The translations under genes were made by a program, and so were the position numbers. The notes beneath the pieces were generated by a model. That model made no database searches. It saw only the letters and a list, made by a program, of their open reading frames with translations, and was not told the origin of the DNA. From Verrucomicrobiota bacterium (lineage in GTDB: Bacteria > Verrucomicrobiota > Verrucomicrobiia > Limisphaerales > UBA8199): a stretch of DNA of 63,654 bases. Below are positions 1 to 63,654 of this stretch, piece by piece; positions within the stretch are counted from its first letter, which is position 1, and each line of letters opens with the position of its first letter. The DNA lies in contig JBAXTC010000001.1 in the NCBI GenBank assembly GCA_037130375.1, positions 1 through 63,654 on the forward strand. The letters are read 5' to 3'.

Positions 1-4
1 CCAA

Positions 5-45
5 CCTGCCGTATCGCCGACTTTCAGTCGGCAGACCGTCCGAAG
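5..45. repeat. REP-like GC-rich hairpin element at window edge
   Basis: GCCGAC (16-21) pairs with GTCGGC (27-32) around a TTTCA loop. The region is non-coding. The flavour (CTGCCG...CGGCAG) matches other hairpin repeats in the window. Confidence 0.35.
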
Positions 46-202
46 GCTCCCCACCCCCGACAAAACAAAACCTCGAAAACCGCGCCGCCATCAGCTAAAA
101 CATCCCAACGTTATGGCAAGACCGTGCGGAAAACTTGAGACCATGCTCCGAAGGCAACCGAACGTGGCGGCGATGCACCGCCATTACCCGGTGGACTAAG
201 CG

Positions 203-3013
203 ATGAATCTGCACGACCTCATCGAGCGCGCTGCCTTCTCCTGGATGGACCAGGAAAAGGCCAACAGCCAGTCCCTGCCAGGGCAAATCACCGCCCAGGT
301 CGAAAGTGTCGGCAAACTCAGGCTCCCCCAGCGCGAGGCAATCGCGATTTACCTCTGGCTGAAATTCCCTGGCCAGAACCGTTCCCTTGCCGAAATCATT
401 CGGGCTGGCCTGCTACGAGACCAGTGCGACCAGCATCCGGCACTCGCGGCCAACCCAACCTCCGAGTTCCTCCACCAGTTCGCCAAAGAGAACGGCCTCA
501 AAAAGCTCGCCGACATGGTCAAAGACGACCCCCTCGGTCAAAAATACGACTGGACCCTGTTCCTGAACGCCCTTTTGCACGATTTCACCTACCCCAACTG
601 GTTGTTCAGTTTGCCGATGGGTGCAGGCAAAACGTACCTCATGGCGGCGTTCATTTATCTCGATCTCCATTTCGCCCGCCTTCACCCAAAGGATCCCCGG
701 TTCGCCCACAACTTCGTTGTCTTCGCCCCGCAGGCCTCAAAAACAGCCATTCTCCCCTCGCTCCAGACCATCCGCGACTTCAACCCGTCCTGGATTCTGC
801 CGAACGCCGACGCTGCCGAACTCAAGCGCCTCATCCATTTCGAGATTCTGGACAGCCTCAGCTCGAAACGCCGCGACAAGCTCCACGGCAACAATCCAAA
901 CCTCGAAAAGGTAAACCGGCTCACCCAGACCAACGACTTTGGTCTCGTCTTCATCACCAACGCCGAAAAGGTGGTCATGGAAAAGCTTTCCCCAGAAGAT
1001 CAGCTCCTGGCGGACCCCGAGAGCCTCTACTACGACGAGAACAAGGCTGCCGAAGTGGTGAAAATCAATGCCTTGCGCGAGAAACTCTCCCTGATTCCCC
1101 AACTCTCCGTTCTGCTCGACGAAGCCCACCACTTCTTCAGCGGCTCCGGGGAGGACGAAAAGCGGCTCAAAGTCGCCGTGGACGTGCTTAATCAACATGG
1201 CAACGTCACCACCGTTCTAGGCTTCTCTGGCACGCCCTATCTAAAGCATCAAATTCTCATCGCCGGCAGCAAGGTCAAACTGAACCAGATTCAGCTCATC
1301 ACCTACCACTACTCCCTTGCCGACGGCATTGGCCGCTTTCTCAAGGTTCCCGAGGTTATCGGCGAAAATGTCGCCGCAGATCAGTTTGTCGATAACGCGC
1401 TGTGTCGCTTCTTCCAGAACTTCGACCGCATCTACCCGAACGGTGCGCCGAGCAAGATCGCTTTCTACTGCCCCAGCATTGAAAAGCTCAATACGGAAAT
1501 CCTCCCCGCCGTTCATGCCTGGTATGCGGCCAACCGGCCAGGCCGCGACGCTGACGAAATCTTCCGCTTCTATCGCGGCGTCAAGAAGTCGCAGAAGCGC
1601 TGGGCCCTCCCCAAAGACAGCGACGCCATATTTCACAACCTCGACCAGCCCCACATAAACAAACGCGTCATTCTGTTGGTCGCCATCGGGACCGAAGGCT
1701 GGGACTGCAAAAGCCTCACCGGGGTTGCCCTCCCACGTCGGGAGACGACCAAGAATTTCGTGCTCCAGACGACTTGCCGATGCCTCCGGGAAGTTGTGGA
1801 CGCCAGGAACGAGACCGCCCTCATCGCTCTCGGCGAAGGAAACTACAAAACCCTGGACGACGAGCTCCGCGACAACTACGATATCACCATTGCCGACCTG
1901 CGCGTCCGAGCCGACCAGGCTGTCAACGTCCTGGTTCGCAAGCCCAAGCTTGGAAAAGTCCGCTTCAAAAACGTCTGCCGACGTTACACCATCATCCGCG
2001 AGGAGCGGGACCGCAACGTCGCCGCCCAACTTGCCTCATTTGATTTCGGCATCCTGCGGCAGCAATACCCATTTACCCCCACTCTAACGGAGGCCCAGAT
2101 CGGCAAACGCGGTTTGACCAACGCCACCACGCATATCTCCTCCACCGAGGCCACCCGCCATCGTCTCGCCTTTCGAGATTTCCTTTTCAGCCTCGCCCGC
2201 GCCACCTGGGGCTGCTTGTCAGAGGCAGACCTCGTTCGCGCGCACGCGCCCGCGCTCCAATCCATCCACGCCCAGATAAAAACCCACCTTGGATGGATCG
2301 CCCTGCACCCCGACCTGACGCTCGACGATGTCGTCGCCTTCACCGCCTCCCTACTGACAGAGAATATCCGCGTCCATGCTGAAGACATGGAGGAGAACAC
2401 GGAAATTGAACTGCTTGACTGGCGCATGGACCCGGCCCCAAGCATCTCTTGGACGAGCGGCAAGTTTCTGCCCGAGTTCCGTCCGCACGAGATTCCCTCG
2501 CTGAATAAACGCCCACATTATCTGACGGACAAGCTCGATGACCAAAGTCTCGACAAGCCGGACCTGACCTTCAACTACCTGCCCTATCGGTTCGACTCCG
2601 CTTACGAGTTGGACGCCCTCAAGGAATTGCGCCGGCTCGCGGAACTGCGCGGGCTGGAGTTTTACTACAACGGCTACCGCCACGGTCAGCTCCAGGCGCT
2701 CGTCATCCGCACCCCGTACGGCAGCTACACGCCCGACTTCCTGATCCTTAAGCGGAACCCGCTGGACAAGCCCTACCGCCACCAACCGAACCAGCAGCCC
2801 GACACCGCCGCCGGCCAGATAGAAAAAGTCCTTATCCTCGAAACCAAGGGCCGAAAGTTTTACGACGACGATTTCAAAGCCAAAGAGAAGTTCGTCAAAG
2901 ATGTCTTCCTCAAGCACAACCCCCATTTTCAATACCGCTGCTTCGTGGACGAGGACGACAACGATTTCTCCCGCCACCTTGAAGAGGTAAAGAAGGAAAT
3001 TCAGCGCCTATGA
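203..3013 (+). CDS. res: Type III restriction enzyme Res-like subunit (SF2 DEAH helicase + C-terminal PD-(D/E)xK nuclease)
   Basis: 936-aa ORF. Helicase motifs read directly: I 'LPMGAGKTYLMAAF', II 'LLDEAHHF', III 'GFSGTP', 'IGTEGWDCKSL' and 'QTTCRCLRE'. C-terminal nuclease-like 'YTPDFLILKR...VLILETKG' (D...ExK). The stop overlaps the next start (ATGA). Confidence 0.8.
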   Translation: MNLHDLIERAAFSWMDQEKANSQSLPGQITAQVESVGKLRLPQREAIAIYLWLKFPGQNRSLAEIIRAGLLRDQCDQHPALAANPTSEFLHQFAKENGLKKLADMVKDDPLGQKYDWTLFLNALLHDFTYPNWLFSLPMGAGKTYLMAAFIYLDLHFARLHPKDPRFAHNFVVFAPQASKTAILPSLQTIRDFNPSWILPNADAAELKRLIHFEILDSLSSKRRDKLHGNNPNLEKVNRLTQTNDFGLVFITNAEKVVMEKLSPEDQLLADPESLYYDENKAAEVVKINALREKLSLIPQLSVLLDEAHHFFSGSGEDEKRLKVAVDVLNQHGNVTTVLGFSGTPYLKHQILIAGSKVKLNQIQLITYHYSLADGIGRFLKVPEVIGENVAADQFVDNALCRFFQNFDRIYPNGAPSKIAFYCPSIEKLNTEILPAVHAWYAANRPGRDADEIFRFYRGVKKSQKRWALPKDSDAIFHNLDQPHINKRVILLVAIGTEGWDCKSLTGVALPRRETTKNFVLQTTCRCLREVVDARNETALIALGEGNYKTLDDELRDNYDITIADLRVRADQAVNVLVRKPKLGKVRFKNVCRRYTIIREERDRNVAAQLASFDFGILRQQYPFTPTLTEAQIGKRGLTNATTHISSTEATRHRLAFRDFLFSLARATWGCLSEADLVRAHAPALQSIHAQIKTHLGWIALHPDLTLDDVVAFTASLLTENIRVHAEDMEENTEIELLDWRMDPAPSISWTSGKFLPEFRPHEIPSLNKRPHYLTDKLDDQSLDKPDLTFNYLPYRFDSAYELDALKELRRLAELRGLEFYYNGYRHGQLQALVIRTPYGSYTPDFLILKRNPLDKPYRHQPNQQPDTAAGQIEKVLILETKGRKFYDDDFKAKEKFVKDVFLKHNPHFQYRCFVDEDDNDFSRHLEEVKKEIQRL

Positions 3014-5079
3014 TCCGCAATCTCTACACGCCCCTGCCGTACACCATCGCGCCCGCCCGAGGGCAGGCTCTCCTCGCCTTCCAGGGCCGTCGGATGCCCG
3101 ACCACCTGCCGCTGTTCGAGACCACCAAGGTCGAGGAAGTCCGACCCGCGAGCCAGACACTTCCGGCCGCTGCGGCGCAGGCGGCGTCAGGCCCCAACCT
3201 CTTGCTGCATGGAGACTGCCTGTCAGCCTGCGCCTACCTCAAAAGTCAGAACATCACAATTGACCTCGTTTACATCGACCCGCCATTCGCCAGCGGCGCA
3301 AATTACGCCAAGAAGATCGCCCTCAGGAATGCCGGCGGAACGGGAATCGAAGGTGCGGACGCCGCAATCGGGGAAGAGATCATGTACGGCGACATCTGGC
3401 AGAAAGAAGACTATCTTAACTGGCTTTACGAGCGCCTGCTGGCAATCCGCGAAGTCATGACCGAGACCGGCTCCATCTATGTCCACCTCGATTGGCACAT
3501 CGGGCCGTATGTCAAGGTTCTGTTGGACGAGGTTTTCGGCGAGGACAACTTCGTCAATGAGATCGTTTGGCAAAGGTTCAACTTCCACGCTGACGCACAG
3601 CGCTTCGGGATAGTCCACGAAACCATCTTCCTCTACGCCAAGACGGAAGACTATCTCTTCAATAAACTATACGTTCCATTTAAGCAGTCCTACATCGAAA
3701 GTCATTTCACAGGAAGAGATCCAGACGGGCGCGTATTCAGGCTGGACAACCCAACGGCACCTTCCCATGGCCGCGAAGGTAATGAGCTAAGGTTTGGCGA
3801 CAAGACCCTTGCGCCCCCCGCTGGCGCTATGTGGCGGTATAGCCAGGAAAATGTGGACAGGCTGATGGCCGAGGGCCGAATCGTATTCACCGGAACAGGC
3901 ATGCCAGCAGTGAAGCGCTACCTGGATGAACTTCCTGGGACGGCGGTTCATACGCTTTGGACCGACATCGACCCTGTAAACTCGCAGGCACAGGAACGGT
4001 TTGATTACGTTACTCAGAAACCCGAAGCCTTGATCGAACGTGTTATCAAAGCATCCTCCAATGAAGGCATGACCATCGCAGATTTCTTCAGCGGCAGTGG
4101 CACAACCGCTGCAACGGCCCACAGAATGGGCCGTCGTTTCATCGCAAGCGACATCGGACAAAACGCCATCCAGGTCTCGCGTGACCGCCTGGCCGCCGCC
4201 GGCGCAACCTTCGACATCCTCAAGATTCAGGACGGTATCCGACTCTTCCGCAACCCAGCCCAAACCGCCGCGAAGATTTTCAGCCTTGTCGAAGGTTTCA
4301 AGAAGCGCGACGATCTCGAACTCGGCGAGTTTTGGGACGGTGGCATCCCCGGACCGTCTGGTCGCTACGTCCCCGTCAAATTCGTTGGCCTCCAAGAGCG
4401 GCTCACACCAGCCCTCCTGGACATGTTCCTCGAAGAAGTTTATCAGCTCGAAACGGACGACCGGGCCGAGGGCATCAAACTCATCTATGCCCACCGAGAC
4501 ATCCAGATCGATCAGCGCTATATCAATCAGCGCCTCCGACAGAGCGGCAAAACCCAGCTCAAAGTCGAACTCATTAGCCTCAACCAACTTCTCGACCGCA
4601 AAGGAGCGAGCCTGTTCACCACCGACAGCGTGGTGGTGGACGTCCAAGCTGCTGGCAGCGAGTGGGATGTTGCAGTCACTCATTACTTCAGTCCCTATCT
4701 CAAGGCGAAGATCGACGAGTTCAACGCCAAGAAAGGCAAACGCAAGGACGCCGAGTTGCTCGAAGAGAATGGAAACGGAGCCGAGAACGGCAACGGCGGC
4801 TCCAACGGCGGCGAGGTGCCCAAGCCAGCCACCCCATTTAAACCGATAGCCATCAGCGAAGCAGGGCTCGAGCTGGTCGAAGCGATCCAGTTCGACACCA
4901 CCCTGCGGCCCGACGGTGTCTGGATTAGCAATTCTGCGCTCGAAGACAAAGCCGGCCCCAAGGAAAAAGTCAGAGGCCGATACCGCCTGCCCGTGAACCG
5001 TTTCAAAATGAAGCTTCGCAACATCGTAGGCGACGAAATTACATTGGAGTTTCCCGCCACAGCGAATGCGGGCACTTGA
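3010..5079 (+). CDS. mod: Type III Mod-like beta-class DNA methyltransferase (N6-adenine/N4-cytosine type)
   Basis: 689-aa ORF. Motif IV 'DLVYIDPPF' (~aa 90) precedes motif I 'ADFFSGSGTTAATAH' (~aa 360), with a variable region between them. After motif I comes a long C-terminal extension containing the low-complexity stretch 'EENGNGAENGNGGSNGGE'. Confidence 0.88.
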   Translation: MIRNLYTPLPYTIAPARGQALLAFQGRRMPDHLPLFETTKVEEVRPASQTLPAAAAQAASGPNLLLHGDCLSACAYLKSQNITIDLVYIDPPFASGANYAKKIALRNAGGTGIEGADAAIGEEIMYGDIWQKEDYLNWLYERLLAIREVMTETGSIYVHLDWHIGPYVKVLLDEVFGEDNFVNEIVWQRFNFHADAQRFGIVHETIFLYAKTEDYLFNKLYVPFKQSYIESHFTGRDPDGRVFRLDNPTAPSHGREGNELRFGDKTLAPPAGAMWRYSQENVDRLMAEGRIVFTGTGMPAVKRYLDELPGTAVHTLWTDIDPVNSQAQERFDYVTQKPEALIERVIKASSNEGMTIADFFSGSGTTAATAHRMGRRFIASDIGQNAIQVSRDRLAAAGATFDILKIQDGIRLFRNPAQTAAKIFSLVEGFKKRDDLELGEFWDGGIPGPSGRYVPVKFVGLQERLTPALLDMFLEEVYQLETDDRAEGIKLIYAHRDIQIDQRYINQRLRQSGKTQLKVELISLNQLLDRKGASLFTTDSVVVDVQAAGSEWDVAVTHYFSPYLKAKIDEFNAKKGKRKDAELLEENGNGAENGNGGSNGGEVPKPATPFKPIAISEAGLELVEAIQFDTTLRPDGVWISNSALEDKAGPKEKVRGRYRLPVNRFKMKLRNIVGDEITLEFPATANAGT

Positions 5080-5099
5080 CAAACCTGTGTTTTTCAACT

Positions 5100-5340
5100 C
5101 GGCTAGCCGGGATGCGCGGAGTTTGAACAACACCTCGAGCAACTTGGCGACGACATGGAAGTGCAGGCCGATGCTGGGCTCGTCGAGACATCGATAACCA
5201 AACGATCCACGACCGCCTCAATCGTGTGAGTTTCTTTTGGGTCGAGTTTGATGCGTCGTCGTGGCAAAAATGATTCTCGCACTCGATGGCCTTATGTAAG
5301 TGCCATTTCTCCGAAAGGGTGTCGCATAACCCGCTTGCGT
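5100..5340 (-). pseudogene. Decayed 3' fragment of a uvrA-like ABC ATPase gene
   Basis: Minus-strand translation of 5106-5190 reads 'CLDEPSIGLHFHVVAKLLEVLFKLR'. This matches the UvrA Walker-B/D-loop signature (LDEPTTGLHFxDIxxLLxVLxxL). Up to ~5340 there are only frame-shifted traces ('DTLSE', cf. TLSGGE). No intact ORF. Confidence 0.5.
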
Positions 5341-5371
5341 TTCGATCCATATCGCTGTAATTAATGTCATT

Positions 5372-6505
5372 GTGAAGTATTTGTCTTACAGACTGTGGAA
5401 TTCGACGCCGGCGGGTTGGGCGCTCGTGCTGTCCCTGGCGATTTTGGCGGGGTGCGGCCGTAACGATATTCAAGTTTACCGGGTGGCTAAAGAAGCATCG
5501 CCCGCCCCGCCTGCTGCCCTGCCGTCGGGCCATCCCGATACTTCCGGTGCTGCCACGCCAACCCTTAAGTACAAACTGCCGCCAGGCTGGCAGGAAGTCG
5601 CCCCGGGCGAGATGCGCGTAGCCTCGTTTCGTGTTCCGGGCGAGGGCGGTAAACTGGCGGACGTGAGTGTGATCCCTTTGCCCGGCCTGGCCGGCGGCGA
5701 TCTGGACAACGTTAATCGTTGGCGCGGGCAGGTGGGGCTAAAAGGCGTATCACAGGACGAGTTGCTTAAACTGGCGCAAGCGATTGAAATTGACGGCAAA
5801 CCCGGGCAGCTTTACGAACAGGCAGGGGAAAATCCCGGTTCGGGCGACAAGAGCCGCATCCTGGCGGCAATCACCCGGCGAGAGGGCGCGGCGTGGTTTT
5901 TCAAAATGACCGGCGACGACGGGCTGGTCGCCCAGCAGAAGACCGCGTTCATCGCCTTCCTGCAGTCGGTTACTTTCCCGGCAGCGATGGCGCAATCCGA
6001 GCTGCCGCCCTCCCATCCTCCAATTGGCGGCGGGAGCATGGCGGGGCAAGCCGCCCCCGCGGTTGCTTCGGGCCAGGACAAGCCGAACTGGCAGGTGCCG
6101 GCGGGCTGGCAGGAGGTTTCTGGCGGACAATTCCTCGTGACCAAGTTTCTCATCAGCGGCGCTGACACCGCGCAGGCCGCAGTCAACGTCAGCATGTCCG
6201 CCGGCGACGGCGGCGGCCTTCTGGCCAATCTCAACCGCTGGCGGGGCCAGCTCGGCCTCGCGCCAGTGACCGAGGCGGACTTGGCAAAACAGGTCCAGCC
6301 GCTGGATGGAGCTGCCAGCAAAGCCATGCTGGCGGAAATGACCGGCACCGACCCCAAGACCGGACAAAAGGCGCGTCTGTTGGCTGCGATTGTGCCCCAG
6401 CCGCAGCAAACCTGGTTCTACAAGTTGATGGGGAACGAACAGATCGTCGAACGCGAAAAGGAAGCGTTTGCTAAATTCGTGCAGTCTGCAAAGTACCATG
6501 AATAA
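5372..6505 (+). CDS. Lipoprotein with internally duplicated domain, function unknown
   Basis: 377-aa ORF (GTG start) with a signal peptide and lipobox 'LAILAGC'. Two paralogous segments: 'PPGWQEVAPGEMRVASF...NVNRWRGQVGLKGV' and 'VPAGWQEVSGGQFLVTKF...NLNRWRGQLGLAPV'. The stop overlaps the ccsB start by 8 nt. Confidence 0.7.
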   Translation: MKYLSYRLWNSTPAGWALVLSLAILAGCGRNDIQVYRVAKEASPAPPAALPSGHPDTSGAATPTLKYKLPPGWQEVAPGEMRVASFRVPGEGGKLADVSVIPLPGLAGGDLDNVNRWRGQVGLKGVSQDELLKLAQAIEIDGKPGQLYEQAGENPGSGDKSRILAAITRREGAAWFFKMTGDDGLVAQQKTAFIAFLQSVTFPAAMAQSELPPSHPPIGGGSMAGQAAPAVASGQDKPNWQVPAGWQEVSGGQFLVTKFLISGADTAQAAVNVSMSAGDGGGLLANLNRWRGQLGLAPVTEADLAKQVQPLDGAASKAMLAEMTGTDPKTGQKARLLAAIVPQPQQTWFYKLMGNEQIVEREKEAFAKFVQSAKYHE

Positions 6506-7835
6506 GCAGGACCGGCCTTCATCAGGGGACGGCCTGACGCCCGTTGCGCCGTCCCAGGGCCCGGCTTTGGCGGAGAAATCTAGAGAAGGCGTGTCGTTTG
6601 CGGGGGACTTTCTCGACGGACTCCTCAACCGCATGATCGCCTTCTTCACCTCCATTCGGCTCACGGTCGTTTGCCTCGCGTTGGGACTGGTAGTGGTCTT
6701 TTTCGGCACCATGGCGCAGGACCCGATCGGCCTATACCTGGCCCAGGAAAATTTCTTCCGCTCGTTCTTCGTGTCGGCGGCGCCGATGTGGGCGGCCATT
6801 AAGAAGACGCTGGAGGTCTTCCACTTTTATCTGCCGCCGTCCACAGCCGCCGACGTGATGCACGGACCCAGGTTTCCCGTGTTTCCCGGCGGCTATCTCA
6901 TCGGCGGGTTGCTGCTCATCAATCTCCTGGCTTCCCACTTCAAGCGCTTTTCCTTCGCCGCCAACAAGGCCGGCATCTGGATGGTCCATGCCGGCTTGAT
7001 TCTACTATTGATCGGCCAGCTCGGCACCGACATCCTCTCGCGCGAAACCTCGCTCCACCTGCGCGAAGGCGAGTCGAGGAACTACTCCGAAACCCAACGC
7101 GAAGCCGAACTTGCGGTGATTGATGCCACCGATTCCGATGCCGACAAAGTCGTCGTCATCACCCAAGGCTCGTTGATGAGCCAGAAATTAATCCAGCATC
7201 CTGAGCTGCCCTTTACTGTGCGGGTGAAGGAGTTCTACCCCAATTCAGTCGTGGAGAATCGCGCCGCCGGCTCGGCCGCCCCCCCCGCTGCGACGCAAGA
7301 TATTGGTGCTCATGCCATCGTAAAGGAATTGCCCCGAGTCACCGACATGGAGACGCGCGATGTCCCCAGCGCAGTGGTGGAAATCGTGACCTCGCAAGGC
7401 TCTCGTGGCACGTGGCTGGTCTCCGAATACATCGACAAAACCCAGAATTTCACCTGCGACAATCGGACCTATCAGCTCGCCATGCGGCCGCGCCGACATT
7501 ATAAGCCGTATAGCATTCAGCTTATGAAGTTTCAGCATGATATTTACGCTGGGACGGATATCCCCAAGAATTTCTCGAGCCGTATCTTGTTGGAACGGCC
7601 GGAAACCGGCGAGAAGCGCGAGGTGCTCATCTACATGAACAATCCGCTGCGGTATGGCGGGGAGACCTACTACCAGGCGAGCTTTGACCAGGACAATCAG
7701 GGCACGATTCTGCAAGTCGTCCACAACCCGAGCTGGCTCACACCCTACTTCTCCTGTGTCCTCGTCGGCATCGGCCTGGTCGTCCAGTTCGCCATCCACT
7801 TGCTCGGGTTTACGACCAAACGGAAACCCGCATGA
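6498..7835 (+). CDS. ccsB: Cytochrome c biogenesis protein ResB/CcsB (System II)
   Basis: 445 aa from ATG 6498 ('MNKQDRPSS'). N-terminal TM segments, a large soluble loop, the conserved 'NNPLRYGGETYYQASFD' and a terminal TM helix. Lies directly upstream of ccsA. Confidence 0.85.
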   Translation: MNKQDRPSSGDGLTPVAPSQGPALAEKSREGVSFAGDFLDGLLNRMIAFFTSIRLTVVCLALGLVVVFFGTMAQDPIGLYLAQENFFRSFFVSAAPMWAAIKKTLEVFHFYLPPSTAADVMHGPRFPVFPGGYLIGGLLLINLLASHFKRFSFAANKAGIWMVHAGLILLLIGQLGTDILSRETSLHLREGESRNYSETQREAELAVIDATDSDADKVVVITQGSLMSQKLIQHPELPFTVRVKEFYPNSVVENRAAGSAAPPAATQDIGAHAIVKELPRVTDMETRDVPSAVVEIVTSQGSRGTWLVSEYIDKTQNFTCDNRTYQLAMRPRRHYKPYSIQLMKFQHDIYAGTDIPKNFSSRILLERPETGEKREVLIYMNNPLRYGGETYYQASFDQDNQGTILQVVHNPSWLTPYFSCVLVGIGLVVQFAIHLLGFTTKRKPA

Positions 7836-7855
7836 CCCCGTCAACGCGGAACACC

Positions 7856-7911
7856 TTCACGCATCACGCATCACGCATCACGCATCACACATCACGCATC
7901 ACGCATCACGC
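7856..7911. repeat. Heptanucleotide tandem repeat (GCATCAC), about 8 units
   Basis: Read directly as 'gcatcac gcatcac gcatcac gcatcac acatcac gcatcac gcatcac gc', between the ccsB stop (7835) and the ccsA ATG (7935). Confidence 0.9.
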
Positions 7912-7934
7912 CCCGCCTCAAAAAGGACAATCTT

Positions 7935-10013
7935 ATGAACTGGCCGCTTAAACTCCTCCCCTGGTTTTTCGTCGCGCTCTTTGGCTGCGAAATCATCGCC
8001 GTGATGATGCCGAAGAAAGACGGCGAGTATCACGTCCGCGAATTCGGCCGGCTGCCGGTACTGCTCAATGGCCGCGTCCAGCCCTTCGATTCGGTGGCGC
8101 GCAATGCCCTGCTCCAAATCCGCAGCACCGGGGATGTGCCGCTCGAGCAGGTGCCGTCCTGGAAGTTCTGGCATCACCCAAAAAAGCTCAAAGCCTCCGA
8201 ATGGCTGCTCGAAGTCATGGCTCGGCCCGCTCTTGCCGACACCCGCCCGATCTTTCTTATCCATCACTCCGACCTCCTCGGGGAGTTGAAACTTCAGGAC
8301 AAAGGAGTCGAGAAGTCAGGCCTCCGCTATTTCACCTACAACGAGTTGAAACCCGTTGTCACCGAGATCTCCCAGCAAGGCCAAAAGTCCGCCCAGGTCA
8401 AGCCGGAGCAGCAAACCCCGTTTCAGAAGCAGGTCGCCAAGCTGGCCAATGCCATCATGCTCTACCATCGCCTTAAGGTCACGCTCCAGCCCGAAGGTGC
8501 GGATGACTTCACGCAAGAACTGGCTAACTTCCGGAAAAACCTGGGTCCCGCCCAAGTCGCTGCCCAGTCCAGCGAAAGCGAAAAGGATTTCAATAAGGAA
8601 GCTCTTCGTAAAATAGCGGGGCCGCTGGAAGAGTTCCAATTGATGGCGAATTATGGCTACCCGCTCATCGTCCCTCCGCTCGCGCCCGAGGCGGGCCGAG
8701 ATCGCTGGCAAAATGCTGGCACCAGCCTGCTCGAATGCGCCCGCACCGGCGAGTTTCATCCCGCGATGACCAACCTTGCCGCGATAGCGACGGCCTATCA
8801 TCAGAACAGGCCGGAGGACTTCAACGGCGCGGTGGCGGCTTACCGGCTTTGGCTGGCGCCCAAGTTCGCGAAGGAGCTAAGCAAAGGGGTGGCTGAGTTC
8901 TACTACAACGACGTGAAGTCTTTCCTGCACGCAACCATCATTTACATTTTTGCATTCGTGCTGGCCTGCACCGCCATCCTGACCTTCACCTTGACGCCGA
9001 ATCTCTCGGAATCCCTTCGCCGCTCGGCATTTTACCTCGTGGTGCTTGCGGGCGTCGTGCATACCTTCGGGCTGGTTTATCGCATGGTCCTGGAGGGGCG
9101 CCCGCCGGTGACCAACCTCTATTCTTCAGCCGTCTTCATTGGCTGGTCGGCGATGGTTCTGGGGATCATCCTGGAGCGGATTTACCGCATTGGCCTCGGC
9201 AGTTTGCTCGCCTCGCTGGCTGGCTTTGTCACGTTGCTCATCGCCCACAACCTCGCTTTGGGGGGCGATACCATGCAAATGTTGATGGCGGTTCTTGACA
9301 CTAATTTCTGGCTGGCCACGCATGTCGTCGTGATTACGCTGGGTTACGCTTCGACCTTCGCGGCCGGCTTGTTGGCCATCACCTACATTCTATTGGGGGT
9401 GTTTACTCCACTGTTGAAAGAGAAGATGGGAAACCGCGAAGCGGCGACCGCGGCTCCCGCAGGTCCGCGTGGCGCCAAAATGGTCGAGTCGGCATCGTTC
9501 GCCTCGAAGAGCGGCGCTCAAATCGAGCTGGGCAAGGCGTTGTCAAAAATGGTTTATGGCGTCGTTTGCTTTGCGACCCTCTTCAGCTTTGTCGGTACCG
9601 TCCTCGGCGGCATCTGGGCCGATCAATCCTGGGGCCGGTTCTGGGGTTGGGACCCCAAAGAAAATGGCGCGCTGCTCATCGTCCTCTGGAACGCCATCAT
9701 CCTCCACGCCCGCTGGGGCGGCATGGTGCGCGACCGTGGCATCATGAATTTAGCCGTGTTCGGCAATATCGTGACCAGTTTTTCGTGGTTTGGAGTGAAT
9801 ATGCTCGGCATCGGTCTGCACTCCTACGGTTTTATGGATGCGGCTTTCAAGTGGCTCATGCTGTTCATCGGCAGCCAGCTCTTCGTCATCGTCCTGGGCC
9901 TCCTGCCCCTGCGCCTGTGGCGCAGCTTCCGCACCGGTGACAAACTGCCCCCAACCGGTTCCGCCGCCCCTCTCGGTGGCAAGGCCCGAACCCCTGCGCC
10001 CGCCGGGGCATAG
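7935..10013 (+). CDS. ccsA: Cytochrome c assembly protein CcsA/ResC (long form)
   Basis: 692-aa polytopic membrane ORF. Tryptophan-rich haem-handling motif 'WADQSWGRFWGWDPKENGAL'. Confidence 0.9.
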   Translation: MNWPLKLLPWFFVALFGCEIIAVMMPKKDGEYHVREFGRLPVLLNGRVQPFDSVARNALLQIRSTGDVPLEQVPSWKFWHHPKKLKASEWLLEVMARPALADTRPIFLIHHSDLLGELKLQDKGVEKSGLRYFTYNELKPVVTEISQQGQKSAQVKPEQQTPFQKQVAKLANAIMLYHRLKVTLQPEGADDFTQELANFRKNLGPAQVAAQSSESEKDFNKEALRKIAGPLEEFQLMANYGYPLIVPPLAPEAGRDRWQNAGTSLLECARTGEFHPAMTNLAAIATAYHQNRPEDFNGAVAAYRLWLAPKFAKELSKGVAEFYYNDVKSFLHATIIYIFAFVLACTAILTFTLTPNLSESLRRSAFYLVVLAGVVHTFGLVYRMVLEGRPPVTNLYSSAVFIGWSAMVLGIILERIYRIGLGSLLASLAGFVTLLIAHNLALGGDTMQMLMAVLDTNFWLATHVVVITLGYASTFAAGLLAITYILLGVFTPLLKEKMGNREAATAAPAGPRGAKMVESASFASKSGAQIELGKALSKMVYGVVCFATLFSFVGTVLGGIWADQSWGRFWGWDPKENGALLIVLWNAIILHARWGGMVRDRGIMNLAVFGNIVTSFSWFGVNMLGIGLHSYGFMDAAFKWLMLFIGSQLFVIVLGLLPLRLWRSFRTGDKLPPTGSAAPLGGKARTPAPAGA

Positions 10014-10041
10014 TACCCGAAGCGCGACTGTAAACGGAGAT

Positions 10042-10072
10042 GGGGCCTGCGACGCGCTCCGCGTCAGGCCCC
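10042..10072. terminator. Strong GC hairpin between convergent genes (candidate bidirectional terminator)
   Basis: 'ggggcctgcgacgcg ctc cgcgtcaggcccc': near-perfect 14-15 bp stem with one bulge. Lies between the ccsA stop and the stop of the minus-strand flavoprotein gene. Confidence 0.6.
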
Positions 10073-10139
10073 GATAAGAGGCGGCCCATTATTCATGGCG
10101 GGCATCGAGATGGGATACAAGGGAATGGGTTACATGAGA

Positions 10140-12281
10140 TCACGCCAGGCGGCATCCAGCACAGCCGGCGCCTTTGAGCATGATCGCGCCGGTAGGACAC
10201 ACCTCGGCGGCGCGGCGGGCGGATTTCCGGAGGGCCTCAGCCATGGGTTTGTTGAAGGGCGTGGCTACGCTTACCTGAAATCCACGACCGATAAACGATA
10301 AACCCAGATCCTCGCCTGCTTGTGCCGCCACTTGCACGCAAGCGCCGCACATGATGCACTTGCCCGGCTCGAAGATAATGTCCGGGTGGGATGAGTCGCG
10401 GGCGAAGTAACGTCGTTCGCCGAAAAACCGCCCTGGGTCCACGCCGTATTCGGTCGCAAACTGGCGCAACCGGCAAGGGATCGACTTGCCGCAGCCGCAG
10501 CCGAGGCAGCGCCGAGACTCGCGTCTTGCAGCCTCCGGTGAAAACCCCAGCTCCACTTCGTCGAAGGTCGTCCGTCGCATCTCGATCGCCAGTTGCGGCA
10601 TGGGGGCGCGCGGGGCCTGCTCGATCCCGCGCAGGAAAACCGCCAGCTCGTCTTCGCTGAGTTTCCCCATAAGGACGTTCACCGACTCGGGCGCGCCGAT
10701 CACCTTCTTCCCATTCAGGTATTGGTCGAGAGCCGCTGCCGCAAGCTTGCCGGCGGCCACAGCTCGCACGGCAAGATCCGGGCCGGTCACCCCATCGCCA
10801 CCGGCAAAAACACCGGGAAGGTTGGTCGCTAGGGTCTTTGGGTCGGCCGCAATACCCCATTTAGACAAAGAAAGTCCGGCCGCATTCAGGCAGCTCAATT
10901 CCACATTCTGCCCAATGGCCGAAATCACCGAGGTGGCCTGCACTTCGAACTCCGAGCCGGGCATGGGCACCGGTCGGGCCCGCCCGCTTTCATCAGGCGG
11001 CCCGAGTTCCATTCGCTGGCAAGTCAGGCTCAACTTGCCCTCCTTTCGCTCCAGCCGCACGGGGGCGACGAGGAACTCAATCTTGACACCCTCGGCTTCC
11101 GCGGCTTCCACTTCCTCCATGAGACAAGGCATCTCCTGGCGGGTGCGACGGTAAAGCACCCGCACCGACTTTGCTCCCAACCGTACAGCGCAACGGCTGG
11201 CATCCATCGCGGTGTTGCCGCCGCCGACAACGATGGCATCGCTGCCCACGATTGGCGCCGGTCCGTCGGTGAGCTTTTCGAGAAACTCGAGTGCCGGGGT
11301 GGCCAGTTCTTCGCCACGGCAACCCAGACCGCGAGAACCCTGGGCTCCAATCGCCAGAAACACTCCGTCGAAGTCCCGCCGCAGTTCGTCCAGCGTGATG
11401 TCCCGGCCCAGCTTCTTCCCAAGGTGAAATTTGGCCCCCAACTCGCGTATCATCCCGATCTCCGCATCGAGCACCTGGCGCGGCAACCGAAACGCAGGTA
11501 TCCCATAGCGCAACATCCCACCCGGCTGCGGGTGCGCGTCAAATAGCACTGCGCCATGGCCTCGCCGAAGCAGGTGATGGGCTGCGGCAAGCCCCGCCGG
11601 ACCGGCCCCAACTATGGCTACCCGCTTGCCGGTCGCCGGAGTGAGTGGGACAGGCGTCCCGCCTGTCGCGTCGGGCGTCTCGCCCGCGTTAGCATGCTCG
11701 ATGGCGAGATGCCCTGGTGGCGGGAGGGACGCCCGCCCCACTACCTCGGGGCGCGCACGTTGATAATCGGCCACGAACCGATGAAGGTTGCGAATCGAGA
11801 GCGATTCCTCCACATCACATTGCCGGCAGCGCTCCTCGCAGAGCCTCGGACAGACTCGTCCCAGCGACGCTGGCAGCGTGAGATCGTCTGTCACGATGTC
11901 AGCGGATTTGCGGTGGTCGCCAGCGGCAATCTGTGCGATGAAGTTGGGGATATCCAGCCGGGCCGGGCAACCGGTTCGGCACGGCCCGACGCAGTCGCCC
12001 GCGTGGTCCGAGAGCAGGAGTTCCAGCGAGGTCTTGCGCGCCGCGCGAACCTCCTCCGAGTCATTAATCACGACCATCCCATCGGCTGCAGGCGTGGCGC
12101 AGGACGGCCATAAATTCGGCCGCCCCTCAATCTTAACTGCGCACAAAAAACACGAGGCGGACGGTTCAAAACCCTCGACGTGACAGAGCGTGGGGATGGA
12201 GATTCCCAGCTTGCGCGCAGCGCGGAGGATCGTGGTGCCGGCTGGGACTTCGATTGGACGGCTGTCGATGGTTAGGGTCAT
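10140..12281 (-). CDS. Multi-cluster Fe-S flavoprotein: NuoG/HydA-N-terminal-type Fe-S module with inserted GltD-like NAD(P)H/FAD oxidoreductase domain
   Basis: 713-aa ORF. 2Fe-2S cysteines at C33, C44, C47 and C61. 'SDHAGDCVGPCRTGC' and GltD-type 'RVCPRLCEERCRQC'. Dinucleotide folds 'VAIVGAGPAGLAAA' and 'VVGGGNTAMD', plus 'FAGGD'. C-terminal 'RRCLGCGCG...GKCIMCGACVQV...CPTGAI'. Confidence 0.85.
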   Translation of the reverse strand: MTLTIDSRPIEVPAGTTILRAARKLGISIPTLCHVEGFEPSASCFLCAVKIEGRPNLWPSCATPAADGMVVINDSEEVRAARKTSLELLLSDHAGDCVGPCRTGCPARLDIPNFIAQIAAGDHRKSADIVTDDLTLPASLGRVCPRLCEERCRQCDVEESLSIRNLHRFVADYQRARPEVVGRASLPPPGHLAIEHANAGETPDATGGTPVPLTPATGKRVAIVGAGPAGLAAAHHLLRRGHGAVLFDAHPQPGGMLRYGIPAFRLPRQVLDAEIGMIRELGAKFHLGKKLGRDITLDELRRDFDGVFLAIGAQGSRGLGCRGEELATPALEFLEKLTDGPAPIVGSDAIVVGGGNTAMDASRCAVRLGAKSVRVLYRRTRQEMPCLMEEVEAAEAEGVKIEFLVAPVRLERKEGKLSLTCQRMELGPPDESGRARPVPMPGSEFEVQATSVISAIGQNVELSCLNAAGLSLSKWGIAADPKTLATNLPGVFAGGDGVTGPDLAVRAVAAGKLAAAALDQYLNGKKVIGAPESVNVLMGKLSEDELAVFLRGIEQAPRAPMPQLAIEMRRTTFDEVELGFSPEAARRESRRCLGCGCGKSIPCRLRQFATEYGVDPGRFFGERRYFARDSSHPDIIFEPGKCIMCGACVQVAAQAGEDLGLSFIGRGFQVSVATPFNKPMAEALRKSARRAAEVCPTGAIMLKGAGCAGCRLA

Positions 12282-12310
12282 AGGAAATCCGAAGTCTCGA
12301 AAACCGAAAT

Positions 12311-12652
12311 CTGAAAACCGAAATCCGAAGGAAATCCGAAAACCGAAATCCGAAGCAATATTCGTGCATCAGCATCGTTATTTTCTCCAAATGCCAGAGA
12401 ACGCGAGCGATCTCCTCGCCAAACTGCCCCGTGCGTTCTTCCAATGCCCCGTGGCCAAGTCTTGCCTGCCTCATCCCCCGACTGAAAACCGAAATCCGAA
12501 GGAAATCCGAAAACCGAAATCCGAAGCAATATTCGTGCATCAGCATCGTTATTTTCTCCAAATGCCAGAGAACGCGAGCGATCTCCTCGCCAAACTGCCC
12601 CGTGCGTTCTTCCAATGCCCCGTGGCCAAGTCTTGCCTGCCTCATCCCCCCA
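12311..12652 (-). repeat. Tandem direct repeat, 2 x 171 bp (internally deleted 4HB gene units)
   Basis: 'ctgaaaaccg' at 12311 recurs at 12482, giving a 171-nt period. The units are near-identical by eye. Minus-strand reading: 'MRQARLGHGALEERTGQFGEEIARVLWHLEKITMLMHEYCFGF'. This is the 4HB N-terminus fused to the last codons and 3' tail of the gene. Confidence 0.85.
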
Positions 12653-12801
12653 CCTCCAGAACTCGAAGCCCTCGCATGGCGTTTCCTGGCACAATGTCCA
12701 TTCGGCCTTCGGATTTCGGATTTCCTTCGGTTTTCGGTTTTCGGTTTTCGGATTTAAGACGGTCATAGGAAATCCGAAGCAGTATTCGCGCATCAGCATC
12801 G

Positions 12802-13170
12802 TTATTTTCTCCAAATCGCGCCGAAAATGAGATTCAGCTCTTTGGCCTCGCGCCAGAGAACGCGAGCTTCGGCAGCCAGGTTTTCCTGTGCAGTAGCGAC
12901 CATGCGAAGGAAGAACATGGTTTCCCGAGACTCTTTGCGGCAAGTGCCAATCCGATGCTTGAAATCTTTCCCGGAAACAGAGTTGTCTGCCTCGCAGAAA
13001 TTCGCCCCCACGCTCGTTCCAGCGCCCACAAGCTGATCAATGAGTCGGTTGGTGACCGGATTCTGCGGGATCTTCTTCACAAACCGTATGATCGCCTCGC
13101 CAAACTGCGCCGTGCGTTCTTCCAAGCCCCGTGCCGGAGTCTTACCTGCCGCTCCTTCCCTCAGCGCCAT
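12802..13170 (-). CDS. Four-helix-bundle protein (23S rRNA intervening-sequence protein / Avd family)
   Basis: 122 aa from ATG 13170: 'MALREGAAGKTPARGLEERTAQFGEAIIRFVKKIPQNPVTNRLIDQLVGAGTSVGANFCEADNSVSGKDFKHRIGTCRKESRETMFFLRMV...LIFGAIWRK'. Typical length and motifs (GxSxGANxxEA, KDFxHxxxxxxKEsxET) for this family. Confidence 0.8.
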   Translation of the reverse strand: MALREGAAGKTPARGLEERTAQFGEAIIRFVKKIPQNPVTNRLIDQLVGAGTSVGANFCEADNSVSGKDFKHRIGTCRKESRETMFFLRMVATAQENLAAEARVLWREAKELNLIFGAIWRK

Positions 13171-13252
13171 CGGTTCCGTACCCACCTCATCCCCCCAGCT
13201 CCAGAACTCGAAGTCCTCGCATGACGTTTCCTGGCACATTGTCCGTTCGGCC

Positions 13253-13352
13253 TTCGGATTTCGGATTTCGGATTTCGGATTTAAGATAGTCATGGCAAAT
13301 CCGAAGTCTCGAAAACCGAAATCCGAAGGAAATCCGAAATCCGAAATCCGAA
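13253..13352. repeat. Inverted heptamer arrays able to form a long imperfect hairpin
   Basis: Left arm (TTCGGAT)n at 13253-13283 faces right arm (AAATCCG/AAAACCG)n at 13297-13352 across 'aagatagtcatggc'. Confidence 0.75.
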
Positions 13353-13374
13353 ACAGTATCCGTGCATCAGCATC

Positions 13375-13523
13375 GTTATTTTCTCTAAATCGCGCCGAAA
13401 ATGAGCTTTAGCCCTTTGGCATCGCACCAGAGAACGCGAGCAATCTTCTCGCCAAACTGCCCCGTGCGTTCTTCCAATGCCCCGTGCCGGAGTCTTGCCT
13501 GCCGCTCCTTCCCTCAGCGCCAT
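13375..13523 (-). pseudogene. Frameshifted, internally deleted four-helix-bundle gene copy
   Basis: Starts 'MALREGAAGKTPARG'. A 1-nt insertion follows (ggggcATTGGAAGAACGC versus ggggcTTGGAAGAACGC in the intact copy). The remnant reads 'LEERTGQFGEKIARVLW/CDAKGLKLIFGAI*', so the central helices are missing. Confidence 0.6.
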
Positions 13524-14004
13524 CAGTTCCGTGCCCACTTCATCTCCCCACCTCCAGAACTCGAAGCCCTCGCATGACATTTCCTCGCACAATGTCCGTT
13601 CGGCCTTCAGTTTTCGGATTTCCTTCGGTTTTCGGTTTTCGGATTTCGGATTTCCTCGTGCGTAACCTGCCGCTCCTTCCCTCAGCGCCATCAGTTCCGT
13701 ACCCACCTCATCCCCCCACCTCCAGAACTCGAAGCCCTCGCATGACATTTCCTCGCACAATGTCCGTTCGGCCTTCAGTTTTCGGATTTCCTTCGGTTTT
13801 CGGTTTTCGGATTTCGGATTTCCTCGTGCGTAACCTGCCGCTCCCTCCCTCAACGCCATCAGTTCCGTGCCTACCTCATCCCCCCACCTCCAAAATTCTA
13901 AGTCCTCACATGACATTTCCTCGCACAATGTCCGTTCGGCCTTCGGATTTCGGATTTCGGATTTCGGATTTCCGCCTTCGGTCTTCAGATTCCCTCGCGC
14001 GTAA
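13501..14004 (-). repeat. Tandem direct repeat, 3 x 168 bp (4HB 5' region + first 9 codons + heptamer array)
   Basis: 'gccgctcc' occurs at 13501, 13669 and 13837. Copies 1 and 2 differ at about 3 positions by eye; copy 3 is diverged. Each unit contains '...FEFWRWGDEVGTELMALREGAAG' on the minus strand. The array abuts the stop codon of the NuoEF gene. Confidence 0.85.
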
Positions 14005-14005
14005 T

Positions 14006-16444
14006 TCATACCACCTCCACAGCATCCTGCGGACAAACCTGCCGGCACGAATCGCACCGGGTGCATTTCTCCAAGTCAATCACATGCCGCGCGTAGGGCG
14101 TCATCGGGATCGCGTTGACCGGGCAATGCTGGGCGCAAATCGTGCAGCCGGTGCAGTTCTCGCGCACGCGATACTTGATGAGCGCCGTGCATTTTCCAGC
14201 CGGGCAACAACCCTGAAGATGCGCTTCGTATTCGTCGCGGAAATATCGCAGCGTGGTGAGCACCGGGTTGGGCGCGGTCTTGCCGAGTCCGCACAAACTT
14301 CCCTGGCTCACCTGCGGCGCCAGTTGCTCCAATTCCTGCAGGTGATGGCGGGTGGCTTTGCCTTTGCAGAGACGGTTGAGCAGCTCGAGCATCCGCTTGG
14401 TGCCGATGCGGCAGAAGGTGCATTTGCCGCAGGACTGGTTCTGAGTGAATTGGAGGAAATAACGGGCGATATCGACCATGCAGGCCGTGTCGTCCAGCAC
14501 CACCATGCCGCCCGAGCCCATGATCGCGCCGATGGCCCGCAGCGACTCGAAGTCCACCGGCGTGTCGGCCAGGCGCGCCGGCACACAACCGCCCGATGGC
14601 CCTCCGATCTGCACCGCCTTGAACTTTCGGCCGGCAGTCACTCCGCCACCAATCTCTTCAACGATCTGGCGGAGCGTCGTGCCCATCGGAATCTCGATCA
14701 GCCCGGCCCGGCGCACTTTGCCGGCCAGGGCGAACACCTTGGTGCCTTTGCTGGCCGCCGTACCGATGCTGGCGAATGCCTCCCCGCCGTGCCGGAGAAT
14801 CCAGGGCGTCATGGCCAGGGTTTCGACGTTGTTGATCAACGTAGGCTTGCCCCACAAACCGGATTGCGCCGGGAACGGCGGACGCAAGCGCGGCATGCCG
14901 CGGCGGCCTTCCACCGACGCAATCAGCGCCGTCTCCTCTCCGCATACGAAAGCACCCGCCCCTTCCTTGATCGTGATCCGCAATGGGTAATCACTTCCCA
15001 TGAGCCTTTTGCCCAGCCATCCGCGCAGCTCACACTCGGCGAGAGCGGCTCGCACACGCCACAATGCCTGCGGATATTCGTGGCGGATGTAGAAAACGGC
15101 TTCGTGCGCGCCCACCGCCACCGCGGCAATGGCCAGCCCTTCGATAACCCGATACGGGAAGGATTCGAGAATCATCCGATCCATGAACGCTCCCGGGTCG
15201 CCCTCATCGCCGTTGCAGATCACATATTTGATTGGCTCGGGCTGCTGGCGAACGATGCGCCATTTTTGTCCCGTGGGAAAGCCGGCGCCACCCCGGCCGC
15301 GCAGGCCGGATTGTTCCATAGTTTTGATGATGGCTTCGGGGGTGAACTTAGCGCAGGTTTCCAAAACTGCCGAGCCCTCCCCACTTTGAACTTCGGACTT
15401 CGCACTTCCCACTTCCAGGCAGCTCCTCAAGGCCACAAAGCCATCGTGAGCAAGGTATTCATCCAGGTCCAGAGGGTCGAGCCGCCCATAGTGCTCCATG
15501 GCGATGTGGACTTGCCGGCGGAAAAACTCGCGCTCTCCCGCAACATCCGCGCTCTGCATCCGGGTCGCGCCCGGAGTCGCCGAGGTCTCATCGTCCAGCA
15601 GCAATCCGTCCATCGCCCGTCTCCAGAGCTCTGACGCGCGCCGCACGAGGCCAACAGGGCGAAAATGCGACCGCACCAGATTGCCAACTTCGGCCAGCGC
15701 CAGCCCGGTGTAAGTCGCACTCGACTTGCCCGACGTAACAACCTCGACCATCGGCGTGAGATAGCAAGCCCCGACACAGCCGACACGCTTGACGGTAGCG
15801 TTCGCGCCGCTTGTCGCGACACTCTGCCGCAGAGCCTCGAACACGCGGTCGGTTCCTTTCGCCAAACAGCACGAGTCGAGGCAGACTTTGATCTCGGCGG
15901 CACCGGGGCTGGGAGCACGAGTGCCGGGCGGGGAATTCCAAGACGGCACGTTTGTTTCCGCACCAGACAAGTTCCGGCGGCTGGCCAGAAAGTCGCGGAT
16001 CGTGGCCGGCACCTTCTCGGCGGCCGCGTAACCAACGGTTTCTTCGCCAATCCGCACCACGGGAGCGAGGGTGCAGCACCCAAGGCAAGCGACGGGTTCG
16101 ATGGTGAATTGCCGATCGGCATCGGTGTCCGCGCCATCGGGAATGCGTAAATGACGGCGCAGGGCGTCTTCGACACGTTCGGCGCCTCCGACGTGGCAAG
16201 CCGTGCCATGACAGACATGCACGATATGTTCCCCCACAGGCTCGTGCCGGAACATGTCGTAGAAGGTTGAAACCCCGGCAAGGGCCGCGGGTGTGATTTG
16301 TGTCGCTGCGCAAATGCGTCGCAAGACCTCCTCCGGCAGGTAACCGTAATGATCCTGCATGGCCTGAAGAATCGGGATGACGGCATCGGGGCTGCGCCCA
16401 ATCCGTTCAACCGCCTCATCCACGAATCTCAGATCAATTGCCAT
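14006..16444 (-). CDS. NuoE-NuoF (HydC-HydB-type) fused NAD(H)-binding FMN/Fe-S flavoprotein
   Basis: 812 aa from ATG 16444 ('MAIDLRFVDEAVERIG'). NuoE-like 'CHGTACHVGG...CLGCCTLAPVV' and a second thioredoxin-like 2Fe-2S 'CLDSCCLAKG...CVGACYLTPMV'. NuoF core 'GLRGRGGAGFPTGQKW', 'ICNGDEGDPGAFMDR' and 'SCGKCTFCRIG'. Two C-terminal CxxCxxCxxxCP motifs. Confidence 0.9.
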   Translation of the reverse strand: MAIDLRFVDEAVERIGRSPDAVIPILQAMQDHYGYLPEEVLRRICAATQITPAALAGVSTFYDMFRHEPVGEHIVHVCHGTACHVGGAERVEDALRRHLRIPDGADTDADRQFTIEPVACLGCCTLAPVVRIGEETVGYAAAEKVPATIRDFLASRRNLSGAETNVPSWNSPPGTRAPSPGAAEIKVCLDSCCLAKGTDRVFEALRQSVATSGANATVKRVGCVGACYLTPMVEVVTSGKSSATYTGLALAEVGNLVRSHFRPVGLVRRASELWRRAMDGLLLDDETSATPGATRMQSADVAGEREFFRRQVHIAMEHYGRLDPLDLDEYLAHDGFVALRSCLEVGSAKSEVQSGEGSAVLETCAKFTPEAIIKTMEQSGLRGRGGAGFPTGQKWRIVRQQPEPIKYVICNGDEGDPGAFMDRMILESFPYRVIEGLAIAAVAVGAHEAVFYIRHEYPQALWRVRAALAECELRGWLGKRLMGSDYPLRITIKEGAGAFVCGEETALIASVEGRRGMPRLRPPFPAQSGLWGKPTLINNVETLAMTPWILRHGGEAFASIGTAASKGTKVFALAGKVRRAGLIEIPMGTTLRQIVEEIGGGVTAGRKFKAVQIGGPSGGCVPARLADTPVDFESLRAIGAIMGSGGMVVLDDTACMVDIARYFLQFTQNQSCGKCTFCRIGTKRMLELLNRLCKGKATRHHLQELEQLAPQVSQGSLCGLGKTAPNPVLTTLRYFRDEYEAHLQGCCPAGKCTALIKYRVRENCTGCTICAQHCPVNAIPMTPYARHVIDLEKCTRCDSCRQVCPQDAVEVV
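15383..15416. repeat. Heptamer-repeat-like segment inside the NuoEF coding sequence
   Basis: 'cttcggacttcgcacttcccacttcc' resembles the (GGACTTC)n arrays. It encodes '...GSAKSEVQSGEG...' in the linker just before the NuoF core. Confidence 0.55.
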
Positions 16445-16446
16445 GA

Positions 16447-16602
16447 CGTAAAACCCGAAACCCGAAACCCGCAACAAACTCAAAACACGCAGGCTCGAAT
16501 GTTCCCGGCCTCTTGGCGCTCGCTGGTATTGAATTTCGGATTTCAGTCATTCCAGTCATTCGGATTTCCTTCGGACTTCAGGTTTCGGACTTCGGATTTC
16601 CC
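16447..16602. repeat. Inverted heptamer arrays between the PQQ-like and NuoEF genes
   Basis: (CCCGAAA)3 at 16447-16470 faces (GGATTTC/GGACTTC/GGTTTC)n at 16531-16602. The latter array supplies the last codons of the upstream gene. Confidence 0.8.
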
Positions 16603-18313
16603 CAACACACCACATATTCGTCACCCCGCGCATATAGAGCTTATCTGCTGCGAACGCCGGGCTGGCGTGGAATGCATCGCCCATTTCCGTCCGGAACAGC
16701 TCTTTGAACTGCCGCGCGGCTTCGACCACAACCGCCGTTCCCTTCTGGCTGAGCAGGTAAAGCCGCTTCCCGGCCAGGATCGGCGACGCGTGGCATTCCA
16801 TGTCGAAGTCATGTTCCCAGAGTTTCTTCCCGTCTTTGGCGTCGTAACACGTCAGCATGCCCGAGGTGGTGACAGAAAAAACCAGCTCGCCGTTGCTGGT
16901 TGGACTGGTTACGTCCGGAATGTTGTCTTCGTTGGTCCACGCAACATGGGTCTTGGTGACGTCGCCTTGCCCGTCCGGCCGAATCGCCAGCAACTTCTCT
17001 GACGGGCTGGCCACGAACAGCATTCCGCCGGCGAAGACCGGTGACGGAGTGATTTCACCATTGAGACAGGTCACCCGCCAAAGCTCCACGCCATTAGTGG
17101 CGGCGTAGGCGATCACCCACGGCACGGCGAGCACAACCACCTGGGCTTTGCCGGCAGCCTCGTAAACAATGGGCGAGGCCCAGGATCTGCCCACCTTGCG
17201 CGGGCGCTCCCAGACGGTTCGACCGGTGCGCCCGTCCAGCGCGTAGAGCTTCGATTTGCCTTCATCAGGATCACCCTGGTCGAGCTGCACGATCAACCGG
17301 TCCCGCCAGGTCGCCAGCGACGTGGCGGCTCCATAGGGATTCTTTAAGACGCCAAAACTCTTTGACCAAACCGGCTTCCCATCCAGAGTGAATGCGACGC
17401 AGTCGCCATTCGCAAAAAACGCATACACCCGCCGACCATCCGTCGCCATCGTCGATGCGGCGTAACCTGTGGACTCGGGAATATCCGCTCCCTGCACTGT
17501 GCCCGGAACATTCGTCACCGCCTGCCGCCAGAGCGTTTGACCTGTCTTGGCGTCCAGACAAAAAACCTCGCGCAGGTTCGTGTTGCCGCCCGAAAAGAAG
17601 ACACGGTCCCCCCAGACAATCGGCGAATTGAAACCACCGGCTGGCACGGGAACCTTCCAGGCAATCCCCACGCCAGTCTTCGTATCCCAACTCACGGGCG
17701 CATTGGTTGCGCCTGACACGCCGCCTCCGTCCACTCCGCGAAAACAAGGCCAGTTTGCTCTGAGTTCTTCAACCGAGGCAGCATCCGTGGACATCACGGA
17801 ACCAGCCGAGCCTAACATCTTTTCCGCATCTGCCGGAGCTTTTGGCAAAGCCGTGCTCAGCCCAAGACTCAGAATAAAAAGAAACGTGCCGATCACCCCG
17901 CCGCTGGCCGCCACCGACCAGCGGGCCGTAGCCGCCCCGCAAGCGGTCGATTCCGCGCCATCCGGTTTGGGTCCGGGTGACGGCAGCCGCCTCCGATGAC
18001 GAGCGCTCTGTGTGGCAGCCAGCACAAACACGGCAACTCCACCAAGCAACAAATAGACCCCCGATCCCATCTGCGACAATTGGCGGAAATACTGTTGGCG
18101 GAGCTGCAAATCGAGGGCCCGAATCCGCTCCTTCATCTGTTCATCCGCCGGGTTTAGCCGGAGCTTTTCTTTGTACTCTTTGAGCAACGGCGATTTGAGC
18201 GGATCCTCGGCCCGCGTGCCGAAGTGGCCAACGACCATCGCTACGCCGGCCAATAGCGAGAAGACCCCGGCAATCCACGCCGTCAGCCGCCAGGTGGAGT
18301 TGGTGTTACTCAT
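16556..18313 (-). CDS. Membrane-anchored PQQ-like (BamB-type) beta-propeller repeat protein
   Basis: 585-aa ORF with three N-terminal hydrophobic helices. These are followed by repeated 'VFCLDAKTGQTLW', 'LYALDGRTGRTVW', 'VIAYAATNGVELW' and 'MLTCYDAKDGKKLW' blades. The start overlaps the upstream stop by 8 nt. Confidence 0.75.
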   Translation of the reverse strand: MSNTNSTWRLTAWIAGVFSLLAGVAMVVGHFGTRAEDPLKSPLLKEYKEKLRLNPADEQMKERIRALDLQLRQQYFRQLSQMGSGVYLLLGGVAVFVLAATQSARHRRRLPSPGPKPDGAESTACGAATARWSVAASGGVIGTFLFILSLGLSTALPKAPADAEKMLGSAGSVMSTDAASVEELRANWPCFRGVDGGGVSGATNAPVSWDTKTGVGIAWKVPVPAGGFNSPIVWGDRVFFSGGNTNLREVFCLDAKTGQTLWRQAVTNVPGTVQGADIPESTGYAASTMATDGRRVYAFFANGDCVAFTLDGKPVWSKSFGVLKNPYGAATSLATWRDRLIVQLDQGDPDEGKSKLYALDGRTGRTVWERPRKVGRSWASPIVYEAAGKAQVVVLAVPWVIAYAATNGVELWRVTCLNGEITPSPVFAGGMLFVASPSEKLLAIRPDGQGDVTKTHVAWTNEDNIPDVTSPTSNGELVFSVTTSGMLTCYDAKDGKKLWEHDFDMECHASPILAGKRLYLLSQKGTAVVVEAARQFKELFRTEMGDAFHASPAFAADKLYMRGVTNMWCVGEIRSPKPEVRRKSE

Positions 18314-19691
18314 TCAATGCCTTTGCCGGTTGAAGGTTGGCAGCGGGCATCATGCCGCGCCGCACTAATTCGTTCGGACAATACTCGAAGCATCGCGCGC
18401 AGGCGAAACAATCGCCGCGATCCGGCTCGTAATCGGTTCGCTTGCGGCGCAACGAGAGACTGATCAATTTCACGCCGATCACCAGCCCGGCCCACATCCC
18501 GAAAATCGTGGCCCCCGCGACGAACCGTTCCCGAATGCGCCCCGCCTCGGTGAGAATCTCCTGCGGTGTCTGGCGGGCGCGTTCCAGCGCCAGCTCATCT
18601 GGTGACAGCGCGCCAAACTTGAGAGCGGTTCCCTGCGCCCGCACGAACTGCTCCGCAAGGCTAACCGTCGGATTGAGCTTGGATGCCACCGGGCCAAATC
18701 GCCATCCCAGCCAGCCGCCGCCGGCGATAAGCACGGGAAGCAGCGCCAGCAGCAGCGCCAGCCGCCGGCGGTCTCCGGTGAGAGCCTGCGGCGACGCCCC
18801 GCCGGTTGCGGGCTCGCGCATCGCGCCAAACGGACACGAAGCTTCGCATAACCGGCATTGCGTGCAATAATCCGGCGTTACCCGGACGCGCCATTTCGCA
18901 ACCGTCGCGCCCAGTTTCAACAGCGCTCCATAAGGACAGAGAAACCGGCAGTAGGGCCGGCCTACGAAGACCCCCAGCAGGAGCAGCGCCACCCCGGACA
19001 GCACCATCAACGTCCGCCCGCTCATCCGAAAAATGGGCACGAATGGATCGTATTGGCAGATAATAAATGCGCTGCCGGTCGCCGCAAACAGCACGCCCGC
19101 GCCCAGGTAAATGTAAGGCAGCACACTCAACCCCTGCTCAAGCCACAACGGCACCTTCAACGGCTTCAATAACACCAGATCCTGCAGCGCGCCATGCGGG
19201 CAGACCCCGGCGCAAAAAGTCCGCCCGGCAAAGAGCGCAAAGACCAGGGGCAGCACGAAGAAAGCGACCACGCCAACGGGAACGGCATACTCCCGATCAA
19301 ACACCGCAAGCGCGACGTTTTGCACCGAGCCAATCGCGCAGACACACCCTTTTCGCCAGAATCCGAAATACACCAGTGAAAAAATCGAAAGCGCCATCAC
19401 GCCGTTGCGCGAACGCCGCTTGAATACCAGCCAGCTTGACACCCCCAGGCAGACCGCCAACACCACAACATCGAGATATTGAAAAAACAGCGCCCGCGCC
19501 GCTGGGGTCGTCGTGACCGGAAGCTGATGTCCACTCTCAAATTCCGGCGGTGGAAAACGCTGCTCTGCGATGGCAATGCTGGAAAGAAAGGCAAAAAACA
19601 ACAGCGGACCGAGCATCCAGACCAACCCGCTCCACAAGCCGGCCGTCGCGCTCTGGACTTCGGACTTCGGACTTCGGACTTCGGGTCTCAT
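18306..19691 (-). CDS. NapH/MauN/NosR-type membrane polyferredoxin
   Basis: 461 aa from ATG 19691, which overlaps the upstream stop (ATGA). Multiple TM helices. Two CxxxCP loops, 'GRTFCAGVCPHGALQD' and 'GRPYCRFLCPYGALLK'. Two 4Fe-4S motifs, 'CTQCRLCEASCP' and 'CFACARCFEYCP'. Confidence 0.75.
   Translation of the reverse strand: MRPEVRSPKSEVQSATAGLWSGLVWMLGPLLFFAFLSSIAIAEQRFPPPEFESGHQLPVTTTPAARALFFQYLDVVVLAVCLGVSSWLVFKRRSRNGVMALSIFSLVYFGFWRKGCVCAIGSVQNVALAVFDREYAVPVGVVAFFVLPLVFALFAGRTFCAGVCPHGALQDLVLLKPLKVPLWLEQGLSVLPYIYLGAGVLFAATGSAFIICQYDPFVPIFRMSGRTLMVLSGVALLLLGVFVGRPYCRFLCPYGALLKLGATVAKWRVRVTPDYCTQCRLCEASCPFGAMREPATGGASPQALTGDRRRLALLLALLPVLIAGGGWLGWRFGPVASKLNPTVSLAEQFVRAQGTALKFGALSPDELALERARQTPQEILTEAGRIRERFVAGATIFGMWAGLVIGVKLISLSLRRKRTDYEPDRGDCFACARCFEYCPNELVRRGMMPAANLQPAKALNE
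19655..19688. repeat. (GGACTTC)x4 heptamer array inside the first 15 codons of the NapH-like gene
   Basis: 'ggacttcggacttcggacttcggacttcgggtctc' encodes 'MRPEVRSPKSEVQSA' on the minus strand. Confidence 0.85.
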
Positions 19692-20260
19692 GTTCCGTGG
19701 ATCGTCGTCTTCAGCAAATACGGCTGATCTGCCGGCACGCGGCGGAAGGCATCTCCGGCGCAAACTTTCGAAATGGCGCATTCGTTGCAATTCACGCAGC
19801 GGTCGTGACGCACTTGCAGAAACAGCGAGCCGTTGCCGAAACGATTGCAGCCTTCGACACACTTGGCGCACCCGATGCAGAGTTGCTCGTCAATCGTGTA
19901 TTCGTAATACGGATCCTCGACAAACGTGCGCTTGATCGCAGAAGTAGGGCACAGGCAATTCTCCGCGCCGGTGTTCAGGTCGTTGGGCTCCGGATCGAAG
20001 TAGCCCGTGCAAAGCTGGCAATAACCGCAGATCGCAAAGGAATGAACACACTTGACCGCGGATTGCTCGAGCACGCAATTCGTCGCGCAATTGCCGCAGC
20101 GCACGCATTTCTGAGGATCGATTTGCCAAACGGCCCCTTTGGCGGTGGCGCGGCCCGCCACCACCCCCAGCAAACCTCCCAGCCCCGTCAGCGCCGCCGC
20201 CCGCGCGCCGTCGCGCAGAAACTGGCGGCGGCTAACATTTGGCTCAGGTTTGGAATCCAT
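19688..20260 (-). CDS. Tat-exported NapG-like 4x[4Fe-4S] ferredoxin
   Basis: 190-aa ORF with twin-arginine signal 'SRRQFLRDGARAAALTGLG'. Four Cys clusters: 'CVRCGNCATNC', 'CGYCQLCTG', 'CIGCAKCVEGC' and 'CVNCNECAISKVC'. Confidence 0.8.
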   Translation of the reverse strand: MDSKPEPNVSRRQFLRDGARAAALTGLGGLLGVVAGRATAKGAVWQIDPQKCVRCGNCATNCVLEQSAVKCVHSFAICGYCQLCTGYFDPEPNDLNTGAENCLCPTSAIKRTFVEDPYYEYTIDEQLCIGCAKCVEGCNRFGNGSLFLQVRHDRCVNCNECAISKVCAGDAFRRVPADQPYLLKTTIHGT

Positions 20261-20269
20261 CTGCGGCCC

Positions 20270-21340
20270 TTAAGCGCTGGGCTTGGTTGCTGGCGTTGCT
20301 GCCGTCTCTTTCTTTTTCGCCATCACGCGGACCTCGCCGGTAACGAGATCGAGAATGTATATGCGCTGTTGCGAATCCACCGCGGCATCCAAACCGCCCA
20401 TCGTGCAGTCCGCCGGGGAACACTTGTGCCAATTCTCTGTGAACGACTCCGGCCCGGCAACCACGCATTCGAAGGTTCCGTCGCCGGAGTAAACCTTCAC
20501 CCGGGGCAGACCCTTTTCGCACGTAACACAACGACCGTCCGGCAGCAGGGCCAGACCGACCGGGTTGCAGCACCCGCAGAAGCCCTGGATCGCGCCGGAA
20601 GGCTTGCCCCAAAAGAATTCCAGGTCACCACCCGCGGTGTAGCCTTCCACCCGATGCCGCCCCGGATTGTTGACCCGCACTAGCCCGTCGCGACCCAGTT
20701 CCACATCGAGGTAGGGGCTGGGCACGATCAGACCGGGAACGTTGCGGTCCTTGTTCTTCTCGGCGATACGGCCAGCCAGCTTGCCGGATTTATCGTACCG
20801 CAGCACCACCCGGTTCCCCGCATCAGCCGCAAAGACGTCATTCTCCCCCACCGCCAGCCCCGTAAACCAAGTCCGCTTGCCGGGCGATTCCCAGGCCGCG
20901 GTTCGCTGGCCTTTGCGATCAAACACCTCCAGATGGTCCTTCAGCCCCGCATAAATAGTTCCGTCGCCTGCCACAGCGACACAACGCGCCGAACCGGCAA
21001 GCGCAATCTCATTGACCCTCGCCCCCTGGCGGTCCAGCACGCTCACGTAGTTGCCCGCAGCAACATACACTTGATTCTCCGGCCCGATCGCAATCCGGTG
21101 CGGCTCCGGTTGCGAGGTGGGAAAACGGCCCACTTGTTCGTAATGGATCAGCTTCGGGTCGGTCTGGCGCAACCGCTCCACGTCGTACGCAAATGGGTTG
21201 GCTTCCTTGCCCGCGCTGCCCGCGCCTGCCCGTCGCGTCGAAGCCACCACAGCGGCGCTGCCCACGGCGAGAACTCCGGCGCTGCGCGCGCTTTTCTGGA
21301 TGAAGTGGCGTCGGGTAATGGGTCGGTTCTGGTTTCTCAT
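20270..21340 (-). CDS. Tat-signal NHL/six-bladed beta-propeller protein with Cys-rich C-terminal blades
   Basis: 356 aa from ATG 21340 ('MRNQNRPITRRHFIQKSARSAGVLAVG'). NHL-like repeats ('VYVAAGNYVSVLD', 'DVFAADAGNRVVLRYD'). Cys cluster 'GFCGCCNPVG...GRCVTCEKG...FECVV...CSPADC'. Confidence 0.7.
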   Translation of the reverse strand: MRNQNRPITRRHFIQKSARSAGVLAVGSAAVVASTRRAGAGSAGKEANPFAYDVERLRQTDPKLIHYEQVGRFPTSQPEPHRIAIGPENQVYVAAGNYVSVLDRQGARVNEIALAGSARCVAVAGDGTIYAGLKDHLEVFDRKGQRTAAWESPGKRTWFTGLAVGENDVFAADAGNRVVLRYDKSGKLAGRIAEKNKDRNVPGLIVPSPYLDVELGRDGLVRVNNPGRHRVEGYTAGGDLEFFWGKPSGAIQGFCGCCNPVGLALLPDGRCVTCEKGLPRVKVYSGDGTFECVVAGPESFTENWHKCSPADCTMGGLDAAVDSQQRIYILDLVTGEVRVMAKKKETAATPATKPSA

Positions 21341-21348
21341 GGTCAACC

Positions 21349-21570
21349 TCAATGTTGAGCGTATTTTGCGGAAAGTGCCGGCGGCAGGCCGCAACTGGCA
21401 AAGACACCGCAGCCGCTGCAGATGCCGCGATTCACGCAGCTTTGGCGCGACGACATTCGGCGGCGCATCGCCAGGCCGCCCGCGGCGGTCAGCAGCGTCA
21501 GCAGACCATAGCGCGCCGCAGCACGAACAAACTCGCGCCGGCTTTCAACCTTTTCAGGCGAAAATTGCAT
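21349..21570 (-). CDS. Small (73 aa) twin-arginine-signal protein with CX5CX2CX5C tail
   Basis: 'MQFSPEKVESRREFVRAAARYGLLTLLTAAGGLAM...SCVNRGICSGCGVFASCGLP'. Ends 8 nt before the NHL gene start, with GAGG in the spacer. No family recognised. Confidence 0.5.
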   Translation of the reverse strand: MQFSPEKVESRREFVRAAARYGLLTLLTAAGGLAMRRRMSSRQSCVNRGICSGCGVFASCGLPPALSAKYAQH

Positions 21571-21750
21571 AGCGATGTGGCTGAAATATAACGGAAAAAG
21601 GATTCCCTGCCACAGCAAAAGCAGCTACATCCGTTTTGCCAAACACCAACCCTATTTTGTCCGCCCGATGGCTGAATCTGTCAGATCCCGAACCGGCCTC
21701 TTACCTCGCTGAAAAGTTCGCGCATATCGCCGTGGACACCCTCCTCTCCC

Positions 21751-22557
21751 TTACTTCTTATAAGTTGTTCCTTCTGCGATCCAGGTAATGTCCCGCTTGT
21801 CCGAGCCGGTGTCCATCGGAATGCCGTCCACGTTCCCCATAACCGGTCGTTTTGTTACTGTAGCCATCCATTTCTTGATTTCGGCGTGGCCGTCGGCGAA
21901 CGAGAAGCCGCAAGCGCCGTTGTGATAGGAAGCTGGAATGTCACACCAGGTCCACCGCTCGCTTGGGTCGGCACTGGTACACCAAACGTACCAACCGTCG
22001 TTAATGCTGTCGGGATGTTCATCCAAGGTGACAAAGATGGCGGAAGGAGTTCTGAAGCTGCTGCCCTTTATGAACTGCTGCCAGATGTAGTTGATCGGCG
22101 TTCCCTTGTCGTCCTGTGGACCGACAAATGCGTTCATGGAAATGCTCCTCGCTCGCGGTCCCAGTGGACACGGCTTTTGATCGGCTGGACATTTATAAAT
22201 GCCAGTGTTCTTGGCAACATAAGGCCCCAACAGCGCCCCTTTTATTAGATCCAGGTTCGTGTTTTGTGAATCGGCACCCCAACTAATAACGTTACCCACC
22301 CAGTTATTGCTGGGATTGCCTTGCGTGCCCAGGATAGTTCTGTTGTTGACCAAGCGATCGTTGAAGTCATCGGCATACATACGCCAGGCCAGTATGAGCT
22401 GTTTGTTGTTGTTCAGGCACATGATGCCCTGCGCTTTGGTCTTGGCCTTGGCCAGCGCAGGCAACAATAGCGCAGCCAGAATGGCAATGATTGCAATGAC
22501 GACGAGCAGTTCAATCAGGGTGAACGCTCCATTCTTGCAACGAAGAAGAAATCTCAT
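21751..22557 (-). CDS. Prepilin-type N-terminal methylation domain / DUF1559 H-X9-DG protein
   Basis: 268 aa from ATG 22557. '[33 protein letters not shown]', 'IYKCPAD', and C-terminal '[13 protein letters not shown]' (H-X9-DG). Confidence 0.9.
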
Positions 22558-22745
22558 CCTTACGGACCGTGCTGCAAAACGAGAGTTCTCAAAAAGCTCA
22601 GGGTGGCTCAGCATATCGCTTTAAGTGGTTCAGCCCATTGAACAGGCCAGCACCCCGGGGATAACGCGCGGCGTCTCCACCGGCTTTGCCGCAGGCCACT
22701 GGGCCGTTGGCTCCGCCGGCGAGACGCCGCCGTCTTACAGCGGGA

Positions 22746-25007
22746 TTACTTGGCCAGGCGATAAAACCGGGTTCCAACCACCGGCTGCGTCACAGTAATT
22801 TGGTCGCCCACCACCACAGAACTGGTCGTCACCGGCATCCATTGTGGCGGCACCAGGTTCGTTGTGGACTGCAGACCGTAATCAAGGGCGTTCGTCGCCC
22901 AGGAAAGGCGCACCGTGTTGCCTGCCTGAGAAAGAATCCCCAAAGTCGGCGGCGCCGCGTTGAGAGTCGCCGCGAGCAGATAGACAAGGCTGTTGGTCGC
23001 GCTCGGGTCCGTCGGTTTGACGGGCAAGAGGATGCTCGAAAGCGTTTTCAACGGGTTCAACGTGTAGCGGCGATCTATGAAAGCGAGACCACCGTAATTA
23101 AGCAGCGGCTGGCCGGCGGGGGTGTTCTTCAAATCGCTGAACACCCGGCGATCCGATTGAATATCGATACTGCCGAAGTAGGCCGCCATCCAGAAGATGC
23201 CGGGGCCCCAACCGTCGCTCGGGCTGCCATCTGTCAATCTCACAAAGACCTCCTTGGTCGGGTTGTTGCTCAGCACGGAGGAGAGGTCGATGGTGTAATA
23301 GCCCTTGTTATATTCGTTATGATCGTCAAACCCAAATATCTCCTGAGAATTCAGCACGGCCTGCCAGCCCTCCGTGTCCAAATGGTTCAGGATCGAAATG
23401 CTCACAAAATAGCCGCCATTACCGTCTTCTGGACTGGTGTCCCCGATCCGCACTTGAATGAGCTTTCCCGGGTTGTTGGTCAGATATGCCGAAATATCCA
23501 CGTCGCGGAAAACCACCCCGCCTTGGTTCATTTCGGCTAACTCTGTCTGCCAGTCCCCATTTGTCCCGGAACGCATTTGAACGAGATACTCGTTGCCGAT
23601 CTGGATGTGCGCAAGGGCATTGCTGACCCCAGCCGGAAGAGTAAACTGATAAATCACGTAATTATTGCCGTCCATAAAACGGTTGCCGCCGGAATTGCCG
23701 GTGCAGCACGATAGTTCGACAATGTGATTGCTTTCGGCGGCGGTAAACGGCACAAAACTGTCGTAGGTAATCACCGGGTCACCAGGACCGCGAAGCGACA
23801 CCACGAAGTTATTGGCCAAGTCCAACGTCAACTTGGCGCTGCTCGTATTGGTCGGGAAGGGAAATCTGTAGGTCAAATACCCCGTGCCATCCGCGTAGCG
23901 GTGCCCGCGGTTGTCGGGCCCAGACCCGCTATTGGCATAAAGATAAGGTGTCTCGTTGGTCGTTCCCACGTCAAACATCGCGTACACCCTGGCGCCAGAG
24001 GTGTTCACCACCGGATCCATCCGCTGCGAAAAATTCACGGGGATGCCGTTGTACAGACGGACGTGCTGGATGAACGGGCCCCAGCCATCGTTGGGCGTTG
24101 CATCGGTGAACAGGACGTAGATCTCGCCGGTGCCAGCGGCCAACTGCGACGAGGCGTCAAAGGTGTACTCCTTCAAATTCGACAGGTTGTGCTCCGAGAA
24201 CCCATAAATAGTATATGAGTTGGCAAGCGTGGTCCACCCGTTGGTACGGTACTGGAAGTTCGCGGGGTCATTGTCGGGAGTAAACGATGTCGCCACAGAA
24301 ATCACGAAATCGTTGCCGACCGTGATCCCGAGTGTCGCATGCGCGAGGCTGGTCGAGACGGGAATTCTGTAAACTACGTAGCTGCTTCCGTCCACAAACC
24401 GCCAGGGGTTTGCATTGCCGTTTCCACTGTCCGCAAAGAGAAATTCTGCCTCTTCCTGGCTGAAATCGGTCGGGAAGGACGCGTATGTCGTGACGGCGTT
24501 GTTATCAGTGGCGGTCAGAATCGAGTGGTCGAACATTGTGGGACTGTTGCGCCAGCCGGCCACCGGGCCAAACCGGTTCGTGTCCTTCGAACCATCGGCA
24601 TAGTTGAACACGATTGAGCCAAAGGGCCAGCCCAAGGCATTCGGGGCGTCCAGCAAGGCAAAATCGAGCGAGGCGTACTTGCCGGCCGGCATGCCGATGC
24701 TCTGCCCATTGATGAGGATGCCATCCAGGGTGGACGCCTCCTTCAAATTTCCAAACTTGAAAATCGCGCGCCCGTCCTGGGTGGCTATCGGCATCCCGTC
24801 AGCGTAGCTCAATGGCAGTGTCGTCGAGTCAACGCGGTTTCCGTCAGCGTCCAGACCGCTCCCGAGCCCCGGATCGGCGGGCGATGCCAGAAAAACGTCG
24901 GTGTCGAAGAGAGTGTGCAGGTCGATGTAAGGCGAAGCCGCGAACAGCGATGCGCTCGCCATCAGCGATGACAAGGCCACAATAATGTGTTTAATGTTTC
25001 TTTGCAT
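22746..25007 (-). CDS. Secreted protein with three internal repeat modules and FYRLAK C-terminal domain
   Basis: 753-aa ORF with a signal peptide ('IVALSSLMASASLFAASP'). Repeated 'RFVDGSSYVVYRIPV', 'RYADGTGYLTYRFPF' and 'RFMDGNNYVIYQFTL' modules. Recurring 'DGWGP' motifs. Ends '...GTRFYRLAK'. Confidence 0.7.
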   Translation of the reverse strand: MQRNIKHIIVALSSLMASASLFAASPYIDLHTLFDTDVFLASPADPGLGSGLDADGNRVDSTTLPLSYADGMPIATQDGRAIFKFGNLKEASTLDGILINGQSIGMPAGKYASLDFALLDAPNALGWPFGSIVFNYADGSKDTNRFGPVAGWRNSPTMFDHSILTATDNNAVTTYASFPTDFSQEEAEFLFADSGNGNANPWRFVDGSSYVVYRIPVSTSLAHATLGITVGNDFVISVATSFTPDNDPANFQYRTNGWTTLANSYTIYGFSEHNLSNLKEYTFDASSQLAAGTGEIYVLFTDATPNDGWGPFIQHVRLYNGIPVNFSQRMDPVVNTSGARVYAMFDVGTTNETPYLYANSGSGPDNRGHRYADGTGYLTYRFPFPTNTSSAKLTLDLANNFVVSLRGPGDPVITYDSFVPFTAAESNHIVELSCCTGNSGGNRFMDGNNYVIYQFTLPAGVSNALAHIQIGNEYLVQMRSGTNGDWQTELAEMNQGGVVFRDVDISAYLTNNPGKLIQVRIGDTSPEDGNGGYFVSISILNHLDTEGWQAVLNSQEIFGFDDHNEYNKGYYTIDLSSVLSNNPTKEVFVRLTDGSPSDGWGPGIFWMAAYFGSIDIQSDRRVFSDLKNTPAGQPLLNYGGLAFIDRRYTLNPLKTLSSILLPVKPTDPSATNSLVYLLAATLNAAPPTLGILSQAGNTVRLSWATNALDYGLQSTTNLVPPQWMPVTTSSVVVGDQITVTQPVVGTRFYRLAK

Positions 25008-25125
25008 ATTAGTTCATTTGCCAACTGACAATGTGATTATTGAATTTCATTGAAGATGAGGATTGAGCAAATTCGAGAGAATGTCCACAACTCAGTTGAA
25101 AATCTTTGGAGTGGCGCACGCAATA

Positions 25126-25227
25126 TGACAGGGCGTGGGGCAGGGCTCCGACCTGCCGGTCCACGAAGTCTCCGACACCGTGCGTAGCCAGAGCAAGAGG
25201 TCTGCCCCACGCTGCTCCTCAAAGTGA
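25126..25227 (+). repeat. REP-like ~100-bp element, copy A (left flank of TA cassette)
   Basis: 'tgacagggcgtggggcagggctccgacctgccggtcca...gaggtctgccccacgctgctcctcaaagtga'. Terminal inverted decamers CGTGGGGCAG/CTGCCCCACG. Confidence 0.85.
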
Positions 25228-25420
25228 AAATTGCTGCTCCAAAACGATATTGCGACCAACCTGCGCCACAGAGAGAAATCAAATGGCAAAGGTAAACCAT
25301 TGCACGCCGGTTGGAGTGTCCGTTGCTACAGCCTGAAGGCATTGTGAATAAGTCTTACAACATGCTTATTGCCTTACATTTGTATCTGTGCCATCCTTAT
25401 TTCACAATGACAGAAATAAT

Positions 25421-25669
25421 ATGAACACCGCCTATGTCACCTCCAAGGGCCAGTTGGTCGTCCCCTCGAGCATCCGCCGGCGGTTCGGCATCAAGCCCGG
25501 CACGCGCATCAACTTCGTGGAGGAAGGTGAGCGCATCATCTTCCAGCCCGTTACCCGCGAATACATTGATTCCTTCTGCGGCATCTTCAAGCTGAAGCCC
25601 GGCGAGAAATCCGTCGTGCGGGAACACCTGGAGGAACGCCGGGCCGAGCGTGAAAAGGAGAACAAGTGA
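25421..25669 (+). CDS. AbrB/MazE/SpoVT-family antitoxin
   Basis: 82 aa from ATG 25421: 'MNTAYVTSKGQLVVPSSIRRRFGIKPGTRINFVEEGERIIFQPV', a looped-hinge-helix motif. The stop overlaps the downstream GTG (GTGA). Confidence 0.8.
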   Translation: MNTAYVTSKGQLVVPSSIRRRFGIKPGTRINFVEEGERIIFQPVTREYIDSFCGIFKLKPGEKSVVREHLEERRAEREKENK

Positions 25670-26082
25670 AGCCCACCGTTCTGGACGCCTCCGCGCTGCT
25701 GGCCATGTTCTTTGGCGAACCGGGCATGGAACAAATGCGCGAACTCTTTCACAAGGCATCCGAGGCCGACCAGCCCGTCTTCATCAGCGCTGTCAACTGG
25801 GCCGAAGTCCTTTACCAGATGGAGCGCAAACGCGGCAAGGCCGGTTACGATACCGCGCGCCAGTTTGAACATACGACGCCCCTGGAGGCCGTGCCGGTGG
25901 ACCGCGAACTGGCGGAAGCCGCAGCACTTTTTAAAAACCAACACGGCCTGGGACTGGCCGACGCCTTCGCCGCCGCGCTGGCGAAACATAAAAGAGCCGA
26001 ACTCGTCACCGCCGACACCGAATTCAAGGCGGTCGAGCGCGATGTGAAGGTTTTCTGGTTGACGACGCAGGGGCCGAGGTAG
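25666..26082 (+). CDS. vapC: PIN-domain ribonuclease toxin (VapC-like)
   Basis: 138-aa ORF. 'VLDASALLAMFFGEPG', 'ISAVNWAEVLYQ', 'GLADAFAAALA', 'LVTADTEFK'. The acidic PIN residues are in the canonical order. Confidence 0.85.
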   Translation: MKPTVLDASALLAMFFGEPGMEQMRELFHKASEADQPVFISAVNWAEVLYQMERKRGKAGYDTARQFEHTTPLEAVPVDRELAEAAALFKNQHGLGLADAFAAALAKHKRAELVTADTEFKAVERDVKVFWLTTQGPR

Positions 26083-26142
26083 TTTTCGGGACGGGATTCA
26101 TAATGGACGGTGCTGTTGGCGGAATAGACAGGAAACTCATTT

Positions 26143-26252
26143 TGACAGGGCGTGGGGCAGGTCTCCGACCTGCCGGTCCAAGGAGTCTCCGACTCCGTGC
26201 AGAGCCAGAGGCCCCGACCAGGAGGTCTGCCCCACGCTGCTCCCCAAAGTGA
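26143..26252 (+). repeat. REP-like element, copy B (right flank of TA cassette)
   Basis: Direct-orientation copy of 25126-25227. About 7 mismatches and one 8-nt indel by manual alignment. Confidence 0.85.
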
Positions 26253-26788
26253 GTTTCCTGTTCCGTTTGGACCTGCTCACGGACCATGAATTTCCAAGCT
26301 CATGAAATTGCTGCAACCAAGCCCTTCGCCTTCGCAGTCTCTGCGGTTGAATCAAGTCCCCCTTTACCGCAGAGGCGCCAAGAATGCAGTGGTTCAGGGG
26401 GGTGCTTCGCGAGTCATTGGTAAGATTGATAAGAACGCCTCACCGAGGCGTCCCTGCTACCCAACTTACCAAGGACTCGCATAAGCGCCGAATTGAATTG
26501 CTGTGGGTCCCCAGATGACTCTTGACACTTCCAGGAAGCGGCTCTATGGCTACCGGGTTCGGTCGCAGTGCGGAAATCAACCGGAGATGTCCGGTCGTGA
26601 CTTTGTTGGCCATATCAATCAACCAGAAACGTGAACAGCGAGAGCAATTTTATGAACCGAAATCAAGGTTCTGGGGCCACGGCTTCCGATTGTCGTCGGA
26701 TGGGGTTCCTGCGTCCTGGTCATTCCAACCGTTTCTAATTCAGCGCCCTTAACAACCTTCAAACACCACTAAACAAGCAAAGTAAAAT

Positions 26789-29338
26789 ATGAAAGCGAAT
26801 CCAAATACCGCTATTGATCAATACCTCCTGGGTTCTTCCTGGGCCCGAAGAATAGTCACTCCGCTGGCTGGCCTGGCCGCTGCGGCAGCTCTGTTGTCCA
26901 GCGTTCAGGCGCAAACCCCCAGTCCGGTATTCACTTGGCTGTGGAGTGTCGGTTCCGGCACGAATATTCCCAACGATCTGCCAGCCGCTGGTAATAACGT
27001 CCGGGGTGTAGCCATCAGTCCCCTCACGACGAACGTGCTTTATGGAACCACCACCGGTGGCACGAACAATGGCAACAACCACTTCACCACTCTCGATTTC
27101 ACCAACAACGGCGCCATAATCGGTCAGGCCAATGGCACGGGCGTTTCTGGCGGCACGCTGAACTTGATTCAGGCGCGCGTTTCCGACGACGGTTTCGTCT
27201 ATGCGTGCAACCTTGCCGGCGCGCCGGCCTCTAACTTCAAGATTTACCGATGGCCGTCCGACTCCGACTTTGCAACAGCCGCAACCGTGGTGTATGACTC
27301 GGGGGCCGGCACCTCGTTTCAATGGCGGATTGGCGACTACATGGACTTGCGTGGCAGCGGCATCAACACTGAGATTGTCGGAACTGGCAATGGTTCAGGG
27401 GCAAACATCACCACCAATTTCGTGATCTTCAGACCAACGGACGCCTCGGCAACCACTTTCACGAATTTCTCGATTACCATTCCTGGTGGCGCCAATATCT
27501 GCGGCGGAGGTGTCACCTTTGAAGGCACCAATAACGCGCTGTACGTAAAGGCGGCCAGCGGCAAGCCGGTTTATCGCCTGGCGTATAACCCGACCAACCT
27601 AACCGCGCAGATCACCGCTTCATTCCAAATGGACCAATCCGCCAACAACGGATTGAAATATTATGAGGACAAGGGCGTCAAGTTGATTGCCACGGTCTGC
27701 ACCTCCACAGGCGCGGTCACCAACGGCTTATCGCACTACGCGAAGGTTCTTCAGCTCAGCGACCCATCGAACGCGGTCGTTGTGTTGAACCAGCCTTTGC
27801 CAGTTCCCAACCAAGCCAACGGTAATTCCCTCGGACTGGTTGACTTCAACAAGGGCTACGCCGTGTTCAGCGAGCCGAACAACGGCATCTCGTTGTTCGC
27901 GCTGAGCTTCGTGCTCAATCTCCCGCCCAGCATTACCAGCCAGCCGACGGATGCAACCAATATCCTGGCAACTGGTTATGCCACATTCACAGTCGGCACC
28001 GGCGGCACCGCCCCCTTGAAATATCAGTGGTACTTCACCGATATTAACAACCTGGCTACCAACACGGTAACCTGGGCCGTGTCCACCAATGCCTCCCTAG
28101 CACTGACCAACCTCGTGTTAACCAACGCCGGATTCTACAGCGTTGTCGTCACGAATAACTACGGTTCGAAGACCAGCGTGCTCGCCGCGCTCGGGGTTGT
28201 TCCGAGCACACTGACCACCGCCTTCGTCCCCGCCTGGACCAAGAGTGTGGGCGACCTGTTTTTCCTCCAAAATGATAACACTTGTCGCGGCCTCGCTTAC
28301 AATCCCGTCACCGGCCATCTCATCGCAGTCAGCCGCAACCCAACCAACGGGGTGTATGTTCTGGACGCCGCCACCGGCGCCTACCTCCACTCCCTCGATG
28401 TGTCAGTCGTTACTGCCTCCGGCACGTTCCCGATCAACCTGGTCGGCGTCGCCGATGATGGCGCGGTCTATGTCGCAAATCTCGATATCGTCGGAACCCA
28501 ATACGTGATCTATCGCTGGGCGGATGAGAGCGCCGCAACCGTCGCAACCGTCGCCTATGGGCCTTCCGACCCGGGGCTGGGCGACCGTATTGGAGACACT
28601 TTCGCCGTGCGCGGCGCCGGGACCAGCACCGAAATAATTGCCGCTTCCCGCAATATCGCAACGATTGCCCTGTTCAACACCGCCGATGGTCTGAACTTCA
28701 ATCCGACCATAATCGACACCGCGCCGGAGCCGGCGGGCCTCGCCGGTTTGGGTCTTGCCTGGGGCGCAGGCACCACCTTCTGGACCAAATCCAGCGGCTA
28801 CCAATTCCGGCACATCACCTACGACCTGACCGCCGGCACCAACGGACTCCTCCAAACCTTTGCTGCGGGGCAAATGACGGACATCGCCCTTGGAGTGGAC
28901 CCGGTCAATAATCTGGTTGCCAGTATTGTTCCAAACACCGCGGGCGGCGCCGGCCCGAGACCCTTCCCGAATCACCTGGATCTGTACGATGTCAATGCAG
29001 TCGTGAACGACCCGGCTGGGCTGACCGAACCAACGCTCAGTGACCAGAACTTCTTCCAGACCGCCAATATTAACGGCAACGGCAACGGCGCGGTCGCATT
29101 TGACGTCGCAGGCGGGCGCCTGTTCGCGCTCGACACCAATAACGGCTTGCTGGCCGGCAAGGTTGTGGCCCGTTTGTTCAAAACCAAGTCTGGCGGTGAT
29201 GTCGTGCTGTCCTGGACTGGACCCAGCAAACTGCTATACTCCTCGTTCGTGGGCGGGCCTTATGCCACAAACGCAATTGCAACCAGCCCGTTCACCAATA
29301 CTCCGGCGGGAGCCGAGTTCTTCCGCTTGGCGCGCTAG
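26789..29338 (+). CDS. Large secreted protein: two propeller-like halves flanking an Ig-like domain
   Basis: 849-aa ORF with a signal peptide ('LAGLAAAAALLSSVQAQ'). Central Ig-like 'PPSITSQPTDAT...LKYQWYF...NAGFYSVVVTNNYGSKTS'. The halves share 'VRGVAISPLTTNVLYGTT' / 'CRGLAYNPVTGHLIAVSR'. Ends '...AEFFRLAR'. Confidence 0.7.
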   Translation: MKANPNTAIDQYLLGSSWARRIVTPLAGLAAAAALLSSVQAQTPSPVFTWLWSVGSGTNIPNDLPAAGNNVRGVAISPLTTNVLYGTTTGGTNNGNNHFTTLDFTNNGAIIGQANGTGVSGGTLNLIQARVSDDGFVYACNLAGAPASNFKIYRWPSDSDFATAATVVYDSGAGTSFQWRIGDYMDLRGSGINTEIVGTGNGSGANITTNFVIFRPTDASATTFTNFSITIPGGANICGGGVTFEGTNNALYVKAASGKPVYRLAYNPTNLTAQITASFQMDQSANNGLKYYEDKGVKLIATVCTSTGAVTNGLSHYAKVLQLSDPSNAVVVLNQPLPVPNQANGNSLGLVDFNKGYAVFSEPNNGISLFALSFVLNLPPSITSQPTDATNILATGYATFTVGTGGTAPLKYQWYFTDINNLATNTVTWAVSTNASLALTNLVLTNAGFYSVVVTNNYGSKTSVLAALGVVPSTLTTAFVPAWTKSVGDLFFLQNDNTCRGLAYNPVTGHLIAVSRNPTNGVYVLDAATGAYLHSLDVSVVTASGTFPINLVGVADDGAVYVANLDIVGTQYVIYRWADESAATVATVAYGPSDPGLGDRIGDTFAVRGAGTSTEIIAASRNIATIALFNTADGLNFNPTIIDTAPEPAGLAGLGLAWGAGTTFWTKSSGYQFRHITYDLTAGTNGLLQTFAAGQMTDIALGVDPVNNLVASIVPNTAGGAGPRPFPNHLDLYDVNAVVNDPAGLTEPTLSDQNFFQTANINGNGNGAVAFDVAGGRLFALDTNNGLLAGKVVARLFKTKSGGDVVLSWTGPSKLLYSSFVGGPYATNAIATSPFTNTPAGAEFFRLAR

Positions 29339-29559
29339 AAATTATCGAGAGAGAGCGGGAATCTGCCTCGCGGCTTCCCGGTGCTCCCTCGGGGTAACTG
29401 CCGGAAACGATTGCCGCTTCAACCCGACAAACGGCAGTCCGCCGACAGCCTTGACCGTTTTGACAGGACACTAGATTGAACGTATCTGTAAGAATGATGA
29501 GCCATTTTGGCTTGCGGATCACGAAACGACGGCCGCCCTTCCGCGTGGCAGCGCCGGGA

Positions 29560-30375
29560 ATGTCAGCTTCCCAGCCAGCATTCACCTTGATCGAATTGCT
29601 CGTAGTCATTGCCATCATTGCCATCCTGGCCGCCCTGCTGCTGCCGGCCCTTGGCCGGGCGAAGGAAAAGGCATTCACCACGGCGTGCATCAATAACAAG
29701 AAACAGTTGACCCTCTGTTGGCTCATGTACACCGGCGACAACAATGACCAATTGATTTGCAACTGGACGGACGGCGAACAGTCCGCCCCCAATGCCTGGG
29801 TCGTGGGTGATGCCTGGAAAAGCTCCTATGTCGTCCAGACCAATAACATTCGCAAAGGACTCTTGTTTCCATACAACACCTCGCTCGGAATCTATAAATG
29901 CCCGGCCGATAGAACCCATATCCTCGGCTCCCAATTACCCCGGCTGCGCAGTGTCTCCATCAGCACGGCGATGAATTGGTTTAACAGTGGCCCCACCCCC
30001 AGCCCGGGCATGCAGTCTCAAGCCACATTTTGGAAATCTGGCCAACTCGCCGCCGCCGGCCCGTCCAAGCTTTCCGTGTTTTGGGACGAAAAAGCCGTCG
30101 ATGTCACCGATACCAGCACCGCAAGTCAAAATAGCATCGACAACGGCGCGCTCGGAATCTATCAGGAAAAAGATGGCGCCGGTTACTGGAATGTCCCCGG
30201 CATCCAGCACAGCTACGGCTGCGTGATGTCTTTTGCCGATGGCCGTTCGGAGGCCTGGAAATGGAGGGATTCATACCTTCATACCGCCACCCGCTGGGGA
30301 CCCTGCTCCACGACATCGCCTGACCGCGACGCCCGCCGGGTCGTCCAAACCGTCCCGTACCAGTACTTGCCGTAG
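29560..30375 (+). CDS. Prepilin-type N-terminal methylation domain / DUF1559 H-X9-DG protein
   Basis: 271 aa from ATG 29560. '[32 protein letters not shown]', 'IYKCPAD', '[13 protein letters not shown]' (H-X9-DG). Confidence 0.9.
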
Positions 30376-30533
30376 CCTGCCCTGCGTCCGCGAAAAAACC
30401 CTCTGCTGCATGAAGAAACTCACGCTCAGCCCCAGCAGCAGCGTGACGTTGGCCCAACCCGCAATGTCCAGCCACAAAGAATTCTTCCGCCCAGACTTGG
30501 TTTTTCGCCGCGCTTACCCCATCTTTACGATTC

Positions 30534-31427
30534 ATGCAGTTTGTTCGCGACATTTATACCGCCCGGCGCGCGGCTGGGCGACCGGTGATTTCCTTCGAGT
30601 TCTTTCCGCCTAAGACGGACGAGGGTGATCGTAACCTGTTCGAGAAAACCATTCCCGCCTTGCTGCAAACCCGGCCGGATTATTGCTCGGTCACGTACGG
30701 CGCCGGCGGCAGCACCCGCGACAAGACCTTGATGATCGTGGACCGCATCCAGCGCCAGCATGGCCTGACTGCGGTGGCCCACTTGACCTGTGTTTGCGCG
30801 ACAAAAGAGCAGATCCGCGAGCTGCTCGGCAAGATTCGCGCCCTCGGTGTCCAGAATGTCCTGGCGCTGCGCGGCGACCCGCCCGCCGGCGGCGAATTCC
30901 AAACCACCCCCGGCGGATTTGAATACTCCAGCCAGTTGGTCCGCTTCATTCGCGAGCAAGGCGATTTCTGCATCGGCGTCGCCGGCTTCCCCGAAGGCCA
31001 CATCGCCTGCAAAGAGGGCAAATACGCCGATTGGCAGCATCTGAAGGAAAAAGTCGATGCCGGCGCGGACCTCGTCCTCACGCAACTGTTCTTCGACACC
31101 GCTGACTTTTGCGAATTCCGCGATCACATTACACGCAAGCTGGGGGTCAGTGTCCCGATCGTGCCGGGCATCGTCTCCATCCTGAGCGCCATGCAAATCA
31201 AACGCTTCACCGCCATCTGCGGCGCGCGCATCCCCGCACCGCTGGCCGCCCGGCTTGAGGCTTTGGGCGGCGATGACGCCGCGGTCGCTGAGTTCGGCAT
31301 CGAATACGCCAGCAAACAATGCGAAGAACTGCTGCGCGCCGGCGCCCCGGGCATTCATTTCTACACGCTCAACAAGGCGCAGGCCACCGTCCGCATCTTG
31401 AGGAACCTGGGACTGGCACTCGACTGA
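30534..31427 (+). CDS. metF: 5,10-methylenetetrahydrofolate reductase
   Basis: 297-aa ORF. 'ISFEFFPPKT', 'CSVTYGAGGSTR', 'AHLTCV', 'NVLALRGDPP', 'GIHFYTLN'. Confidence 0.9.
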   Translation: MQFVRDIYTARRAAGRPVISFEFFPPKTDEGDRNLFEKTIPALLQTRPDYCSVTYGAGGSTRDKTLMIVDRIQRQHGLTAVAHLTCVCATKEQIRELLGKIRALGVQNVLALRGDPPAGGEFQTTPGGFEYSSQLVRFIREQGDFCIGVAGFPEGHIACKEGKYADWQHLKEKVDAGADLVLTQLFFDTADFCEFRDHITRKLGVSVPIVPGIVSILSAMQIKRFTAICGARIPAPLAARLEALGGDDAAVAEFGIEYASKQCEELLRAGAPGIHFYTLNKAQATVRILRNLGLALD

Positions 31428-31440
31428 ACTCGGATTCCGC

Positions 31441-32703
31441 ATGAAGGTCGATCTTGCCTATGGCCAGGGGCAATTGCCTGTCGAATTGCCGGGCGAGTTG
31501 ACCACAGTCATCAACCCCGCTCACGCACCGGGTTTGCAAGACGAACGCGGCGCGGTCCGCAGGGCGCTCGAGAAGCCCATCGCGGCGCTTCCCTTGCTCG
31601 AGTGGATTAAACCCGGCAACCGCGTCTGCATCCTTTTCACCGACATCACCCGCGCGACACCCAACGAGCGGCTCATACCCTGGCTGCTCGAATACCTGGC
31701 CGGTGTTCCGCGCGAAAATATCACCTTGCTGAACCAACTCGGCACGCATCGACCCAACTCAACGGCCGAGCTCGAACAGATGCTCACGCCCGCGGTCGTG
31801 CAGAATTACCGCGTCCTGAACCACGAACCGGACAATCCAGACGCGCTCGTTCCCCTGGGCGCAACCCACGACGGCACACCTGCCTTGCTCAACCGCCATT
31901 TCGTCGAGGCTGACGTGCGCATCGTCACTGGCTTCATCGAGCCGCATTTCTTTGCCGGGTTCAGCGGCGGCCCCAAAGGCATCATGCCCGGAGTCGCCGG
32001 GCTCAAAACAGTGATGAGCAATCACGGCGCCAGCAATCTCGCTGATCCTGATGCCACCTTCGGCATCACCCAAGGCAATCCCGTCTGGGAAGAAATGCGC
32101 GACATCGCCCTGCGCCCCGGACCCGCTTTTCTGCTGAACGTCTCCCTGAACGTGCAGCGGCACATTACCGGGGTGTTCGCCGGCGACCTGATTGCCGCCC
32201 ACAAGGTCGGCTGCGAATTTGTCAGGCGGTCTGCAATGCAAAAGGTCGCCGCACCCTTCGACATCGTCGTCACTACCAACAGCGGCTATCCGCTCGATCA
32301 AAACCTGTACCAAGCGGTCAAGGGCATGAGCGCCGGCGCGCGCATCCTCAAACCCGGCGGCACCCTCATCCTGGCCAGTGAATGCCGCGATGGAGTTCCT
32401 GCCGGCTCCAGCTTCGATCATCTCTTGCGCAGCGTGGCCTACCCGGAAGAAGTCCTGACCCTCCTGGCAACACCGGGATTCCATCGACCCGAGCAGTGGC
32501 AGGCGCAACTCCAGGCCCTCATTCAACGTCGGGCCCGGGTGCTGCTCTACAGCACCCTCCCCGATCAAGTGGTTCGCGCCGCCCATTTGACGCCCTGTCA
32601 CGACATCAGCGCTGCGGTGAAACAGTTGCTCGAAGCCCTGCCCAGCGGCGCCCGCATCGCCGCCCTTCCGCAAGGCCCCCTGGTCATTCCCTGCTTGGGT
32701 TGA
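31441..32703 (+). CDS. LarA-like (DUF2088) nickel-pincer-dependent racemase/epimerase family protein
   Basis: 420-aa ORF. 'ILFTDITRATP', 'NQLGTHRP', 'GFIEPHFFAGFSGGPKGIMPG'. Confidence 0.75.
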   Translation: MKVDLAYGQGQLPVELPGELTTVINPAHAPGLQDERGAVRRALEKPIAALPLLEWIKPGNRVCILFTDITRATPNERLIPWLLEYLAGVPRENITLLNQLGTHRPNSTAELEQMLTPAVVQNYRVLNHEPDNPDALVPLGATHDGTPALLNRHFVEADVRIVTGFIEPHFFAGFSGGPKGIMPGVAGLKTVMSNHGASNLADPDATFGITQGNPVWEEMRDIALRPGPAFLLNVSLNVQRHITGVFAGDLIAAHKVGCEFVRRSAMQKVAAPFDIVVTTNSGYPLDQNLYQAVKGMSAGARILKPGGTLILASECRDGVPAGSSFDHLLRSVAYPEEVLTLLATPGFHRPEQWQAQLQALIQRRARVLLYSTLPDQVVRAAHLTPCHDISAAVKQLLEALPSGARIAALPQGPLVIPCLG

Positions 32704-32714
32704 TTCTGATAGTT

Positions 32715-32960
32715 CGCAGGGCAGGGCAGCCGAGACGCCCCGGAGCGTGGAGCAGGTCTCCGACTCCGTGCGGAATTGTTGACTCGGGTTTGGACAGGAG
32801 ATAACAGAGATAACGGAGAGTTGTCGAACCCAGAAGCGAGGGAGCGCCGGCTAAAGCCGGCTTTGGACGACCGAGGAGCAATATCCTTAGGGGCAGGAGG
32901 TGCGGTGTAAGCCGGCTAAAGCCGGCGCTCCGGGGCGTGCCTCCCCAGAGTGAGACTTGC
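32715..32960. repeat. Cluster of REP-like fragments and a 23-nt inverted repeat
   Basis: Partial REP core 'gcaggtctccgactccgtgc' at 32752-32772. 'gagcgccggctaaagccggcttt' (32842-32864) is inverted at 32908-32930. Tail 'cctccccagagtgag' resembles the REP A/B ends. Confidence 0.7.
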
Positions 32961-33018
32961 CGGACTGTTCCTGGCTGCCCTTGCTTTGAGACCCAACGCT
33001 GATTAGGCTGGAAGGCAC

Positions 33019-34146
33019 ATGCGCCTGCTCGACCGTTATCTGTTGCGCGAATTGCTTTTTCCGCTCGGCTATTGCCTTTGCGGCTTTCTGATTTTCTGGA
33101 TTTCCTCCGACCTGTTCGTGACCCTGGGCGACTTCCAAAAGCGGGATTTGTCGCCGCGTGACATCGTGGAGTACTACCTTGTCATCATGCCGGAGTTCCT
33201 CGTCATCGTGCTGCCCGTCGCCCTGCTTCTGTCCCTCCTCTACACCCTCACCAACCACGCGCGGCATAACGAGATTACGGCCATCCGGGCGGCGGGCGTC
33301 AGCCTCTGGCGGCTCTCCCTGCCGTATCTCGCGGTGGGGTTTCTCGGGAGCCTCGTCTTGCTGGCGACCAACGAGTTCTGGGCGCCCAACAGCGAAGACG
33401 CCGCGGCCGCAATCAAGGATCGGCACCTGCCGGCTGTGGCGCGCACTGCCGGACACAAAGAATTCCGCAATCTTTGCTTCGACAACTCCCGCGACGGCCG
33501 CATCTGGCGAATCGGCGTGTACAATTCCCAGACCGGCGAGATGATCGAACCCATTGTTTCCTGGACCGCCCAGGACGGCTCGAGGCCATGGCAGTTGAAA
33601 GCGGAGCGCGCCATTCCTGTCAACGGAGTGTGGACCTTCTACAACGTGAGCGAATTCAAAGAAACCGCGCAAAGCGATTTGCCCCCCGTGCCCTCCCTGC
33701 AAACCAATGTGCTGGCCATGCCGGAGCTCACTGAAACCGTGGAAGAGATCAACAGCGAAATCAGAATCAGCAATAGCATCAGCCTGCGCGCCGCAAGAAA
33801 GGCAGACGTGCCCATCACGGAACTGCTGCACTACCTGCGTCTCCACCCAAATCCGTCCCGCTCCGACGGCTTCTGGCTCCGCACAAAACTCCAGGGACGC
33901 CTGGCCGCGCCCTGGACTTGCCTGGTGGTCGTATTGATCGCGATACCCTTCGGTGCGGCTGCCGGGCGGCGCAATGTCTTTGTCGGGGTAGCCGGCAGCA
34001 TCGTCATTTGTTTTGTCTATTTCGTTTTACAGCAGGTCGCCCTGGCGCTCGGCACCAGCGGCAGCCTGCCCCCGTGGGTCGCCGCCTGGTTCCCTAATCT
34101 GTCCTTCGGTCTCGCAGGGCTTTGGCTGACCTCGAAAGTCCGTTAA
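33019..34146 (+). CDS. LptF/LptG-family (YjgP/YjgQ) LPS export permease
   Basis: 375-aa ORF. 'MRLLDRYLLRELLFPL' N-terminus, six predicted TM segments and a central periplasmic domain. Confidence 0.8.
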   Translation: MRLLDRYLLRELLFPLGYCLCGFLIFWISSDLFVTLGDFQKRDLSPRDIVEYYLVIMPEFLVIVLPVALLLSLLYTLTNHARHNEITAIRAAGVSLWRLSLPYLAVGFLGSLVLLATNEFWAPNSEDAAAAIKDRHLPAVARTAGHKEFRNLCFDNSRDGRIWRIGVYNSQTGEMIEPIVSWTAQDGSRPWQLKAERAIPVNGVWTFYNVSEFKETAQSDLPPVPSLQTNVLAMPELTETVEEINSEIRISNSISLRAARKADVPITELLHYLRLHPNPSRSDGFWLRTKLQGRLAAPWTCLVVVLIAIPFGAAAGRRNVFVGVAGSIVICFVYFVLQQVALALGTSGSLPPWVAAWFPNLSFGLAGLWLTSKVR

Positions 34147-34162
34147 TAGATTAGCCTTCTTC

Positions 34163-35890
34163 ATGAATGACGAGTTGACCCAACTCCAGACGCGCTTCGA
34201 CCGGCTGAATCTCCTCTACCAGGTCGGCAACGTCATTCATTCCACCCTCGACCCGCAGGAAGCGTTGCAATTGATTGTGGACCAGGCTGTCCGACTGATG
34301 CGCGCCTCCAGCGGTTCGACCGTGCTGATCAACCCGAACACCACTTCTCTGGAAATCCACGCCGCAGCCGGCCTGCCCGCCAACGCGACCGATCTCAAGC
34401 TCCGGGTGGGCGAAGGTATCACCGGCTGGGTGGCTCGCACGGGCAAGCCGGCGCGCGTGGGCGACGTCACCCAAGACCCGCGCTACGTCATGCTCCGGCC
34501 CGAGGTCCGTTCCGAACTGGCCGTCCCTCTGGAAGTCAACGACGAGGTGCGCGGCGTGCTGAACGTCGATTCAGATCGGGTCGATGCCTTCAACGCAGCA
34601 GATCAGGAACTGCTCGAGGCACTGGCCGTCCAAGCCTCCCGGGTCATCCATAATACCTGGGTTTACGAGCAGTTGCGACTCAAGGCGCAGCTCTTCGAAT
34701 CGCTGGCCGGCGTCAGCCAGACGATTAATTCCACCCTCAATCTGGACGACGCCCTGGGCGTCATCACCCGTGAGGCCTGCGTGTTGATGCGCGCCAAGGT
34801 GGGCGCGCTCATGCTGCTGGACGAAAGCCGTGAATGGCTCGACCTGCGCGCCAGTTTCGGCGCCAGCGACGCCTACATCAACCGGCCGCGGTTGAGCGTC
34901 GAAGAGAGCCTCCACGGCATCGTGGTGCGAAGGAAAAAACCTTTGCAGGTCGAGAACGTGCAAGTCTCGAGCCGTTATCAAAACGTGGAAGTGGCCCGGC
35001 GCGAAGGGCTGGTAGCGTTGCTGAGCGTGCCGCTGCTGTACGGCGGCCAGGCAATTGGCACGCTCAGCGTCTATACCGGCCAGCCCTACAGTTTCTCGAA
35101 CGAAGAAATTCGCATCCTCTCCGCCCTGGCTGAGTTGTCCGCTATCGCCATCGAAAAAGCCCGCCTCTATGAGCGGGTCATGGATGTCGAGGAACAGTTG
35201 CGTCAAAACGAGAAACTCTCCGCTCTCGGCCTGCTTGCCGCCGAGGTGGCACACGAAATCCGCAACCCGCTGACGGTGTTGAAGATGCTCTACCACTCGC
35301 TCGATCTGAGATTCCCCGCAGACGATCCGCGGGCGAAGGACGCGCGCATCATCGATGAGAAAATTGAACACCTGAATCGCATCGTCGAGCAGATTCTCGA
35401 TTTCGCCCGCAAGACCGAGCCCGAGCTGGCTCCGGTGAATCTGAACCAGTTGATCGATGAGCTCGGCTTGCTCGTCCGGCACAAGCTCAAGCATCAAAAC
35501 GTGCAATTGACCCAGCACCTTCAGCTTAATCTGCCCGCCGTCCCGGGAGCGCGCACCCAACTGGAACAAGCCTTTCTTAACCTGATCCTCAACGCAGTCG
35601 AAGCCATGCCGCAGGGCGGAGCGCTGACCATTACCTCGCGCTCGGTGCGCGCGCCGCTCGGAGCCGCCATACCAACACACGTCGCTGTCGAATTCAAGGA
35701 CACCGGCCACGGCATGAGCGAGGAACAACGCCGACGCGCATTCACTTCCGTCCTCAGCACGACGAAAGCCAAAGGCACCGGGCTGGGCCTCGCCATCGTG
35801 GCGCGGGTCGTCGAGACTCATCGCGGAAAGGTGAAAATCAAATCGCGTGCCGGCCACGGAACCACCGTAAGCGTGATCCTGCCCGTTTAG
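34163..35890 (+). CDS. Cytoplasmic sensor histidine kinase with two GAF domains
   Basis: 575-aa ORF. H-box 'EVAHEIRNPLT', N-box 'LNLILNAVEA', G-boxes 'DTGHGM' and 'GTGLGLAIV'. No adjacent response regulator. Confidence 0.85.
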   Translation: MNDELTQLQTRFDRLNLLYQVGNVIHSTLDPQEALQLIVDQAVRLMRASSGSTVLINPNTTSLEIHAAAGLPANATDLKLRVGEGITGWVARTGKPARVGDVTQDPRYVMLRPEVRSELAVPLEVNDEVRGVLNVDSDRVDAFNAADQELLEALAVQASRVIHNTWVYEQLRLKAQLFESLAGVSQTINSTLNLDDALGVITREACVLMRAKVGALMLLDESREWLDLRASFGASDAYINRPRLSVEESLHGIVVRRKKPLQVENVQVSSRYQNVEVARREGLVALLSVPLLYGGQAIGTLSVYTGQPYSFSNEEIRILSALAELSAIAIEKARLYERVMDVEEQLRQNEKLSALGLLAAEVAHEIRNPLTVLKMLYHSLDLRFPADDPRAKDARIIDEKIEHLNRIVEQILDFARKTEPELAPVNLNQLIDELGLLVRHKLKHQNVQLTQHLQLNLPAVPGARTQLEQAFLNLILNAVEAMPQGGALTITSRSVRAPLGAAIPTHVAVEFKDTGHGMSEEQRRRAFTSVLSTTKAKGTGLGLAIVARVVETHRGKVKIKSRAGHGTTVSVILPV

Positions 35891-35896
35891 GCCAAG

Positions 35897-36571
35897 CTAC
35901 TCTTTGGGCGGGTAAAACAATAACCGGGCGTAGGCGTAGGCCAGTGTTTCGCCAATGACATCTCGCACACCCTGGCTCGAACGCCACCAGTGTGCCGGGT
36001 CGAAATCCCGACACGGAACCGCCGTGATTCCCACCGCCACACCTTCTCCCAACGCCTTCTCAAAAAGCAGACGCGAGCGGCGTGCATGTGGCCCCATGCT
36101 CATCAGGTTGACTTTCGTTGGCGACATCCCGTGTTCGCGCAGCCATCTCTGCAAACCCTTCGCCATGGCATAAGTCCGGTCCTGCTGAACCTGGAGCGCC
36201 GGCACTGCCTGGACGAAATTGGTGCTCATACCCAGCTTGAGCAAAATGGCAGCTCCCCGCGCGGCGTAGGTCTTGTATTCAGACAAAAGGGCGCCTTCGG
36301 CCAGCGGCATGCCGGTGACAAAAAGTTTGTCGTAATGATTGCGGTTGAATTCTGCCGCAGCGGCCTCCATCGCATAGTCGGGCGCCCACCCCTCGATGAC
36401 CAGCACGCCACCGGGAAGGGGATCGTTAATTGTCAGGAACGGTCCCATCGCGCGCACGCCGATGATGGCCAAACCGGCAAAGCTCGCAACCAGCAACAAC
36501 CAGCCCCACAAAGTGGGGACCAGGCATTGTCGGCGGCGAAGAAGACCCCAAAAGGCCTTGTGCTGTTCCAT
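35897..36571 (-). CDS. YdcF/SanA/ElyC-family (DUF218) protein
   Basis: 224-aa ORF with an N-terminal TM helix, then a DUF218-like core ('VLVIEGWAPDYAM', 'LFVTGMP'). Confidence 0.65.
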   Translation of the reverse strand: MEQHKAFWGLLRRRQCLVPTLWGWLLLVASFAGLAIIGVRAMGPFLTINDPLPGGVLVIEGWAPDYAMEAAAAEFNRNHYDKLFVTGMPLAEGALLSEYKTYAARGAAILLKLGMSTNFVQAVPALQVQQDRTYAMAKGLQRWLREHGMSPTKVNLMSMGPHARRSRLLFEKALGEGVAVGITAVPCRDFDPAHWWRSSQGVRDVIGETLAYAYARLLFYPPKE

Positions 36572-36741
36572 AATAGTGCTGTTTTGAAGGAAGGCATATA
36601 CCTCAACTTCAGCGCTATCGCAATCCGCTTGATATCTCGGCCAATTCGCGGTTGGATGTCATCCGCAGCATGAACAGCTTATTTGTCTTACTTGGCTTGG
36701 CGGTCTTCGTCGCCGCTCCCATTCGGGCTGAATCTTGAAGC

Positions 36742-37278
36742 ATGAATATGCCTTACAAAGTCGCGACGTTGCTCTATTGCTTCAACGAACTCGATGAGGC
36801 GCTGTTGCTGGAGCGAACCCAGGAACCCAATCGCGGCTTGTGGAGCCCCTGCGGCGGAAAGTTGCTTACGGACGCCGGCGAATCCCCCTACGCCTGCGCC
36901 TGCCGCGAGGCGCACGAGGAACTGGGTCTGGTCATTGCACCTTCTGACTTGCACCTCACCGGCCTGGTAAGTGAGCACGGCTATCAACGCCAAACCCATT
37001 GGCTGATGTTCCTCTTCGAAGTCAGCCCCCGGCTGACTTCGCTCCCACCAATACACCCCGAAGGCAGATTCCAGTTCTTTGCCCGCGAGGCGTTGTCCGG
37101 GTTGAACATACCGCAAACCGACCGCGAGCGAATCTGGCCCTGGTTCTGGCAGCATCGCCGCGGCTTCTTCGCTGCCCATTGCCACTGTCACCCCGACGGG
37201 CGGGACGACTGGACCCTGGAAGAAGCGAGGGTCGAAGCAGGCACTTCGACCTCGTCCCTCGTCCACCCCAACCCATGA
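36742..37278 (+). CDS. Nudix hydrolase
   Basis: 178-aa ORF. Nudix-box-like 'GGKLLTDAGESPYACACREAHEELGL'. Confidence 0.75.
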   Translation: MNMPYKVATLLYCFNELDEALLLERTQEPNRGLWSPCGGKLLTDAGESPYACACREAHEELGLVIAPSDLHLTGLVSEHGYQRQTHWLMFLFEVSPRLTSLPPIHPEGRFQFFAREALSGLNIPQTDRERIWPWFWQHRRGFFAAHCHCHPDGRDDWTLEEARVEAGTSTSSLVHPNP

Positions 37279-37769
37279 CCGAATCGATCATCGATCTCCA
37301 AAGCGACCACTTCTTTATGGGCGAATCACTCCGCCAGGCTGCCCGGGCTTATGCCGCCGAGGAAGTGCCCGTCGGCGCCGTGGTCGTGCGCGAGGGCCGC
37401 ATCATTGCCCGCGCCTTCAACCAGGTCGAACTCCTCAAAGATGCCACCGCGCACGCCGAGATGCTGGCGATAACCCAGGCCGAAGAGGCGCTCGGCGACT
37501 GGCGATTGGCCGATTGCACGCTGTATGTCACCAAAGAGCCGTGCCCCATGTGCGCCGGGGCCATTATCCACGTCCGCCTGGCCCGCGTGGTCTATGGTGT
37601 AAGCGATCCAAAGATGGGCGCCGCGGGAAGCGCTTTGAATCTGCTGCAATTCCCAACCTCCAATCATCGCTGCGCAATCACTGGCGGCGTGCGCGAACCG
37701 GAATGCCTCGCCCTTCTCCAAACCTTCTTCGCCGAGCAACGAAAGAAATCCAAGCCCGAAATCAACTGA
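37275..37769 (+). CDS. tadA: tRNA adenosine(34) deaminase
   Basis: 164 aa from ATG 37275 (ATGA overlap with the Nudix stop). Zinc motifs 'HAEMLAI' and 'PCPMCAGA'. Confidence 0.88.
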   Translation: MTESIIDLQSDHFFMGESLRQAARAYAAEEVPVGAVVVREGRIIARAFNQVELLKDATAHAEMLAITQAEEALGDWRLADCTLYVTKEPCPMCAGAIIHVRLARVVYGVSDPKMGAAGSALNLLQFPTSNHRCAITGGVREPECLALLQTFFAEQRKKSKPEIN

Positions 37770-37809
37770 GGTCTCCAGCCTCCGGCCCGCCACCTCGCTG
37801 CAAATGCGA

Positions 37810-38541
37810 CTACTTGTGTGGCAGCAGTTGAAAGGCGGCTTTGACGCGGATTCGTATGGGAATGGTCCCGGGGGCGAGGCCCTCCGGCGACCCTCGCCCT
37901 TCCCCGCCCTCCGCCGCGATGTTGGTGTTCCTCAAATTGTTCTCGAAGGTCATCTGCCATCCCTCGCTCGGGGAGAGAACCTCTTCCAACAACAAAGGCG
38001 CGCCAATTTCTGCTCCGAGCGTCTTGGCTGATGCCGCTGCTTTCTCCTTTGCGGCCAGAATCGCCTTGTCCCGCGTTTGGTTTTGGAAGTCGATTCTCCC
38101 GGTGTGGTCATAGGTGACGCTTTGAACGCTCACCACCGGCATGCCGGCCAGTCCCAGCCACAAATGCACGTAGAGTTCAAGGTCGGTCGTCTTGAACGAG
38201 ATTTCTGTGGAGGCGACGTACCCTTCCCGAACCCGAGAGTTGGCGCGGTACTCCCAATTCTCGCTGAACCGCATCCTTGAGGTCTGGAGGGCCTTGGGGT
38301 CCACCTTGGATTGGTTTAAGAACTCCAACACCTTCTGCACGCTCTTGGTATGTTCTCTGGCGACGGTCTCCAAGACATCGCCCTTGTTCTCGACCTGTAG
38401 TGACCAGACCATTTGGTTGGGAACGACTTCAGTGGTGGCGGTGCCAAAGACCGTTATCCGGGGTACTGAAGCCTCATCGGCATAAACCGACAGGGCGAGC
38501 AACGCGCTGATGATGATGGCTGATGGAACGGCATTTTTCAT
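37810..38541 (-). CDS. SIMPL-domain (DUF541) periplasmic protein
   Basis: 243-aa ORF with a signal peptide. 'ITVFGTATTEVVPNQMVWSLQV' is the typical family N-terminus. Confidence 0.7.
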   Translation of the reverse strand: MKNAVPSAIIISALLALSVYADEASVPRITVFGTATTEVVPNQMVWSLQVENKGDVLETVAREHTKSVQKVLEFLNQSKVDPKALQTSRMRFSENWEYRANSRVREGYVASTEISFKTTDLELYVHLWLGLAGMPVVSVQSVTYDHTGRIDFQNQTRDKAILAAKEKAAASAKTLGAEIGAPLLLEEVLSPSEGWQMTFENNLRNTNIAAEGGEGRGSPEGLAPGTIPIRIRVKAAFQLLPHK

Positions 38542-38687
38542 AGAGTTGACTCCAGTTTATGATTCCTGTTTGGGATTCTGCACTTCCTGTCGCGCTTGTG
38601 CAACCCCGACATGCTGTGGGGGCAGGCGGAAAAGTGGCCTGCGCCCTTGCGCCAGACGCATTCGCCGCCTAACCTGTCCGTGCTCCG

Positions 38688-39458
38688 ATGATCACGGCCG
38701 AGTCCAAATACATCGAAAATAAACGTTACCTCGCGCGCTGCGCCCACGAACAAACCCTGGCGCTGCACGAGTCCGCGGGCCGGTTCGCAACCGAATTCGG
38801 CAGCGAAGAGGACTGGTTGGGCTGCGTCAAGAACCAGTTCCCCAAGTTCATCCCCTTCCTGACCCAGAACTGCGGATTGGAATTCTGTGGCCGGATTCTC
38901 GAGATCGGCGCCGGTGGCGCCTGGCTGAGCGCCGAAATGTCCAAACTGCCACGCGTGGTCGAAGTCTTCGCCACAGACGCCTCCCCCAAACGATTGCTGG
39001 AGCTGGCGCCAAAGGTTTTTAAATTGGTCAACGCCAACACCGCCAAAATCACCCGAATGCCGGGTGACTTTCATCAACTCGACTTTCCGGCCAACCATTT
39101 CGACTTCGTCGTCTCCTCCGCCGTTTTGCATCACGCCACCAACATCGTGCAGGTCTTGCGCGAAGCTAAAAGGGTCCTCAAACCCGGCGGACGGCTCGTG
39201 GCCATCCGGGAACCGGTCTGGCCGCTGGTCAAAATCAAGTCCCGCTCAAAAATGCTCGCCAAACTCCTCGCTACAGGCGTCAACGAGCGCTTTTATACGC
39301 TGGCCGATTACAGAGAATTCTTCAAACAAGCCGCGCTGCCGCTCGATGTCAAGCGCGTCAACCTTTCGAGCGGTTTCAAATACTACGTCAATGCCATGGT
39401 CAACGGCTTGACGCACGCGCGCTACGCGTTTGTTGGCGCCAAACGTAGTAAGAGCTGA
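38688..39458 (+). CDS. Class I SAM-dependent methyltransferase
   Basis: 256-aa ORF. Motif I 'ILEIGAGGAW', post-I acidic residue, 'LKPGGRLVAI'. Confidence 0.75.
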   Translation: MITAESKYIENKRYLARCAHEQTLALHESAGRFATEFGSEEDWLGCVKNQFPKFIPFLTQNCGLEFCGRILEIGAGGAWLSAEMSKLPRVVEVFATDASPKRLLELAPKVFKLVNANTAKITRMPGDFHQLDFPANHFDFVVSSAVLHHATNIVQVLREAKRVLKPGGRLVAIREPVWPLVKIKSRSKMLAKLLATGVNERFYTLADYREFFKQAALPLDVKRVNLSSGFKYYVNAMVNGLTHARYAFVGAKRSKS

Positions 39459-39473
39459 ACTAGCGACTAGTCC

Positions 39474-41015
39474 ATGCTCTTCAGTTCCTGGCAGTTCATC
39501 TTCCTCTTCCTGCCTGTCGCGCTCGCCGTTTTCTTCCTCATCCCCGCCCAACCCGCCTGGCCGCGCAAGATATGGCTGCTCGCCGCATCCTTGTTCTTCT
39601 ATGGTTATTGGAAGATCGAGTACATCCCACTGCTGCTCTTTTCCATTTGCCTCAATTACACGGTCGCGGAGTTCATCACCCGCCATCGCCACCACCCCGC
39701 CGCCCGCCCGGCGATTATCCTCGGAGTCTCCCTCAACTTGTTGCTGCTGGGCTATTACAAATATACCAACTTCATCGTCCAGTTCCTGGGTCGCGCATCC
39801 CAGCACGACTTCGGGCGCTTCGACATCATCCTCCCCCTGGCCATCTCCTTCTTCACCTTCACGCAAATCGGTTACATCGTGGATGTTTATCGCAACCAAT
39901 CGCTGCACTATCGTTTCCTGGATTACTCACTGTTCGTCGTCTTCTTCCCCCATCTCATTGCCGGCCCAATCGTCCGGCACTGGGAAATCATCCCGCAATT
40001 CGCCGAACGCACCCTCAAGGTGAACCTGGCCGACACCAGCGTCGGGTTTGCCCTTTTCCTTATCGGCCTGTATAAAAAGATGCTCCTGGCGGATCCCTTG
40101 AGCAGCTACGTCGCGACTGTTTATGGCGCGGCCAGCCAGGGTGTGATCCTCACCTGGTTTGATGCCTGGCTGGGCACACTCGCCTTTGCCATGCAAATCT
40201 ACTTCGATTTCTCGGGATATTCCGATATGGCCATCGGACTGGCCCGCTTGTTCGGCATCAAGTTCCCCATCAACTTCGCCTCCCCGTACCAGGCGGGCTC
40301 CATCAACGAGTTCTGGACCCGCTGGCATATCACCCTCACCCGGTTCCTGCGGGAATACCTCTATTTCCCGCTCGGCGGCAACCGATGCGCCCCCTGGCGT
40401 CACGCCTTGAACATCATGGCCACCATGTTGCTCAGCGGATTGTGGCACGGCGCAGGCTGGACTTATGTGATCTGGGGCGGTTTACACGGTTTCTACCTGG
40501 TTGTGGCGCATCGTTGGCAGACCTTCACCAAGGCGCGGGGCTGGCACCTCGACTATTGGTGGTATCGCTTCCTCGCGGTGAGCTTAACCTTTCTGATGGT
40601 GCTGTTCGCCTGGGTGTTCTTCCGCGCCCCAACGCTGCCCGTCGCCGGCAGTATGATCGGCAGTATGCTCGGCCAACACGGCTTGACCATGAGCGATGCC
40701 GCCACCAACCCGCATAAGATTCCCGGTATCTGGTGGTCGAAACTGGGAGTCCAATTCGTGCCCCGAACCTTTGATGCCGAATATACTCCCTTGATCAAGT
40801 TGCTCGTCGTAACGCTCGTCATCGTGTTCTTCCTGCCCAATGCCCAGCAACTGCTCGCCGCTTATGCGCCGGCGCTCGAGAAAGCCCAACGCCCGGGGTT
40901 CTTCCAGCTCAAGCTGGGCTGGGCCAGCGGATTGCTCCTCGGCGGCGCCTTTTTCTGGATCGTCCGCAGCTTCTACGTCGCCGCTCCCAGCCCCTTCCTT
41001 TACTTCAACTTCTAG
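39474..41015 (+). CDS. MBOAT-family O-acyltransferase (AlgI/DltB-like)
   Basis: 513-aa polytopic ORF. 'MLFSSWQFIFLFLP', 'FWTRWHITLTRFLREYLYFPLGG', 'SGLWHGAGW' (catalytic His context). Confidence 0.88.
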   Translation: MLFSSWQFIFLFLPVALAVFFLIPAQPAWPRKIWLLAASLFFYGYWKIEYIPLLLFSICLNYTVAEFITRHRHHPAARPAIILGVSLNLLLLGYYKYTNFIVQFLGRASQHDFGRFDIILPLAISFFTFTQIGYIVDVYRNQSLHYRFLDYSLFVVFFPHLIAGPIVRHWEIIPQFAERTLKVNLADTSVGFALFLIGLYKKMLLADPLSSYVATVYGAASQGVILTWFDAWLGTLAFAMQIYFDFSGYSDMAIGLARLFGIKFPINFASPYQAGSINEFWTRWHITLTRFLREYLYFPLGGNRCAPWRHALNIMATMLLSGLWHGAGWTYVIWGGLHGFYLVVAHRWQTFTKARGWHLDYWWYRFLAVSLTFLMVLFAWVFFRAPTLPVAGSMIGSMLGQHGLTMSDAATNPHKIPGIWWSKLGVQFVPRTFDAEYTPLIKLLVVTLVIVFFLPNAQQLLAAYAPALEKAQRPGFFQLKLGWASGLLLGGAFFWIVRSFYVAAPSPFLYFNF

Positions 41016-41019
41016 CGCT

Positions 41020-41790
41020 TCACGACCTCCGCGCCCGCAGCCGGGACCAAATCGCTTTCAAATTCCTCGAAGGATAGCGCGCCGTAAATCGCATCAAGGC
41101 AAACGCCGAGTCGGCTACCGTGTTGACGCCGAAATCAGTCGTGCATGCCGTTTTGTAACCCGCCCCGGCGACCAGTTCTCGCACCGCCTCGTTCCAATCG
41201 CCGTAAGGATAGCAAAAATGGTGAATCGGCCGGCCAAATAAATCCTCGAGCTTCTTGCGGCTTGCCGCAATCTCCTCCCGGGCTGCCGCCACGGACAGCC
41301 GAGTCAGCCACGGATGGGTCAGCGTGTGGGAGCCGATCTCATGCCCCGCCCCAAGCCAGTCCCGCACCTGCGCCGCATCCATCATCGGCTCGGGGGCCTC
41401 GCCCAGGGGCACATCCCACTCGTTGCATCTGCCCAGCAGATCAGCCACAAGAAACTGGATGGCTTTGAACCCCGTGCTCGCCAGCGGCTCCAACCCGTAG
41501 CGCAGCACATTGACGTAACCATCGTCGAACGTAATGACAATCCGCTTTTCCTGCAACGGCCCCGCGCACACATCGAGTGCCCCGGCGGCGAACCCCGCCT
41601 CGCCCAATTCCTCAAGCTGGCGGGCGAACAGCCTGCCGCTGACATAAAGTCCCTTGAGCCGCGCCCCCCGCGGTCGCGGCCCCAGCTTGTGGTAGGTCAG
41701 GACCGGATTGCCCTGACTGAAAAGCCGCCGGAATGGTCCCAGCGCGGAATAATAGGCCGGAGAGTTGGTCAATCTTTGGTCTTGGCTCAC
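41020..41790 (-). CDS. Polysaccharide deacetylase (NodB-type)
   Basis: 256-aa ORF. 'VITFDDGY', 'GHEIGSHTLTHPWL', 'FCYPYGDWN'. Confidence 0.85.
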   Translation of the reverse strand: MSQDQRLTNSPAYYSALGPFRRLFSQGNPVLTYHKLGPRPRGARLKGLYVSGRLFARQLEELGEAGFAAGALDVCAGPLQEKRIVITFDDGYVNVLRYGLEPLASTGFKAIQFLVADLLGRCNEWDVPLGEAPEPMMDAAQVRDWLGAGHEIGSHTLTHPWLTRLSVAAAREEIAASRKKLEDLFGRPIHHFCYPYGDWNEAVRELVAGAGYKTACTTDFGVNTVADSAFALMRFTARYPSRNLKAIWSRLRARRS

Positions 41791-41809
41791 TGGTGATTCC
41801 TTTCACCTC

Positions 41810-41950
41810 TTACCTCTCGCAGGCCCCGGCCAGCGCCTCGATCAAGTCCTGCCGATCTGCACCAGCCCAAACAATACCCCGCTTGCCCTCCCCACGGCTC
41901 ATGACGTGGCAAATGGCACCCGGGCACTCCACTCTCTGTTTGCGTGGCAC
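41810..41950 (-). pseudogene. N-terminal remnant (46 codons) of an IS200-like / REP-associated Y1 tyrosine transposase gene
   Basis: The minus strand reads '(V)PRKQRVECPGAICHVMSRGEGKRGIVWAGADRQDLIEALAGACER*'. This matches the characteristic N-terminus 'PR..R.eyPGAiYHVMsRGnrre.IF.dd.DR..fl..LaeAc..' of this family. It stops where the catalytic HUH region should begin. Confidence 0.55.
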
Positions 41951-42079
41951 AACCCATAACTAGCAGGTTGCTCCGCCCAGGGTCAACAAAAGGCATGCTG
42001 GACTTACCAATTCTCATCTTGACGGGGGCAAGCGTCCCGCAATTAAACCTGCGGCACGCTCGCGTTGCCGTGGTGATGG

Positions 42080-43408
42080 GTGGGCGGGGAGATGAGCGGA
42101 AAGCGCCCGATGGTGGTCCGGAAAGCTCCCAAATTGCCTTTTGCCTTCGCGCGGCTTTTCCTCCATGCTGGCGGCATGGCGTTAACGACGGCAGCAGCCG
42201 TGGTGGTGGTATTGATTTTCGCGGGCGCCAGCTTTTTTTTCGCGCTCGCGGAGACGGCGCTCTTTTCCCTCAGCAAATGGCAGGCCCGCCAGTTGGCGGA
42301 ACAGGAGCCGCGCGCCGGCGCGCTCGTGGCGCGGTTGCTGGCCGAGCCGCAGGATTTGCTGGCGACCATGGTGCTGGGCAATACGTTTGCCAGCGCGGGA
42401 ATGCTGGCAGTGGCGCTGTGGATGGCCATCCACGACCACTGGCCACTCAGTCTTACCATTGTAGGCCTGCTGCTGTTGATCCTGATTGGCTGCGAGGTCT
42501 GGCCCAAGACGCTGGCGGTGCGCCGGCCGGAGCAATGGGCGCTGCGTCTGGCGCGGCCGCTATCGTTCGTCGTGGGCTTTAGCCTGCCGCTGTGCCGGGT
42601 GGCGCAAAAGGTTAATGCGGCGATTCTCAAAGCCCTCGTGCCGCGGACGTTTCAATCACAAAGCACGCTGACGGATGCGGATTACCAGGAGTTGCTCGAA
42701 ATGGCGTACCAGCAAGGCACCCTGGCGCAGTCCGAGAAGGAAATCATTTTGCAGATCATCAGCCTCGATCGGCGGACGGCCAAAGAGGTAATGAAGCCGC
42801 GCTCTCAAATGGCTGCCATTTCTGACGATCTGTCTATCGAGGAGATGATTGCCGCGGCGCGCAAATACGGATACCGCCGGCTGCCCATCTACGACGAGAC
42901 GCCGGATACGATTGTTGGCATTCTCAACACGCGGGCGCTGCTGCTCGATCCGCAAATCGATCTGGCCGATGCGATCGAGTTTCCATCCTTTGTGCCCGAA
43001 GCGATGAACCTGCTGCAATTGCTCAAGAGCCTGCAGCGGCAGCAGCGCGGCCTGGCGATGGTGCTCGATGAATTCGGCGGCACTGCGGGGATTGTCACGA
43101 TGGAGGATATCCTGGGGGAACTGATCGGGAAGATACGCAGCGAAGTGGCGGCGGAAGGGTTCGTGATGGAGAAGCTTGGCCCGAGCCGCTGGCGCGTCGC
43201 CGGCACGCTGCGGCTGGATGATTTTCGGCGCGAGTATCCGGCTCTGGGCGATGTGCCCGAGGTCGAGACTATGGGCGGCCTGCTAACCAGCCTGTTGGAC
43301 ATGGTGCCTGGCTCGGGTGAATCGGCGACCTTCCGGGGCCTGAAGCTCACGGCGCACGTGGCGGATGAGCGCCGCGTGCGCGAGGTGCTGGTGGAGGTGG
43401 CGAGGTGA
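42080..43408 (+). CDS. CNNM/TlyC-family protein (DUF21 + CBS pair + CorC_HlyC)
   Basis: 442-aa ORF; the start is uncertain (a later Met before 'MALTTAAAVVV' is possible). 'FFALAETALFSL' DUF21 start, CBS region, C-terminal 'GTAGIVTMEDILGELIG'. Confidence 0.8.
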   Translation: MGGEMSGKRPMVVRKAPKLPFAFARLFLHAGGMALTTAAAVVVVLIFAGASFFFALAETALFSLSKWQARQLAEQEPRAGALVARLLAEPQDLLATMVLGNTFASAGMLAVALWMAIHDHWPLSLTIVGLLLLILIGCEVWPKTLAVRRPEQWALRLARPLSFVVGFSLPLCRVAQKVNAAILKALVPRTFQSQSTLTDADYQELLEMAYQQGTLAQSEKEIILQIISLDRRTAKEVMKPRSQMAAISDDLSIEEMIAAARKYGYRRLPIYDETPDTIVGILNTRALLLDPQIDLADAIEFPSFVPEAMNLLQLLKSLQRQQRGLAMVLDEFGGTAGIVTMEDILGELIGKIRSEVAAEGFVMEKLGPSRWRVAGTLRLDDFRREYPALGDVPEVETMGGLLTSLLDMVPGSGESATFRGLKLTAHVADERRVREVLVEVAR

Positions 43409-44388
43409 TCCCATTGATCTGGACAGTTTTCTTCGTGTGCCTGGCGTTGTCGTTCGTCTTGTCTGGCATGGAAGCGGGGGTGTTTGCGCTGAGCCGGTTG
43501 CGGATTCGGCAGCAAATGCGCGCCGGCCGGCCCTCGGCCAGGGTGTTGCACGAGTATCTCGAACACCCGGAGAACTTCCTGTGGACCATCCTGGTCGGCA
43601 ACACGGTCGCCAATTTTCTCATTCTGGGCTGGCTGGTCGCGAAACTACACGAGACGCTGGGCGAGCACCGCGTTTGGTTCGTCGTGGTGTTTTCCGTCGT
43701 GGTCTTCTTGTTTTACGCCTTCTTTGATTTGTTGCCGAAGATGCTGTTCCGCCTGCATCCGAACCGGCTATGCCTCCTGCTGGCGCGGCCGTTTCGTTTC
43801 ATCCATTTGTCCTTGCGGCCATTGGTGGCGGTGGTGGAAACGTTTTCGGACCTGCTGTTGCGGTGGCGGGGCGGAAAAGTGTTTACCGGCCACTTATTTG
43901 GCAATCGCGAGGAGTTGCGGCTGGTCATGCAGGAATCGGCCCAGGCGTTCACCTCGGAAGAAAGGACGATGATCAACCGTGTGCTGGACTTGCAAACCCT
44001 GACCGTGCGGCAGGTCATGAAGCCGCTCGAACAGGCCGTGGCGATAACGGCGCAGACCCTGGTCGGCGCCGTCCTGACGGTGTGTCGCGAACGGAAGCTC
44101 ACCCGGCTGCCCGTGTGGGAAGACCGGGACGGACGGAAGCGGATTATTGGCTTAATCGCCCTGAACACCTTACTGTATCAGCCGGAGATCGAGCCCAGCA
44201 AACCCGTGGGCGAGTATGTGAAGCCGGCCCTTTACCTGGATGAGGATATGCGGCTGGAAGTGGCGCTGCGGCGGATGCAGCGCAGCGGCCAGCGGTTGGC
44301 GATTGTGCTGGGCCGTGAGCGGCGCGAGATCGGCATTCTCAGTTTGCAGGATGTGCTTAAAGTCATCTTTGGGGAAGTGAGCCTGTAG
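43405..44388 (+). CDS. CNNM-family protein (DUF21 + CBS pair, no CorC_HlyC domain)
   Basis: 327-aa ORF whose GTG start overlaps the upstream stop. 'SGMEAGVFALSRLRIRQ' DUF21 start. Ends right after the CBS pair ('GILSLQDVLKVIFGEVSL'). Confidence 0.75.
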   Translation: MIPLIWTVFFVCLALSFVLSGMEAGVFALSRLRIRQQMRAGRPSARVLHEYLEHPENFLWTILVGNTVANFLILGWLVAKLHETLGEHRVWFVVVFSVVVFLFYAFFDLLPKMLFRLHPNRLCLLLARPFRFIHLSLRPLVAVVETFSDLLLRWRGGKVFTGHLFGNREELRLVMQESAQAFTSEERTMINRVLDLQTLTVRQVMKPLEQAVAITAQTLVGAVLTVCRERKLTRLPVWEDRDGRKRIIGLIALNTLLYQPEIEPSKPVGEYVKPALYLDEDMRLEVALRRMQRSGQRLAIVLGRERREIGILSLQDVLKVIFGEVSL

Positions 44389-44389
44389 C

Positions 44390-45715
44390 ATGGACTGGGA
44401 CGCCCTCATTTCGGTTGCGCTTCACGTCCTGGGGGTGGCGGCGCTCGTCCTGCTCAATGGTTTTTTTGTCGCGGCCGAGTTTTCGCTCGTGAAGGTGCGC
44501 GACACCCAATTGAGTCCGCTGGTGCATCAGGGCCATCGGCGCGCGCAGGTTGCCGACTTTATTTTGCAGCGACTCGATTCGTTCTTGAGCGCGGCGCAAC
44601 TGGGGATAACGCTGACAAGCCTTGGCCTGGGATGGATCGGCAAACCGGTTTTCGTTGTCCTGTTGCGACCGGTATTCGGTTTATTGAATCTGGAATCGCC
44701 GGAGATCCGGGAATTTCTGGCGGTCATCATCGGCTTTTCGGCGATCACGTTTTTGCACATCAGTGCGGGGGAGCAGGCGCCCAAATGGCTCGCCATTCAA
44801 AAGCCGCTGGCGACGGCGCTGTGGATTTCCCTTCCCATGCTCTGGTTCTACCGCGCCTCGTATCCTTTTGTGGTGGTGCTCAATTGGTCGTCAAAGTGGC
44901 TGCTGCGACAGGTGGGGCTGCGACCGACCTCCGAATCGGAGCAGGGCCATTCGGAGGAGGAATTGCGCCTGGTGTTCGCCGCGGCGCGAGAGCGCACGGG
45001 CGGGACGCCGCTGGGCCGGGAGATTCTGCTCAACGCGCTGGACTTGCGGCGGCGCGTCGCCCGCGAGGTCATGCGGCCGCGGCAGGAAATCGTCGCCTTT
45101 GACACCGAAGCCAGCATTGCCGAATGCCTCGATGTGGCCGAGAAAACCCGCTACTCGCGCTTCCCGCTGTGCGAAGGCGGCGACCTGGGCAAGTTGTTGG
45201 GCGTCGTTCACATCAAGGATTTGTATGCCATGCGGATCAAAGCGCGGAAAGGCGCGGATTTGATGCCGGCGGTCCGCAAGTTGCTCTATGTTCCCGAGAC
45301 CGCCCGGCTCGAGAAACTGTTGAAGTTCTTCCTCGATCGGAAGCTCCACATGGCCATAGTCGTTGATGAATATGGCGGCGCGCTCGGGATGGTGACGCTG
45401 GAGAACATTCTGGAGGAATTGGTGGGGCAGATTCAGGATGAGTTCGACCAGGAAAAGCCGCTGGTGGCCCGGACGGGCGAAAACACATGGGAGGCGGCGG
45501 GCACCCTCCCGTTGCACGAGTTGGAGGGACTGGTGGGTGAACCGCTCCAGGAGGAGGGTATCACCACCCTCAGCGGCTGGGTGACTCATCGGCTGGGCGG
45601 CTTCCCCAAACCCGGGGATGTGCTTGCGGTGGGCGCTTGTGAATTGCGCGTCGAGGCAATGGACGGCATGCGCGTCGCCCGACTGAAGCTGACAAAGCGA
45701 CCGGACCCGGCGTAA
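44390..45715 (+). CDS. CNNM/TlyC-family protein (DUF21 + CBS pair + CorC_HlyC)
   Basis: 441-aa ORF starting 1 nt after the upstream stop. '[17 protein letters not shown]', '[18 protein letters not shown]', C-terminal CorC-like domain. Confidence 0.85.
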
Positions 45716-45858
45716 AGGAAAAACGCTCGCTCCGCTCAATCGGCGTGTGCTAACTTGCTTGCCTCGGCCAGCGCCTGAAGCAGATCAATCTTGTCCACAC
45801 CCGCTGTCCGAGGCGCGCAATTTTTGTTGTGCCTTGAGTTCAGGGCCGGGGGCGTTGT

Positions 45859-48800
45859 TCACAAGCCATGCCGGAAGCAACGGGCGGCCCAGGCGAATAC
45901 GGCGAGGATCCCGAACGTGGCGGCAAGGATTAGGATACGGATGCTCCACGAAGCGGTTTTGACGGCTTTGGCATGGAGCGTGATTCTCAAGTCAGCCCAA
46001 GTATCTACCACGACCGAGCGTTTGAAGGTCAGGACGCGGCCTTGCTCGGGAATGCTTGCGCGCAATGCCGAGGGACTGCTGACCGCAGCGTCCTGCTGCT
46101 GAATGAGGCGCTCGGCCAAACGCATGTAGGCGGCGTTATCGTCGGCGGTGTTGCGGTCGATGATGTCCTTGGCATCCTGCTGTGTGTACGCGACATCTTT
46201 GCGGCCGCGCAGGTCGCGGAGTTTGCCGCCGAGGGCGGCGGGATCGTTGGCGGCGGTGGCCTGGCGCACATTCAAGCCGACCAGCGCTTGCTGGAGCTTG
46301 ATGTTGTGCAATTGCACCCGGGCGTCTTCGTTGAAAGCGGCGTCCTGGGTCGAAAGGCCGAAAGCGGCCTGATAAGCGCGGCGCGCCTGCTGCGGATCAC
46401 CTTGTTCGAGTGCGGAGTTGCCCGTGGCCATGAGCCCTTCGGCTTCCTTGAAACGCTCCCGCTGGTGGTTCGCTTCATTCTGCAGATAGGTCTGGAGATC
46501 AACCGTCGTGGCGCGGGGGACGATTTCCTGCTGCTGCAACTGGAGCGAGCCGCCCCAGTCTTTGAGTTGCCATTTGTCGCTGAGCGAGACGCGCCAGGTG
46601 AGGTTCTCGAGCGGAAGGTCAAACTTGGGAGCCAGCAACTCCAGGTTGAGCGAGCGCGCATCGGTCGGGCCGATGCGGTCGCTGTAGAACAATTCGACGG
46701 GGATGACTTTGCCGCCGCGCGACTGCTGTTCGAGCGGAATGAGGATGCGGTCCTGCTCACGCCAGGGCCAGACGCCGTTTTGGTTGACAAAGGCGAACCA
46801 GAAATGGGCGTCTTTGGGCAACGTGAGGCTGAGCAGACGTTTGTCGCCCGGCAGCATCTCCAGACGCACGAGGGTGAGCATGACGCCATTGTCAGAAATC
46901 ACCGAGGTGAACGTAATGTTGTTCACCCGAGCAGGAAGCAGTTTGGCGGCTTCGTAACGCTCAAGGTGCAAGGGAAGCCCGAAGGACGGCTCGACCAGGC
47001 GATAGGCGAAGTTGGCGGCGCTGGCTGCCAGGCCCTGCTGCAGAGCCCGGGGAATGCTCTGCCATTCAGTCGGCTGGAGGGCCGCGGGCAGGGCATCGAC
47101 TCGGACCTGTAATCGGCCCCCGGATTGGACGGTGACGAACCCTCGCTGGAGGTTCACATCGGCAGCTTGCAGGCCCCGCAAGATGGCTTCCGGCGCATGG
47201 TCCGGCATGAGGGTCTGGTAGGTCGCCTGCAAGAGATAGGAGCCGATGACGCGGCGATGCAATTTCACCTCCCATTCCTGCAGGCCGTTAGTGACGACAC
47301 CCGGCAACGGCAGGAAGTCGGCGAGTTGGTCGCCCTGGAAGCGCACGCTCTCGGCATTGGTGGGGATGAAGATGTGAAAAGCTTTGAGGCCTGTATTGTC
47401 GATCTGGTATTGCAGATTGGCAGCGACCTTGACCAGGGCTTCGTTGACGATAGCGTGCTGCAGGCTGGTGACCTGAATCCACGGGTCCACTTGCTCTATG
47501 CTCAGCGCCAGATTCCAAGGCGTTTGCAGAATGCGGAACGCCAATACGCCCTTTTGCCGGATACCCGATTTCTGGGGATCGAGCTGGGTGACTCCGTCGC
47601 GGGCGCCGACCTGGAGGCGCATGCCTTGTTCCGGCACGAGGAGGAGGGTGCCGCGCTGTTTGCCAGCCTCGCGCAGCACCAGTTGCGGGACGGCCCAGGC
47701 GTTCGTGGCTTTGACGCCCGGCCCAGTCAGGCTGATGGCGAATTGCTGCCGGCCCTCGGTCTTGCCGGCCAGATGCAACGTGATCACGCGGCCCGCATCG
47801 GTCTTTGACTCGGTCCAATGGCTCAACGCCGAGCCGCTGATGGATTCGACATCAAACCCGGCAGGCATGACAAAGCTCAAGCGGAAGATGCCGGCACGGG
47901 TGATTTCGACCGTGGCGGTGTCGGCCAGGACCGTTCGGTCTTCGCCGAGAGAGACAGTGTCTTGCGTCTCGACGCGAACATCCGGTTCCACGGGGGATGC
48001 CTTCAGGGTGAAGAGTAGGGCAGGCGTCCCGCCTACCCCCGTTTGTGTGTTGCTCGCGCTGGGTTGGAGGGGCAGGCGAGACGCCTGCCCTACTTTGTCG
48101 GCATAACGGAAGGCGCGGCGGACGGTGAGACCGGGAACCTGGGTCTGCAGAACGGCGGTCACGTTGGTGGGGAAATCCTCGAGGTTGATCGGCGAGAAGG
48201 CCAGGGCGGTGACGGCGTCGAGCTGCACTTCATTGCCGGTGGCGATGCCCAGCAGACCGATTTGTCCGGCGGCGTTCTCGACGCACAACAGGCCAATCGA
48301 TTGCTCGAAAGGTAAAGGTCCGGTGGTAACTTGCGAGCGAACCAGCAGCCCAAAGGGGCGGGACTGCGGCGGGTTGAGCGTGACGCGCAGTTTACGCGTA
48401 TCCGGGTCGAACCTCCACAGCGACACCAGGGAACCGGACGGGGTTCGTGACGATTTGGCCTCCGCCGAGGCCTGGGTTTTCGCCGCGTCGAACACGTCGG
48501 TGATTGTTGCGCCGGCCGGCACGTCCAGAACCAGCTCGCTCAATTCGCCTTGGGCCGGTCGGATAGAGACATAATGGGCGGCCTCGATTATGCCCGCGGT
48601 GGGAACGTAGAGTTGGGCAACGTCGGCATAGAACACCGGCTTCTCGCGTTTGACGTCTCGAGTGCGGGGTTGCCAGGCGATCCAGCCGTCGCTGACCGGA
48701 GACAGCACTAGCTTGGCAACGGTGTTGCTCCCAGCGGTTTCGCGCTGGACCGAAACCGCTTGCGGCGAGCGCACATCCACGTCGAGGTTGACCACGGTGA

Positions 48801-51800
48801 GATTGAGTCGGTTGACCAAACCGGCTGGCACCGGCAGGACGATGCCGTTTTCCGCATCCTTCCTGGCTACCGGTAATTCGTATTGCAATTGCAGGTCGAA
48901 CACGCCGCCCTTTTGGGCCAGGAGTTGTTGCGCTGGCCGGGAACCGGCCGGAGCCTGCACGAGCTTGAGCACATTGGTGGGGTAGTCGATTCGCGTCAGC
49001 ACGGTCGGTTCGAACAATATCGGCAGCATCTCACCCTTTTCAGCCTTCCAGCGAATCCTGGCCGTCGCCAGGGCAAACTTGTCTTCGATGCGAATGTCCT
49101 GGGTCACAGACTCGGCGAGAGGCGGGTCTTTGGGAAGTAGCGCAGGTTTCGCATCTGCGCTGCGGGCAGAGAGCGGGGTGCCCAGGCTGAGCCAAGCCAG
49201 GCCAGCGAGCAAGACGACAGCGACTGCGGGGGCCGCGCCATTCTTGGTTTTCAGCGACCGCGCGTGGATGGGTTGCGGCGGTTGCTGCCAGAGTTTGCGC
49301 AGTGCCGGAAGCGCGACCTGCAGGACGACAAAGGCACCCAGGATCGCAAAGAAGGGCGCCGCTCCGTTCGGCGACCGCAGCGCCGCCCACATGAGCAACA
49401 GCCAGCCGAGAATCCAGATCAGGGTTCTGGAGATCGGTTTGTCACTGATCCAGCCATAGATCCACAACGCGAGCGTCAAGAGAGCAGGCCAGGCGCAGCC
49501 AAGGAGGCTCAGCATGGACATGTTATCGTCGAGGTTGAATACCTCCACGGTCATGGCGCTGCCGGCCTGCTGCACCGGTGCAAGGAATGTCACATCACGC
49601 GACACGGCGGCTATCTGATGCGAGGCTACCTCGCCAAGCTTCAGAAACGCCGCGAGGGCAATGGCAAATGCAACGATGCCCAGCAGGGTTCCCGAAAGGT
49701 GGCGGTTGCTGAATTTATAGACACCCGGCTGAGTGGACCAGCGCCACAGCACTATCGCCAGCGCTAAGAAAGCCAGCGCGGCAAGAAGCGAGTTCAGGGC
49801 GCGACCGGCTTCCTCGCCGGTGAACATCCGTGACAACCCGGCAAAGCCAGTCAGGTCCGCCACGCCCCCCATCGGCGTCAGCGAGCCGCGGCGATATACC
49901 AGGCGCTGGCCGGCATCGGGTTCCAGTCTCCATTCTGCCAGCATCACCGGCGCGTTGACGACCGGCGCAGCCACACTGACGAGTTTGGCGTCGTTCGTCC
50001 CGGCGAGTTTCAAGTCGAGGGTCAGCACGGCGCTGGGGTCGGTGCGTTTGGGCAAAGGAATAAGCGTTGCCTGGGCATCGGTCACCGGCACAACCGAGGC
50101 GCCGTTGACAGTCGCAGACCATAATTGGGTCCCCGGTGGGAGCGTCAGGCGGAAGTGCGGGTTGCCACGGTTCTTGACAAAGTAGCGCACGTCCGTGAGC
50201 GCCTGGCCTTCCTTCGATATGTGCGTGGTCAGCGAGGCGCGGTCCACCACCTGGCTGAGGGAATCGCCTTGTGCGAGCGGACTGAGCGCGAGCTTCAGGT
50301 TGAAGGGACGCGAGGTGTAGCGGTAGGCCGCCAGGATGGGGGCGTCAAAGAACAGCCGGTATTCCGGCGGCACCTCACCGGTCTCCAGCGGCAGCAGTCC
50401 GGGAGACACGTCGGCCGGCTTCACTTGAAACTGATACGCGCTGATGATGAGCGTGTGGCCTTGCTCGGATTGGGCGTCCAGCGGGCGCGCGCCGGTGAAG
50501 GTGAGCGTCTCGCCCTGGGCCTTGAACGGCCGCTCATAGGTCGCCAGCAGCGTATAGGCGCCGGACACCGGCGTGTGCAATTGCACCACATAACCGCCTT
50601 CCGTTTTTTGCCAGTTGCGGATGTCTTTGCCGGCGAACTCGACGTTGAAGTATTCATCCGATAGCTCGATCTTGAAGGCGGATACCGGCGCGCCCGAAAC
50701 GACGTAGTTGATCACGCTGCTGCCATAGGCGATGCCTTCGCCGATGGAGAACAGATTGAGGGCATCGGCCTGGACGGTCTGCGGCAGCCGCTCGACCCGA
50801 ACGGTCCCTTGCCAGGCTGGGTCACTCAGCCGAAAAGCGGCCTGAATGCCCGCGACTTTGCGCGGGAAAAAGGCGGTGGCGATTTCCGTCAGGGCCTGGG
50901 TCCGCTCCGGTGTCAGGCGGAAGCCTGCGTCGGCCGCCACAGCCAGGTTGCCGCGCACCGATTTGGCTTTGGCGACTTCGATGCGCGGCAAGGTCCAGCT
51001 TGCCTCGCCCAGCGGTTTGTTGCGTTCGAGGCGGAGTTGCACGACCTGTCTGCCGGAGACCGGCTGGCCGTACACCAGGCGCAGTTCGGCATCGGACTGG
51101 TCATCCGGCTCGCGGAGGAAATAATCACTCAGACCCGAGGCGTTAAGGCGGGCGATGGCGTAGCCTTTGGGCACGCGCAGGACCAGCTCGCGCAAAGGCG
51201 CCTCGCGGATGTCCAGCTCGATCTCCGAGTCAATCGCCAGCTCGTTCTCCCCGAGGTGATACGCCAGCACTTCCGAGACTGTCAGTTCGGGCAGGATTTG
51301 GTCGGCCTGGATGCGCAACCCGAAGTCAGCCCCTGAAAACCGGTAGGCAAAGCGCTGACTACCGGTAACGCGCAAGGCGGACCGGGTGAGATCGCTCTCG
51401 GGGAACTGCTCGGGCGAGATTTGCGACAGGCCGCTGGCCTGGGCGACTTCGAGCCGCACAGCCCCTTCGTTCACGATACGGAAATAGCCGGCGAAACGCG
51501 TTGCCCCTTCAGGCCGCAACTGGATGGAATCGGCGGTTTGTGGAAATGCACCGAGGGGAGTCTGCATTTGCACCTGGATGGAGAATTGATCCTTCTGGGG
51601 CTGGTTGAACTGGACGACCAGGCGGCGGTCGGCGGAGTTCGAAGTCGGCTCGACTTTCCAGGAGAGGACCTGGTCGCCCTGGACGCGTGTGACCTCGCCC
51701 GCGCCGTGCAATTGCAGTGTCACCTGGGTCAGCTCCCCTTGCATGATTTTGAAATCGAGGAGTGCGACCTGCCGCATAAGGCCGGGGCTGAGGCTGATCT

Positions 51801-52368
51801 GGGAGAGCATCTCGGTGGCGTAGAATAGTTTGCCCTCGGCTTCAGGCCGGGCCTCTTTCCAGGAGAGTTTCACCGCGCCATCGGAGGGCAGGTAGCTGAG
51901 ATAGTCGCTGCCTTTGCGCTCAGGCCTCGAAGCGCCGGGGAATTCGAATTGCGTATCGGCAGCGAGGCCCTGCAGGAGGATGGCCTGTAGCGCGCTGGGG
52001 GCCACGTGGAAATCGACGGCCTTCCAAAGATCGTTTTGCCGGACGGCGGCATCGAACTTGAGTTTAATGGGGAACTTGCCGCTGTGGTCGAACACGGCGA
52101 CGAAGTGGCTCTGTTGGATGTGGAGACGCCAATGCGGGTGGGTGGTGATTTCGGTAAGGGCGACGGGTCCGGAAAGCAAATCAAGCGAGCCGCCTTTGGC
52201 ATTCTCGACCCGCGCGATGGCGGTGAAGGTGAAGGATGCCTGGTCGCCGTGGAATTCGCCGACGAGTTTGCTGTCGGTCAGCGTGACGGCTGGCATGGGG
52301 GGATTTGTCGCGGCTTGGCCACCGGCGATGAGGATCGGGAAACAGAGGAGCGAGACGAGTAGTTTCAT
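45859..52368 (-). CDS. Giant (2169 aa) membrane protein made of two paralogous exported halves joined by a ~6-TM block; function unknown
   Basis: N-terminal signal peptide 'MKLLVSLLCFPILIAGGQAA'. Hydrophobic cluster at aa ~857-1062, whose last helix looks like a second signal peptide ('KTKNGAAPAVAVVLLAGLAWLSLGTPLSARSADA'). C-terminal TM 'IRILILAATFGILAVFAWAA'. Both halves carry a 'W(K/Q)..R......K..FYA....' module. Confidence 0.75.
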   Translation of the reverse strand: MKLLVSLLCFPILIAGGQAATNPPMPAVTLTDSKLVGEFHGDQASFTFTAIARVENAKGGSLDLLSGPVALTEITTHPHWRLHIQQSHFVAVFDHSGKFPIKLKFDAAVRQNDLWKAVDFHVAPSALQAILLQGLAADTQFEFPGASRPERKGSDYLSYLPSDGAVKLSWKEARPEAEGKLFYATEMLSQISLSPGLMRQVALLDFKIMQGELTQVTLQLHGAGEVTRVQGDQVLSWKVEPTSNSADRRLVVQFNQPQKDQFSIQVQMQTPLGAFPQTADSIQLRPEGATRFAGYFRIVNEGAVRLEVAQASGLSQISPEQFPESDLTRSALRVTGSQRFAYRFSGADFGLRIQADQILPELTVSEVLAYHLGENELAIDSEIELDIREAPLRELVLRVPKGYAIARLNASGLSDYFLREPDDQSDAELRLVYGQPVSGRQVVQLRLERNKPLGEASWTLPRIEVAKAKSVRGNLAVAADAGFRLTPERTQALTEIATAFFPRKVAGIQAAFRLSDPAWQGTVRVERLPQTVQADALNLFSIGEGIAYGSSVINYVVSGAPVSAFKIELSDEYFNVEFAGKDIRNWQKTEGGYVVQLHTPVSGAYTLLATYERPFKAQGETLTFTGARPLDAQSEQGHTLIISAYQFQVKPADVSPGLLPLETGEVPPEYRLFFDAPILAAYRYTSRPFNLKLALSPLAQGDSLSQVVDRASLTTHISKEGQALTDVRYFVKNRGNPHFRLTLPPGTQLWSATVNGASVVPVTDAQATLIPLPKRTDPSAVLTLDLKLAGTNDAKLVSVAAPVVNAPVMLAEWRLEPDAGQRLVYRRGSLTPMGGVADLTGFAGLSRMFTGEEAGRALNSLLAALAFLALAIVLWRWSTQPGVYKFSNRHLSGTLLGIVAFAIALAAFLKLGEVASHQIAAVSRDVTFLAPVQQAGSAMTVEVFNLDDNMSMLSLLGCAWPALLTLALWIYGWISDKPISRTLIWILGWLLLMWAALRSPNGAAPFFAILGAFVVLQVALPALRKLWQQPPQPIHARSLKTKNGAAPAVAVVLLAGLAWLSLGTPLSARSADAKPALLPKDPPLAESVTQDIRIEDKFALATARIRWKAEKGEMLPILFEPTVLTRIDYPTNVLKLVQAPAGSRPAQQLLAQKGGVFDLQLQYELPVARKDAENGIVLPVPAGLVNRLNLTVVNLDVDVRSPQAVSVQRETAGSNTVAKLVLSPVSDGWIAWQPRTRDVKREKPVFYADVAQLYVPTAGIIEAAHYVSIRPAQGELSELVLDVPAGATITDVFDAAKTQASAEAKSSRTPSGSLVSLWRFDPDTRKLRVTLNPPQSRPFGLLVRSQVTTGPLPFEQSIGLLCVENAAGQIGLLGIATGNEVQLDAVTALAFSPINLEDFPTNVTAVLQTQVPGLTVRRAFRYADKVGQASRLPLQPSASNTQTGVGGTPALLFTLKASPVEPDVRVETQDTVSLGEDRTVLADTATVEITRAGIFRLSFVMPAGFDVESISGSALSHWTESKTDAGRVITLHLAGKTEGRQQFAISLTGPGVKATNAWAVPQLVLREAGKQRGTLLLVPEQGMRLQVGARDGVTQLDPQKSGIRQKGVLAFRILQTPWNLALSIEQVDPWIQVTSLQHAIVNEALVKVAANLQYQIDNTGLKAFHIFIPTNAESVRFQGDQLADFLPLPGVVTNGLQEWEVKLHRRVIGSYLLQATYQTLMPDHAPEAILRGLQAADVNLQRGFVTVQSGGRLQVRVDALPAALQPTEWQSIPRALQQGLAASAANFAYRLVEPSFGLPLHLERYEAAKLLPARVNNITFTSVISDNGVMLTLVRLEMLPGDKRLLSLTLPKDAHFWFAFVNQNGVWPWREQDRILIPLEQQSRGGKVIPVELFYSDRIGPTDARSLNLELLAPKFDLPLENLTWRVSLSDKWQLKDWGGSLQLQQQEIVPRATTVDLQTYLQNEANHQRERFKEAEGLMATGNSALEQGDPQQARRAYQAAFGLSTQDAAFNEDARVQLHNIKLQQALVGLNVRQATAANDPAALGGKLRDLRGRKDVAYTQQDAKDIIDRNTADDNAAYMRLAERLIQQQDAAVSSPSALRASIPEQGRVLTFKRSVVVDTWADLRITLHAKAVKTASWSIRILILAATFGILAVFAWAARCFRHGL

Positions 52369-52405
52369 ATTACGACAACCAGTATGAGGGTATGGAAAAC
52401 GGGGT

Positions 52406-52516
52406 TCAGGCTGGATAGATCCGGCGAACTGCCAACTCGCTGACCGCGCGATGTCGGCGGAAAGCTTCGACTTTGTTCATTTCACCGGTTGCAGTTTTCG
52501 AGTCAGTGGCGTGCAT
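52406..52516 (-). CDS. Candidate 36-aa small protein between vWA gene and giant gene
   Basis: 'taAGGAGactctgATG' gives a strong Shine-Dalgarno at 6-nt spacing. Product 'MHATDSKTATGEMNKVEAFRRHRAVSELAVRRIYPA'. No homology recognised. Confidence 0.4.
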   Translation of the reverse strand: MHATDSKTATGEMNKVEAFRRHRAVSELAVRRIYPA

Positions 52517-52536
52517 CAGAGTCTCCTTATTCGGGT

Positions 52537-55500
52537 TCACTTCCCGGCAATGCTCTTGGCCTGCCGGATCATCCATTCCAGCTTCCTGGGCCGGGCGTCC
52601 GCGCCACTGACTTCCGGCACGCCGCCAAGGCAGGCAAGCAAACGGTCGGGCGTAACCTCGGCGGCATAAGGGCTCGAGACCAGCCACTCGGAGAACGCGC
52701 TGGCCACCGCGGCCAGGCGCATCGCCGGGCTGGCTTGTTCCAGCGCCACCGCGTTGCCCGTGTAAGGCACCGGCCACTCATGCTCGTGGTAATCAGTGGT
52801 CCCGGGGACCTTGTAACGAACGCGCACCGTCGCGAGCGGCCCATCGCCGCGCGGGTTCACTTCGATTGCGTAAAGGGCGTTGCCGGATTCGGCGGCGGCG
52901 ATTTCGGCCGCATCCACGGTGTTGTCGCGGAACTGCTCTTTGGTGAGCTGGTGCTTTGCGTAACCGATCTGGCGGTACGCGGTCACCCGGGCCGGGTTAA
53001 ACTCAATCTGCACTTTGACATCCGAAGCCGCCACGTGGAGCGCCCCGGCGAGCTGGCCGGCGAATTCCGTCGCTGCTTCCTCGGGCGAATTGACGAAGCC
53101 ATACCGGCCGTCGCCGTTGCGCGAGAGGACTTCCAGCAGATCGTCGTTGTAGCCCTCCCAGCCGATGCCGAAGCAATCGAGCGCAACGCCTTGCTGACGA
53201 TGGTCCTCAACCTTCTGCTTGAGCGCGGCGGGATCGACATGGCCGAGATTCGCGGCGCCATCGGTCAGGAGCACGACGCGGTTGACGCCGTTGGCCAGGT
53301 AATGGCGCAGGGCGGTCTGGTAGGCGAGGTTCAGTGCGTCTTCCAGATTCGTGCCGCCTTGCGGGGTCAATCCGCTGCCATCTTCGGCCACTTGCGCGGC
53401 CTGATTGCCGGGCACGCCGTCCACCCACAAGCGCGGCGTGCGGGCAAAGGTGACGACGCTGAGCTTGTCCTGCGGTTGAAGCTGGCCGGCCAGCACGCGC
53501 AGCGCCTCGTGAATGATGCGCACCCGGTCGGCGCGCTCCATCGATCCGGAGTTGTCGAGCAGCAATACGAGATTCAGCGGACGGCCCATTTGCCGACCCA
53601 TCGCGGCGGTCTTGATTGAGAAACGCAACAGGTCGCGGTTCTGCGCGAACGGATAGCCCGCCCGCTCCCAGGCAAAAGCGACCGGCACGCCCGCCGGCGG
53701 CTCCGGGTCGCGGTAATCGAATGCGTTGATGAACTCTTCGCTCCGCACCGTGGCCGGCTCCGGCATGAGGCCCTTTTCCAGGCTCGCCCCCGCCAGCTTG
53801 AACGACACGTCACTGACATTGAGTGAAAAGGTGGAAAAGGTGTTCTCGGCAGTCGGAACTTCGGGCTGGGGGACCGGGGCGGTGGCGGCAGGTTTTCGCG
53901 GGGCCACATCCTGCTCCGGGGCTTTGCCGGCTGCTGCCGCATCCGGGATCTTCAATTCTCTGCGCAAGCGGTCCACATTTGCCTGTGCCACTTTGAGTTT
54001 TCCTTCCTGCTCCTGAAACCGCTCTTCCATGGCTTTGATGCCACCCTGGGCCAACTCCTTGCGTTGCTGCATACGATTTTGCTTGTAGGCTTCCGCGACG
54101 GCGTTGGCGATCTTCGCTGCCTCTTCCGGTTGGTCGCTTTTGACCCCAACGTTGATGAGGCTGGTGTTCTTCACGGGCTGCAAGTCGAGCTTCTGCTTAA
54201 GCAGCGCCATTGTCTCCGTCGTCGTCAACGTCCCGCCGCCCTGTTTCTTCCCCCACGCCTCGTTCAGGTTCAAATCTTTGATCACCTTGCCGAGGACTGC
54301 CTCAGACTGAATGGTCTCGAACTCCGTTTGTACGAAGTAGGGGTCGTAGCCCAGCACTTGCCGCCCGTCCGCCAATCCAGAGACGTCTGATTGGTCGCGC
54401 TCCACTTTGACGCTGGCACTGCTATGGAATTCGCCGGTTCCCTTCCCGCGGATCCGGTCCCACAGGCTTGGGCTTTGTGGGCGCTGAGGCACGCCGGCCT
54501 TATCCACTATCTCAACCATGCCGGTCCTGGGCAGTTCCACGTCGATCTTCTCCGAGGTGATCTTCGTGTCGAGGATTTGTCGGAACCGTTGCAACTCTTC
54601 CAACTGCCGCTTCGCTTCAAAGTAGGGTTCAGTCTTCTGCAAGGCACCCGCGACTATCGCTTTGTCGTCCTGCCGAAACAACTGGCCTATCGCAGGCACG
54701 TCGCCAAATACGGGTAATTTCTCTGCGTCAGAGCTGGCCAATCCGGGCTGCGCGCTGGCGTTAGAATGCCTTTGGTAGTTCAGGTATTCACCGCCTGTGG
54801 TCAGGCTTTCTTCTGCCAGCCTGCCTGCAATCAGGAGCGGGGGCGTCACCGGGGTTCCTGCTTGTCGATTACGCTCTACAGTTCCAGCGTTGTCGATAGC
54901 CGTAGCCTTGTTTCGCGTTCCGCCCCCGCCGAACGCGGCGGCAGCCCGGCCAAGTGATTCTTCATAAAATCCTTTCGTCGCCGCGGCGACGGATAGTTTC
55001 GGCTGAAGGTCAATGGGGACGGAAGTCGCGGTCGCAGCGTCGGCCGGTTCGCTTCCCTGGGGCAAGACGATTCCTGAGTTGGTGGATATGGCCGGAGTAG
55101 AAAGGCTGGCGCTCCGCGCCACAGGGGCACGAATCTGCGCAGGGTGACCATCAAAGAGGCTGCGCTTTTTTTCTTGAATGGCTTGATCACTCTTTACCGC
55201 GAGTTCAACGGGCGGCACGACAACAGACTCCAATGGTGTCACAGGAGCAGTCTCTGCTGAGGGGGCCCATCTGGAGACAAACCTCTCTCCCCGGTATCCT
55301 GCTTTCGATAAAGCGGGCAGCAGCAGTGCGCCCAGGATTACGGCAAATCCCGCCGCAATCCCCAGTTCGACCAGCCTGGGCCACCTGCTCCGGCGCGGTT
55401 CAGCAAATTCCCTCGGGGTGACTGTCTTGAAATGCTGGAGGAGCTTCTGCCGGCGCTGATCGCTTAGCTTGAGCGGGACCGGTTGGTTCGCGGTCTGCGC

Positions 55501-55695
55501 CGCCGGGCTGGCAACGGTTTCACGCACGAGGTTGATGGTCTGCTTCAGCCGCTCGTAGAGTTTGGCCATCTCGGGGTCTTGCGCCAGTTTCTGGTGCAGT
55601 GCGGCGGCCTGCTCGTGTGGCATTTCGCCGAGCAACAGGGCCGTCAGGCCGGACTCAGTGGTCTGGCGCGGGTCTATAGGGGAGTCCTGGTTCAT
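52537..55695 (-). CDS. Anti-sigma-like N-terminus + TM + Wzz/GumC-like chain-length-determinant segment + YfbK-type vWA domain fusion protein
   Basis: 1052-aa ORF whose start overlaps the sigma gene stop (ATGA). TM 'LVELGIAAGFAVILGALLLPAL'. Wzz-like 'FVQTEFETIQSEAVLGKVIKDLNL...AAKIANAVAEAYKQN'. vWA MIDAS 'LLLDNSGSM' and 'LLTDGAAN'. C-terminal 'VKVQIEFNPARVTAYRQIGY'. Confidence 0.8.
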   Translation of the reverse strand: MNQDSPIDPRQTTESGLTALLLGEMPHEQAAALHQKLAQDPEMAKLYERLKQTINLVRETVASPAAQTANQPVPLKLSDQRRQKLLQHFKTVTPREFAEPRRSRWPRLVELGIAAGFAVILGALLLPALSKAGYRGERFVSRWAPSAETAPVTPLESVVVPPVELAVKSDQAIQEKKRSLFDGHPAQIRAPVARSASLSTPAISTNSGIVLPQGSEPADAATATSVPIDLQPKLSVAAATKGFYEESLGRAAAAFGGGGTRNKATAIDNAGTVERNRQAGTPVTPPLLIAGRLAEESLTTGGEYLNYQRHSNASAQPGLASSDAEKLPVFGDVPAIGQLFRQDDKAIVAGALQKTEPYFEAKRQLEELQRFRQILDTKITSEKIDVELPRTGMVEIVDKAGVPQRPQSPSLWDRIRGKGTGEFHSSASVKVERDQSDVSGLADGRQVLGYDPYFVQTEFETIQSEAVLGKVIKDLNLNEAWGKKQGGGTLTTTETMALLKQKLDLQPVKNTSLINVGVKSDQPEEAAKIANAVAEAYKQNRMQQRKELAQGGIKAMEERFQEQEGKLKVAQANVDRLRRELKIPDAAAAGKAPEQDVAPRKPAATAPVPQPEVPTAENTFSTFSLNVSDVSFKLAGASLEKGLMPEPATVRSEEFINAFDYRDPEPPAGVPVAFAWERAGYPFAQNRDLLRFSIKTAAMGRQMGRPLNLVLLLDNSGSMERADRVRIIHEALRVLAGQLQPQDKLSVVTFARTPRLWVDGVPGNQAAQVAEDGSGLTPQGGTNLEDALNLAYQTALRHYLANGVNRVVLLTDGAANLGHVDPAALKQKVEDHRQQGVALDCFGIGWEGYNDDLLEVLSRNGDGRYGFVNSPEEAATEFAGQLAGALHVAASDVKVQIEFNPARVTAYRQIGYAKHQLTKEQFRDNTVDAAEIAAAESGNALYAIEVNPRGDGPLATVRVRYKVPGTTDYHEHEWPVPYTGNAVALEQASPAMRLAAVASAFSEWLVSSPYAAEVTPDRLLACLGGVPEVSGADARPRKLEWMIRQAKSIAGK

Positions 55696-56249
55696 AGCAT
55701 TACTCCATTCTTGGCCAGCTCATCAGCGATCGCTTTCAGGGCATGATGCAACAAATAGCCAATGTGTCCGATGTTGAGGCCGGTGCGGGCGCTGATTTCT
55801 TTGTAGGACAGCTCCTCGTTAAACTTGAGCCGGACCAATTCACGGCTGCGTTCATCGAGGGTTTTCAGGCTGAGGCGCACCAGGCCGATGCCTTCCCAAC
55901 GGGCAATTTGCTCATCCGGCAACGGCTGGGGGTCCGCGGTTTCAGGCGCAGTCGGGGTGCCCTCTTCGTCCGACGGGTCGAGCGACACGATCTTGCCGGC
56001 TTGCCGCCGATGGTTCAGTGCCAGGTTATGCACGGTGCGATAGAGCCACCGCCGCGGCTGGCGCACCTGTTCAAATTGTGTATGAAGTTTCATGAACGCT
56101 TCCTGGACCAAGTCCTCGGCGACGCTCGAATCGCCGGACAAGCGCAGGGCGTAGCTCAGGAGGGGCGATTCGAGGGCCTCAAATAGCTCTTCGATCGTTT
56201 CCCACCCCGGCGGCTCAGCGCTGGCTTGGTTTGGTGACATTAGGGCCAT
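55692..56249 (-). CDS. ECF-type RNA polymerase sigma-70 family factor
   Basis: 185-aa ORF. Region 2 'DLVQEAFMKLH...WLYRTVHNLALNHRR', region 4 'LSYKEISARTGLNIGHIGYLLHHALK'. Confidence 0.88.
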   Translation of the reverse strand: MALMSPNQASAEPPGWETIEELFEALESPLLSYALRLSGDSSVAEDLVQEAFMKLHTQFEQVRQPRRWLYRTVHNLALNHRRQAGKIVSLDPSDEEGTPTAPETADPQPLPDEQIARWEGIGLVRLSLKTLDERSRELVRLKFNEELSYKEISARTGLNIGHIGYLLHHALKAIADELAKNGVML

Positions 56250-56504
56250 GCTCGGCTTTCTTGTGTGATCAAGCTCAAATCATGCAACCGTTCCGGCGTT
56301 TGGGTCACTTAAGAACATCATGTCTCACAAGGTATGACACCGGGCTGCGTTGTTTCTTAGACGAAAAATGGGATGTGTTTGCTCCGCATTTGAATCGCCG
56401 CCAAACCAGTGCGGTCAAAATGCCTGTGCCAGGCCCCGCTTTACAGGGAAACGCAGCCTCAAGACACCGGATACTCTCGAGGCCAAAATAAATTGAAAAA
56501 GCTA

Positions 56505-56532
56505 TTGCGCAGAAAGCTGCGCTTGCTATATT
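56505..56532 (+). promoter_or_regulatory. Candidate sigma-70 promoter of the S10 operon
   Basis: TTGCGC (56505-56510), N16, TATATT (56527-56532), about 70 nt upstream of the rpsJ ATG. Spotted by eye only. Confidence 0.35.
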
Positions 56533-56540
56533 TCGCACTC

Positions 56541-56562
56541 CGTTTTCCGAATCCGGAAAACG
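56541..56562 (+). promoter_or_regulatory. Perfect 9-bp hairpin in the rpsJ 5' leader
   Basis: 'cgttttccg aatc cggaaaacg'. Its position is analogous to S10-leader regulatory hairpins. Confidence 0.4.
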
Positions 56563-56601
56563 TGGATTGAAACAAACCATTAACAGACAATTGTTCTTTG
56601 T

Positions 56602-56910
56602 ATGGCTGGACAACGTATTCGTATCCGACTAAAGGCCTATGACCATCGGGTCATCGACCAATCCGCGCGCGACATCGCGGACACCGTCAAGCGCACTGGC
56701 GCGCGTGTCGCCGGGCCTATCCCGCTGCCAACCCGTATCGAACGCTTTACCGTTCTACGCTCCCCGCACTGTGACAAGAAATCCCAGGAAACCTTCGAGC
56801 AGCGCACCCACAAACGGCTGATCGATATCATCGAGCCGACCGCCAAAACCGTTGATGAGCTCAAGAAGCTCAATCTGCCCGCCGGCGTGGACATCACCAT
56901 TAAGATATGA
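56602..56910 (+). CDS. rpsJ: 30S ribosomal protein S10
   Basis: 102 aa. '[41 protein letters not shown]'. Confidence 0.97.
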
Positions 56911-57013
56911 AGACTAGGGTTGTTGGATTATTGGGGGGACGCTATCGAGCGTCTCACCGCTCCATTGCTCCAGTAATCCATCAATCCAGTAATCCACAAT
57001 CCATTTTTTGCTT
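56911..57013. repeat. Structured repeat-bearing spacer between rpsJ and rplC
   Basis: 'ttgttggattattgg' faces 'ccagtaatccatcaatccagtaatccacaatcc', an imperfect inverted repeat with an internal direct repeat. These surround a small perfect hairpin 'acgct atcg agcgt'. Confidence 0.6.
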
Positions 57014-57709
57014 ATGCCAATCGGACTATTAGGAAAGAAATTGGGCCAGACCCGCGTCTATGACGCCAAGGGCATTATCACGCCCGTGACGATCGTTCTC
57101 GCCGGTCCCAACCGCGTGTTCCAGTGTAAGACCCAGCAGTCTGACGGCTATAATGCCGTCCAACTCGGGTTCGACGACCAGAAAGAACACCGCGTGACCA
57201 AGCCGCTGCTCGGCCACATCAAGAAATTCAGCGGGGTGGCGGTCAAACGCATCAAGGAATTCCGTGATTTCTCTAAAGAGGTGAAGCCTGGCGATCTCAT
57301 TGGCGCCACCCTCTTTGCTCCCGGCGATTATATCGATGCCATCGGCCTGACCAAAGGCCGCGGGTTCGAGGGTGTCGTTGCCCGGCACGGCTTCCGTGGT
57401 GGCGACTCGACCCACGGCGCCAAAGGCTGGCATCGCCGCTCCGGCGCCATCGGCCAGCGCCTGTTTCCCGGCACGGTCATGCGCGGCATGAAGATGCCAG
57501 GCCACTTGGGCCAAGTGCGCCGCACGGCCCAAAACCTCTTGGTCGTGCAAGTGCGCGAAGCGGACAACCTGTTATTGATCAGAGGCGCCATTCCGGGCGC
57601 GAACGGCGACTACGTGGTGATCCGCGAATCCAAGAAACGCCCCAAGGGCTGGAAGTTGCACGCTGATCGTCCGGAGAACATCAAGAAGGCCGAAGGCAAG
57701 AAGAAGTAG
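57014..57709 (+). CDS. rplC: 50S ribosomal protein L3
   Basis: 231 aa from ATG 57014. 'MPIGLLGKKLGQTRVYD', 'GKGFEGVVARHGF'-type core 'TKGRGFEGVVARHGFRGG'. Confidence 0.96.
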   Translation: MPIGLLGKKLGQTRVYDAKGIITPVTIVLAGPNRVFQCKTQQSDGYNAVQLGFDDQKEHRVTKPLLGHIKKFSGVAVKRIKEFRDFSKEVKPGDLIGATLFAPGDYIDAIGLTKGRGFEGVVARHGFRGGDSTHGAKGWHRRSGAIGQRLFPGTVMRGMKMPGHLGQVRRTAQNLLVVQVREADNLLLIRGAIPGANGDYVVIRESKKRPKGWKLHADRPENIKKAEGKKK

Positions 57710-57757
57710 CCTTATTGAGCCTTTTTCACCTATTTAACTCATTTCACCCTCGGGTTT

Positions 57758-58384
57758 ATGAAGCTTACGATTAAAGATACCAAAGGAAACAGCCAGGGCG
57801 AGCGGGAGGTCAATTTCCCGCTCATCGAAGACGGCAGTGGAACCCAGGCTGTCCACGACGTGGTGGTCGCCTACCGGGCGGCTCAGCGCATGGGCACGGC
57901 CTGCACCAAGAATGTCGGCGAGGTCGCCGGCAGCAACAAAAAGCCGTGGCGGCAGAAGGGGACCGGTCGGGCGCGTGCCGGCTCATTTCAGTCACCGCTT
58001 TGGCGCGGGGGCGGTGTGGTCTTCGGACCCAGACCCCGCGATTTCACCAAGAAGGTCTCGCGCAACACCAAACAACTCGCGCTGCGCAAAGCCCTTAGCG
58101 AGCGCCTTCGCGCCGGCGATGTCCTCCTGGTCGATGATCTGAAACTGGTCTCAACCAAGACAAAGGACTTCCTCGTCGTCATGTCTGCACTGGAACTCAA
58201 AGGCAGCGCCCTGTTCGTGGCGCAATCACCGGACAAGAACCTGATGCTGGCCTCGCGGAACGTCCCGAATATCGCGCTCACCACCAGCGATGCGCTCAAC
58301 ACCTACGACATCTTGCGCAGCGACAAGCTGGTCTTCACTACGGGCGCATTCGAGCAAGTCGAAGCCCGCCTGAACAAGGATTAA
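57758..58384 (+). CDS. rplD: 50S ribosomal protein L4
   Basis: 208 aa. '[30 protein letters not shown]'. Confidence 0.96.
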
Positions 58385-58385
58385 C

Positions 58386-58667
58386 ATGAATTCATTTGAA
58401 ATCATCCGGACGGTGCGTTTGACCGAAAAAGGCACGCGCCAGGGCGAAAAGTACAACCAATACACCGTCGTGGCGGATCCGCGGGCCAACAAGACCCAGA
58501 TTCGCCAGGCCGTGCAGGATCTGTTCAAGGTCAAGGTCGTGAAGGTGAACACCCTGAACGTGCGCGGCAAGTTTCGCCGCAAGCGCCGGGCCGACGCCGG
58601 CCAGGCGCCCAGTTGGAAAAAGGCCATCGTGACCTTGAAAAAGCCCGATAAGATCGTCCTGACATAA
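58386..58667 (+). CDS. rplW: 50S ribosomal protein L23
   Basis: 93 aa. 'IIRTVRLTEKGTRQGEKYNQYTVVADPRANKTQIRQAVQDLFKVKV'. Confidence 0.95.
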   Translation: MNSFEIIRTVRLTEKGTRQGEKYNQYTVVADPRANKTQIRQAVQDLFKVKVVKVNTLNVRGKFRRKRRADAGQAPSWKKAIVTLKKPDKIVLT

Positions 58668-58688
58668 TCCAGTTTTAAGATCGCAAAA

Positions 58689-58722
58689 GCGCAGAGGGCG
58701 ACTGCCCTCTGCGCTTTTTTGT
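58689..58722 (+). terminator. Rho-independent terminator after rplW
   Basis: 'gcgcagagggc gact gccctctgcgc' is a perfect 11-bp stem, followed by TTTTTTGTT. Confidence 0.85.
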
Positions 58723-58766
58723 TGATGGACGCAGCATGTTTTCTGCGCGCCCGCCGGCTTCAGTCT

Positions 58767-61223
58767 ATGACCAAAAAGACAATTCTTTTCGGACCCCAGT
58801 CTTCCAAGACTGGTGTGCTGATTCCTCTCTCAATTCAAACTGCGGATTGCTGGCTATCTCTTGTTCCGGCTCTTTTGCTGGCCGCCGCCCTCTCTCTCTG
58901 CGCCGCCCCGGCAACGCTGACGGTCGAGGTGGATAAACCCGGCCATACGATCAGCCCGTTGCTCTACGGCATTTTCTTCGAAGACATCAACTGTTCGGCG
59001 GACGGGGGTCTATATGCCGAGCGGGTCCGCAACCGCAATTTCGAAGACAGCAGCAAACCAGACCATTGGTCGGTCATCAGCAGCGGCCTGGCGGATATCG
59101 ATTTGAGCATCGACACCACCCAGCCGGTCACCCCCAAGAATCTGCGTTCCCTTAAAGTGGAGGTTCGCATACCCGGCAGCGGCCGGGCCGGCGTCGTCAA
59201 CCAGGGGTTCTGGGGCATGTCCGTCGTTCGGGGCGAAAGCTATCGCCTTTCGCTTTTCGCGCGTGGTGGCGAAGGCTTTGGTGGTCCGCTGAACATTTCA
59301 CTGGAAAGCGGAGACGGATTCGTTTATGCGCAGACGAACGTGACGGCTGTGACGCCCGCGTGGAAGGCCTGCCAATTCTTGCTTACTGCCAAAGACACTG
59401 ACCGGCAAGCCCGGCTGGTCATCAGCACGACCAACCCCGGAACTTTCTGGCTCGATATGGTTTCGCTCTTCCCGCAAGAGACCTGGCATCAGCGCCCGAA
59501 CGGCCTGCGGCCGGACCTGGCAGAAATGTTGCGAGAGTTGAAACCGTCGTTTGTGCGCTTCCCCGGTGGTTGCTGGGTCGAGGGCGACACGATGAGCCAG
59601 GCTTACCGCTGGAAGCAGACCATCGGCGACATATCGGAACGCCGCACTCAGCACAACATCTGGCAGTACGAAGCGACACATGGACTCGGCTACCATGAGT
59701 ATCTCCAACTGTGCGAAGATCTTGGCGCCGAACCGCTTTTTGTCATCAACTGCGGCATGTCCCACAAGGAAAACGTGCCGCTGGATAAGATGCAGGAGTT
59801 CGTTCAGGACGCCCTGGACGCAATCGAATACGCCAACGGTCCGCTCACCAGCAACTGGGGCGCGCTCCGCAGCCGGCAGGGCCATCCGGCTCCTTTCAAC
59901 CTCAAGTACGTGGAAATCGGCAATGAAAATGGGGGCCAGGCCTACCACGAACGGTATGCGTTGTTCCATGACGCCATTAAGGCCAACTACCCGGAGATGC
60001 GCCTTCTCGCCAACGAATGGAATGGCCGGCTCGACAGCCGCCCGATCGAGATCGTGGATGAACATTACTATTCCACCCCAGAATTCTTCATCAACAATGC
60101 CGGCAAATACGACACCTATGACCGCGCTGGCCGCAAAGTGTATGTCGGCGAATACGCCGTCACTCAGGGCTGCGGCCAGGGGAACCTCCGCGCCGCCGTC
60201 GGCGAGGCGGCCTTTATGACCGGCATGGAACGTAATTCCGATGTGGTGCTGATGGCCTCCTATGCCCCGCTGTTTGCGCACGTCAATTACAAGAAGTGGA
60301 ATCCGGATCTCATCAACTTCGACAGTTCCCGCGCCTACGGTCTCCCGAGCTATTACGTCCAAAAGATGTTCAGCGAGAACCGCGGCGAGGTCGTCCTGCC
60401 GATCGCCATCGACGCCCCCGAAGTGGCTCCCACCGCCAAAGCCGGCGCGATTGGTGTTGGCACCTGGCGCACGGAAGCCGAGTTCAAGGACATCAAGGTT
60501 CAGCGCGGCTCCGAGGTTCTCTTCGCCTCGGACTTCACCAAGGACACCCAAGGCTGGAGACTGCACGGCGGGGACTGGTCGGTCCGTGACGGCGTCCTGC
60601 ACCAGAAAGCCGTGGATGAAAATGTCCGCGCGATGGCGGGGGACCAGAAATGGAGTGGCTACACCTACACTCTCAAAGCCCGGAAGCTAAGCGGCGACGA
60701 GGGGTTTCTGATTCCGTTCCTCGTGCAGAATGAGAACGCCAAGTGCTGGTGGAACATCGGCGGTTGGGGCAATTCCAGGCACGCCATCGAAATGGATGGG
60801 GTCATCGGCAACGAGGTGGCCGGCCATGTCGAAACGGGCCGCTGGTATGACATCCGCATCGAGTTGGACGGCGCGAAAATCAGGTGCTACCTGGATAACA
60901 AACTCGTCCACGACGCCGAGTTTCCGCGCACCAAACCGCTCTACGCCGCCGCCAGTCAGGCCAAAGGCGGTCGGGAGGTCATTTTGAAAATCGTGAACGT
61001 CTCGACTACCGCGCAGGACACCGAAATCAAATTGAATGGCGCGAAAGCCGCTTCGACCGCTACGGCCATTGTCCTGACTTCGGGACATCCCGAAGACGAG
61101 AACTCGCTGGACGAGCCAGCCAAAGTCGCGCCTGTCACCAGCCAGGTGACCTGCTCCGGTTCCACCCTGCGGCACGGCTTCCCTCCGAATTCGGTGACGG
61201 TGTTGCGCCTGCCGCTGCGCTAG
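58767..61223 (+). CDS. GH51-type alpha-L-arabinofuranosidase with extra lectin/DUF1080-like insertion
   Basis: 818 aa from ATG 58767 with a signal peptide. 'LLYGIFFEDINCSADGGLYAE', 'VRFPGGCWVEGD', 'YVEIGNENGG', 'VGEYAV'. Inserted 'GVGTWRTEAEFKDIKV...WNIGGWGN' module. Confidence 0.8.
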   Translation: MTKKTILFGPQSSKTGVLIPLSIQTADCWLSLVPALLLAAALSLCAAPATLTVEVDKPGHTISPLLYGIFFEDINCSADGGLYAERVRNRNFEDSSKPDHWSVISSGLADIDLSIDTTQPVTPKNLRSLKVEVRIPGSGRAGVVNQGFWGMSVVRGESYRLSLFARGGEGFGGPLNISLESGDGFVYAQTNVTAVTPAWKACQFLLTAKDTDRQARLVISTTNPGTFWLDMVSLFPQETWHQRPNGLRPDLAEMLRELKPSFVRFPGGCWVEGDTMSQAYRWKQTIGDISERRTQHNIWQYEATHGLGYHEYLQLCEDLGAEPLFVINCGMSHKENVPLDKMQEFVQDALDAIEYANGPLTSNWGALRSRQGHPAPFNLKYVEIGNENGGQAYHERYALFHDAIKANYPEMRLLANEWNGRLDSRPIEIVDEHYYSTPEFFINNAGKYDTYDRAGRKVYVGEYAVTQGCGQGNLRAAVGEAAFMTGMERNSDVVLMASYAPLFAHVNYKKWNPDLINFDSSRAYGLPSYYVQKMFSENRGEVVLPIAIDAPEVAPTAKAGAIGVGTWRTEAEFKDIKVQRGSEVLFASDFTKDTQGWRLHGGDWSVRDGVLHQKAVDENVRAMAGDQKWSGYTYTLKARKLSGDEGFLIPFLVQNENAKCWWNIGGWGNSRHAIEMDGVIGNEVAGHVETGRWYDIRIELDGAKIRCYLDNKLVHDAEFPRTKPLYAAASQAKGGREVILKIVNVSTTAQDTEIKLNGAKAASTATAIVLTSGHPEDENSLDEPAKVAPVTSQVTCSGSTLRHGFPPNSVTVLRLPLR

Positions 61224-61284
61224 CGAGTGCAGACTGGCCTTGGCCTGGCAGGCCTCGCGAACAGCAGTCACCAGCAAACAATTT

Positions 61285-63654
61285 ATGATTCTGCACAAAA
61301 CCACAATCGTTCTCGCAGTTTCACTGGTTCTTCCGGCTGCCGTGACCGCGTCCCGGGCTGGCAGCCTCAAGCCGGACGGTTTGAAGTGCGAGTACCGCGT
61401 CAACCCGCTCGGTCTCGACACGGCTCAACCGCGTCTCAGTTGGCTGCTGGAATCCAAAGAGCGCGGCCAGACCCAGACCGCCTGCCAAATCCTCGCGGCG
61501 ATGAGTCCGGACAGGCTGGCCAAAGGCGAGAGTGATCTGTGGGACAGCGGCAAAGTCGCTTCGGCCAATTCCATCGGCGTAATCTACGGCGGCAAGCCGC
61601 TACGCTCGGGACAGCGTGTTTGTTGGAAAGTCCGCGTCTGGGACCGCGGTGACCGGCCCTCGGCTTACAGCGAGGCAGCCTGGTGGGAAAATGGTTTGCT
61701 GGCGCCGACCGACTGGCGCGCGGTTTGGGTCGCCCGCAGACGAGCTGCCCCCCTTTCCGAGCAACAAATGTTCGAGGACGACCCCGCGCCCTTGTTCCGG
61801 AAAGAGTTTTCCGTCGAAAAGAAGATCAGCCGTGCCCGTGTCTATGTCAGCGGTCTCGGTTATTACGAGCTAAGGTTGAATGGCCAGCGCGTGGGAGATC
61901 ACGTCCTGGACCCCGGCTGGACCACGTATTCAAAACGTGTCCTTTACTCCACCTACGACGTGACTGACCAGCTTGCGCGCGGTCGCAACGCGCTCGGAGT
62001 GATGCTCGGCAACGGGTGGTTTAATCCGCTGCCGCTGCGCTTGTGGGGCCACATCAACCCGCGCGAACACCTCACCATTGGAGAGCCGCGCGTCATCCTG
62101 CAACTCGTGGTCGAGTTTGCGGACGGCACCTCGCAGACGATTGTCACGGACGAGAGCTGGAAGGTTGGCCCGGGACCCATCCTGCGGAACAGTGTCTATC
62201 TGGGCGAAGTCTATGACGCGCGGAAGGAGCAGCCGGGCTGGGATCGGGCCGGTTTTGAAGATGGTTCCTGGGACAGGGTGAGCGCCGCAAATGAACCGCT
62301 CGGCCCCCTGCGTGCGCAGGATGCGCCGCCAATCCGCATCACGCGCACACTTAAACCGGTGAAGCTCGCTGAACCCAAACCGGATGTCTTTATCTTCGAT
62401 CTGGGGCAGAACTTTGCCGGCTGGCCGCGGCTCCACGTCCAGGGCTCCGCCGGCACACGCGTGAGATTGCGGTGCGGAGAACTTCTCTATCCCGATGGCA
62501 CACTCAACGGCATGACCGCGGTATGCGGCCAAATCAAACAAGGGGGCCCCAATTACCGCTACGATGGAATCGGAGTGCCCAAGACGGCGTGGCAGGAGGA
62601 TACCTACGTCCTTAAGGGCGAAGGCGAGGAAATCTACACACCGCGGTTCACATTTCACGGCTTTCGCTACGTCGAGGTCACTGGCTTTCCGGGCAAGCCC
62701 ACGCTCGACTCGATCGAAGGGCTTCGGCTCAACTCGGACGTCGCGCCGGCCGGTTCTTTCGTCTGTTCAAACGAGCGTTTCAACCGGATTCAGCAGATGG
62801 TGCTATGGACAGAGTTGAGCAACCTGTTCAGTGTGCAATCCGACTGCCCGCACCGCGAGAAGTTCGGCTACGGGGGCGACATTGTCGCCGCCGGCGAGAT
62901 GGCCATTCTTAACTTTGACATGGCCCGCTTCTACCGGAAGGCGGCCGAGGATCTGGGGGACGCCGCGCGTCCGAACGGCGGGTTCACCGAGACCGCTCCG
63001 TTCGTGGGCATCAGTGACGAGGGCCTGGGAGAAGGGTCCGGTCCGGTTGGGTGGGGCACAGCGCAGCCGTTTCTCCTGTGGCGGCTTTATCAGTATTACG
63101 GCGACCGGCGTTTGCTCGAAGAAAATTACGAACTGACGAAACACTGGGTCGAGTTGCTGAAGTCCTGCGCGCGAGAGAACATCCTGGACAACGGCATCAG
63201 CGACCATGAGAGCCTCGTGCCGAAGCCACGCGCCCTGACCGGCACCGCGTTCTACTATTTCAATGCCAAGCTGTTTTCCAACATCGCCCGCACGCTGGGG
63301 CATCGAGCCGAGGCCTCCGAAGCGGAGGCTCTGGCTGAAACCATCAAGGCCGCCTTCAACCGCAGGTTTCTCCAGCCGGGAACGGGTCGCTACGATAAGG
63401 CCACGCAGGCCTGCCAGGCCTTCGCTCTCCAGATGGGCTTGGTTCCATTAGAGGAAAAGGACCGCGCACTCGATGTGCTGCTCCAGGACATCCAAGGCCC
63501 AAATCAGGGCCACCTGAGCACCGGCATTTTCGGAACCAAGTTCATGCTGCAGGCGCTGGCGGATTTGGGCCGCGCGGATGTCGCCTACGAGGTGGTCAAC
63601 CAGCCCACTTTCCCGGGTTGGGGCTACATGCTGAAAAATGGCGCGACGACTCTG
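61285..63654 (+). CDS. GH78 alpha-L-rhamnosidase (3'-truncated by window end)
   Basis: Frame-1 reading is open from ATG 61285 to the window end (790 codons). It is absent from the ORF track because it has no stop in the window. 'LKCEYRVNPLGLDTAQPRLSW', 'GYYELRLNGQRVGDHVLDPGWT', 'FSVQSDCPHREKFGYGGD'. Confidence 0.85.
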   Translation, partial: MILHKTTIVLAVSLVLPAAVTASRAGSLKPDGLKCEYRVNPLGLDTAQPRLSWLLESKERGQTQTACQILAAMSPDRLAKGESDLWDSGKVASANSIGVIYGGKPLRSGQRVCWKVRVWDRGDRPSAYSEAAWWENGLLAPTDWRAVWVARRRAAPLSEQQMFEDDPAPLFRKEFSVEKKISRARVYVSGLGYYELRLNGQRVGDHVLDPGWTTYSKRVLYSTYDVTDQLARGRNALGVMLGNGWFNPLPLRLWGHINPREHLTIGEPRVILQLVVEFADGTSQTIVTDESWKVGPGPILRNSVYLGEVYDARKEQPGWDRAGFEDGSWDRVSAANEPLGPLRAQDAPPIRITRTLKPVKLAEPKPDVFIFDLGQNFAGWPRLHVQGSAGTRVRLRCGELLYPDGTLNGMTAVCGQIKQGGPNYRYDGIGVPKTAWQEDTYVLKGEGEEIYTPRFTFHGFRYVEVTGFPGKPTLDSIEGLRLNSDVAPAGSFVCSNERFNRIQQMVLWTELSNLFSVQSDCPHREKFGYGGDIVAAGEMAILNFDMARFYRKAAEDLGDAARPNGGFTETAPFVGISDEGLGEGSGPVGWGTAQPFLLWRLYQYYGDRRLLEENYELTKHWVELLKSCARENILDNGISDHESLVPKPRALTGTAFYYFNAKLFSNIARTLGHRAEASEAEALAETIKAAFNRRFLQPGTGRYDKATQACQAFALQMGLVPLEEKDRALDVLLQDIQGPNQGHLSTGIFGTKFMLQALADLGRADVAYEVVNQPTFPGWGYMLKNGATTL

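Follow-up and report, generated by a model that had tools for sequence, protein, structure and literature searches.

Among the nearest characterised relatives of the genes described here, NapGH functions as a quinol dehydrogenase (PMC5449189, PMC5928378), in which NapH binds NapF, an Fe-S protein of the cytoplasm, as well as NapG on the periplasmic side (PMC5928378, PMC5449189). The Bfu-type transhydrogenases StnABC and NfnABC are soluble, self-sufficient enzymes (PMC10482914, PMC11829005), and an FdhF-like domain mediates the tetramer contacts in StnC (PMC10482914). Bfu enzymes can run in either direction, and the majority of those described draw electrons from a mid-potential third substrate via BfuA (PMC9304861). 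Genes related to both systems are found together in the window, the whole 63,654 nt stretch of Verrucomicrobiota DNA analysed (GCA_037130375.1, contig JBAXTC010000001.1). We suggest, with a probability of roughly 0.55, that seven of these genes, A to G, encode a single Fe-S conduit across the membrane, with a Bfu-type module at its cytoplasmic end and a propeller reductase of cysteine-based chemistry in the periplasm.

Gene inventory and junctions

The seven ORFs, their positions and the A to E junctions agree with those given in an earlier note on this DNA, and its domain calls were borne out by comparison against Pfam and NCBIfam (Table 1). A and B are separated by an 8-nt gap and B and C by a 9-nt gap, while C and D share an ATGA overlap and D and E overlap by 8 nt. 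The 461 amino acid D product is identical to one among public gene calls (P0430), and B is labelled 'hypothetical protein' in the source annotations. The true start of F is likely the ATG at 16444, giving a product of 812 amino acids. None of the seven products contains a CxxCH motif, in keeping with the previously noted absence of haem c motifs.

Table 1. Features of the seven-gene locus and its surroundings in the window
Feature	Position	Strand	Description
A	21349-21570	minus	73 aa; Tat signal and 4-Cys motif
B	20270-21340	minus	356 aa; exported six-bladed NHL beta-propeller
C	19688-20260	minus	190 aa; Tat-exported NapG-like polyferredoxin
D	18306-19691	minus	461 aa; NapH/NosR-type integral membrane polyferredoxin
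E	16556-18313	minus	585 aa; three N-terminal TM helices and PQQ_2/BamB-like propeller
F	14006-16483	minus	NuoE-NuoF fusion; 825 aa from TTG
Inserted repeat nest	12282-14005	minus	Outside the core; 4HB ORF and partial copies
G	10140-12281	minus	713 aa; BfuA/StnC-like Fe-S flavoprotein
Sigma-70-like promoter match	21585-21613	minus	Just upstream of A; weak evidence

A string of nine genes had been proposed, of which the seven core genes stand; the remainder consists of a four-helix-bundle (4HB) gene and its truncated copies. Since these are inserted in the F-G spacer, the core is taken to comprise seven genes. The accompanying claim that the last two junctions contain only repeats holds for E-F, where the spacer consists of 72-111 nt of heptamer repeats and has no terminator-like site. 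It does not hold for F-G, where an intact 4HB ORF of the 23S-IVS protein family (12802-13293; TIGR02436; 48.8 bits vs a cut-off of 24) is flanked by heptamer arrays, within a nest of tandem partial 4HB copies (168-bp, x2.7; 171-bp, x2.0). Eight related loci of Verrucomicrobia have a 4HB gene at this junction, but it is absent from L011, L013, L014, L016 and L017 and from every Planctomycete locus. In the region as a whole, 14 terminator-like sites were counted, against 14.3 expected from shuffled sequences. The sigma-70-like match upstream of A is the only one on the operon strand, but as three such sites occur in the region and 2.9 are expected by chance, its position is taken as suggestive only.

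Domain and motif content of the products

The A protein carries a twin-arginine signal (SRREF) and a C-terminal C-x6-C-x2-C-x5-C motif, with the RR motif and all four cysteines kept in an alignment of 19 orthologues and the motif likewise present in L028, L030, L032 and L033. It matches no Pfam or NCBIfam family and is a candidate single Fe-S cluster peptide. L017 and L029 have no copy between B and C; that some lineages can dispense with A counts against the single-complex reading.

The B propeller (Tat motif TRRHF; Pfam NHL, 25 bits vs a cut-off of 20; AF2 model pLDDT 93) belongs to a family that forms 921 clusters at 50% identity (E<1e-30), and Foldseek returned only generic NHL domains. 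Its sole invariant polar centre consists of G256-C257-C258-N259-P260 (orthologue alignment columns), in which the vicinal cysteines often sit within C-G-C-C, together with E275, K276 and D173. Conserved histidines and cofactor-family matches are absent, leaving the two cysteines as the only conserved candidate ligands, and B is a candidate terminal subunit, either catalytic or substrate-binding. Depending on lineage, B either is a Tat substrate or stays attached through a signal anchor; the anchor of the Planctomycete proteins is a Sec-type route to the periplasm, which argues against a pre-inserted cofactor. The RR signals of A and C are retained in all lineages.

The C protein combines Fer4-type domains with the RR signal (Pfam) and matches NapG weakly (NCBIfam; 16.3 bits vs a cut-off of 269). 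The RR and 17/18 cysteines are invariant among 23 orthologues, and these cysteines would be enough for four [4Fe-4S] clusters. Two Fer4_5 domains were identified in D, the best family of which is NapH/MauN, far under the curated cut-off. It contains two CX3CP motifs (C160/C164 and C248/C252), two CxxCxxCxxxCP motifs (276-287 and 428-439, the second behind two extra helices) and further invariant cysteines at C116, C118 and C212. The Fe-S motifs are predicted to lie on the cytoplasmic side. Sequence searches found no solved homologue, and since the AF2 model of D is of low confidence (pLDDT 59.5), only its helix count was used.

The E propeller is predicted to face the periplasm from the charge bias of 20 orthologues (loop 2, +4.7; post-TM3 flank, -1.4). 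It matches PQQ_2 with 105.9 bits and is a probable scaffold. Its invariant residues, mostly Trp and Asp of the propeller-docking kind, include no Cys/His cluster. A role as a PQQ enzyme is disfavoured, as the protein appears to be BamB-type and PQQ-dehydrogenase models score far under cut-off (49.5 vs 480). Neither propeller matches a characterised enzyme (Pfam and NCBIfam, and Foldseek for B); the earlier note had named such a match as grounds for rejecting its interpretation.

The F protein (2Fe-2S_thioredx in two stretches, Complex1_51K, NADH_4Fe-4S and a C-terminal dicluster) is equivalent to a fused BfuC and BfuB, that is HydC and HydB or StnA and StnB. Its cysteine sets (C91/96/133/137; C201/205/236/240; C685/688/691; C759/760/765), GRGGAGF motif and two CxxCxxCxxxCP motifs (at 777 and 807) include every metal site that defines the Bfu family (PMC9304861, PMC11829005). 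The best solved matches are 9bov_B (E=5.9e-201), 9n5u_B (1.2e-200) and 8oh5_B (5e-198), and the alignment with 7t2r_B spans residues 196-822. The G protein (Fer2_4, Fer4_20, Pyr_redox_2, Fer4_Nqo3) comprises an N-terminal [2Fe-2S] cluster, two Fer4_20 clusters, a GltD-type FAD domain, an NAD(P)H domain with GGGNTAMD at 353 and C-terminal NuoG-type clusters. It matches 9bov_A (E=4.4e-166) and 8oh5_C (2.2e-153), residues 211-703 aligning to 185-674 of the 1172 residues of the latter. The bifurcating StnABC and NfnABC transhydrogenases are the nearest solved relatives of F and G together (E 1e-153 to 1e-201), upholding the resemblance initially proposed.

Conservation of gene order

The (A)-B-C-D-E-F-G order recurs in Verrucomicrobiota and in five Planctomycetota lineages, with sources in Pirellulales, Thermogutta, Blastopirellula and Sedimentisphaerales, and a Phycisphaerae contig that ends inside D. 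Gaps or overlaps in the recurring loci are usually 0-8 nt, and protein identity to the window copies falls as low as 37-50%. Overlaps of 4 nt join E to F in L003, L029 and L032 and F to G in L031; the F-G spacing is 1-4 nt in L020, L021, L029, L032 and L033, and D runs into or directly abuts E in L020, L021 and L013. Divergence from the window copy is tightly correlated across loci for all six larger proteins (r = 0.87-0.97). The Planctomycete loci harbor an extra eighth gene, encoding a second PQQ_2 propeller, and show that the gene set co-occurs without the 4HB insert.

An unlikely alternative is that two independent systems are neighbours, A-E being a quinol-dependent NapGH/NosGH-type periplasmic module with D as the quinol dehydrogenase, and F-G a separate, ordinary Stn/Nfn-type transhydrogenase, soluble and keeping NADH, NADPH and ferredoxin in balance. 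The nearest characterised relatives behave in this manner, and as NapGH-type modules are quinol dehydrogenases, A-E could run on quinol without F and G. One locus (L018) has the order B-A-C-D-E without F or G within 6 kb, and in the window repeat stretches of 111 nt and 1.7 kb lie between E and F and between F and G, respectively; both points count against a single complex. However, F follows E in 22 of the 23 independent loci whose DNA runs past E, in near and distant genomes of two phyla, with stop/start overlaps at E/F and unrelated flanks in which no further gene is conserved. The NuoEF/GltD-like pair is therefore syntenic with the Tat/NapGH-like genes. The NuoE-NuoF fusion is, moreover, constant in and specific to this cluster. 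The NAD(P)H domain of G is deleted in L016, L017, L020, L021 and L026 (alignment), short forms of 519-548 amino acids also occur in L029 and L031-L033, and the domain is present only in the Verrucomicrobial clade of the window. Planctomycete G keeps its FAD and Fe-S motifs but, without this domain, cannot be a transhydrogenase; transhydrogenation is hence not the conserved role. Together with the constant absence from G of the FdhF-like domain, this loss suggests that the conserved role is that of a wire rather than NADPH oxidation.

Proposed electron path and relation to known systems

Comparative genomics supports the trans-membrane conduit postulated in the earlier note. Domain and motif content, conserved gene order and nearest relatives are shown directly by the data above, and from these we infer the physical assembly of its parts, the direction of flow, and the chemistry and substrate of B. 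F and G would form a Stn/NfnABC-type, Bfu-family cytoplasmic module, with NAD(H) exchanging electrons at the FMN of F, ferredoxin probably used at its C-terminal dicluster and, in the clade of the window, NADP(H) also used at the FAD of G. The F/G Fe-S chain would not lead to a soluble catalytic domain but would dock on the cytoplasmic [4Fe-4S] clusters of D, which may relay electrons through its CX3CP-containing membrane module, possibly also involving the invariant C116/C118/C212 on the outer face. Electrons would then pass to the polyferredoxin C, to A where present, and to the propeller B, with the anchored propeller E scaffolding the periplasmic part. Outward flow is most likely, such that NAD(P)H, alone or together with reduced ferredoxin, would drive reduction of a periplasmic acceptor at the vicinal cysteines of B, acting as a dithiol/disulfide or thiolate-metal redox site.

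It is rather improbable that the locus serves metal handling or protein maturation instead of catabolism, supplying periplasmic reducing power for a thiophilic metal (Cu(II) to Cu(I) as in CcoG, or Hg, As or Se) or for DsbD-like cysteine reduction, possibly in cytochrome c maturation, with the cysteines of B as a metal or disulfide site. The invariant pair does resemble metal-thiolate or dithiol motifs, D is a member of the same superfamily as the cupric reductase CcoG, and heme/copper-oxidase and cytochrome c biogenesis genes are neighbours in the window (ResB/CcsA) and in L001 and L002 (COX/CtaA). These neighbours are, however, not conserved in other loci, the cluster includes no metallochaperone or thioredoxin-fold gene, and an assembly factor would hardly seem to need a bifurcation-competent NADH module carrying ~15 Fe-S clusters.

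Least probable is inward flow through the same architecture, in which a periplasmic donor oxidised at B or the propellers would feed C, D and G/F for bifurcation to NAD+ and ferredoxin (and NADP+ in the clade of the window), a periplasmic hydrogenase-like input without hydrogenase: the reversibility and usual third-substrate input of Bfu enzymes, the complete bifurcation site set of F and the anoxic, reduced habitats of many host MAGs (peat, digesters, sulfidic cave, meromictic lake) accord with it, but the two cysteines of B are its only conserved candidates for ligands of a metal or organic cofactor, inward electron movement opposes the membrane potential, and no thiol-based periplasmic donor is known whose potential would be low enough (~-400 mV) to feed bifurcation to ferredoxin.

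The proposed conduit would join parts related to both described systems. The literature searched contains no description of such a gene combination as an enzyme complex, and the earlier note likewise did not recognise it as a described one. D resembles NapH in its membrane module with predicted cytoplasmic Fe-S motifs, and G differs from StnC and NfnA in lacking their FdhF-like domain. If correct, the seven-gene conduit would represent a new, membrane-bound type of Bfu enzyme, with its third substrate in the periplasm.

Gene content and conservation of the operon

The minus strand of the window harbors seven open reading frames (ORFs) between positions 10140 and 21570, here named A to G in order of transcription, and the nine genes counted in the earlier note resolve into these seven core genes and the content of the spacer between F and G. 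The junctions listed there for the first five genes (gaps of 8 nt and 9 nt, then the ATGA overlap and one of 8 nt) all match the ORF coordinates, each of its domain assignments is borne out by profile searches, and haem c motifs are, as it had noted, present in none of the proteins. No named family was matched by A or B in the profile searches, and scans of the operon region for promoters and terminators returned matches at chance level.

Features of the window and of homologous loci (numbered L001 to L033) referred to in the text
Feature	Locus	Position	Strand	Content
A	Window	21349-21570	-	ORF
B	Window	20270-21340	-	ORF; Pfam NHL match
C	Window	19688-20260	-	ORF; Tat-signal ferredoxin by profile search
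D	Window	18306-19691	-	Two Fer4_5 domains and two ferredoxin motifs; best family NapH/MauN, far under cut-off
E	Window	16556-18313	-	PQQ_2/BamB-type propeller after three hydrophobic helices
F	Window	14006-16483 (ATG at 16444 the likelier start)	-	NuoE-NuoF fusion, second thioredoxin-like 2Fe-2S stretch, C-terminal dicluster
G	Window	10140-12281	-	NuoG-type N-terminus, Fer4_20, GltD-type flavoprotein region, NuoG-type clusters
F-G spacer	Window	12282-14005		Heptamer arrays and 4HB ORF
4HB ORF	Window	12802-13293	-	Four-helix-bundle protein, 23S rRNA IVS protein family
Heptamer repeats at coding ends	Window	19655-19684; 16570-16600; 16451-16475		Reach or abut coding ends
ResB-like and CcsA-like genes	Window	6468-10013	+	System II cytochrome c biogenesis
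TCACGCA heptamer	Window	7857-7911		7.9 copies
Helicase-like and methylase ORFs	Window	203-5079	+	ResIII-helicase-like (936 aa), then N6/N4 DNA methylase (689 aa)
Prepilin-type ORF	Window	21751-22614	-	N-terminal methylation motif
Prepilin-type ORF	Window	29476-30375	+	N-terminal methylation motif
Large ORF	Window	45859-52368	-	2169 aa
Large ORF	Window	52537-55695	-	1052 aa
B-A-C-D-E cluster	L018	9989-15176		Followed by unrelated ORFs
Upstream PQQ_2 gene	L029	8555-9967
Upstream PQQ_2 gene	L031	8553-9959
Upstream PQQ_2 gene	L032	8484-9875
Upstream PQQ_2 gene	L033	8459-9895
Upstream PQQ_2 gene	L020, L022, L025, L027
Fused PQQ_2-NHL ORF (P0185)	L028	6240-8690		816 aa
Tandem B paralogues	L019	10001-12019
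Tandem B paralogues	L022	1919-3457

Loci were gathered by scanning a genome collection with B, by looking up its homologues on long contigs and by tblastn with every protein of the window, which together yielded 33 loci. The (A)-B-C-D-E-F-G order is repeated in the Verrucomicrobiota loci, with B sharing 59-75% identity, and in the Planctomycetota, namely Pirellulales, Thermogutta, a Blastopirellula-labelled MAG and Sedimentisphaerales (37-50% identity), while a Phycisphaerae contig (L023) carries B-A-C-D up to its end. The earlier note had made its reading depend on synteny of the NuoEF/GltD-like pair with the Tat/NapGH-like genes in related genomes, and this synteny extends over two phyla: F is the next gene after E in 22 of the 23 independent loci in which the DNA continues past E, and G comes after F in every locus where the contig goes on. 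A 4-nt overlap joins E to F in L003, L029 and L032 and F to G in L031, and spacings of 1-4 nt separate F from G in L020, L021, L029, L032 and L033. Furthermore, the divergence of the six larger proteins from their window copies correlates tightly across the loci (r = 0.87-0.97). The seven genes clearly constitute a conserved operon. The sole exception is L018, where B-A-C-D-E is followed by unrelated ORFs and no NuoEF/GltD-like genes occur in the next 6 kb; that A to E and F-G are two independent systems in neighboring positions, as this single locus might suggest, is, given the recurrence of the E-F junction elsewhere, an unlikely explanation.

The genes flanking the operon differ between loci and include, among others, a COX operon, FtsK, glycosidases and transporters of the CNNM and ABC types, and all-against-all clustering of the loci revealed no further conserved flanking gene. 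One cluster, L007 (DATKNZ010000092.1), is labelled Candidatus Acidoferrum (Acidobacteriota) and shares 72-92% identity with the Verrucomicrobial copies; mis-binning of the contig is the probable explanation, rather than occurrence of the cluster outside the PVC bacteria.

In the Planctomycete operons an eighth gene is located directly upstream of B, encoding another PQQ_2/BamB-like propeller, ~465 aa long and anchored at its N-terminus. In L028, a single ORF (P0185) joins this upstream propeller through a hydrophobic segment to the NHL propeller B. A genuine fusion would place the two propellers on either side of the membrane, unless the segment does not span it; alternatively, the ORF may be an artefact of read-through on a single metagenome contig. 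With this topology conflict and a single contig, the fusion was set aside as a Rosetta stone and is taken as a hint only. Tandem B paralogues are found in L019 and L022 (48% and 35-42% identity to the B of the window), with A coming next in L019.

Repeats and neighboring genes in the window

The spacer between F and G, which the earlier note had described as filled only by repeats, also contains an intact ORF for a four-helix-bundle protein (4HB), situated between (GAAATCC)n/(GGATTTC)n heptamer arrays. A 168-bp unit in 2.7 copies upstream of this ORF and a 171-bp unit downstream, whose 2.0 copies are 100% identical, resemble copies of the 4HB element that are partial or carry internal deletions. 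The gene occupies the same F-G junction in L001-L003, L005, L006, L008, L012 and L015 (62-76% amino acid identity), which represent one Verrucomicrobial clade, and is absent from the other clades; together with the repeats it may form a proliferating or recombining cassette. As synteny is conserved elsewhere, the repeat-filled junctions of the window point to a lineage-specific intrusion into an old operon. An RNase III-type stem formed around 4HB by the inverted heptamer arrays was considered and rejected, the minimum free energy of positions 12760-13300 being no better than that of shuffled sequences (z=+1.25). The same heptamer repeats also reach into or abut coding ends, at the N-terminus of D (RPEVRSPKSEVQS), at the C-terminus of E (EIRSPKPEVRRKSE) and immediately before F, and they thereby reshape protein termini inside the operon.

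On the opposite strand, ResB-like and CcsA-like genes converge on G, with the TCACGCA heptamer lying between them. A link of the operon to heme or cytochrome biogenesis, suggested by these genes, by COX/CtaA (L001, L002) and by a URO-D-like gene (L028), was rejected as not conserved, tblastn against all loci recovering these neighbors only in near-identical contigs. Further ORFs of the window include a helicase-like and methylase pair that is a probable Type III-like restriction-modification system, two very large ORFs, and two prepilin-type ORFs, one of them immediately upstream of the operon. Proteins with prepilin-type methylation motifs are highly multiplied in PVC genomes.

Domain composition of the encoded proteins

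The defining features of the Bfu family of electron-bifurcating enzymes (BfuABC/HydABC type) are a BfuBC core carrying FMN, B1 and C1 and extra sites that are missing from non-bifurcating NuoF homologues, of which B2 is a Zn site, B3/B4 form a C-terminal dicluster and B5 is an N-terminal thioredoxin-like site (PMC9304861; PMC11829005). All six core sites, C1 and B1 to B5, are present as motifs in F. Residues 22-164 correspond to BfuC with its C1 [2Fe-2S] cluster (2Fe-2S_thioredx/NuoE, 171 bits; NF005722, 148.4 against a cut-off of 141), and a NuoF-like BfuB with FMN/NAD(H) site and B1 is recognizable from Complex1_51K (152.8 bits), NADH_4Fe-4S (112 bits), GRGGAGF at 396 and C685/688/691. At motif level, B3/B4 match two CxxCxxCxxxCP motifs at 777 and 807, B5 a second 2Fe-2S_thioredx stretch with C201/205/236/240, and B2 the residues C759/C760/C765 after the B1 motif. 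The bifurcating HydB (7t2r_B) furthermore gives a full-length alignment to F residues 196-822.

The resemblance to Stn/Nfn transhydrogenases proposed in the earlier note is upheld, since these provide the best solved matches for both F and G: NfnABC of Caldicellulosiruptor (9BOV/9BP5; E-value: 5.9e-201 for F and 4.4e-166 for G), the NfnAB entry 9N5U (1.2e-200 and 3.8e-152) and StnABC of Sporomusa (8OH5; 5e-198 and 2.2e-153), the entries being identified through PMC11829005 and PMC10482914. By motif and homology, F and G are members of the Bfu family with predicted bifurcating activity, and at homology level they are the closest relatives of Stn/Nfn. The G of the window contains a GltD/NfnB-like FAD and NADP(H) domain (Pyr_redox_2; GAGPAG at 225; GGGNTAMD at 353), and two forms of this protein occur. 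In the clade of the window the GltD-type FAD and NAD(P)H domains are complete, and the aligned proteins of L016, L017, L020, L021 and L026 lack the NAD(P)H Rossmann domain of ~150 residues, retaining the FAD motifs and all Fe-S motifs. The short G proteins of L029 and L031-L033 (519-548 aa) are consistent with the same deletion, as judged by length rather than alignment. The loss of this domain implies that NADPH oxidation cannot be the conserved role of G.

The membrane protein D displays a NapH-type signature, with a CX3CP pair (CAGVCP at 160, CRFLCP at 248) and CxxCxxCxxxC motifs at 276 and 428, the Cys residues of both CX3CP and both CxxCxxCxxxCP motifs being invariant in 20 orthologues. 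Its scores are nevertheless under the curated cut-offs of TIGR02163/NF007013 (48.7 vs 213 and 46.5 vs 234 bits), and seven or eight hydrophobic helices are predicted from hydropathy and the helix pattern of a low-confidence model, rather than the four-TM architecture of NapH. The second cluster motif sits behind two extra helices, and three more invariant Cys (C116, C118 and C212) are predicted near the outer face. The AlphaFold2 model of D, built on an alignment of homologues of at least 70% identity, reached a pLDDT of 59.5, which is unusable for fold comparison, and only its helix pattern was used; a sequence search against the PDB returned no solved homologue at E<0.01. NapH carries its clusters on the cytoplasmic side and binds the periplasmic NapG (PMC5449189; PMC5928378), the NapH of Wolinella interacts with the cytoplasmic Fe-S protein NapF (PMC5928378), and the role of the CX3CP motifs is described as unknown (PMC5449189; PMC5928378). 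C combines an RR signal with 17 invariant Cys and scores 16.3 bits against a NapG cut-off of 269 (NF007012), a profile that indicates NapG architecture rather than an equivalog.

The PQQ_2/BamB repeats of E are matched with 105.9 bits (Pfam), and PQQ-dehydrogenase models score far under cut-off (TIGR03075, 49.5 vs 480; TIGR03074, 28.9 vs 832). No conserved catalytic Cys-Cys or metal ligands were found in E, its invariant residues being structural Trp/Asp rather than a catalytic set, and on this profile E is not a quinoprotein dehydrogenase. Its propeller is predicted to be periplasmic by charge bias across 20 orthologues.

B belongs to a family of at least 921 clusters at 50% identity (E<1e-30), annotated only as hypothetical proteins. 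Its NHL repeats match the Pfam model with 25 bits (cut-off 20), and its AlphaFold2 model is a six-bladed NHL propeller (pLDDT 93). The top Foldseek matches are the NHL domains of Thin, TRIM2/3/71, Brat and PknD (target-length-normalised TM-score up to 0.84); no enzyme subfamily emerged among the structural neighbors in the PDB, and a structure-based function for B was not adopted because, despite the confident model, these matches are generic NHL domains only. The sole invariant polar center is F-x-G-C257-C258-N-P with D173, E275 and K276, the placement of the Cys-Cys pair in the propeller being deduced from strand order only, and no conserved His is found among the orthologues. In the Planctomycete proteins a Sec-type signal anchor replaces the Tat motif of the window B, suggesting that cytoplasmic cofactor insertion into B is probably not needed. 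A retains an RR signal and C-x6-C-x2-C-x5-C wherever it occurs, and no copy of it lies between B and C in L017 and L029.

A putative trans-membrane conduit and its relation to known systems

We propose that A to G form one membrane-spanning Fe-S conduit with outward electron flow and B as a thiol-based endpoint, a reading to which we assign a probability of about 0.55. The assembly of the proteins into one conduit, their docking, the electron path and the cysteine chemistry of B are what we infer here: F/G would dock on D at its cytoplasmic clusters, in the way that NapF binds to NapH, and electrons would leave the cytoplasm via D, C and A to reach B, where the vicinal Cys would provide a redox site of the dithiol/disulfide or thiolate-metal type. 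In Bfu terms, the third substrate would be the acceptor in the periplasm, and the clade of the window would possess an extra NADPH entry point at the FAD of G. Candidate substrates are disulfides, sulfur species, metalloids and metals, the evidence favoring none over the others. A role in metal handling or thiol maintenance, which would draw on the same vicinal Cys, is quite improbable. Outward flow is favored since the membrane potential would assist outward electron movement, since heterotrophs such as these require an outlet for NAD(P)H and reduced ferredoxin in anoxic habitats, from which most of the carrier MAGs derive according to their record titles, and since B has no cofactor suited to the oxidation of a low-potential donor; the same wire with inward flow is accordingly quite improbable as well.

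More tentatively, and with clear doubt, the conduit may represent the first flavin-based Bfu enzyme wired across the cytoplasmic membrane, consisting of a fused HydC-HydB core, a BfuA-like wire, a NapH-type polyferredoxin to or from which these would pass electrons, and a cofactor-less Cys-Cys NHL enzyme (B). If so, NADH and ferredoxin, with NADPH in some clades, would be coupled to a periplasmic reaction, B would represent a new cofactor-less NHL enzyme family, so far found only in PVC-affiliated records, and F/G would be the first redox partner defined on the cytoplasmic side for the enigmatic Fe-S clusters that NapH/NosR-type proteins carry there. Proteins of the NapH/NosR/RdhC type are widespread, and the operon, in which such a protein is regularly paired with an NAD(P)H/ferredoxin module, offers a testable donor for them. 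A Bfu enzyme facing the periplasm would bring bifurcation or confurcation to reactions outside the cytoplasm. The B family is furthermore a sizeable unexplored group in abundant PVC bacteria of peat, sediment, groundwater and digesters, and its substrate could be an unrecognized electron sink or detoxification target in those ecosystems.

Fe-S clusters reduce a nearby disulfide in ferredoxin:thioredoxin reductase (FTR) and heterodisulfide reductase, and DsbD passes cytoplasmic reducing power to periplasmic thiols. These systems provide a possible works-like analogy only, as B is an NHL propeller related to them in neither sequence nor fold, and no CCG, thioredoxin or DsbD domains were detected in the cluster by profile and Foldseek searches. 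A methylamine-dehydrogenase-like reading was rejected: that enzyme (MauA/MauB with MauM/MauN) has a Trp-containing Tat light subunit, the TTQ precursor, and a seven-bladed heavy subunit, whereas mature A contains no Trp, B is six-bladed and no Mau family was matched. E and the additional upstream paralogue of the Planctomycetes match Pfam PQQ_2 (106 bits) as BamB-type propellers do, but E differs from BamB and the PQQ-dehydrogenases in a conserved 3-TM anchor and an extracytoplasmic helix motif (R65, D68, R72).

D resembles NapGH, NosGH and MauMN and their NosR/RdhC relatives in its membrane module, which bears a pair of CX3CP and a pair of ferredoxin-type cluster motifs, C is likewise a predicted Tat-exported ferredoxin with Cys enough for four clusters, and C lies directly upstream of D with overlapping stop and start. 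However, the NapH and NapG family cut-offs are far above the scores obtained here, D has about four additional helices, a displaced second cluster motif and three further invariant Cys, and the cluster is without NapA/B, NosZ, methylamine dehydrogenase, cytochrome c or an FMN-binding domain. C and D would, by analogy, work like NapGH/NosGH without being equivalogs and without a known terminal reductase alongside.

F aligns with the full length of StnB/NfnB (E-value ~1e-198 to 1e-201), its N-terminal part being NuoE/HydC-like, and G aligns with StnC/NfnA across the [2Fe-2S], Fer4_20, GltD-type FAD/NADPH and NuoG-type cluster regions (1e-152 to 1e-166). The BfuC- and BfuB-type subunits, separate in StnABC/NfnABC, are fused in F at every locus. 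StnC/NfnA also carries a C-terminal NuoG/FdhF-like domain of molybdopterin fold, inactive, with further clusters and tetramer contacts (PMC10482914). This domain of ~500 aa is absent from G, which ends before it at residue 713, the alignment covering positions 185-674 of StnC (1172 aa) and 184-672 of 9bov_A (1178 aa). F/G miss this one Stn/Nfn feature everywhere and another, the NADPH domain deleted in Planctomycete and some Verrucomicrobial G orthologues, in many lineages. Furthermore, the F and G genes always share their operon with genes for exported proteins and for a membrane polyferredoxin, and their hosts are PVC bacteria, whereas those of StnABC/NfnABC are Firmicutes or Thermococci.

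Many catalytic modules are plugged onto one bifurcating core in the Bfu family. The same concept underlies the membrane-bound Nuo-Bfu and Mbh-Bfu complexes predicted in the survey of Schut et al. 2022 (PMC9304861), which, as presented in its main text and part of its supplement, likewise place a BfuBC core and a BfuA wire on membrane subunits handling a third substrate; a NapH-linked type was not found in these parts of the survey. The membrane subunits described there are complex-I or Mbh antiporter-like, whereas the partner here is a NapH-type polyferredoxin with a predicted endpoint in the periplasm. The earlier note had recognized no described complex of this combination, and full-text searches of the literature likewise found no description of the A-G cluster. 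The components are of known kinds, and what is new, without being categorically so, is the combination of modules together with the terminal protein family, B.

Follow-up and report, generated by a model that had tools for sequence, protein, structure and literature searches.

A four-helix-bundle gene nest with mirror heptamer arms at an operon junction in a Verrucomicrobiota bacterium

Introduction

Intervening sequences (IVSs) that bear an ORF are known from the rRNA genes of several bacteria, including helix 45 of the 23S rRNA in Coxiella burnetii and the rRNAs of Leptospira and Brucella, and ORFs of the 23S_rRNA_IVP type are found in 16S and 23S insertions of the CPR (PMC4990558; 10.1101/2024.02.27.582315). 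The Coxiella IVS harbors an S23p ORF and a 28-bp terminal inverted stem that is cleaved by RNase III, and AGAAGA followed by three tandem heptamers is found ahead of the ATG. The number of these heptamers varies by strain, and one strain carries a 176-bp internal deletion in the ORF (PMC4990558). Genes for 23S_rRNA_IVP are also found within cas loci, where 18 have been recorded, such as that between cmr3 and cmr2 in Pleurocapsa with gaps of 86 and 6 nt (PMC3936711). The Correia/NEMIS elements of Neisseria and the ERIC elements of Yersinia are short inverted-repeat MITEs located between co-transcribed genes, and in the mRNA they give hairpins that RNase III cuts or that change how stable the transcript is (PMC10969869). 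The STRR sequences of heterocystous cyanobacteria and the GGGAATC repeats of Xanthomonas and Nostoc are intergenic tandem heptamers of variable length, found between co-oriented genes and near the ends of ORFs (PMC4692102).

Here we describe a nest of four-helix-bundle (4HB) gene units in a stretch of Verrucomicrobiota DNA of 63,654 nucleotides, hereafter the window. In our judgment the gap that the nest fills probably represents a locally amplified and partly decayed cluster that stems from one ancient 4HB cassette, an element of the IVS kind situated at an operon stop/start junction.

Host genes of the nest

The nest fills positions 12282-14005, the gap between a NuoEF gene and a flavoprotein gene, and lies on the minus strand, as do both host genes and every feature located in this section and the next. 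The upstream host gene (14006-16483; Pfam, NCBIfam and gene calls) encodes a NuoE-NuoF fusion with a C-terminal 2x[4Fe-4S] domain. It is 825 aa in length from a TTG, or 812 aa from the ATG at 16444 where the gene callers start it (calls in L001 and L002), and it matches 2Fe-2S_thioredx, Complex1_51K, NADH_4Fe-4S and Fer4 in Pfam and nuoF_fam and NuoE in NCBIfam. The downstream host gene (10140-12281; Pfam and NCBIfam) encodes a 713-aa 2Fe-2S / GltD-like FAD/NAD(P) oxidoreductase with a C-terminal ferredoxin domain, and the identical protein is found on six contigs.

The TGA stop of NuoEF and the ATG that opens ORF-a, the first ORF of the cassette, overlap in an ATGA at 14006-14009 (read from the sequence), and this overlap is present in 7 of 11 orthologous loci. 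The neighboring junction, between a PQQ-propeller gene and NuoEF, is occupied by an ORF-less pair of heptamer arrays (16434-16600; sequence and translation), which consists of a 5' arm with GAAGGAAATCCG at its center and a short (GGGTTTC)3 3' arm. It is spanned by a 41-codon ORF that starts at an ATGA on the stop of the PQQ gene and overlaps the NuoEF start, and its equivalent in L087 (776-882) carries an ATGA at each end.

Anatomy of the nest

The nest comprises one intact 4HB gene of the S23p/Avd family, together with two further copies of that gene's 5' leader and three copies with internal deletions, and its heptamer arrays are arranged as mirror images. Read in gene orientation, each unit has (GAAAWCC)n upstream of it and (GGWTTTC)n downstream, forming inverted pairs of 43-56 nt that are 87-93% complementary. 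Of the 25 longest inverted repeats in the window whose arms are separated by 700 nt at most, all but one (24) fall within the 1.7 kb of the nest. Aligned block by block, the units match the intact copy at 91-97% identity.

At the upstream end, translation reveals ORF-a (13290-14009), whose 239 codons run through leader module 1, leader module 2 and the deleted copy Psi1, and whose TGA overlaps the ATG of the intact 4HB ORF as ATGA (13290-13293). Gene calling also reports it, as 239 aa in L002 and as 183 aa in L001. Much of this span is a 168-nt (56-codon) tandem repeat of 2.7 copies (13498-13958; TRF score 831, 95% matches), the unit of which is a 5' heptamer arm plus a leader encoding ...FWRWGDE...LREGAAG. 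Leader module 1 has its 5' arm, which reads (GAAATCC)n in gene orientation, at 13935-13991 (TRF and sequence), and leader module 2 has its own at 13767-13822 (TRF, inverted-repeat search and predicted fold). Psi1 (13294-13665; block alignment to the intact copy) is an internally deleted and frameshifted 4HB copy composed of a full 5' arm (13599-13654), the leader, the first ~16 and last ~21 core codons, and a full 3' arm (13297-13353). It is 92.5% identical to the intact copy, from which it differs by a 1-nt insertion (GGGGCATTGG) and by deletion of the equivalent of intact positions ~13095-12868, as placed by block alignment.

The intact 4HB gene (12802-13293; PF05635, TIGR02436 and AF2 model) is a 163-aa ORF, or 122 aa if counted from the internal Met at 13170. 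Residues 1-53, among them those translated from the 5' arm (13246-13282), make up a disordered extension, and residues 57-162 form four helices. In the window the intact copy has no full 3' arm of its own, only an 11-nt remnant (TTCGGATTTCC) at 12769-12779, identified in the sequence.

Translation of the downstream part gives ORF-c (12278-12799), 173 codons through the deleted copies Psi2 and Psi2', with an ATG 2 nt past the 4HB stop (TAAcgATG) and a TGA that overlaps the flavoprotein ATG (ATGA, 12278-12281); a 116-aa version is called as a gene in L004. Psi2 (12482-12768; block alignment), which begins with ATGACCGTCTTAA, a copy of the unit/junction start, is more deeply deleted, with its 5' arm at 12701-12755 and its 3' arm at 12484-12525. 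It is 91.7% identical to the intact copy, and its 1-nt insertion and deletion junction are identical to those of Psi1. Psi2' (12282-12481; TRF and block alignment) is a partial tandem duplicate of Psi2 without the 5' arm, and its terminal 3' arm (12284-12354) adjoins the start codon of the flavoprotein gene. The deleted units also form a 171-nt (57-codon) tandem repeat of 2.0 copies (12311-12650; TRF, 100% identical).

A preliminary description of this DNA had reported the intact 4HB gene, tandem arrays of its 5' region, flanking heptamers and a polarity shared with the host genes, all of which are present where it placed them. It had also listed three deleted copies, which exist, although the third is a partial tandem duplicate of the second, and heptamer termini on the units, which are present as mirror arrays except that the intact copy retains just the remnant of its 3' arm.

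The 4HB protein

The 4HB protein belongs to the PF05635/TIGR02436 family of S23p four-helix bundles. The intact copy scores 35.1 bits against PF05635 (cut-off 33.8) and 48.8 bits against TIGR02436 (cut-off 24), and a profile of the family matches PDB 2RLD in a sequence search (E = 4.7e-8). An AF2 monomer model places helices at residues 57-72, 79-101, 108-135 and 137-162, with a core pLDDT of ~55-90 per 10-residue block, and Foldseek with this model retrieves 2RLD (TMt 0.83), 2GSC (0.77) and the Avd structure 4DWL (0.63). By comparison with homologues, the N-terminal extension belongs to the ORF, as does the heptamer array itself in the lineage of the window, which corrects the preliminary description with its 122-aa gene.

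Among orthologues, dN/dS of the 4HB core is 0.078 with dS saturated, and the intact gene is under strong purifying selection. The protein has no match in PADLOC or PHROGs, and no relatives were found in the phage GenBank or IMG/VR collections; a plasmid search returned only cyanobacterial genes with 33% identity. The role that we favor for the protein, as speculation, would be binding to the arm repeats.

Mirror heptamer arms as a cross-phylum trait

Mirror arms around the 4HB gene are a trait found across phyla. In 76 of 77 loci the 4HB ORF lies between mirror-image arms of ~55 nt; the comparison loci, of which there are 80, were chosen as nearest to the query rather than as a random PF05635 sample, and belong to the Verrucomicrobiota, Planctomycetota, CPR and others, with two cyanobacterial plasmids (L090 and L089) in addition. 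The link between the 4HB gene and inverted heptamer termini that had been proposed from the nest is thus family-wide: by local alignment, each of these 76 loci has an inverted-repeat score higher than any reached in 385 shuffles. Duplex folding of 230-nt flanks was dropped as a test, its energies being dominated by length, and the alignment against shuffles was used instead.

Each arm is built of ~4 heptamers, an 11-mer containing AAAGAA or GAAGGAA, and then two or three further heptamers, and one arm mirrors the other both in the order of its variant heptamers and in its 11-mer landmark. The best register gives 32.8 matches out of 42, against 21-22 at a shift of ±7 and 24.4 after permutation of heptamer blocks. 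The heptamer itself varies by lineage (GAAATCC, GAATGAC, CCCAAAC, CTAATTA), and the two arms of any one locus always agree. The density of period-7 arrays is raised 7.7-fold in the 300 nt around 4HB genes.

As the preliminary description had suggested for the nest, the cassettes lie at cistron junctions, mostly co-oriented with the neighboring genes. Besides the NuoEF|flavoprotein junction they occupy BMC shell|EutN-like, gmhA|gmhB, DUF1553-like|DUF1501-like and cas2|cas1 (L089) junctions, a hydantoinase operon, and CPR loci. ORF-less, MITE-like hairpins built from the same heptamer arms also exist, and are spanned by ATGA...ATGA ORFs of 48-60 codons. A full-text literature search, which left most subscription journals outside its range, found no paper linking heptamer arrays to 4HB genes and no description of such cassettes at operon junctions.

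Origin and age of the nest

The nest is found, in differing copy numbers, in four metagenome assemblies made independently from different samples (L001-L004): L001 is without one 168-nt and one 171-nt unit, and L003 has a third, sequence-diverged 171-nt unit. Related Verrucomicrobiota (L085, L086 and L087, with flavoproteins 81-83% identical) have a single cassette each in the NuoEF|flavoprotein gap, as do eight GTDB genomes. L088 retains only a 141-nt cassette relic, having lost the 4HB gene and kept both enzyme genes. Paralogues of the 4HB gene within one MAG are only 56-73% identical, and the 4HB cores cluster by junction class. Since dS is saturated and dN/dS is ~0.08, the cassette at the NuoEF|flavoprotein junction is an old vertical residence of a functional gene.

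The broken copies have a common origin. Psi1 and Psi2 have a frameshift and a deletion junction in common, and the nest is therefore ascribed to local tandem amplification; the unit borders within it repeat host-junction sequence. Unequal exchange or slippage between the repeated arms would be the mechanism, with only in-frame products (168 = 3x56 nt, 171 = 3x57 nt) being retained. The invariant 3' end of the unit (GAGAAAATAACGATGCTGATGC, searched as an exact 22-mer) has no matches in GTDB representative genomes; it also has none in the JGI contigs scanned, which is weak evidence because that scan missed even L004.

These results alter part of the earlier picture. A selfish or regulatory cassette had been proposed, and its inverted termini, its junction sites and the MITE-like ORF-less hairpins all agree with that idea, but recent proliferation is not supported. 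The nest itself is no record of proliferation or repeated targeting, given relatives with one cassette and units that have host-junction copies and a common frameshift and deletion in them. Comparison of the same locus in relatives, which the preliminary description had proposed, finds the junction occupied, but by a single cassette, or in L088 by the relic alone.

Predicted RNA structure and possible translation across the insert

A scan for sigma-70 promoters and intrinsic terminators, based on E. coli-type consensus that may not suit the Verrucomicrobiota, found no promoter-like or terminator-like site in 12000-14300. The cassette would thus appear to lack a promoter or terminator of its own and to be co-transcribed with the operon. 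The element lies between two protein-coding genes and not in a 23S or 16S helix. No rRNA match was found in 11500-17000, and Rfam gave only sub-threshold miRNA-precursor models on the long hairpin at 13234-13359, which are noise.

In predicted folds, the arms of Psi1 pair over 53-55 bp (z = -7.1) and those of Psi2 over 38 bp (z = -4.4), whereas the intact unit alone has no arm-arm stem (z = +1.0). The whole nest is predicted to be enclosed by an outer 54-bp stem between the arm of leader module 2 (13764-13822) and the terminal 3' arm (12299-12358). The arms of the single-copy L085 cassette pair in both the MFE and the centroid structure (z = -4.6), and the ORF-less hairpin of L005 folds at -76 kcal/mol (z = -6.6). 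In RNA, each 5' arm may thus pair with a 3' arm to form stems of 38-55 bp. By analogy with the Coxiella IVS and the Correia elements of Neisseria, such stems would be substrates for RNase III, and the downstream start would be masked as well. Mismatches affect about 18% of the positions in the arms, with 114 G.U against 143 A.C and hence no G.U excess, and arm covariation therefore cannot separate an RNA stem from concerted evolution at the DNA level or from a TIR-like function.

ORF-a and ORF-c are the only stop-free frames of the six in their spans. The other sense frames contain 15 and 5 stops across ORF-a and 3 and 6 across ORF-c, and the antisense frames 5, 4 and 1 and 2, 2 and 1, respectively. 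The insert would accordingly be spanned by three ORFs joined at ATGA, TAAcgATG and ATGA, so that ribosomes leaving NuoEF could translate or re-initiate through to the flavoprotein gene, and this relay would keep the translational coupling of the original ATGA junction. The downstream gene starts with ATGA in all class-A loci. Of 82 loci, 53 have an ATG at the 4HB stop or no more than 11 nt past it, compared with a rate of 19% in control windows, although 34 of the 53 are merely AAA-TGA. An open bridging ORF in single-copy loci was rejected as specific evidence, as openness there is a property of all three frames: of 11 single-copy orthologous loci, 11, 11 and 9 are free of stops in the respective frames from the end of the 4HB gene to the start of the next gene. 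Stop codons are present in GAATGAC-type 5' arms and in the AT-rich arms of the CPR, and the relay therefore cannot be universal.

Alternative explanations

The cassettes could instead belong to an active family of DNA transposons or MITE-like elements, in which the arms are TIRs for a recombinase that is encoded elsewhere or aided by the 4HB protein, ATGA overlaps are targeted and duplicated, and the nest arose by repeated insertion at a hotspot. Arms that are mirror copies of defined length with an internal landmark, MITE-like ORF-less versions and the many unrelated junction types occupied all agree with this, and 4HB cores that are 62-68% identical between the Verrucomicrobiota and the CPR or Planctomycetota suggest horizontal spread. 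ATGA also recurs at both borders in the window, and among 80 loci it lies no more than 34 nt from the right border in 38 (background 11%) and at the left border in 22 (9%), with both in 14, but start and stop codons and the GAATGAC heptamer confound this signal. We regard this explanation as unlikely, since no transposase or integrase is encoded within ±10 kb, further unit copies, which the preliminary description had proposed to count genome-wide, are absent from the rest of the 63.6-kb window, and the exact 22-mer is missing from the GTDB representatives and JGI contigs scanned. The orthologous position has moreover been retained while dS became saturated, same-MAG paralogues are as diverged as noted above, the nest units have one deletion junction in common, and phage and IMG/VR collections lack relatives. 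An integron attC reading was rejected, as the arms lie on both sides of the ORF and consist of tandem heptamers, with no integrase within ±10 kb and core sites checked by eye; a DGR reading was likewise set aside, as no reverse transcriptase is found within ±10 kb (Pfam on the gene calls of L001 and L002) and the repeats are tandem or inverted unit copies.

Less probable still is that the heptamer arrays are ordinary SSRs made by slippage, comparable to cyanobacterial STRR or the Xanthomonas GGGAATC, and that the 4HB gene merely sits in such a spacer. Arrays are also present outside the neighborhood of 4HB genes (98 in 507 kb of flanks) and elsewhere in the window (16450-16600, 19655-19684 and 7857-7911), and heptamer SSRs are over-represented in the intergenic DNA of some bacteria (PMC4692102). 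Slippage leaves unexplained the mirrored order of variant heptamers and landmark, the array enrichment beside 4HB genes, a layout that is constant in 76 of 77 loci from at least 4 phyla irrespective of the heptamer sequence, and the same layout in the Coxiella rRNA IVS. A further reading, in which the 4HB protein serves the NuoEF-flavoprotein enzyme as its dedicated accessory subunit or regulator and the repeats are incidental, would fit conservation of its gene at this junction across the clade under purifying selection, yet close relatives with the same arms occupy unrelated junctions and L088 keeps both enzyme genes without it, making this highly improbable. An assembly artefact, a possibility raised in the preliminary description, would have short-read assemblers create or expand the tandem structure; identical 171-nt units are hard to assemble and copy number differs between MEGAHIT and SPAdes contigs. 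It can be given hardly any credence, as the nest is present in all four independent assemblies, and units that are 3-9% apart and the diverged extra unit of L003 are not explained by errors of collapse or expansion.

Implications

To our knowledge, the function of the S23p/IVS proteins and the origin of the rRNA IVS have been open questions for more than 30 years. Beyond the local cluster derived from one cassette, we tentatively raise a broader proposal, which we consider more doubtful than not: 4HB genes with mirror heptamer arms may constitute one cross-phylum class of junction elements, of which the 23S rRNA IVS, STRR-type arrays and the 4HB genes in cas, BMC and redox operons are possible faces. 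Such elements would survive in operons through translational transparency: folding of the arms would bring the upstream ATGA stop and the downstream ATGA start together at the stem base, and ribosomes would cross by way of a spanning ORF or by re-initiation. The arm repeats would be the target of the 4HB protein, in mobility or in RNA processing.

If the same class of element is found at operon junctions under purifying selection, then it offers a tractable model for the IVS in mRNA, where cleavage, coupling and binding of protein to repeats are readily assayed. Inferring through guilt by association that PF05635 genes are Cas-, DGR- or enzyme-linked may be mistaken; the gene seems to occupy the junctions of many unrelated operons. 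The cassettes are also a candidate reason for the unexplained intergenic heptamer excess in several phyla, and in MAG work such nests break short-read assemblies and yield spurious ORF calls from translated repeats.

Comparison with known systems

The rRNA IVS is like the cassette in having an S23p/PF05635 ORF in sense orientation to the host transcript, complementary termini that give a long stem (predicted in the case of the cassette), and a purine-rich AGAAGA/AAAGAA motif and tandem heptamers before the start, the latter in Coxiella by published description. In both, heptamer number varies by strain, and internal ORF deletions and ORF-less versions occur. However, the host site of the IVS is an rRNA helix rather than a stop/start junction of protein-coding genes, its 28-bp stem contrasts with arms of ~55 nt that are almost wholly heptamers, and the Coxiella ORF is reported to be decaying and probably untranslated, whereas the 4HB gene of the cassette is under strong purifying selection. 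The tandem amplification of the nest also sets it apart from the IVS. RNase III cleavage has been demonstrated for the IVS and would apply to the cassette by analogy.

Correia and ERIC elements resemble the ORF-less heptamer hairpins in position and size. They differ from the 4HB cassettes in that their arms are unique sequences and not tandem heptamers and that they carry no 4HB ORF. In their genomes they are found as many near-identical copies. We know of no description of ATGA-to-ATGA spanning ORFs as one of their features.

Avd, the DGR accessory protein, has the same fold as the 4HB protein and belongs to the same superfamily (Foldseek 4DWL; PMC10053308), but the 4HB sequence is closer to the S23p proteins (2RLD). 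The context of Avd is a reverse transcriptase with adenine-mutagenized template and variable repeats, in contrast to the tandem and inverted copies of the nest, which has no reverse transcriptase within ±10 kb.

The STRR and GGGAATC repeats, like the arrays of the nest, are tandem heptamers in intergenic DNA between co-oriented genes, and a 4HB gene on a Nostoc plasmid is flanked by (AATTCAA)4 and (TTTTGAA)4. Unlike the cassette arms, they have been described as single arrays and read as G-quadruplexes or products of slippage, and no mirror-image partner or link to 4HB genes is reported for them in the literature searched. Finally, the 23S_rRNA_IVP genes of cas operons find a parallel in L089, where a 4HB gene with heptamer arrays lies between cas2 and cas1. 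Their position in cas loci has been taken as a functional tie to Cas nucleases (PMC3936711), whereas the pattern described here suggests the occupation of many kinds of operon junction.

The nest and its host genes

Both host genes of the nest, like every unit within it, are encoded on the minus strand. Upstream lies a gene (14006-16483) for a NuoE-NuoF fusion (NuoEF) with a C-terminal di-cluster ferredoxin domain, and downstream one (10140-12281) for a 713-aa 2Fe-2S/GltD-like flavoprotein. In gene order, the nest opens with an ATGA in which the NuoEF stop overlaps an ATG (14009-14006), followed by two leader modules (arms 13991-13935 and 13822-13767) and by Psi1 (13665-13294), a broken copy of the cassette that retains a full 5' arm, a leader, a frameshifted and internally deleted core and a full 3' arm. 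The intact gene for a four-helix-bundle (4HB) protein of the S23p/Avd family comes next (13293-12802), with a 5' arm at 13282-13246 and with only an 11-nt remnant of its own 3' arm. Two further broken copies, Psi2 (12768-12482) and its partial tandem duplicate Psi2' (12481-12282), complete the series, and the 3' arm of Psi2' adjoins the flavoprotein ATG at 12281.

TRF resolves a 168-nt tandem array of 2.7 copies (95%) at 13498-13958 and a 171-nt array of 2.0 copies (100%) at 12311-12650, both unit lengths being multiples of three. In gene orientation, (GAAAWCC)n lies 5' of each unit and (GGWTTTC)n lies 3', and the inverted arm pairs of the nest are 43-56 nt long with 87-93% complementarity. 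Among inverted repeats with arms up to 700 nt apart, 24 of the 25 longest in the window fall in the nest. Compared with the intact copy the units show 91-97% identity, and host junction sequence (..TTTCCTATGACC..) recurs at their borders. Psi1 and Psi2 are copies of a single broken ancestor and have a 1-nt insertion (GGGGCATTGG) and a deletion junction in common. The preliminary description had listed an intact 122-aa 4HB gene, broken copies, and tandem and heptamer arrays, and all of these are present on the strand of the hosts (TRF, PF05635/TIGR02436).

The same protein-coding neighbourhood is found in four other assemblies (L001-L004), and because all four come from different samples and carry the nest, an assembly artefact is ruled out. 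Relative to the window, L001 has one 168-nt and one 171-nt unit fewer, L004 one 171-nt unit fewer, and L003 one extra 171-nt unit that has diverged in sequence; the exact number of units is polymorphic or uncertain. Beyond its cytochrome-c biogenesis genes, on the contig shared with the window, L001 also carries (17203-22079) a gene for a 689-aa N6_N4 DNA methyltransferase and then a 936-aa gene without a Pfam match, which may form a restriction-modification or defence pair.

The 4HB protein

The 4HB ORF (12802-13293) encodes 163 aa, or 122 aa from an internal Met, and scores above the curated thresholds of both PF05635 and TIGR02436. The protein resembles the solved S23-family members 2RLD and 2GSC, with Avd as a more distant match; no reverse transcriptase was found near the gene. 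Its N-terminal extension (residues 1-56; window 13126-13293) is conserved in an alignment of the Verrucomicrobiota subfamily and runs from translated heptamers (NPKSEIRNPKE) through a (D/E)xxFWxWGD(E/D) motif to LxLRE. AF2 predicts this extension to be disordered.

Mirror-image arms across phyla

The arms were compared across 80 loci from species-representative genomes of Verrucomicrobiota, Planctomycetota, several Patescibacteria (CPR), Caldithrix and others, these loci being the nearest relatives of the query and not a random sample. The flanking inverted repeat beats the maximum of 385 shuffles in 76 of the 77 usable loci. The heptamer varies by lineage (GAAATCC, GAAGGCC, GAATGAC, GACTAAT, CCCAAAC and CTAATTA are all found), and within any locus both arms match; most loci also have a mirrored landmark, ...AAAGAA... 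in one arm and ...TTCTTT... in its partner. The arms genuinely mirror each other and are not mere arrays of one consensus; in a register test the best pairing gives 32.8 of 42 matches, compared with 21-22 after a shift of one heptamer and 24.4 after permutation of heptamer blocks. Within 300 nt of 4HB genes, period-7 arrays reach 7.7 times the density seen in the rest of the same loci.

Two cyanobacterial plasmid 4HB genes, just 33% identical to the query, have the same layout. The Nostoc flagelliforme 4HB gene is flanked by (AATTCAA)4 and (TTTTGAA)4, and that of Anabaena cylindrica plasmid pANACY.01 (L089 1000-1780) separates cas2 from cas1, is encoded on the opposite strand and has GTAAAAA-type arrays to either side. 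The latter fits an earlier report of 23S_rRNA_IVP genes within cas operons (PMC3936711), and genes of that kind may occupy junctions instead of being partners of Cas.

The window also holds repeats of other kinds. A different heptamer forms the array (TCACGCA)x7.9 (95% identity; 7857-7911, plus strand), which lies 24 nt 5' of a cytochrome-c assembly (CcsA-like) gene starting at 7935. Two unrelated hairpins have 26-nt arms (AGTAGGGCAGGCGTCCCGCCTACCCC) 29 nt apart (48014-48094) and 23-nt arms (GGAGCGCCGGCTAAAGCCGGCTT) 45 nt apart (32841-32931).

Junctions occupied and ORF-less hairpins

Cassettes recur at the junctions NuoEF|flavoprotein, BMC shell|EutN-like, DUF1553-like|DUF1501-like and gmhA|gmhB, and in a hydantoinase operon; by a crude ORF heuristic, both neighbours are on the 4HB strand in 45 of 73 loci. 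The proposal that a 4HB cassette with inverted heptamer termini sits at operon junctions was therefore right, given these junctions and the inverted repeats of 76/77 loci. The same arms are also found around a short GC-rich loop, as ORF-less hairpins. In the BMC operons of three Verrucomicrobiota metagenome-assembled genomes (MAGs), a heptamer-arm hairpin of ~130-150 nt lies in almost every intergenic junction (L005 2400-3460; L012 4480-5600; L014 4460-5450). Across several of these BMC hairpins an ORF runs from an ATGA on the upstream stop to an ATGA or GTGA on the next start, and for several ORF-less hairpins the span coincides exactly with an ATGA...ATGA ORF of 48-60 codons.

One ORF-less pair is found in the window itself, at the PQQ-propeller|NuoEF junction (16434-16600, minus strand), and consists of a 5' arm centred on GAAGGAAATCCG plus a 3' arm of (GGGTTTC)3. 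Reading of the PQQ gene continues into arm sequence as far as an ATGA, from which a 41-codon ORF crosses the element and shares 11 nt with the start of NuoEF. On the minus strand at 19655-19700, (GAAGTCC)x4 comes directly after a stop/start overlap of the ATGA kind and encodes the N-terminus of the following gene product (MRPEVRSPKSEVQS...); a matching 3' arm was not seen there.

Age and mobility of the cassette

When the flavoprotein and the 4HB ORF were used as protein queries, the closest 4HB homologues proved to share contigs with flavoprotein orthologues, and the same NuoEF|flavoprotein junction with its cassette is found in eight GTDB genomes. Three Verrucomicrobiota relatives (L085, L086 and L087; 81-83% flavoprotein identity) have a gap of ~600-670 nt, occupied in each by a single 4HB gene with an arm at its 5' and its 3' end. 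In a fourth (L088 3856-4003, GCA_936414465.1; flavoprotein 78% identical) the orthologous gap is only 141 nt and lacks the 4HB gene; because the ATGA overlap, a degenerated 5' array and (TCTCAAA)x4 are still in place, it is a relic of a lost cassette and not an untouched empty site. Among junction orthologues the 4HB core has a median dN/dS of 0.078, with dS saturated. Cores group by the class of junction that they occupy, with 73% identity inside a class, 67% between classes and a nearest neighbour of the same class for 40 of 57, and 4HB paralogues in one MAG are merely 56-73% identical. Orthologous residence, dN/dS, clustering by junction class and paralogue divergence therefore make the cassette a long-standing functional gene at this junction, and the nest of the window is a lineage-specific tandem amplification with decay.

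Past mobility of the cassette is suggested by the many unrelated junctions occupied, by the 62-68% core amino-acid identity between phyla and by the occurrence of ATGA at both borders above background, possibly as a 4-bp duplication at insertion. In eight Patescibacteria loci (L037, L052, L058, L062, L065, L067, L074 and L079) with AT-rich genomes and AT-rich, CTAATTA-type arms, the 4HB cores are 61-68% identical to the Verrucomicrobiota query (residues 57-163), and such an unusually high identity across phyla suggests horizontal transfer. Against current mobility at the locus stand the old, junction-specific 4HB lineages, and likewise no transposase was found near the nest, no second cassette copy elsewhere in the window, and no relatives in phage or IMG/VR collections. 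The word "proliferating", applied earlier to the cassette, finds no support at this locus, with its single cassette in L085-L087; comparison of the locus in close relatives yields a single cassette or a relic, hence one old resident and not an insertion hotspot.

Proposed working of the cassette

A scan of 12000-14300 found no promoter-like or terminator-like site, using an E. coli-type consensus that may not suit this phylum, and the cassette would be co-transcribed with the operon. In predicted folds each 5' arm pairs with a 3' arm, giving stems of 53-55 bp for Psi1 (z -7.1), 38 bp for Psi2 (z -4.4) and 54 bp for an outer stem closing the nest. The arms of the single-copy L085 cassette pair in both the MFE and centroid structures (z -4.6), and an ORF-less hairpin in L005 reaches -76 kcal/mol (z -6.6), the predicted base of its stem bringing the upstream ATGA beside the downstream ATGA. 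By analogy with the intervening sequences (IVS) of 23S rRNA, such stems would serve as RNase III substrates and mask the downstream start. No G.U excess was found among arm mismatches, and arm covariation could for this reason reflect DNA-level conversion or TIR function, not RNA pairing. Between them, the 3' arm of Psi1 and the 5' arm of the intact copy make a long perfect hairpin, which also caused Rfam matches to MIR5512, MIR7504 and mir-981 at 13234-13359; these plant and insect models matched in 'evalue' mode, far below gathering scores, and the matches are spurious as evidence of a miRNA precursor.

The whole insert is covered by three ORFs, namely ORF-a (14009-13290, 239 codons), the 4HB ORF and ORF-c (12799-12278, 173 codons), with ATGA, ATGA, TAAcgATG and ATGA at the successive junctions. 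ORF-a and ORF-c are the only stop-free frames of six in their spans (first-order Markov P of 2e-4 and 6e-3, less extreme given repeat redundancy). An ATG overlaps the 4HB stop or follows it by up to 11 nt in 53 of 82 loci, against 19% of control windows, and 34 of the 53 are merely Lys-AAA plus TGA. Ribosomes may be carried across the insert by these three ORFs in a translational relay. All three frames across the 3' gap are free of stops in single-copy loci, and the relay cannot be universal, since GAATGAC and CPR arms contain stops.

Relationship to intervening sequences

The open-access literature, incompletely covered, yielded no description of the association between 4HB genes and mirror heptamers outside rRNA, nor of the spanning-ORF pattern. 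Correia elements are inverted-repeat elements that are co-transcribed with operons and are RNase III substrates (PMC10969869), and 23S_rRNA_IVP ORFs are also found in CPR 16S and 23S insertions (10.1101/2024.02.27.582315). In the 23S rRNA IVS of Coxiella burnetii, an S23p ORF is enclosed by terminal inverted repeats, whose 28-bp stem is cleaved by RNase III; AGAAGA and three tandem heptamers (GACAGAT) precede the start codon, the heptamer number differs among strains, and one strain has a 176-bp deletion inside the ORF (PMC4990558). Compared with that description, the cassette of the nest has the same anatomy, down to the kinds of decay, and the nest is a real, unusually elaborate IVS-type 4HB cassette inside an operon.
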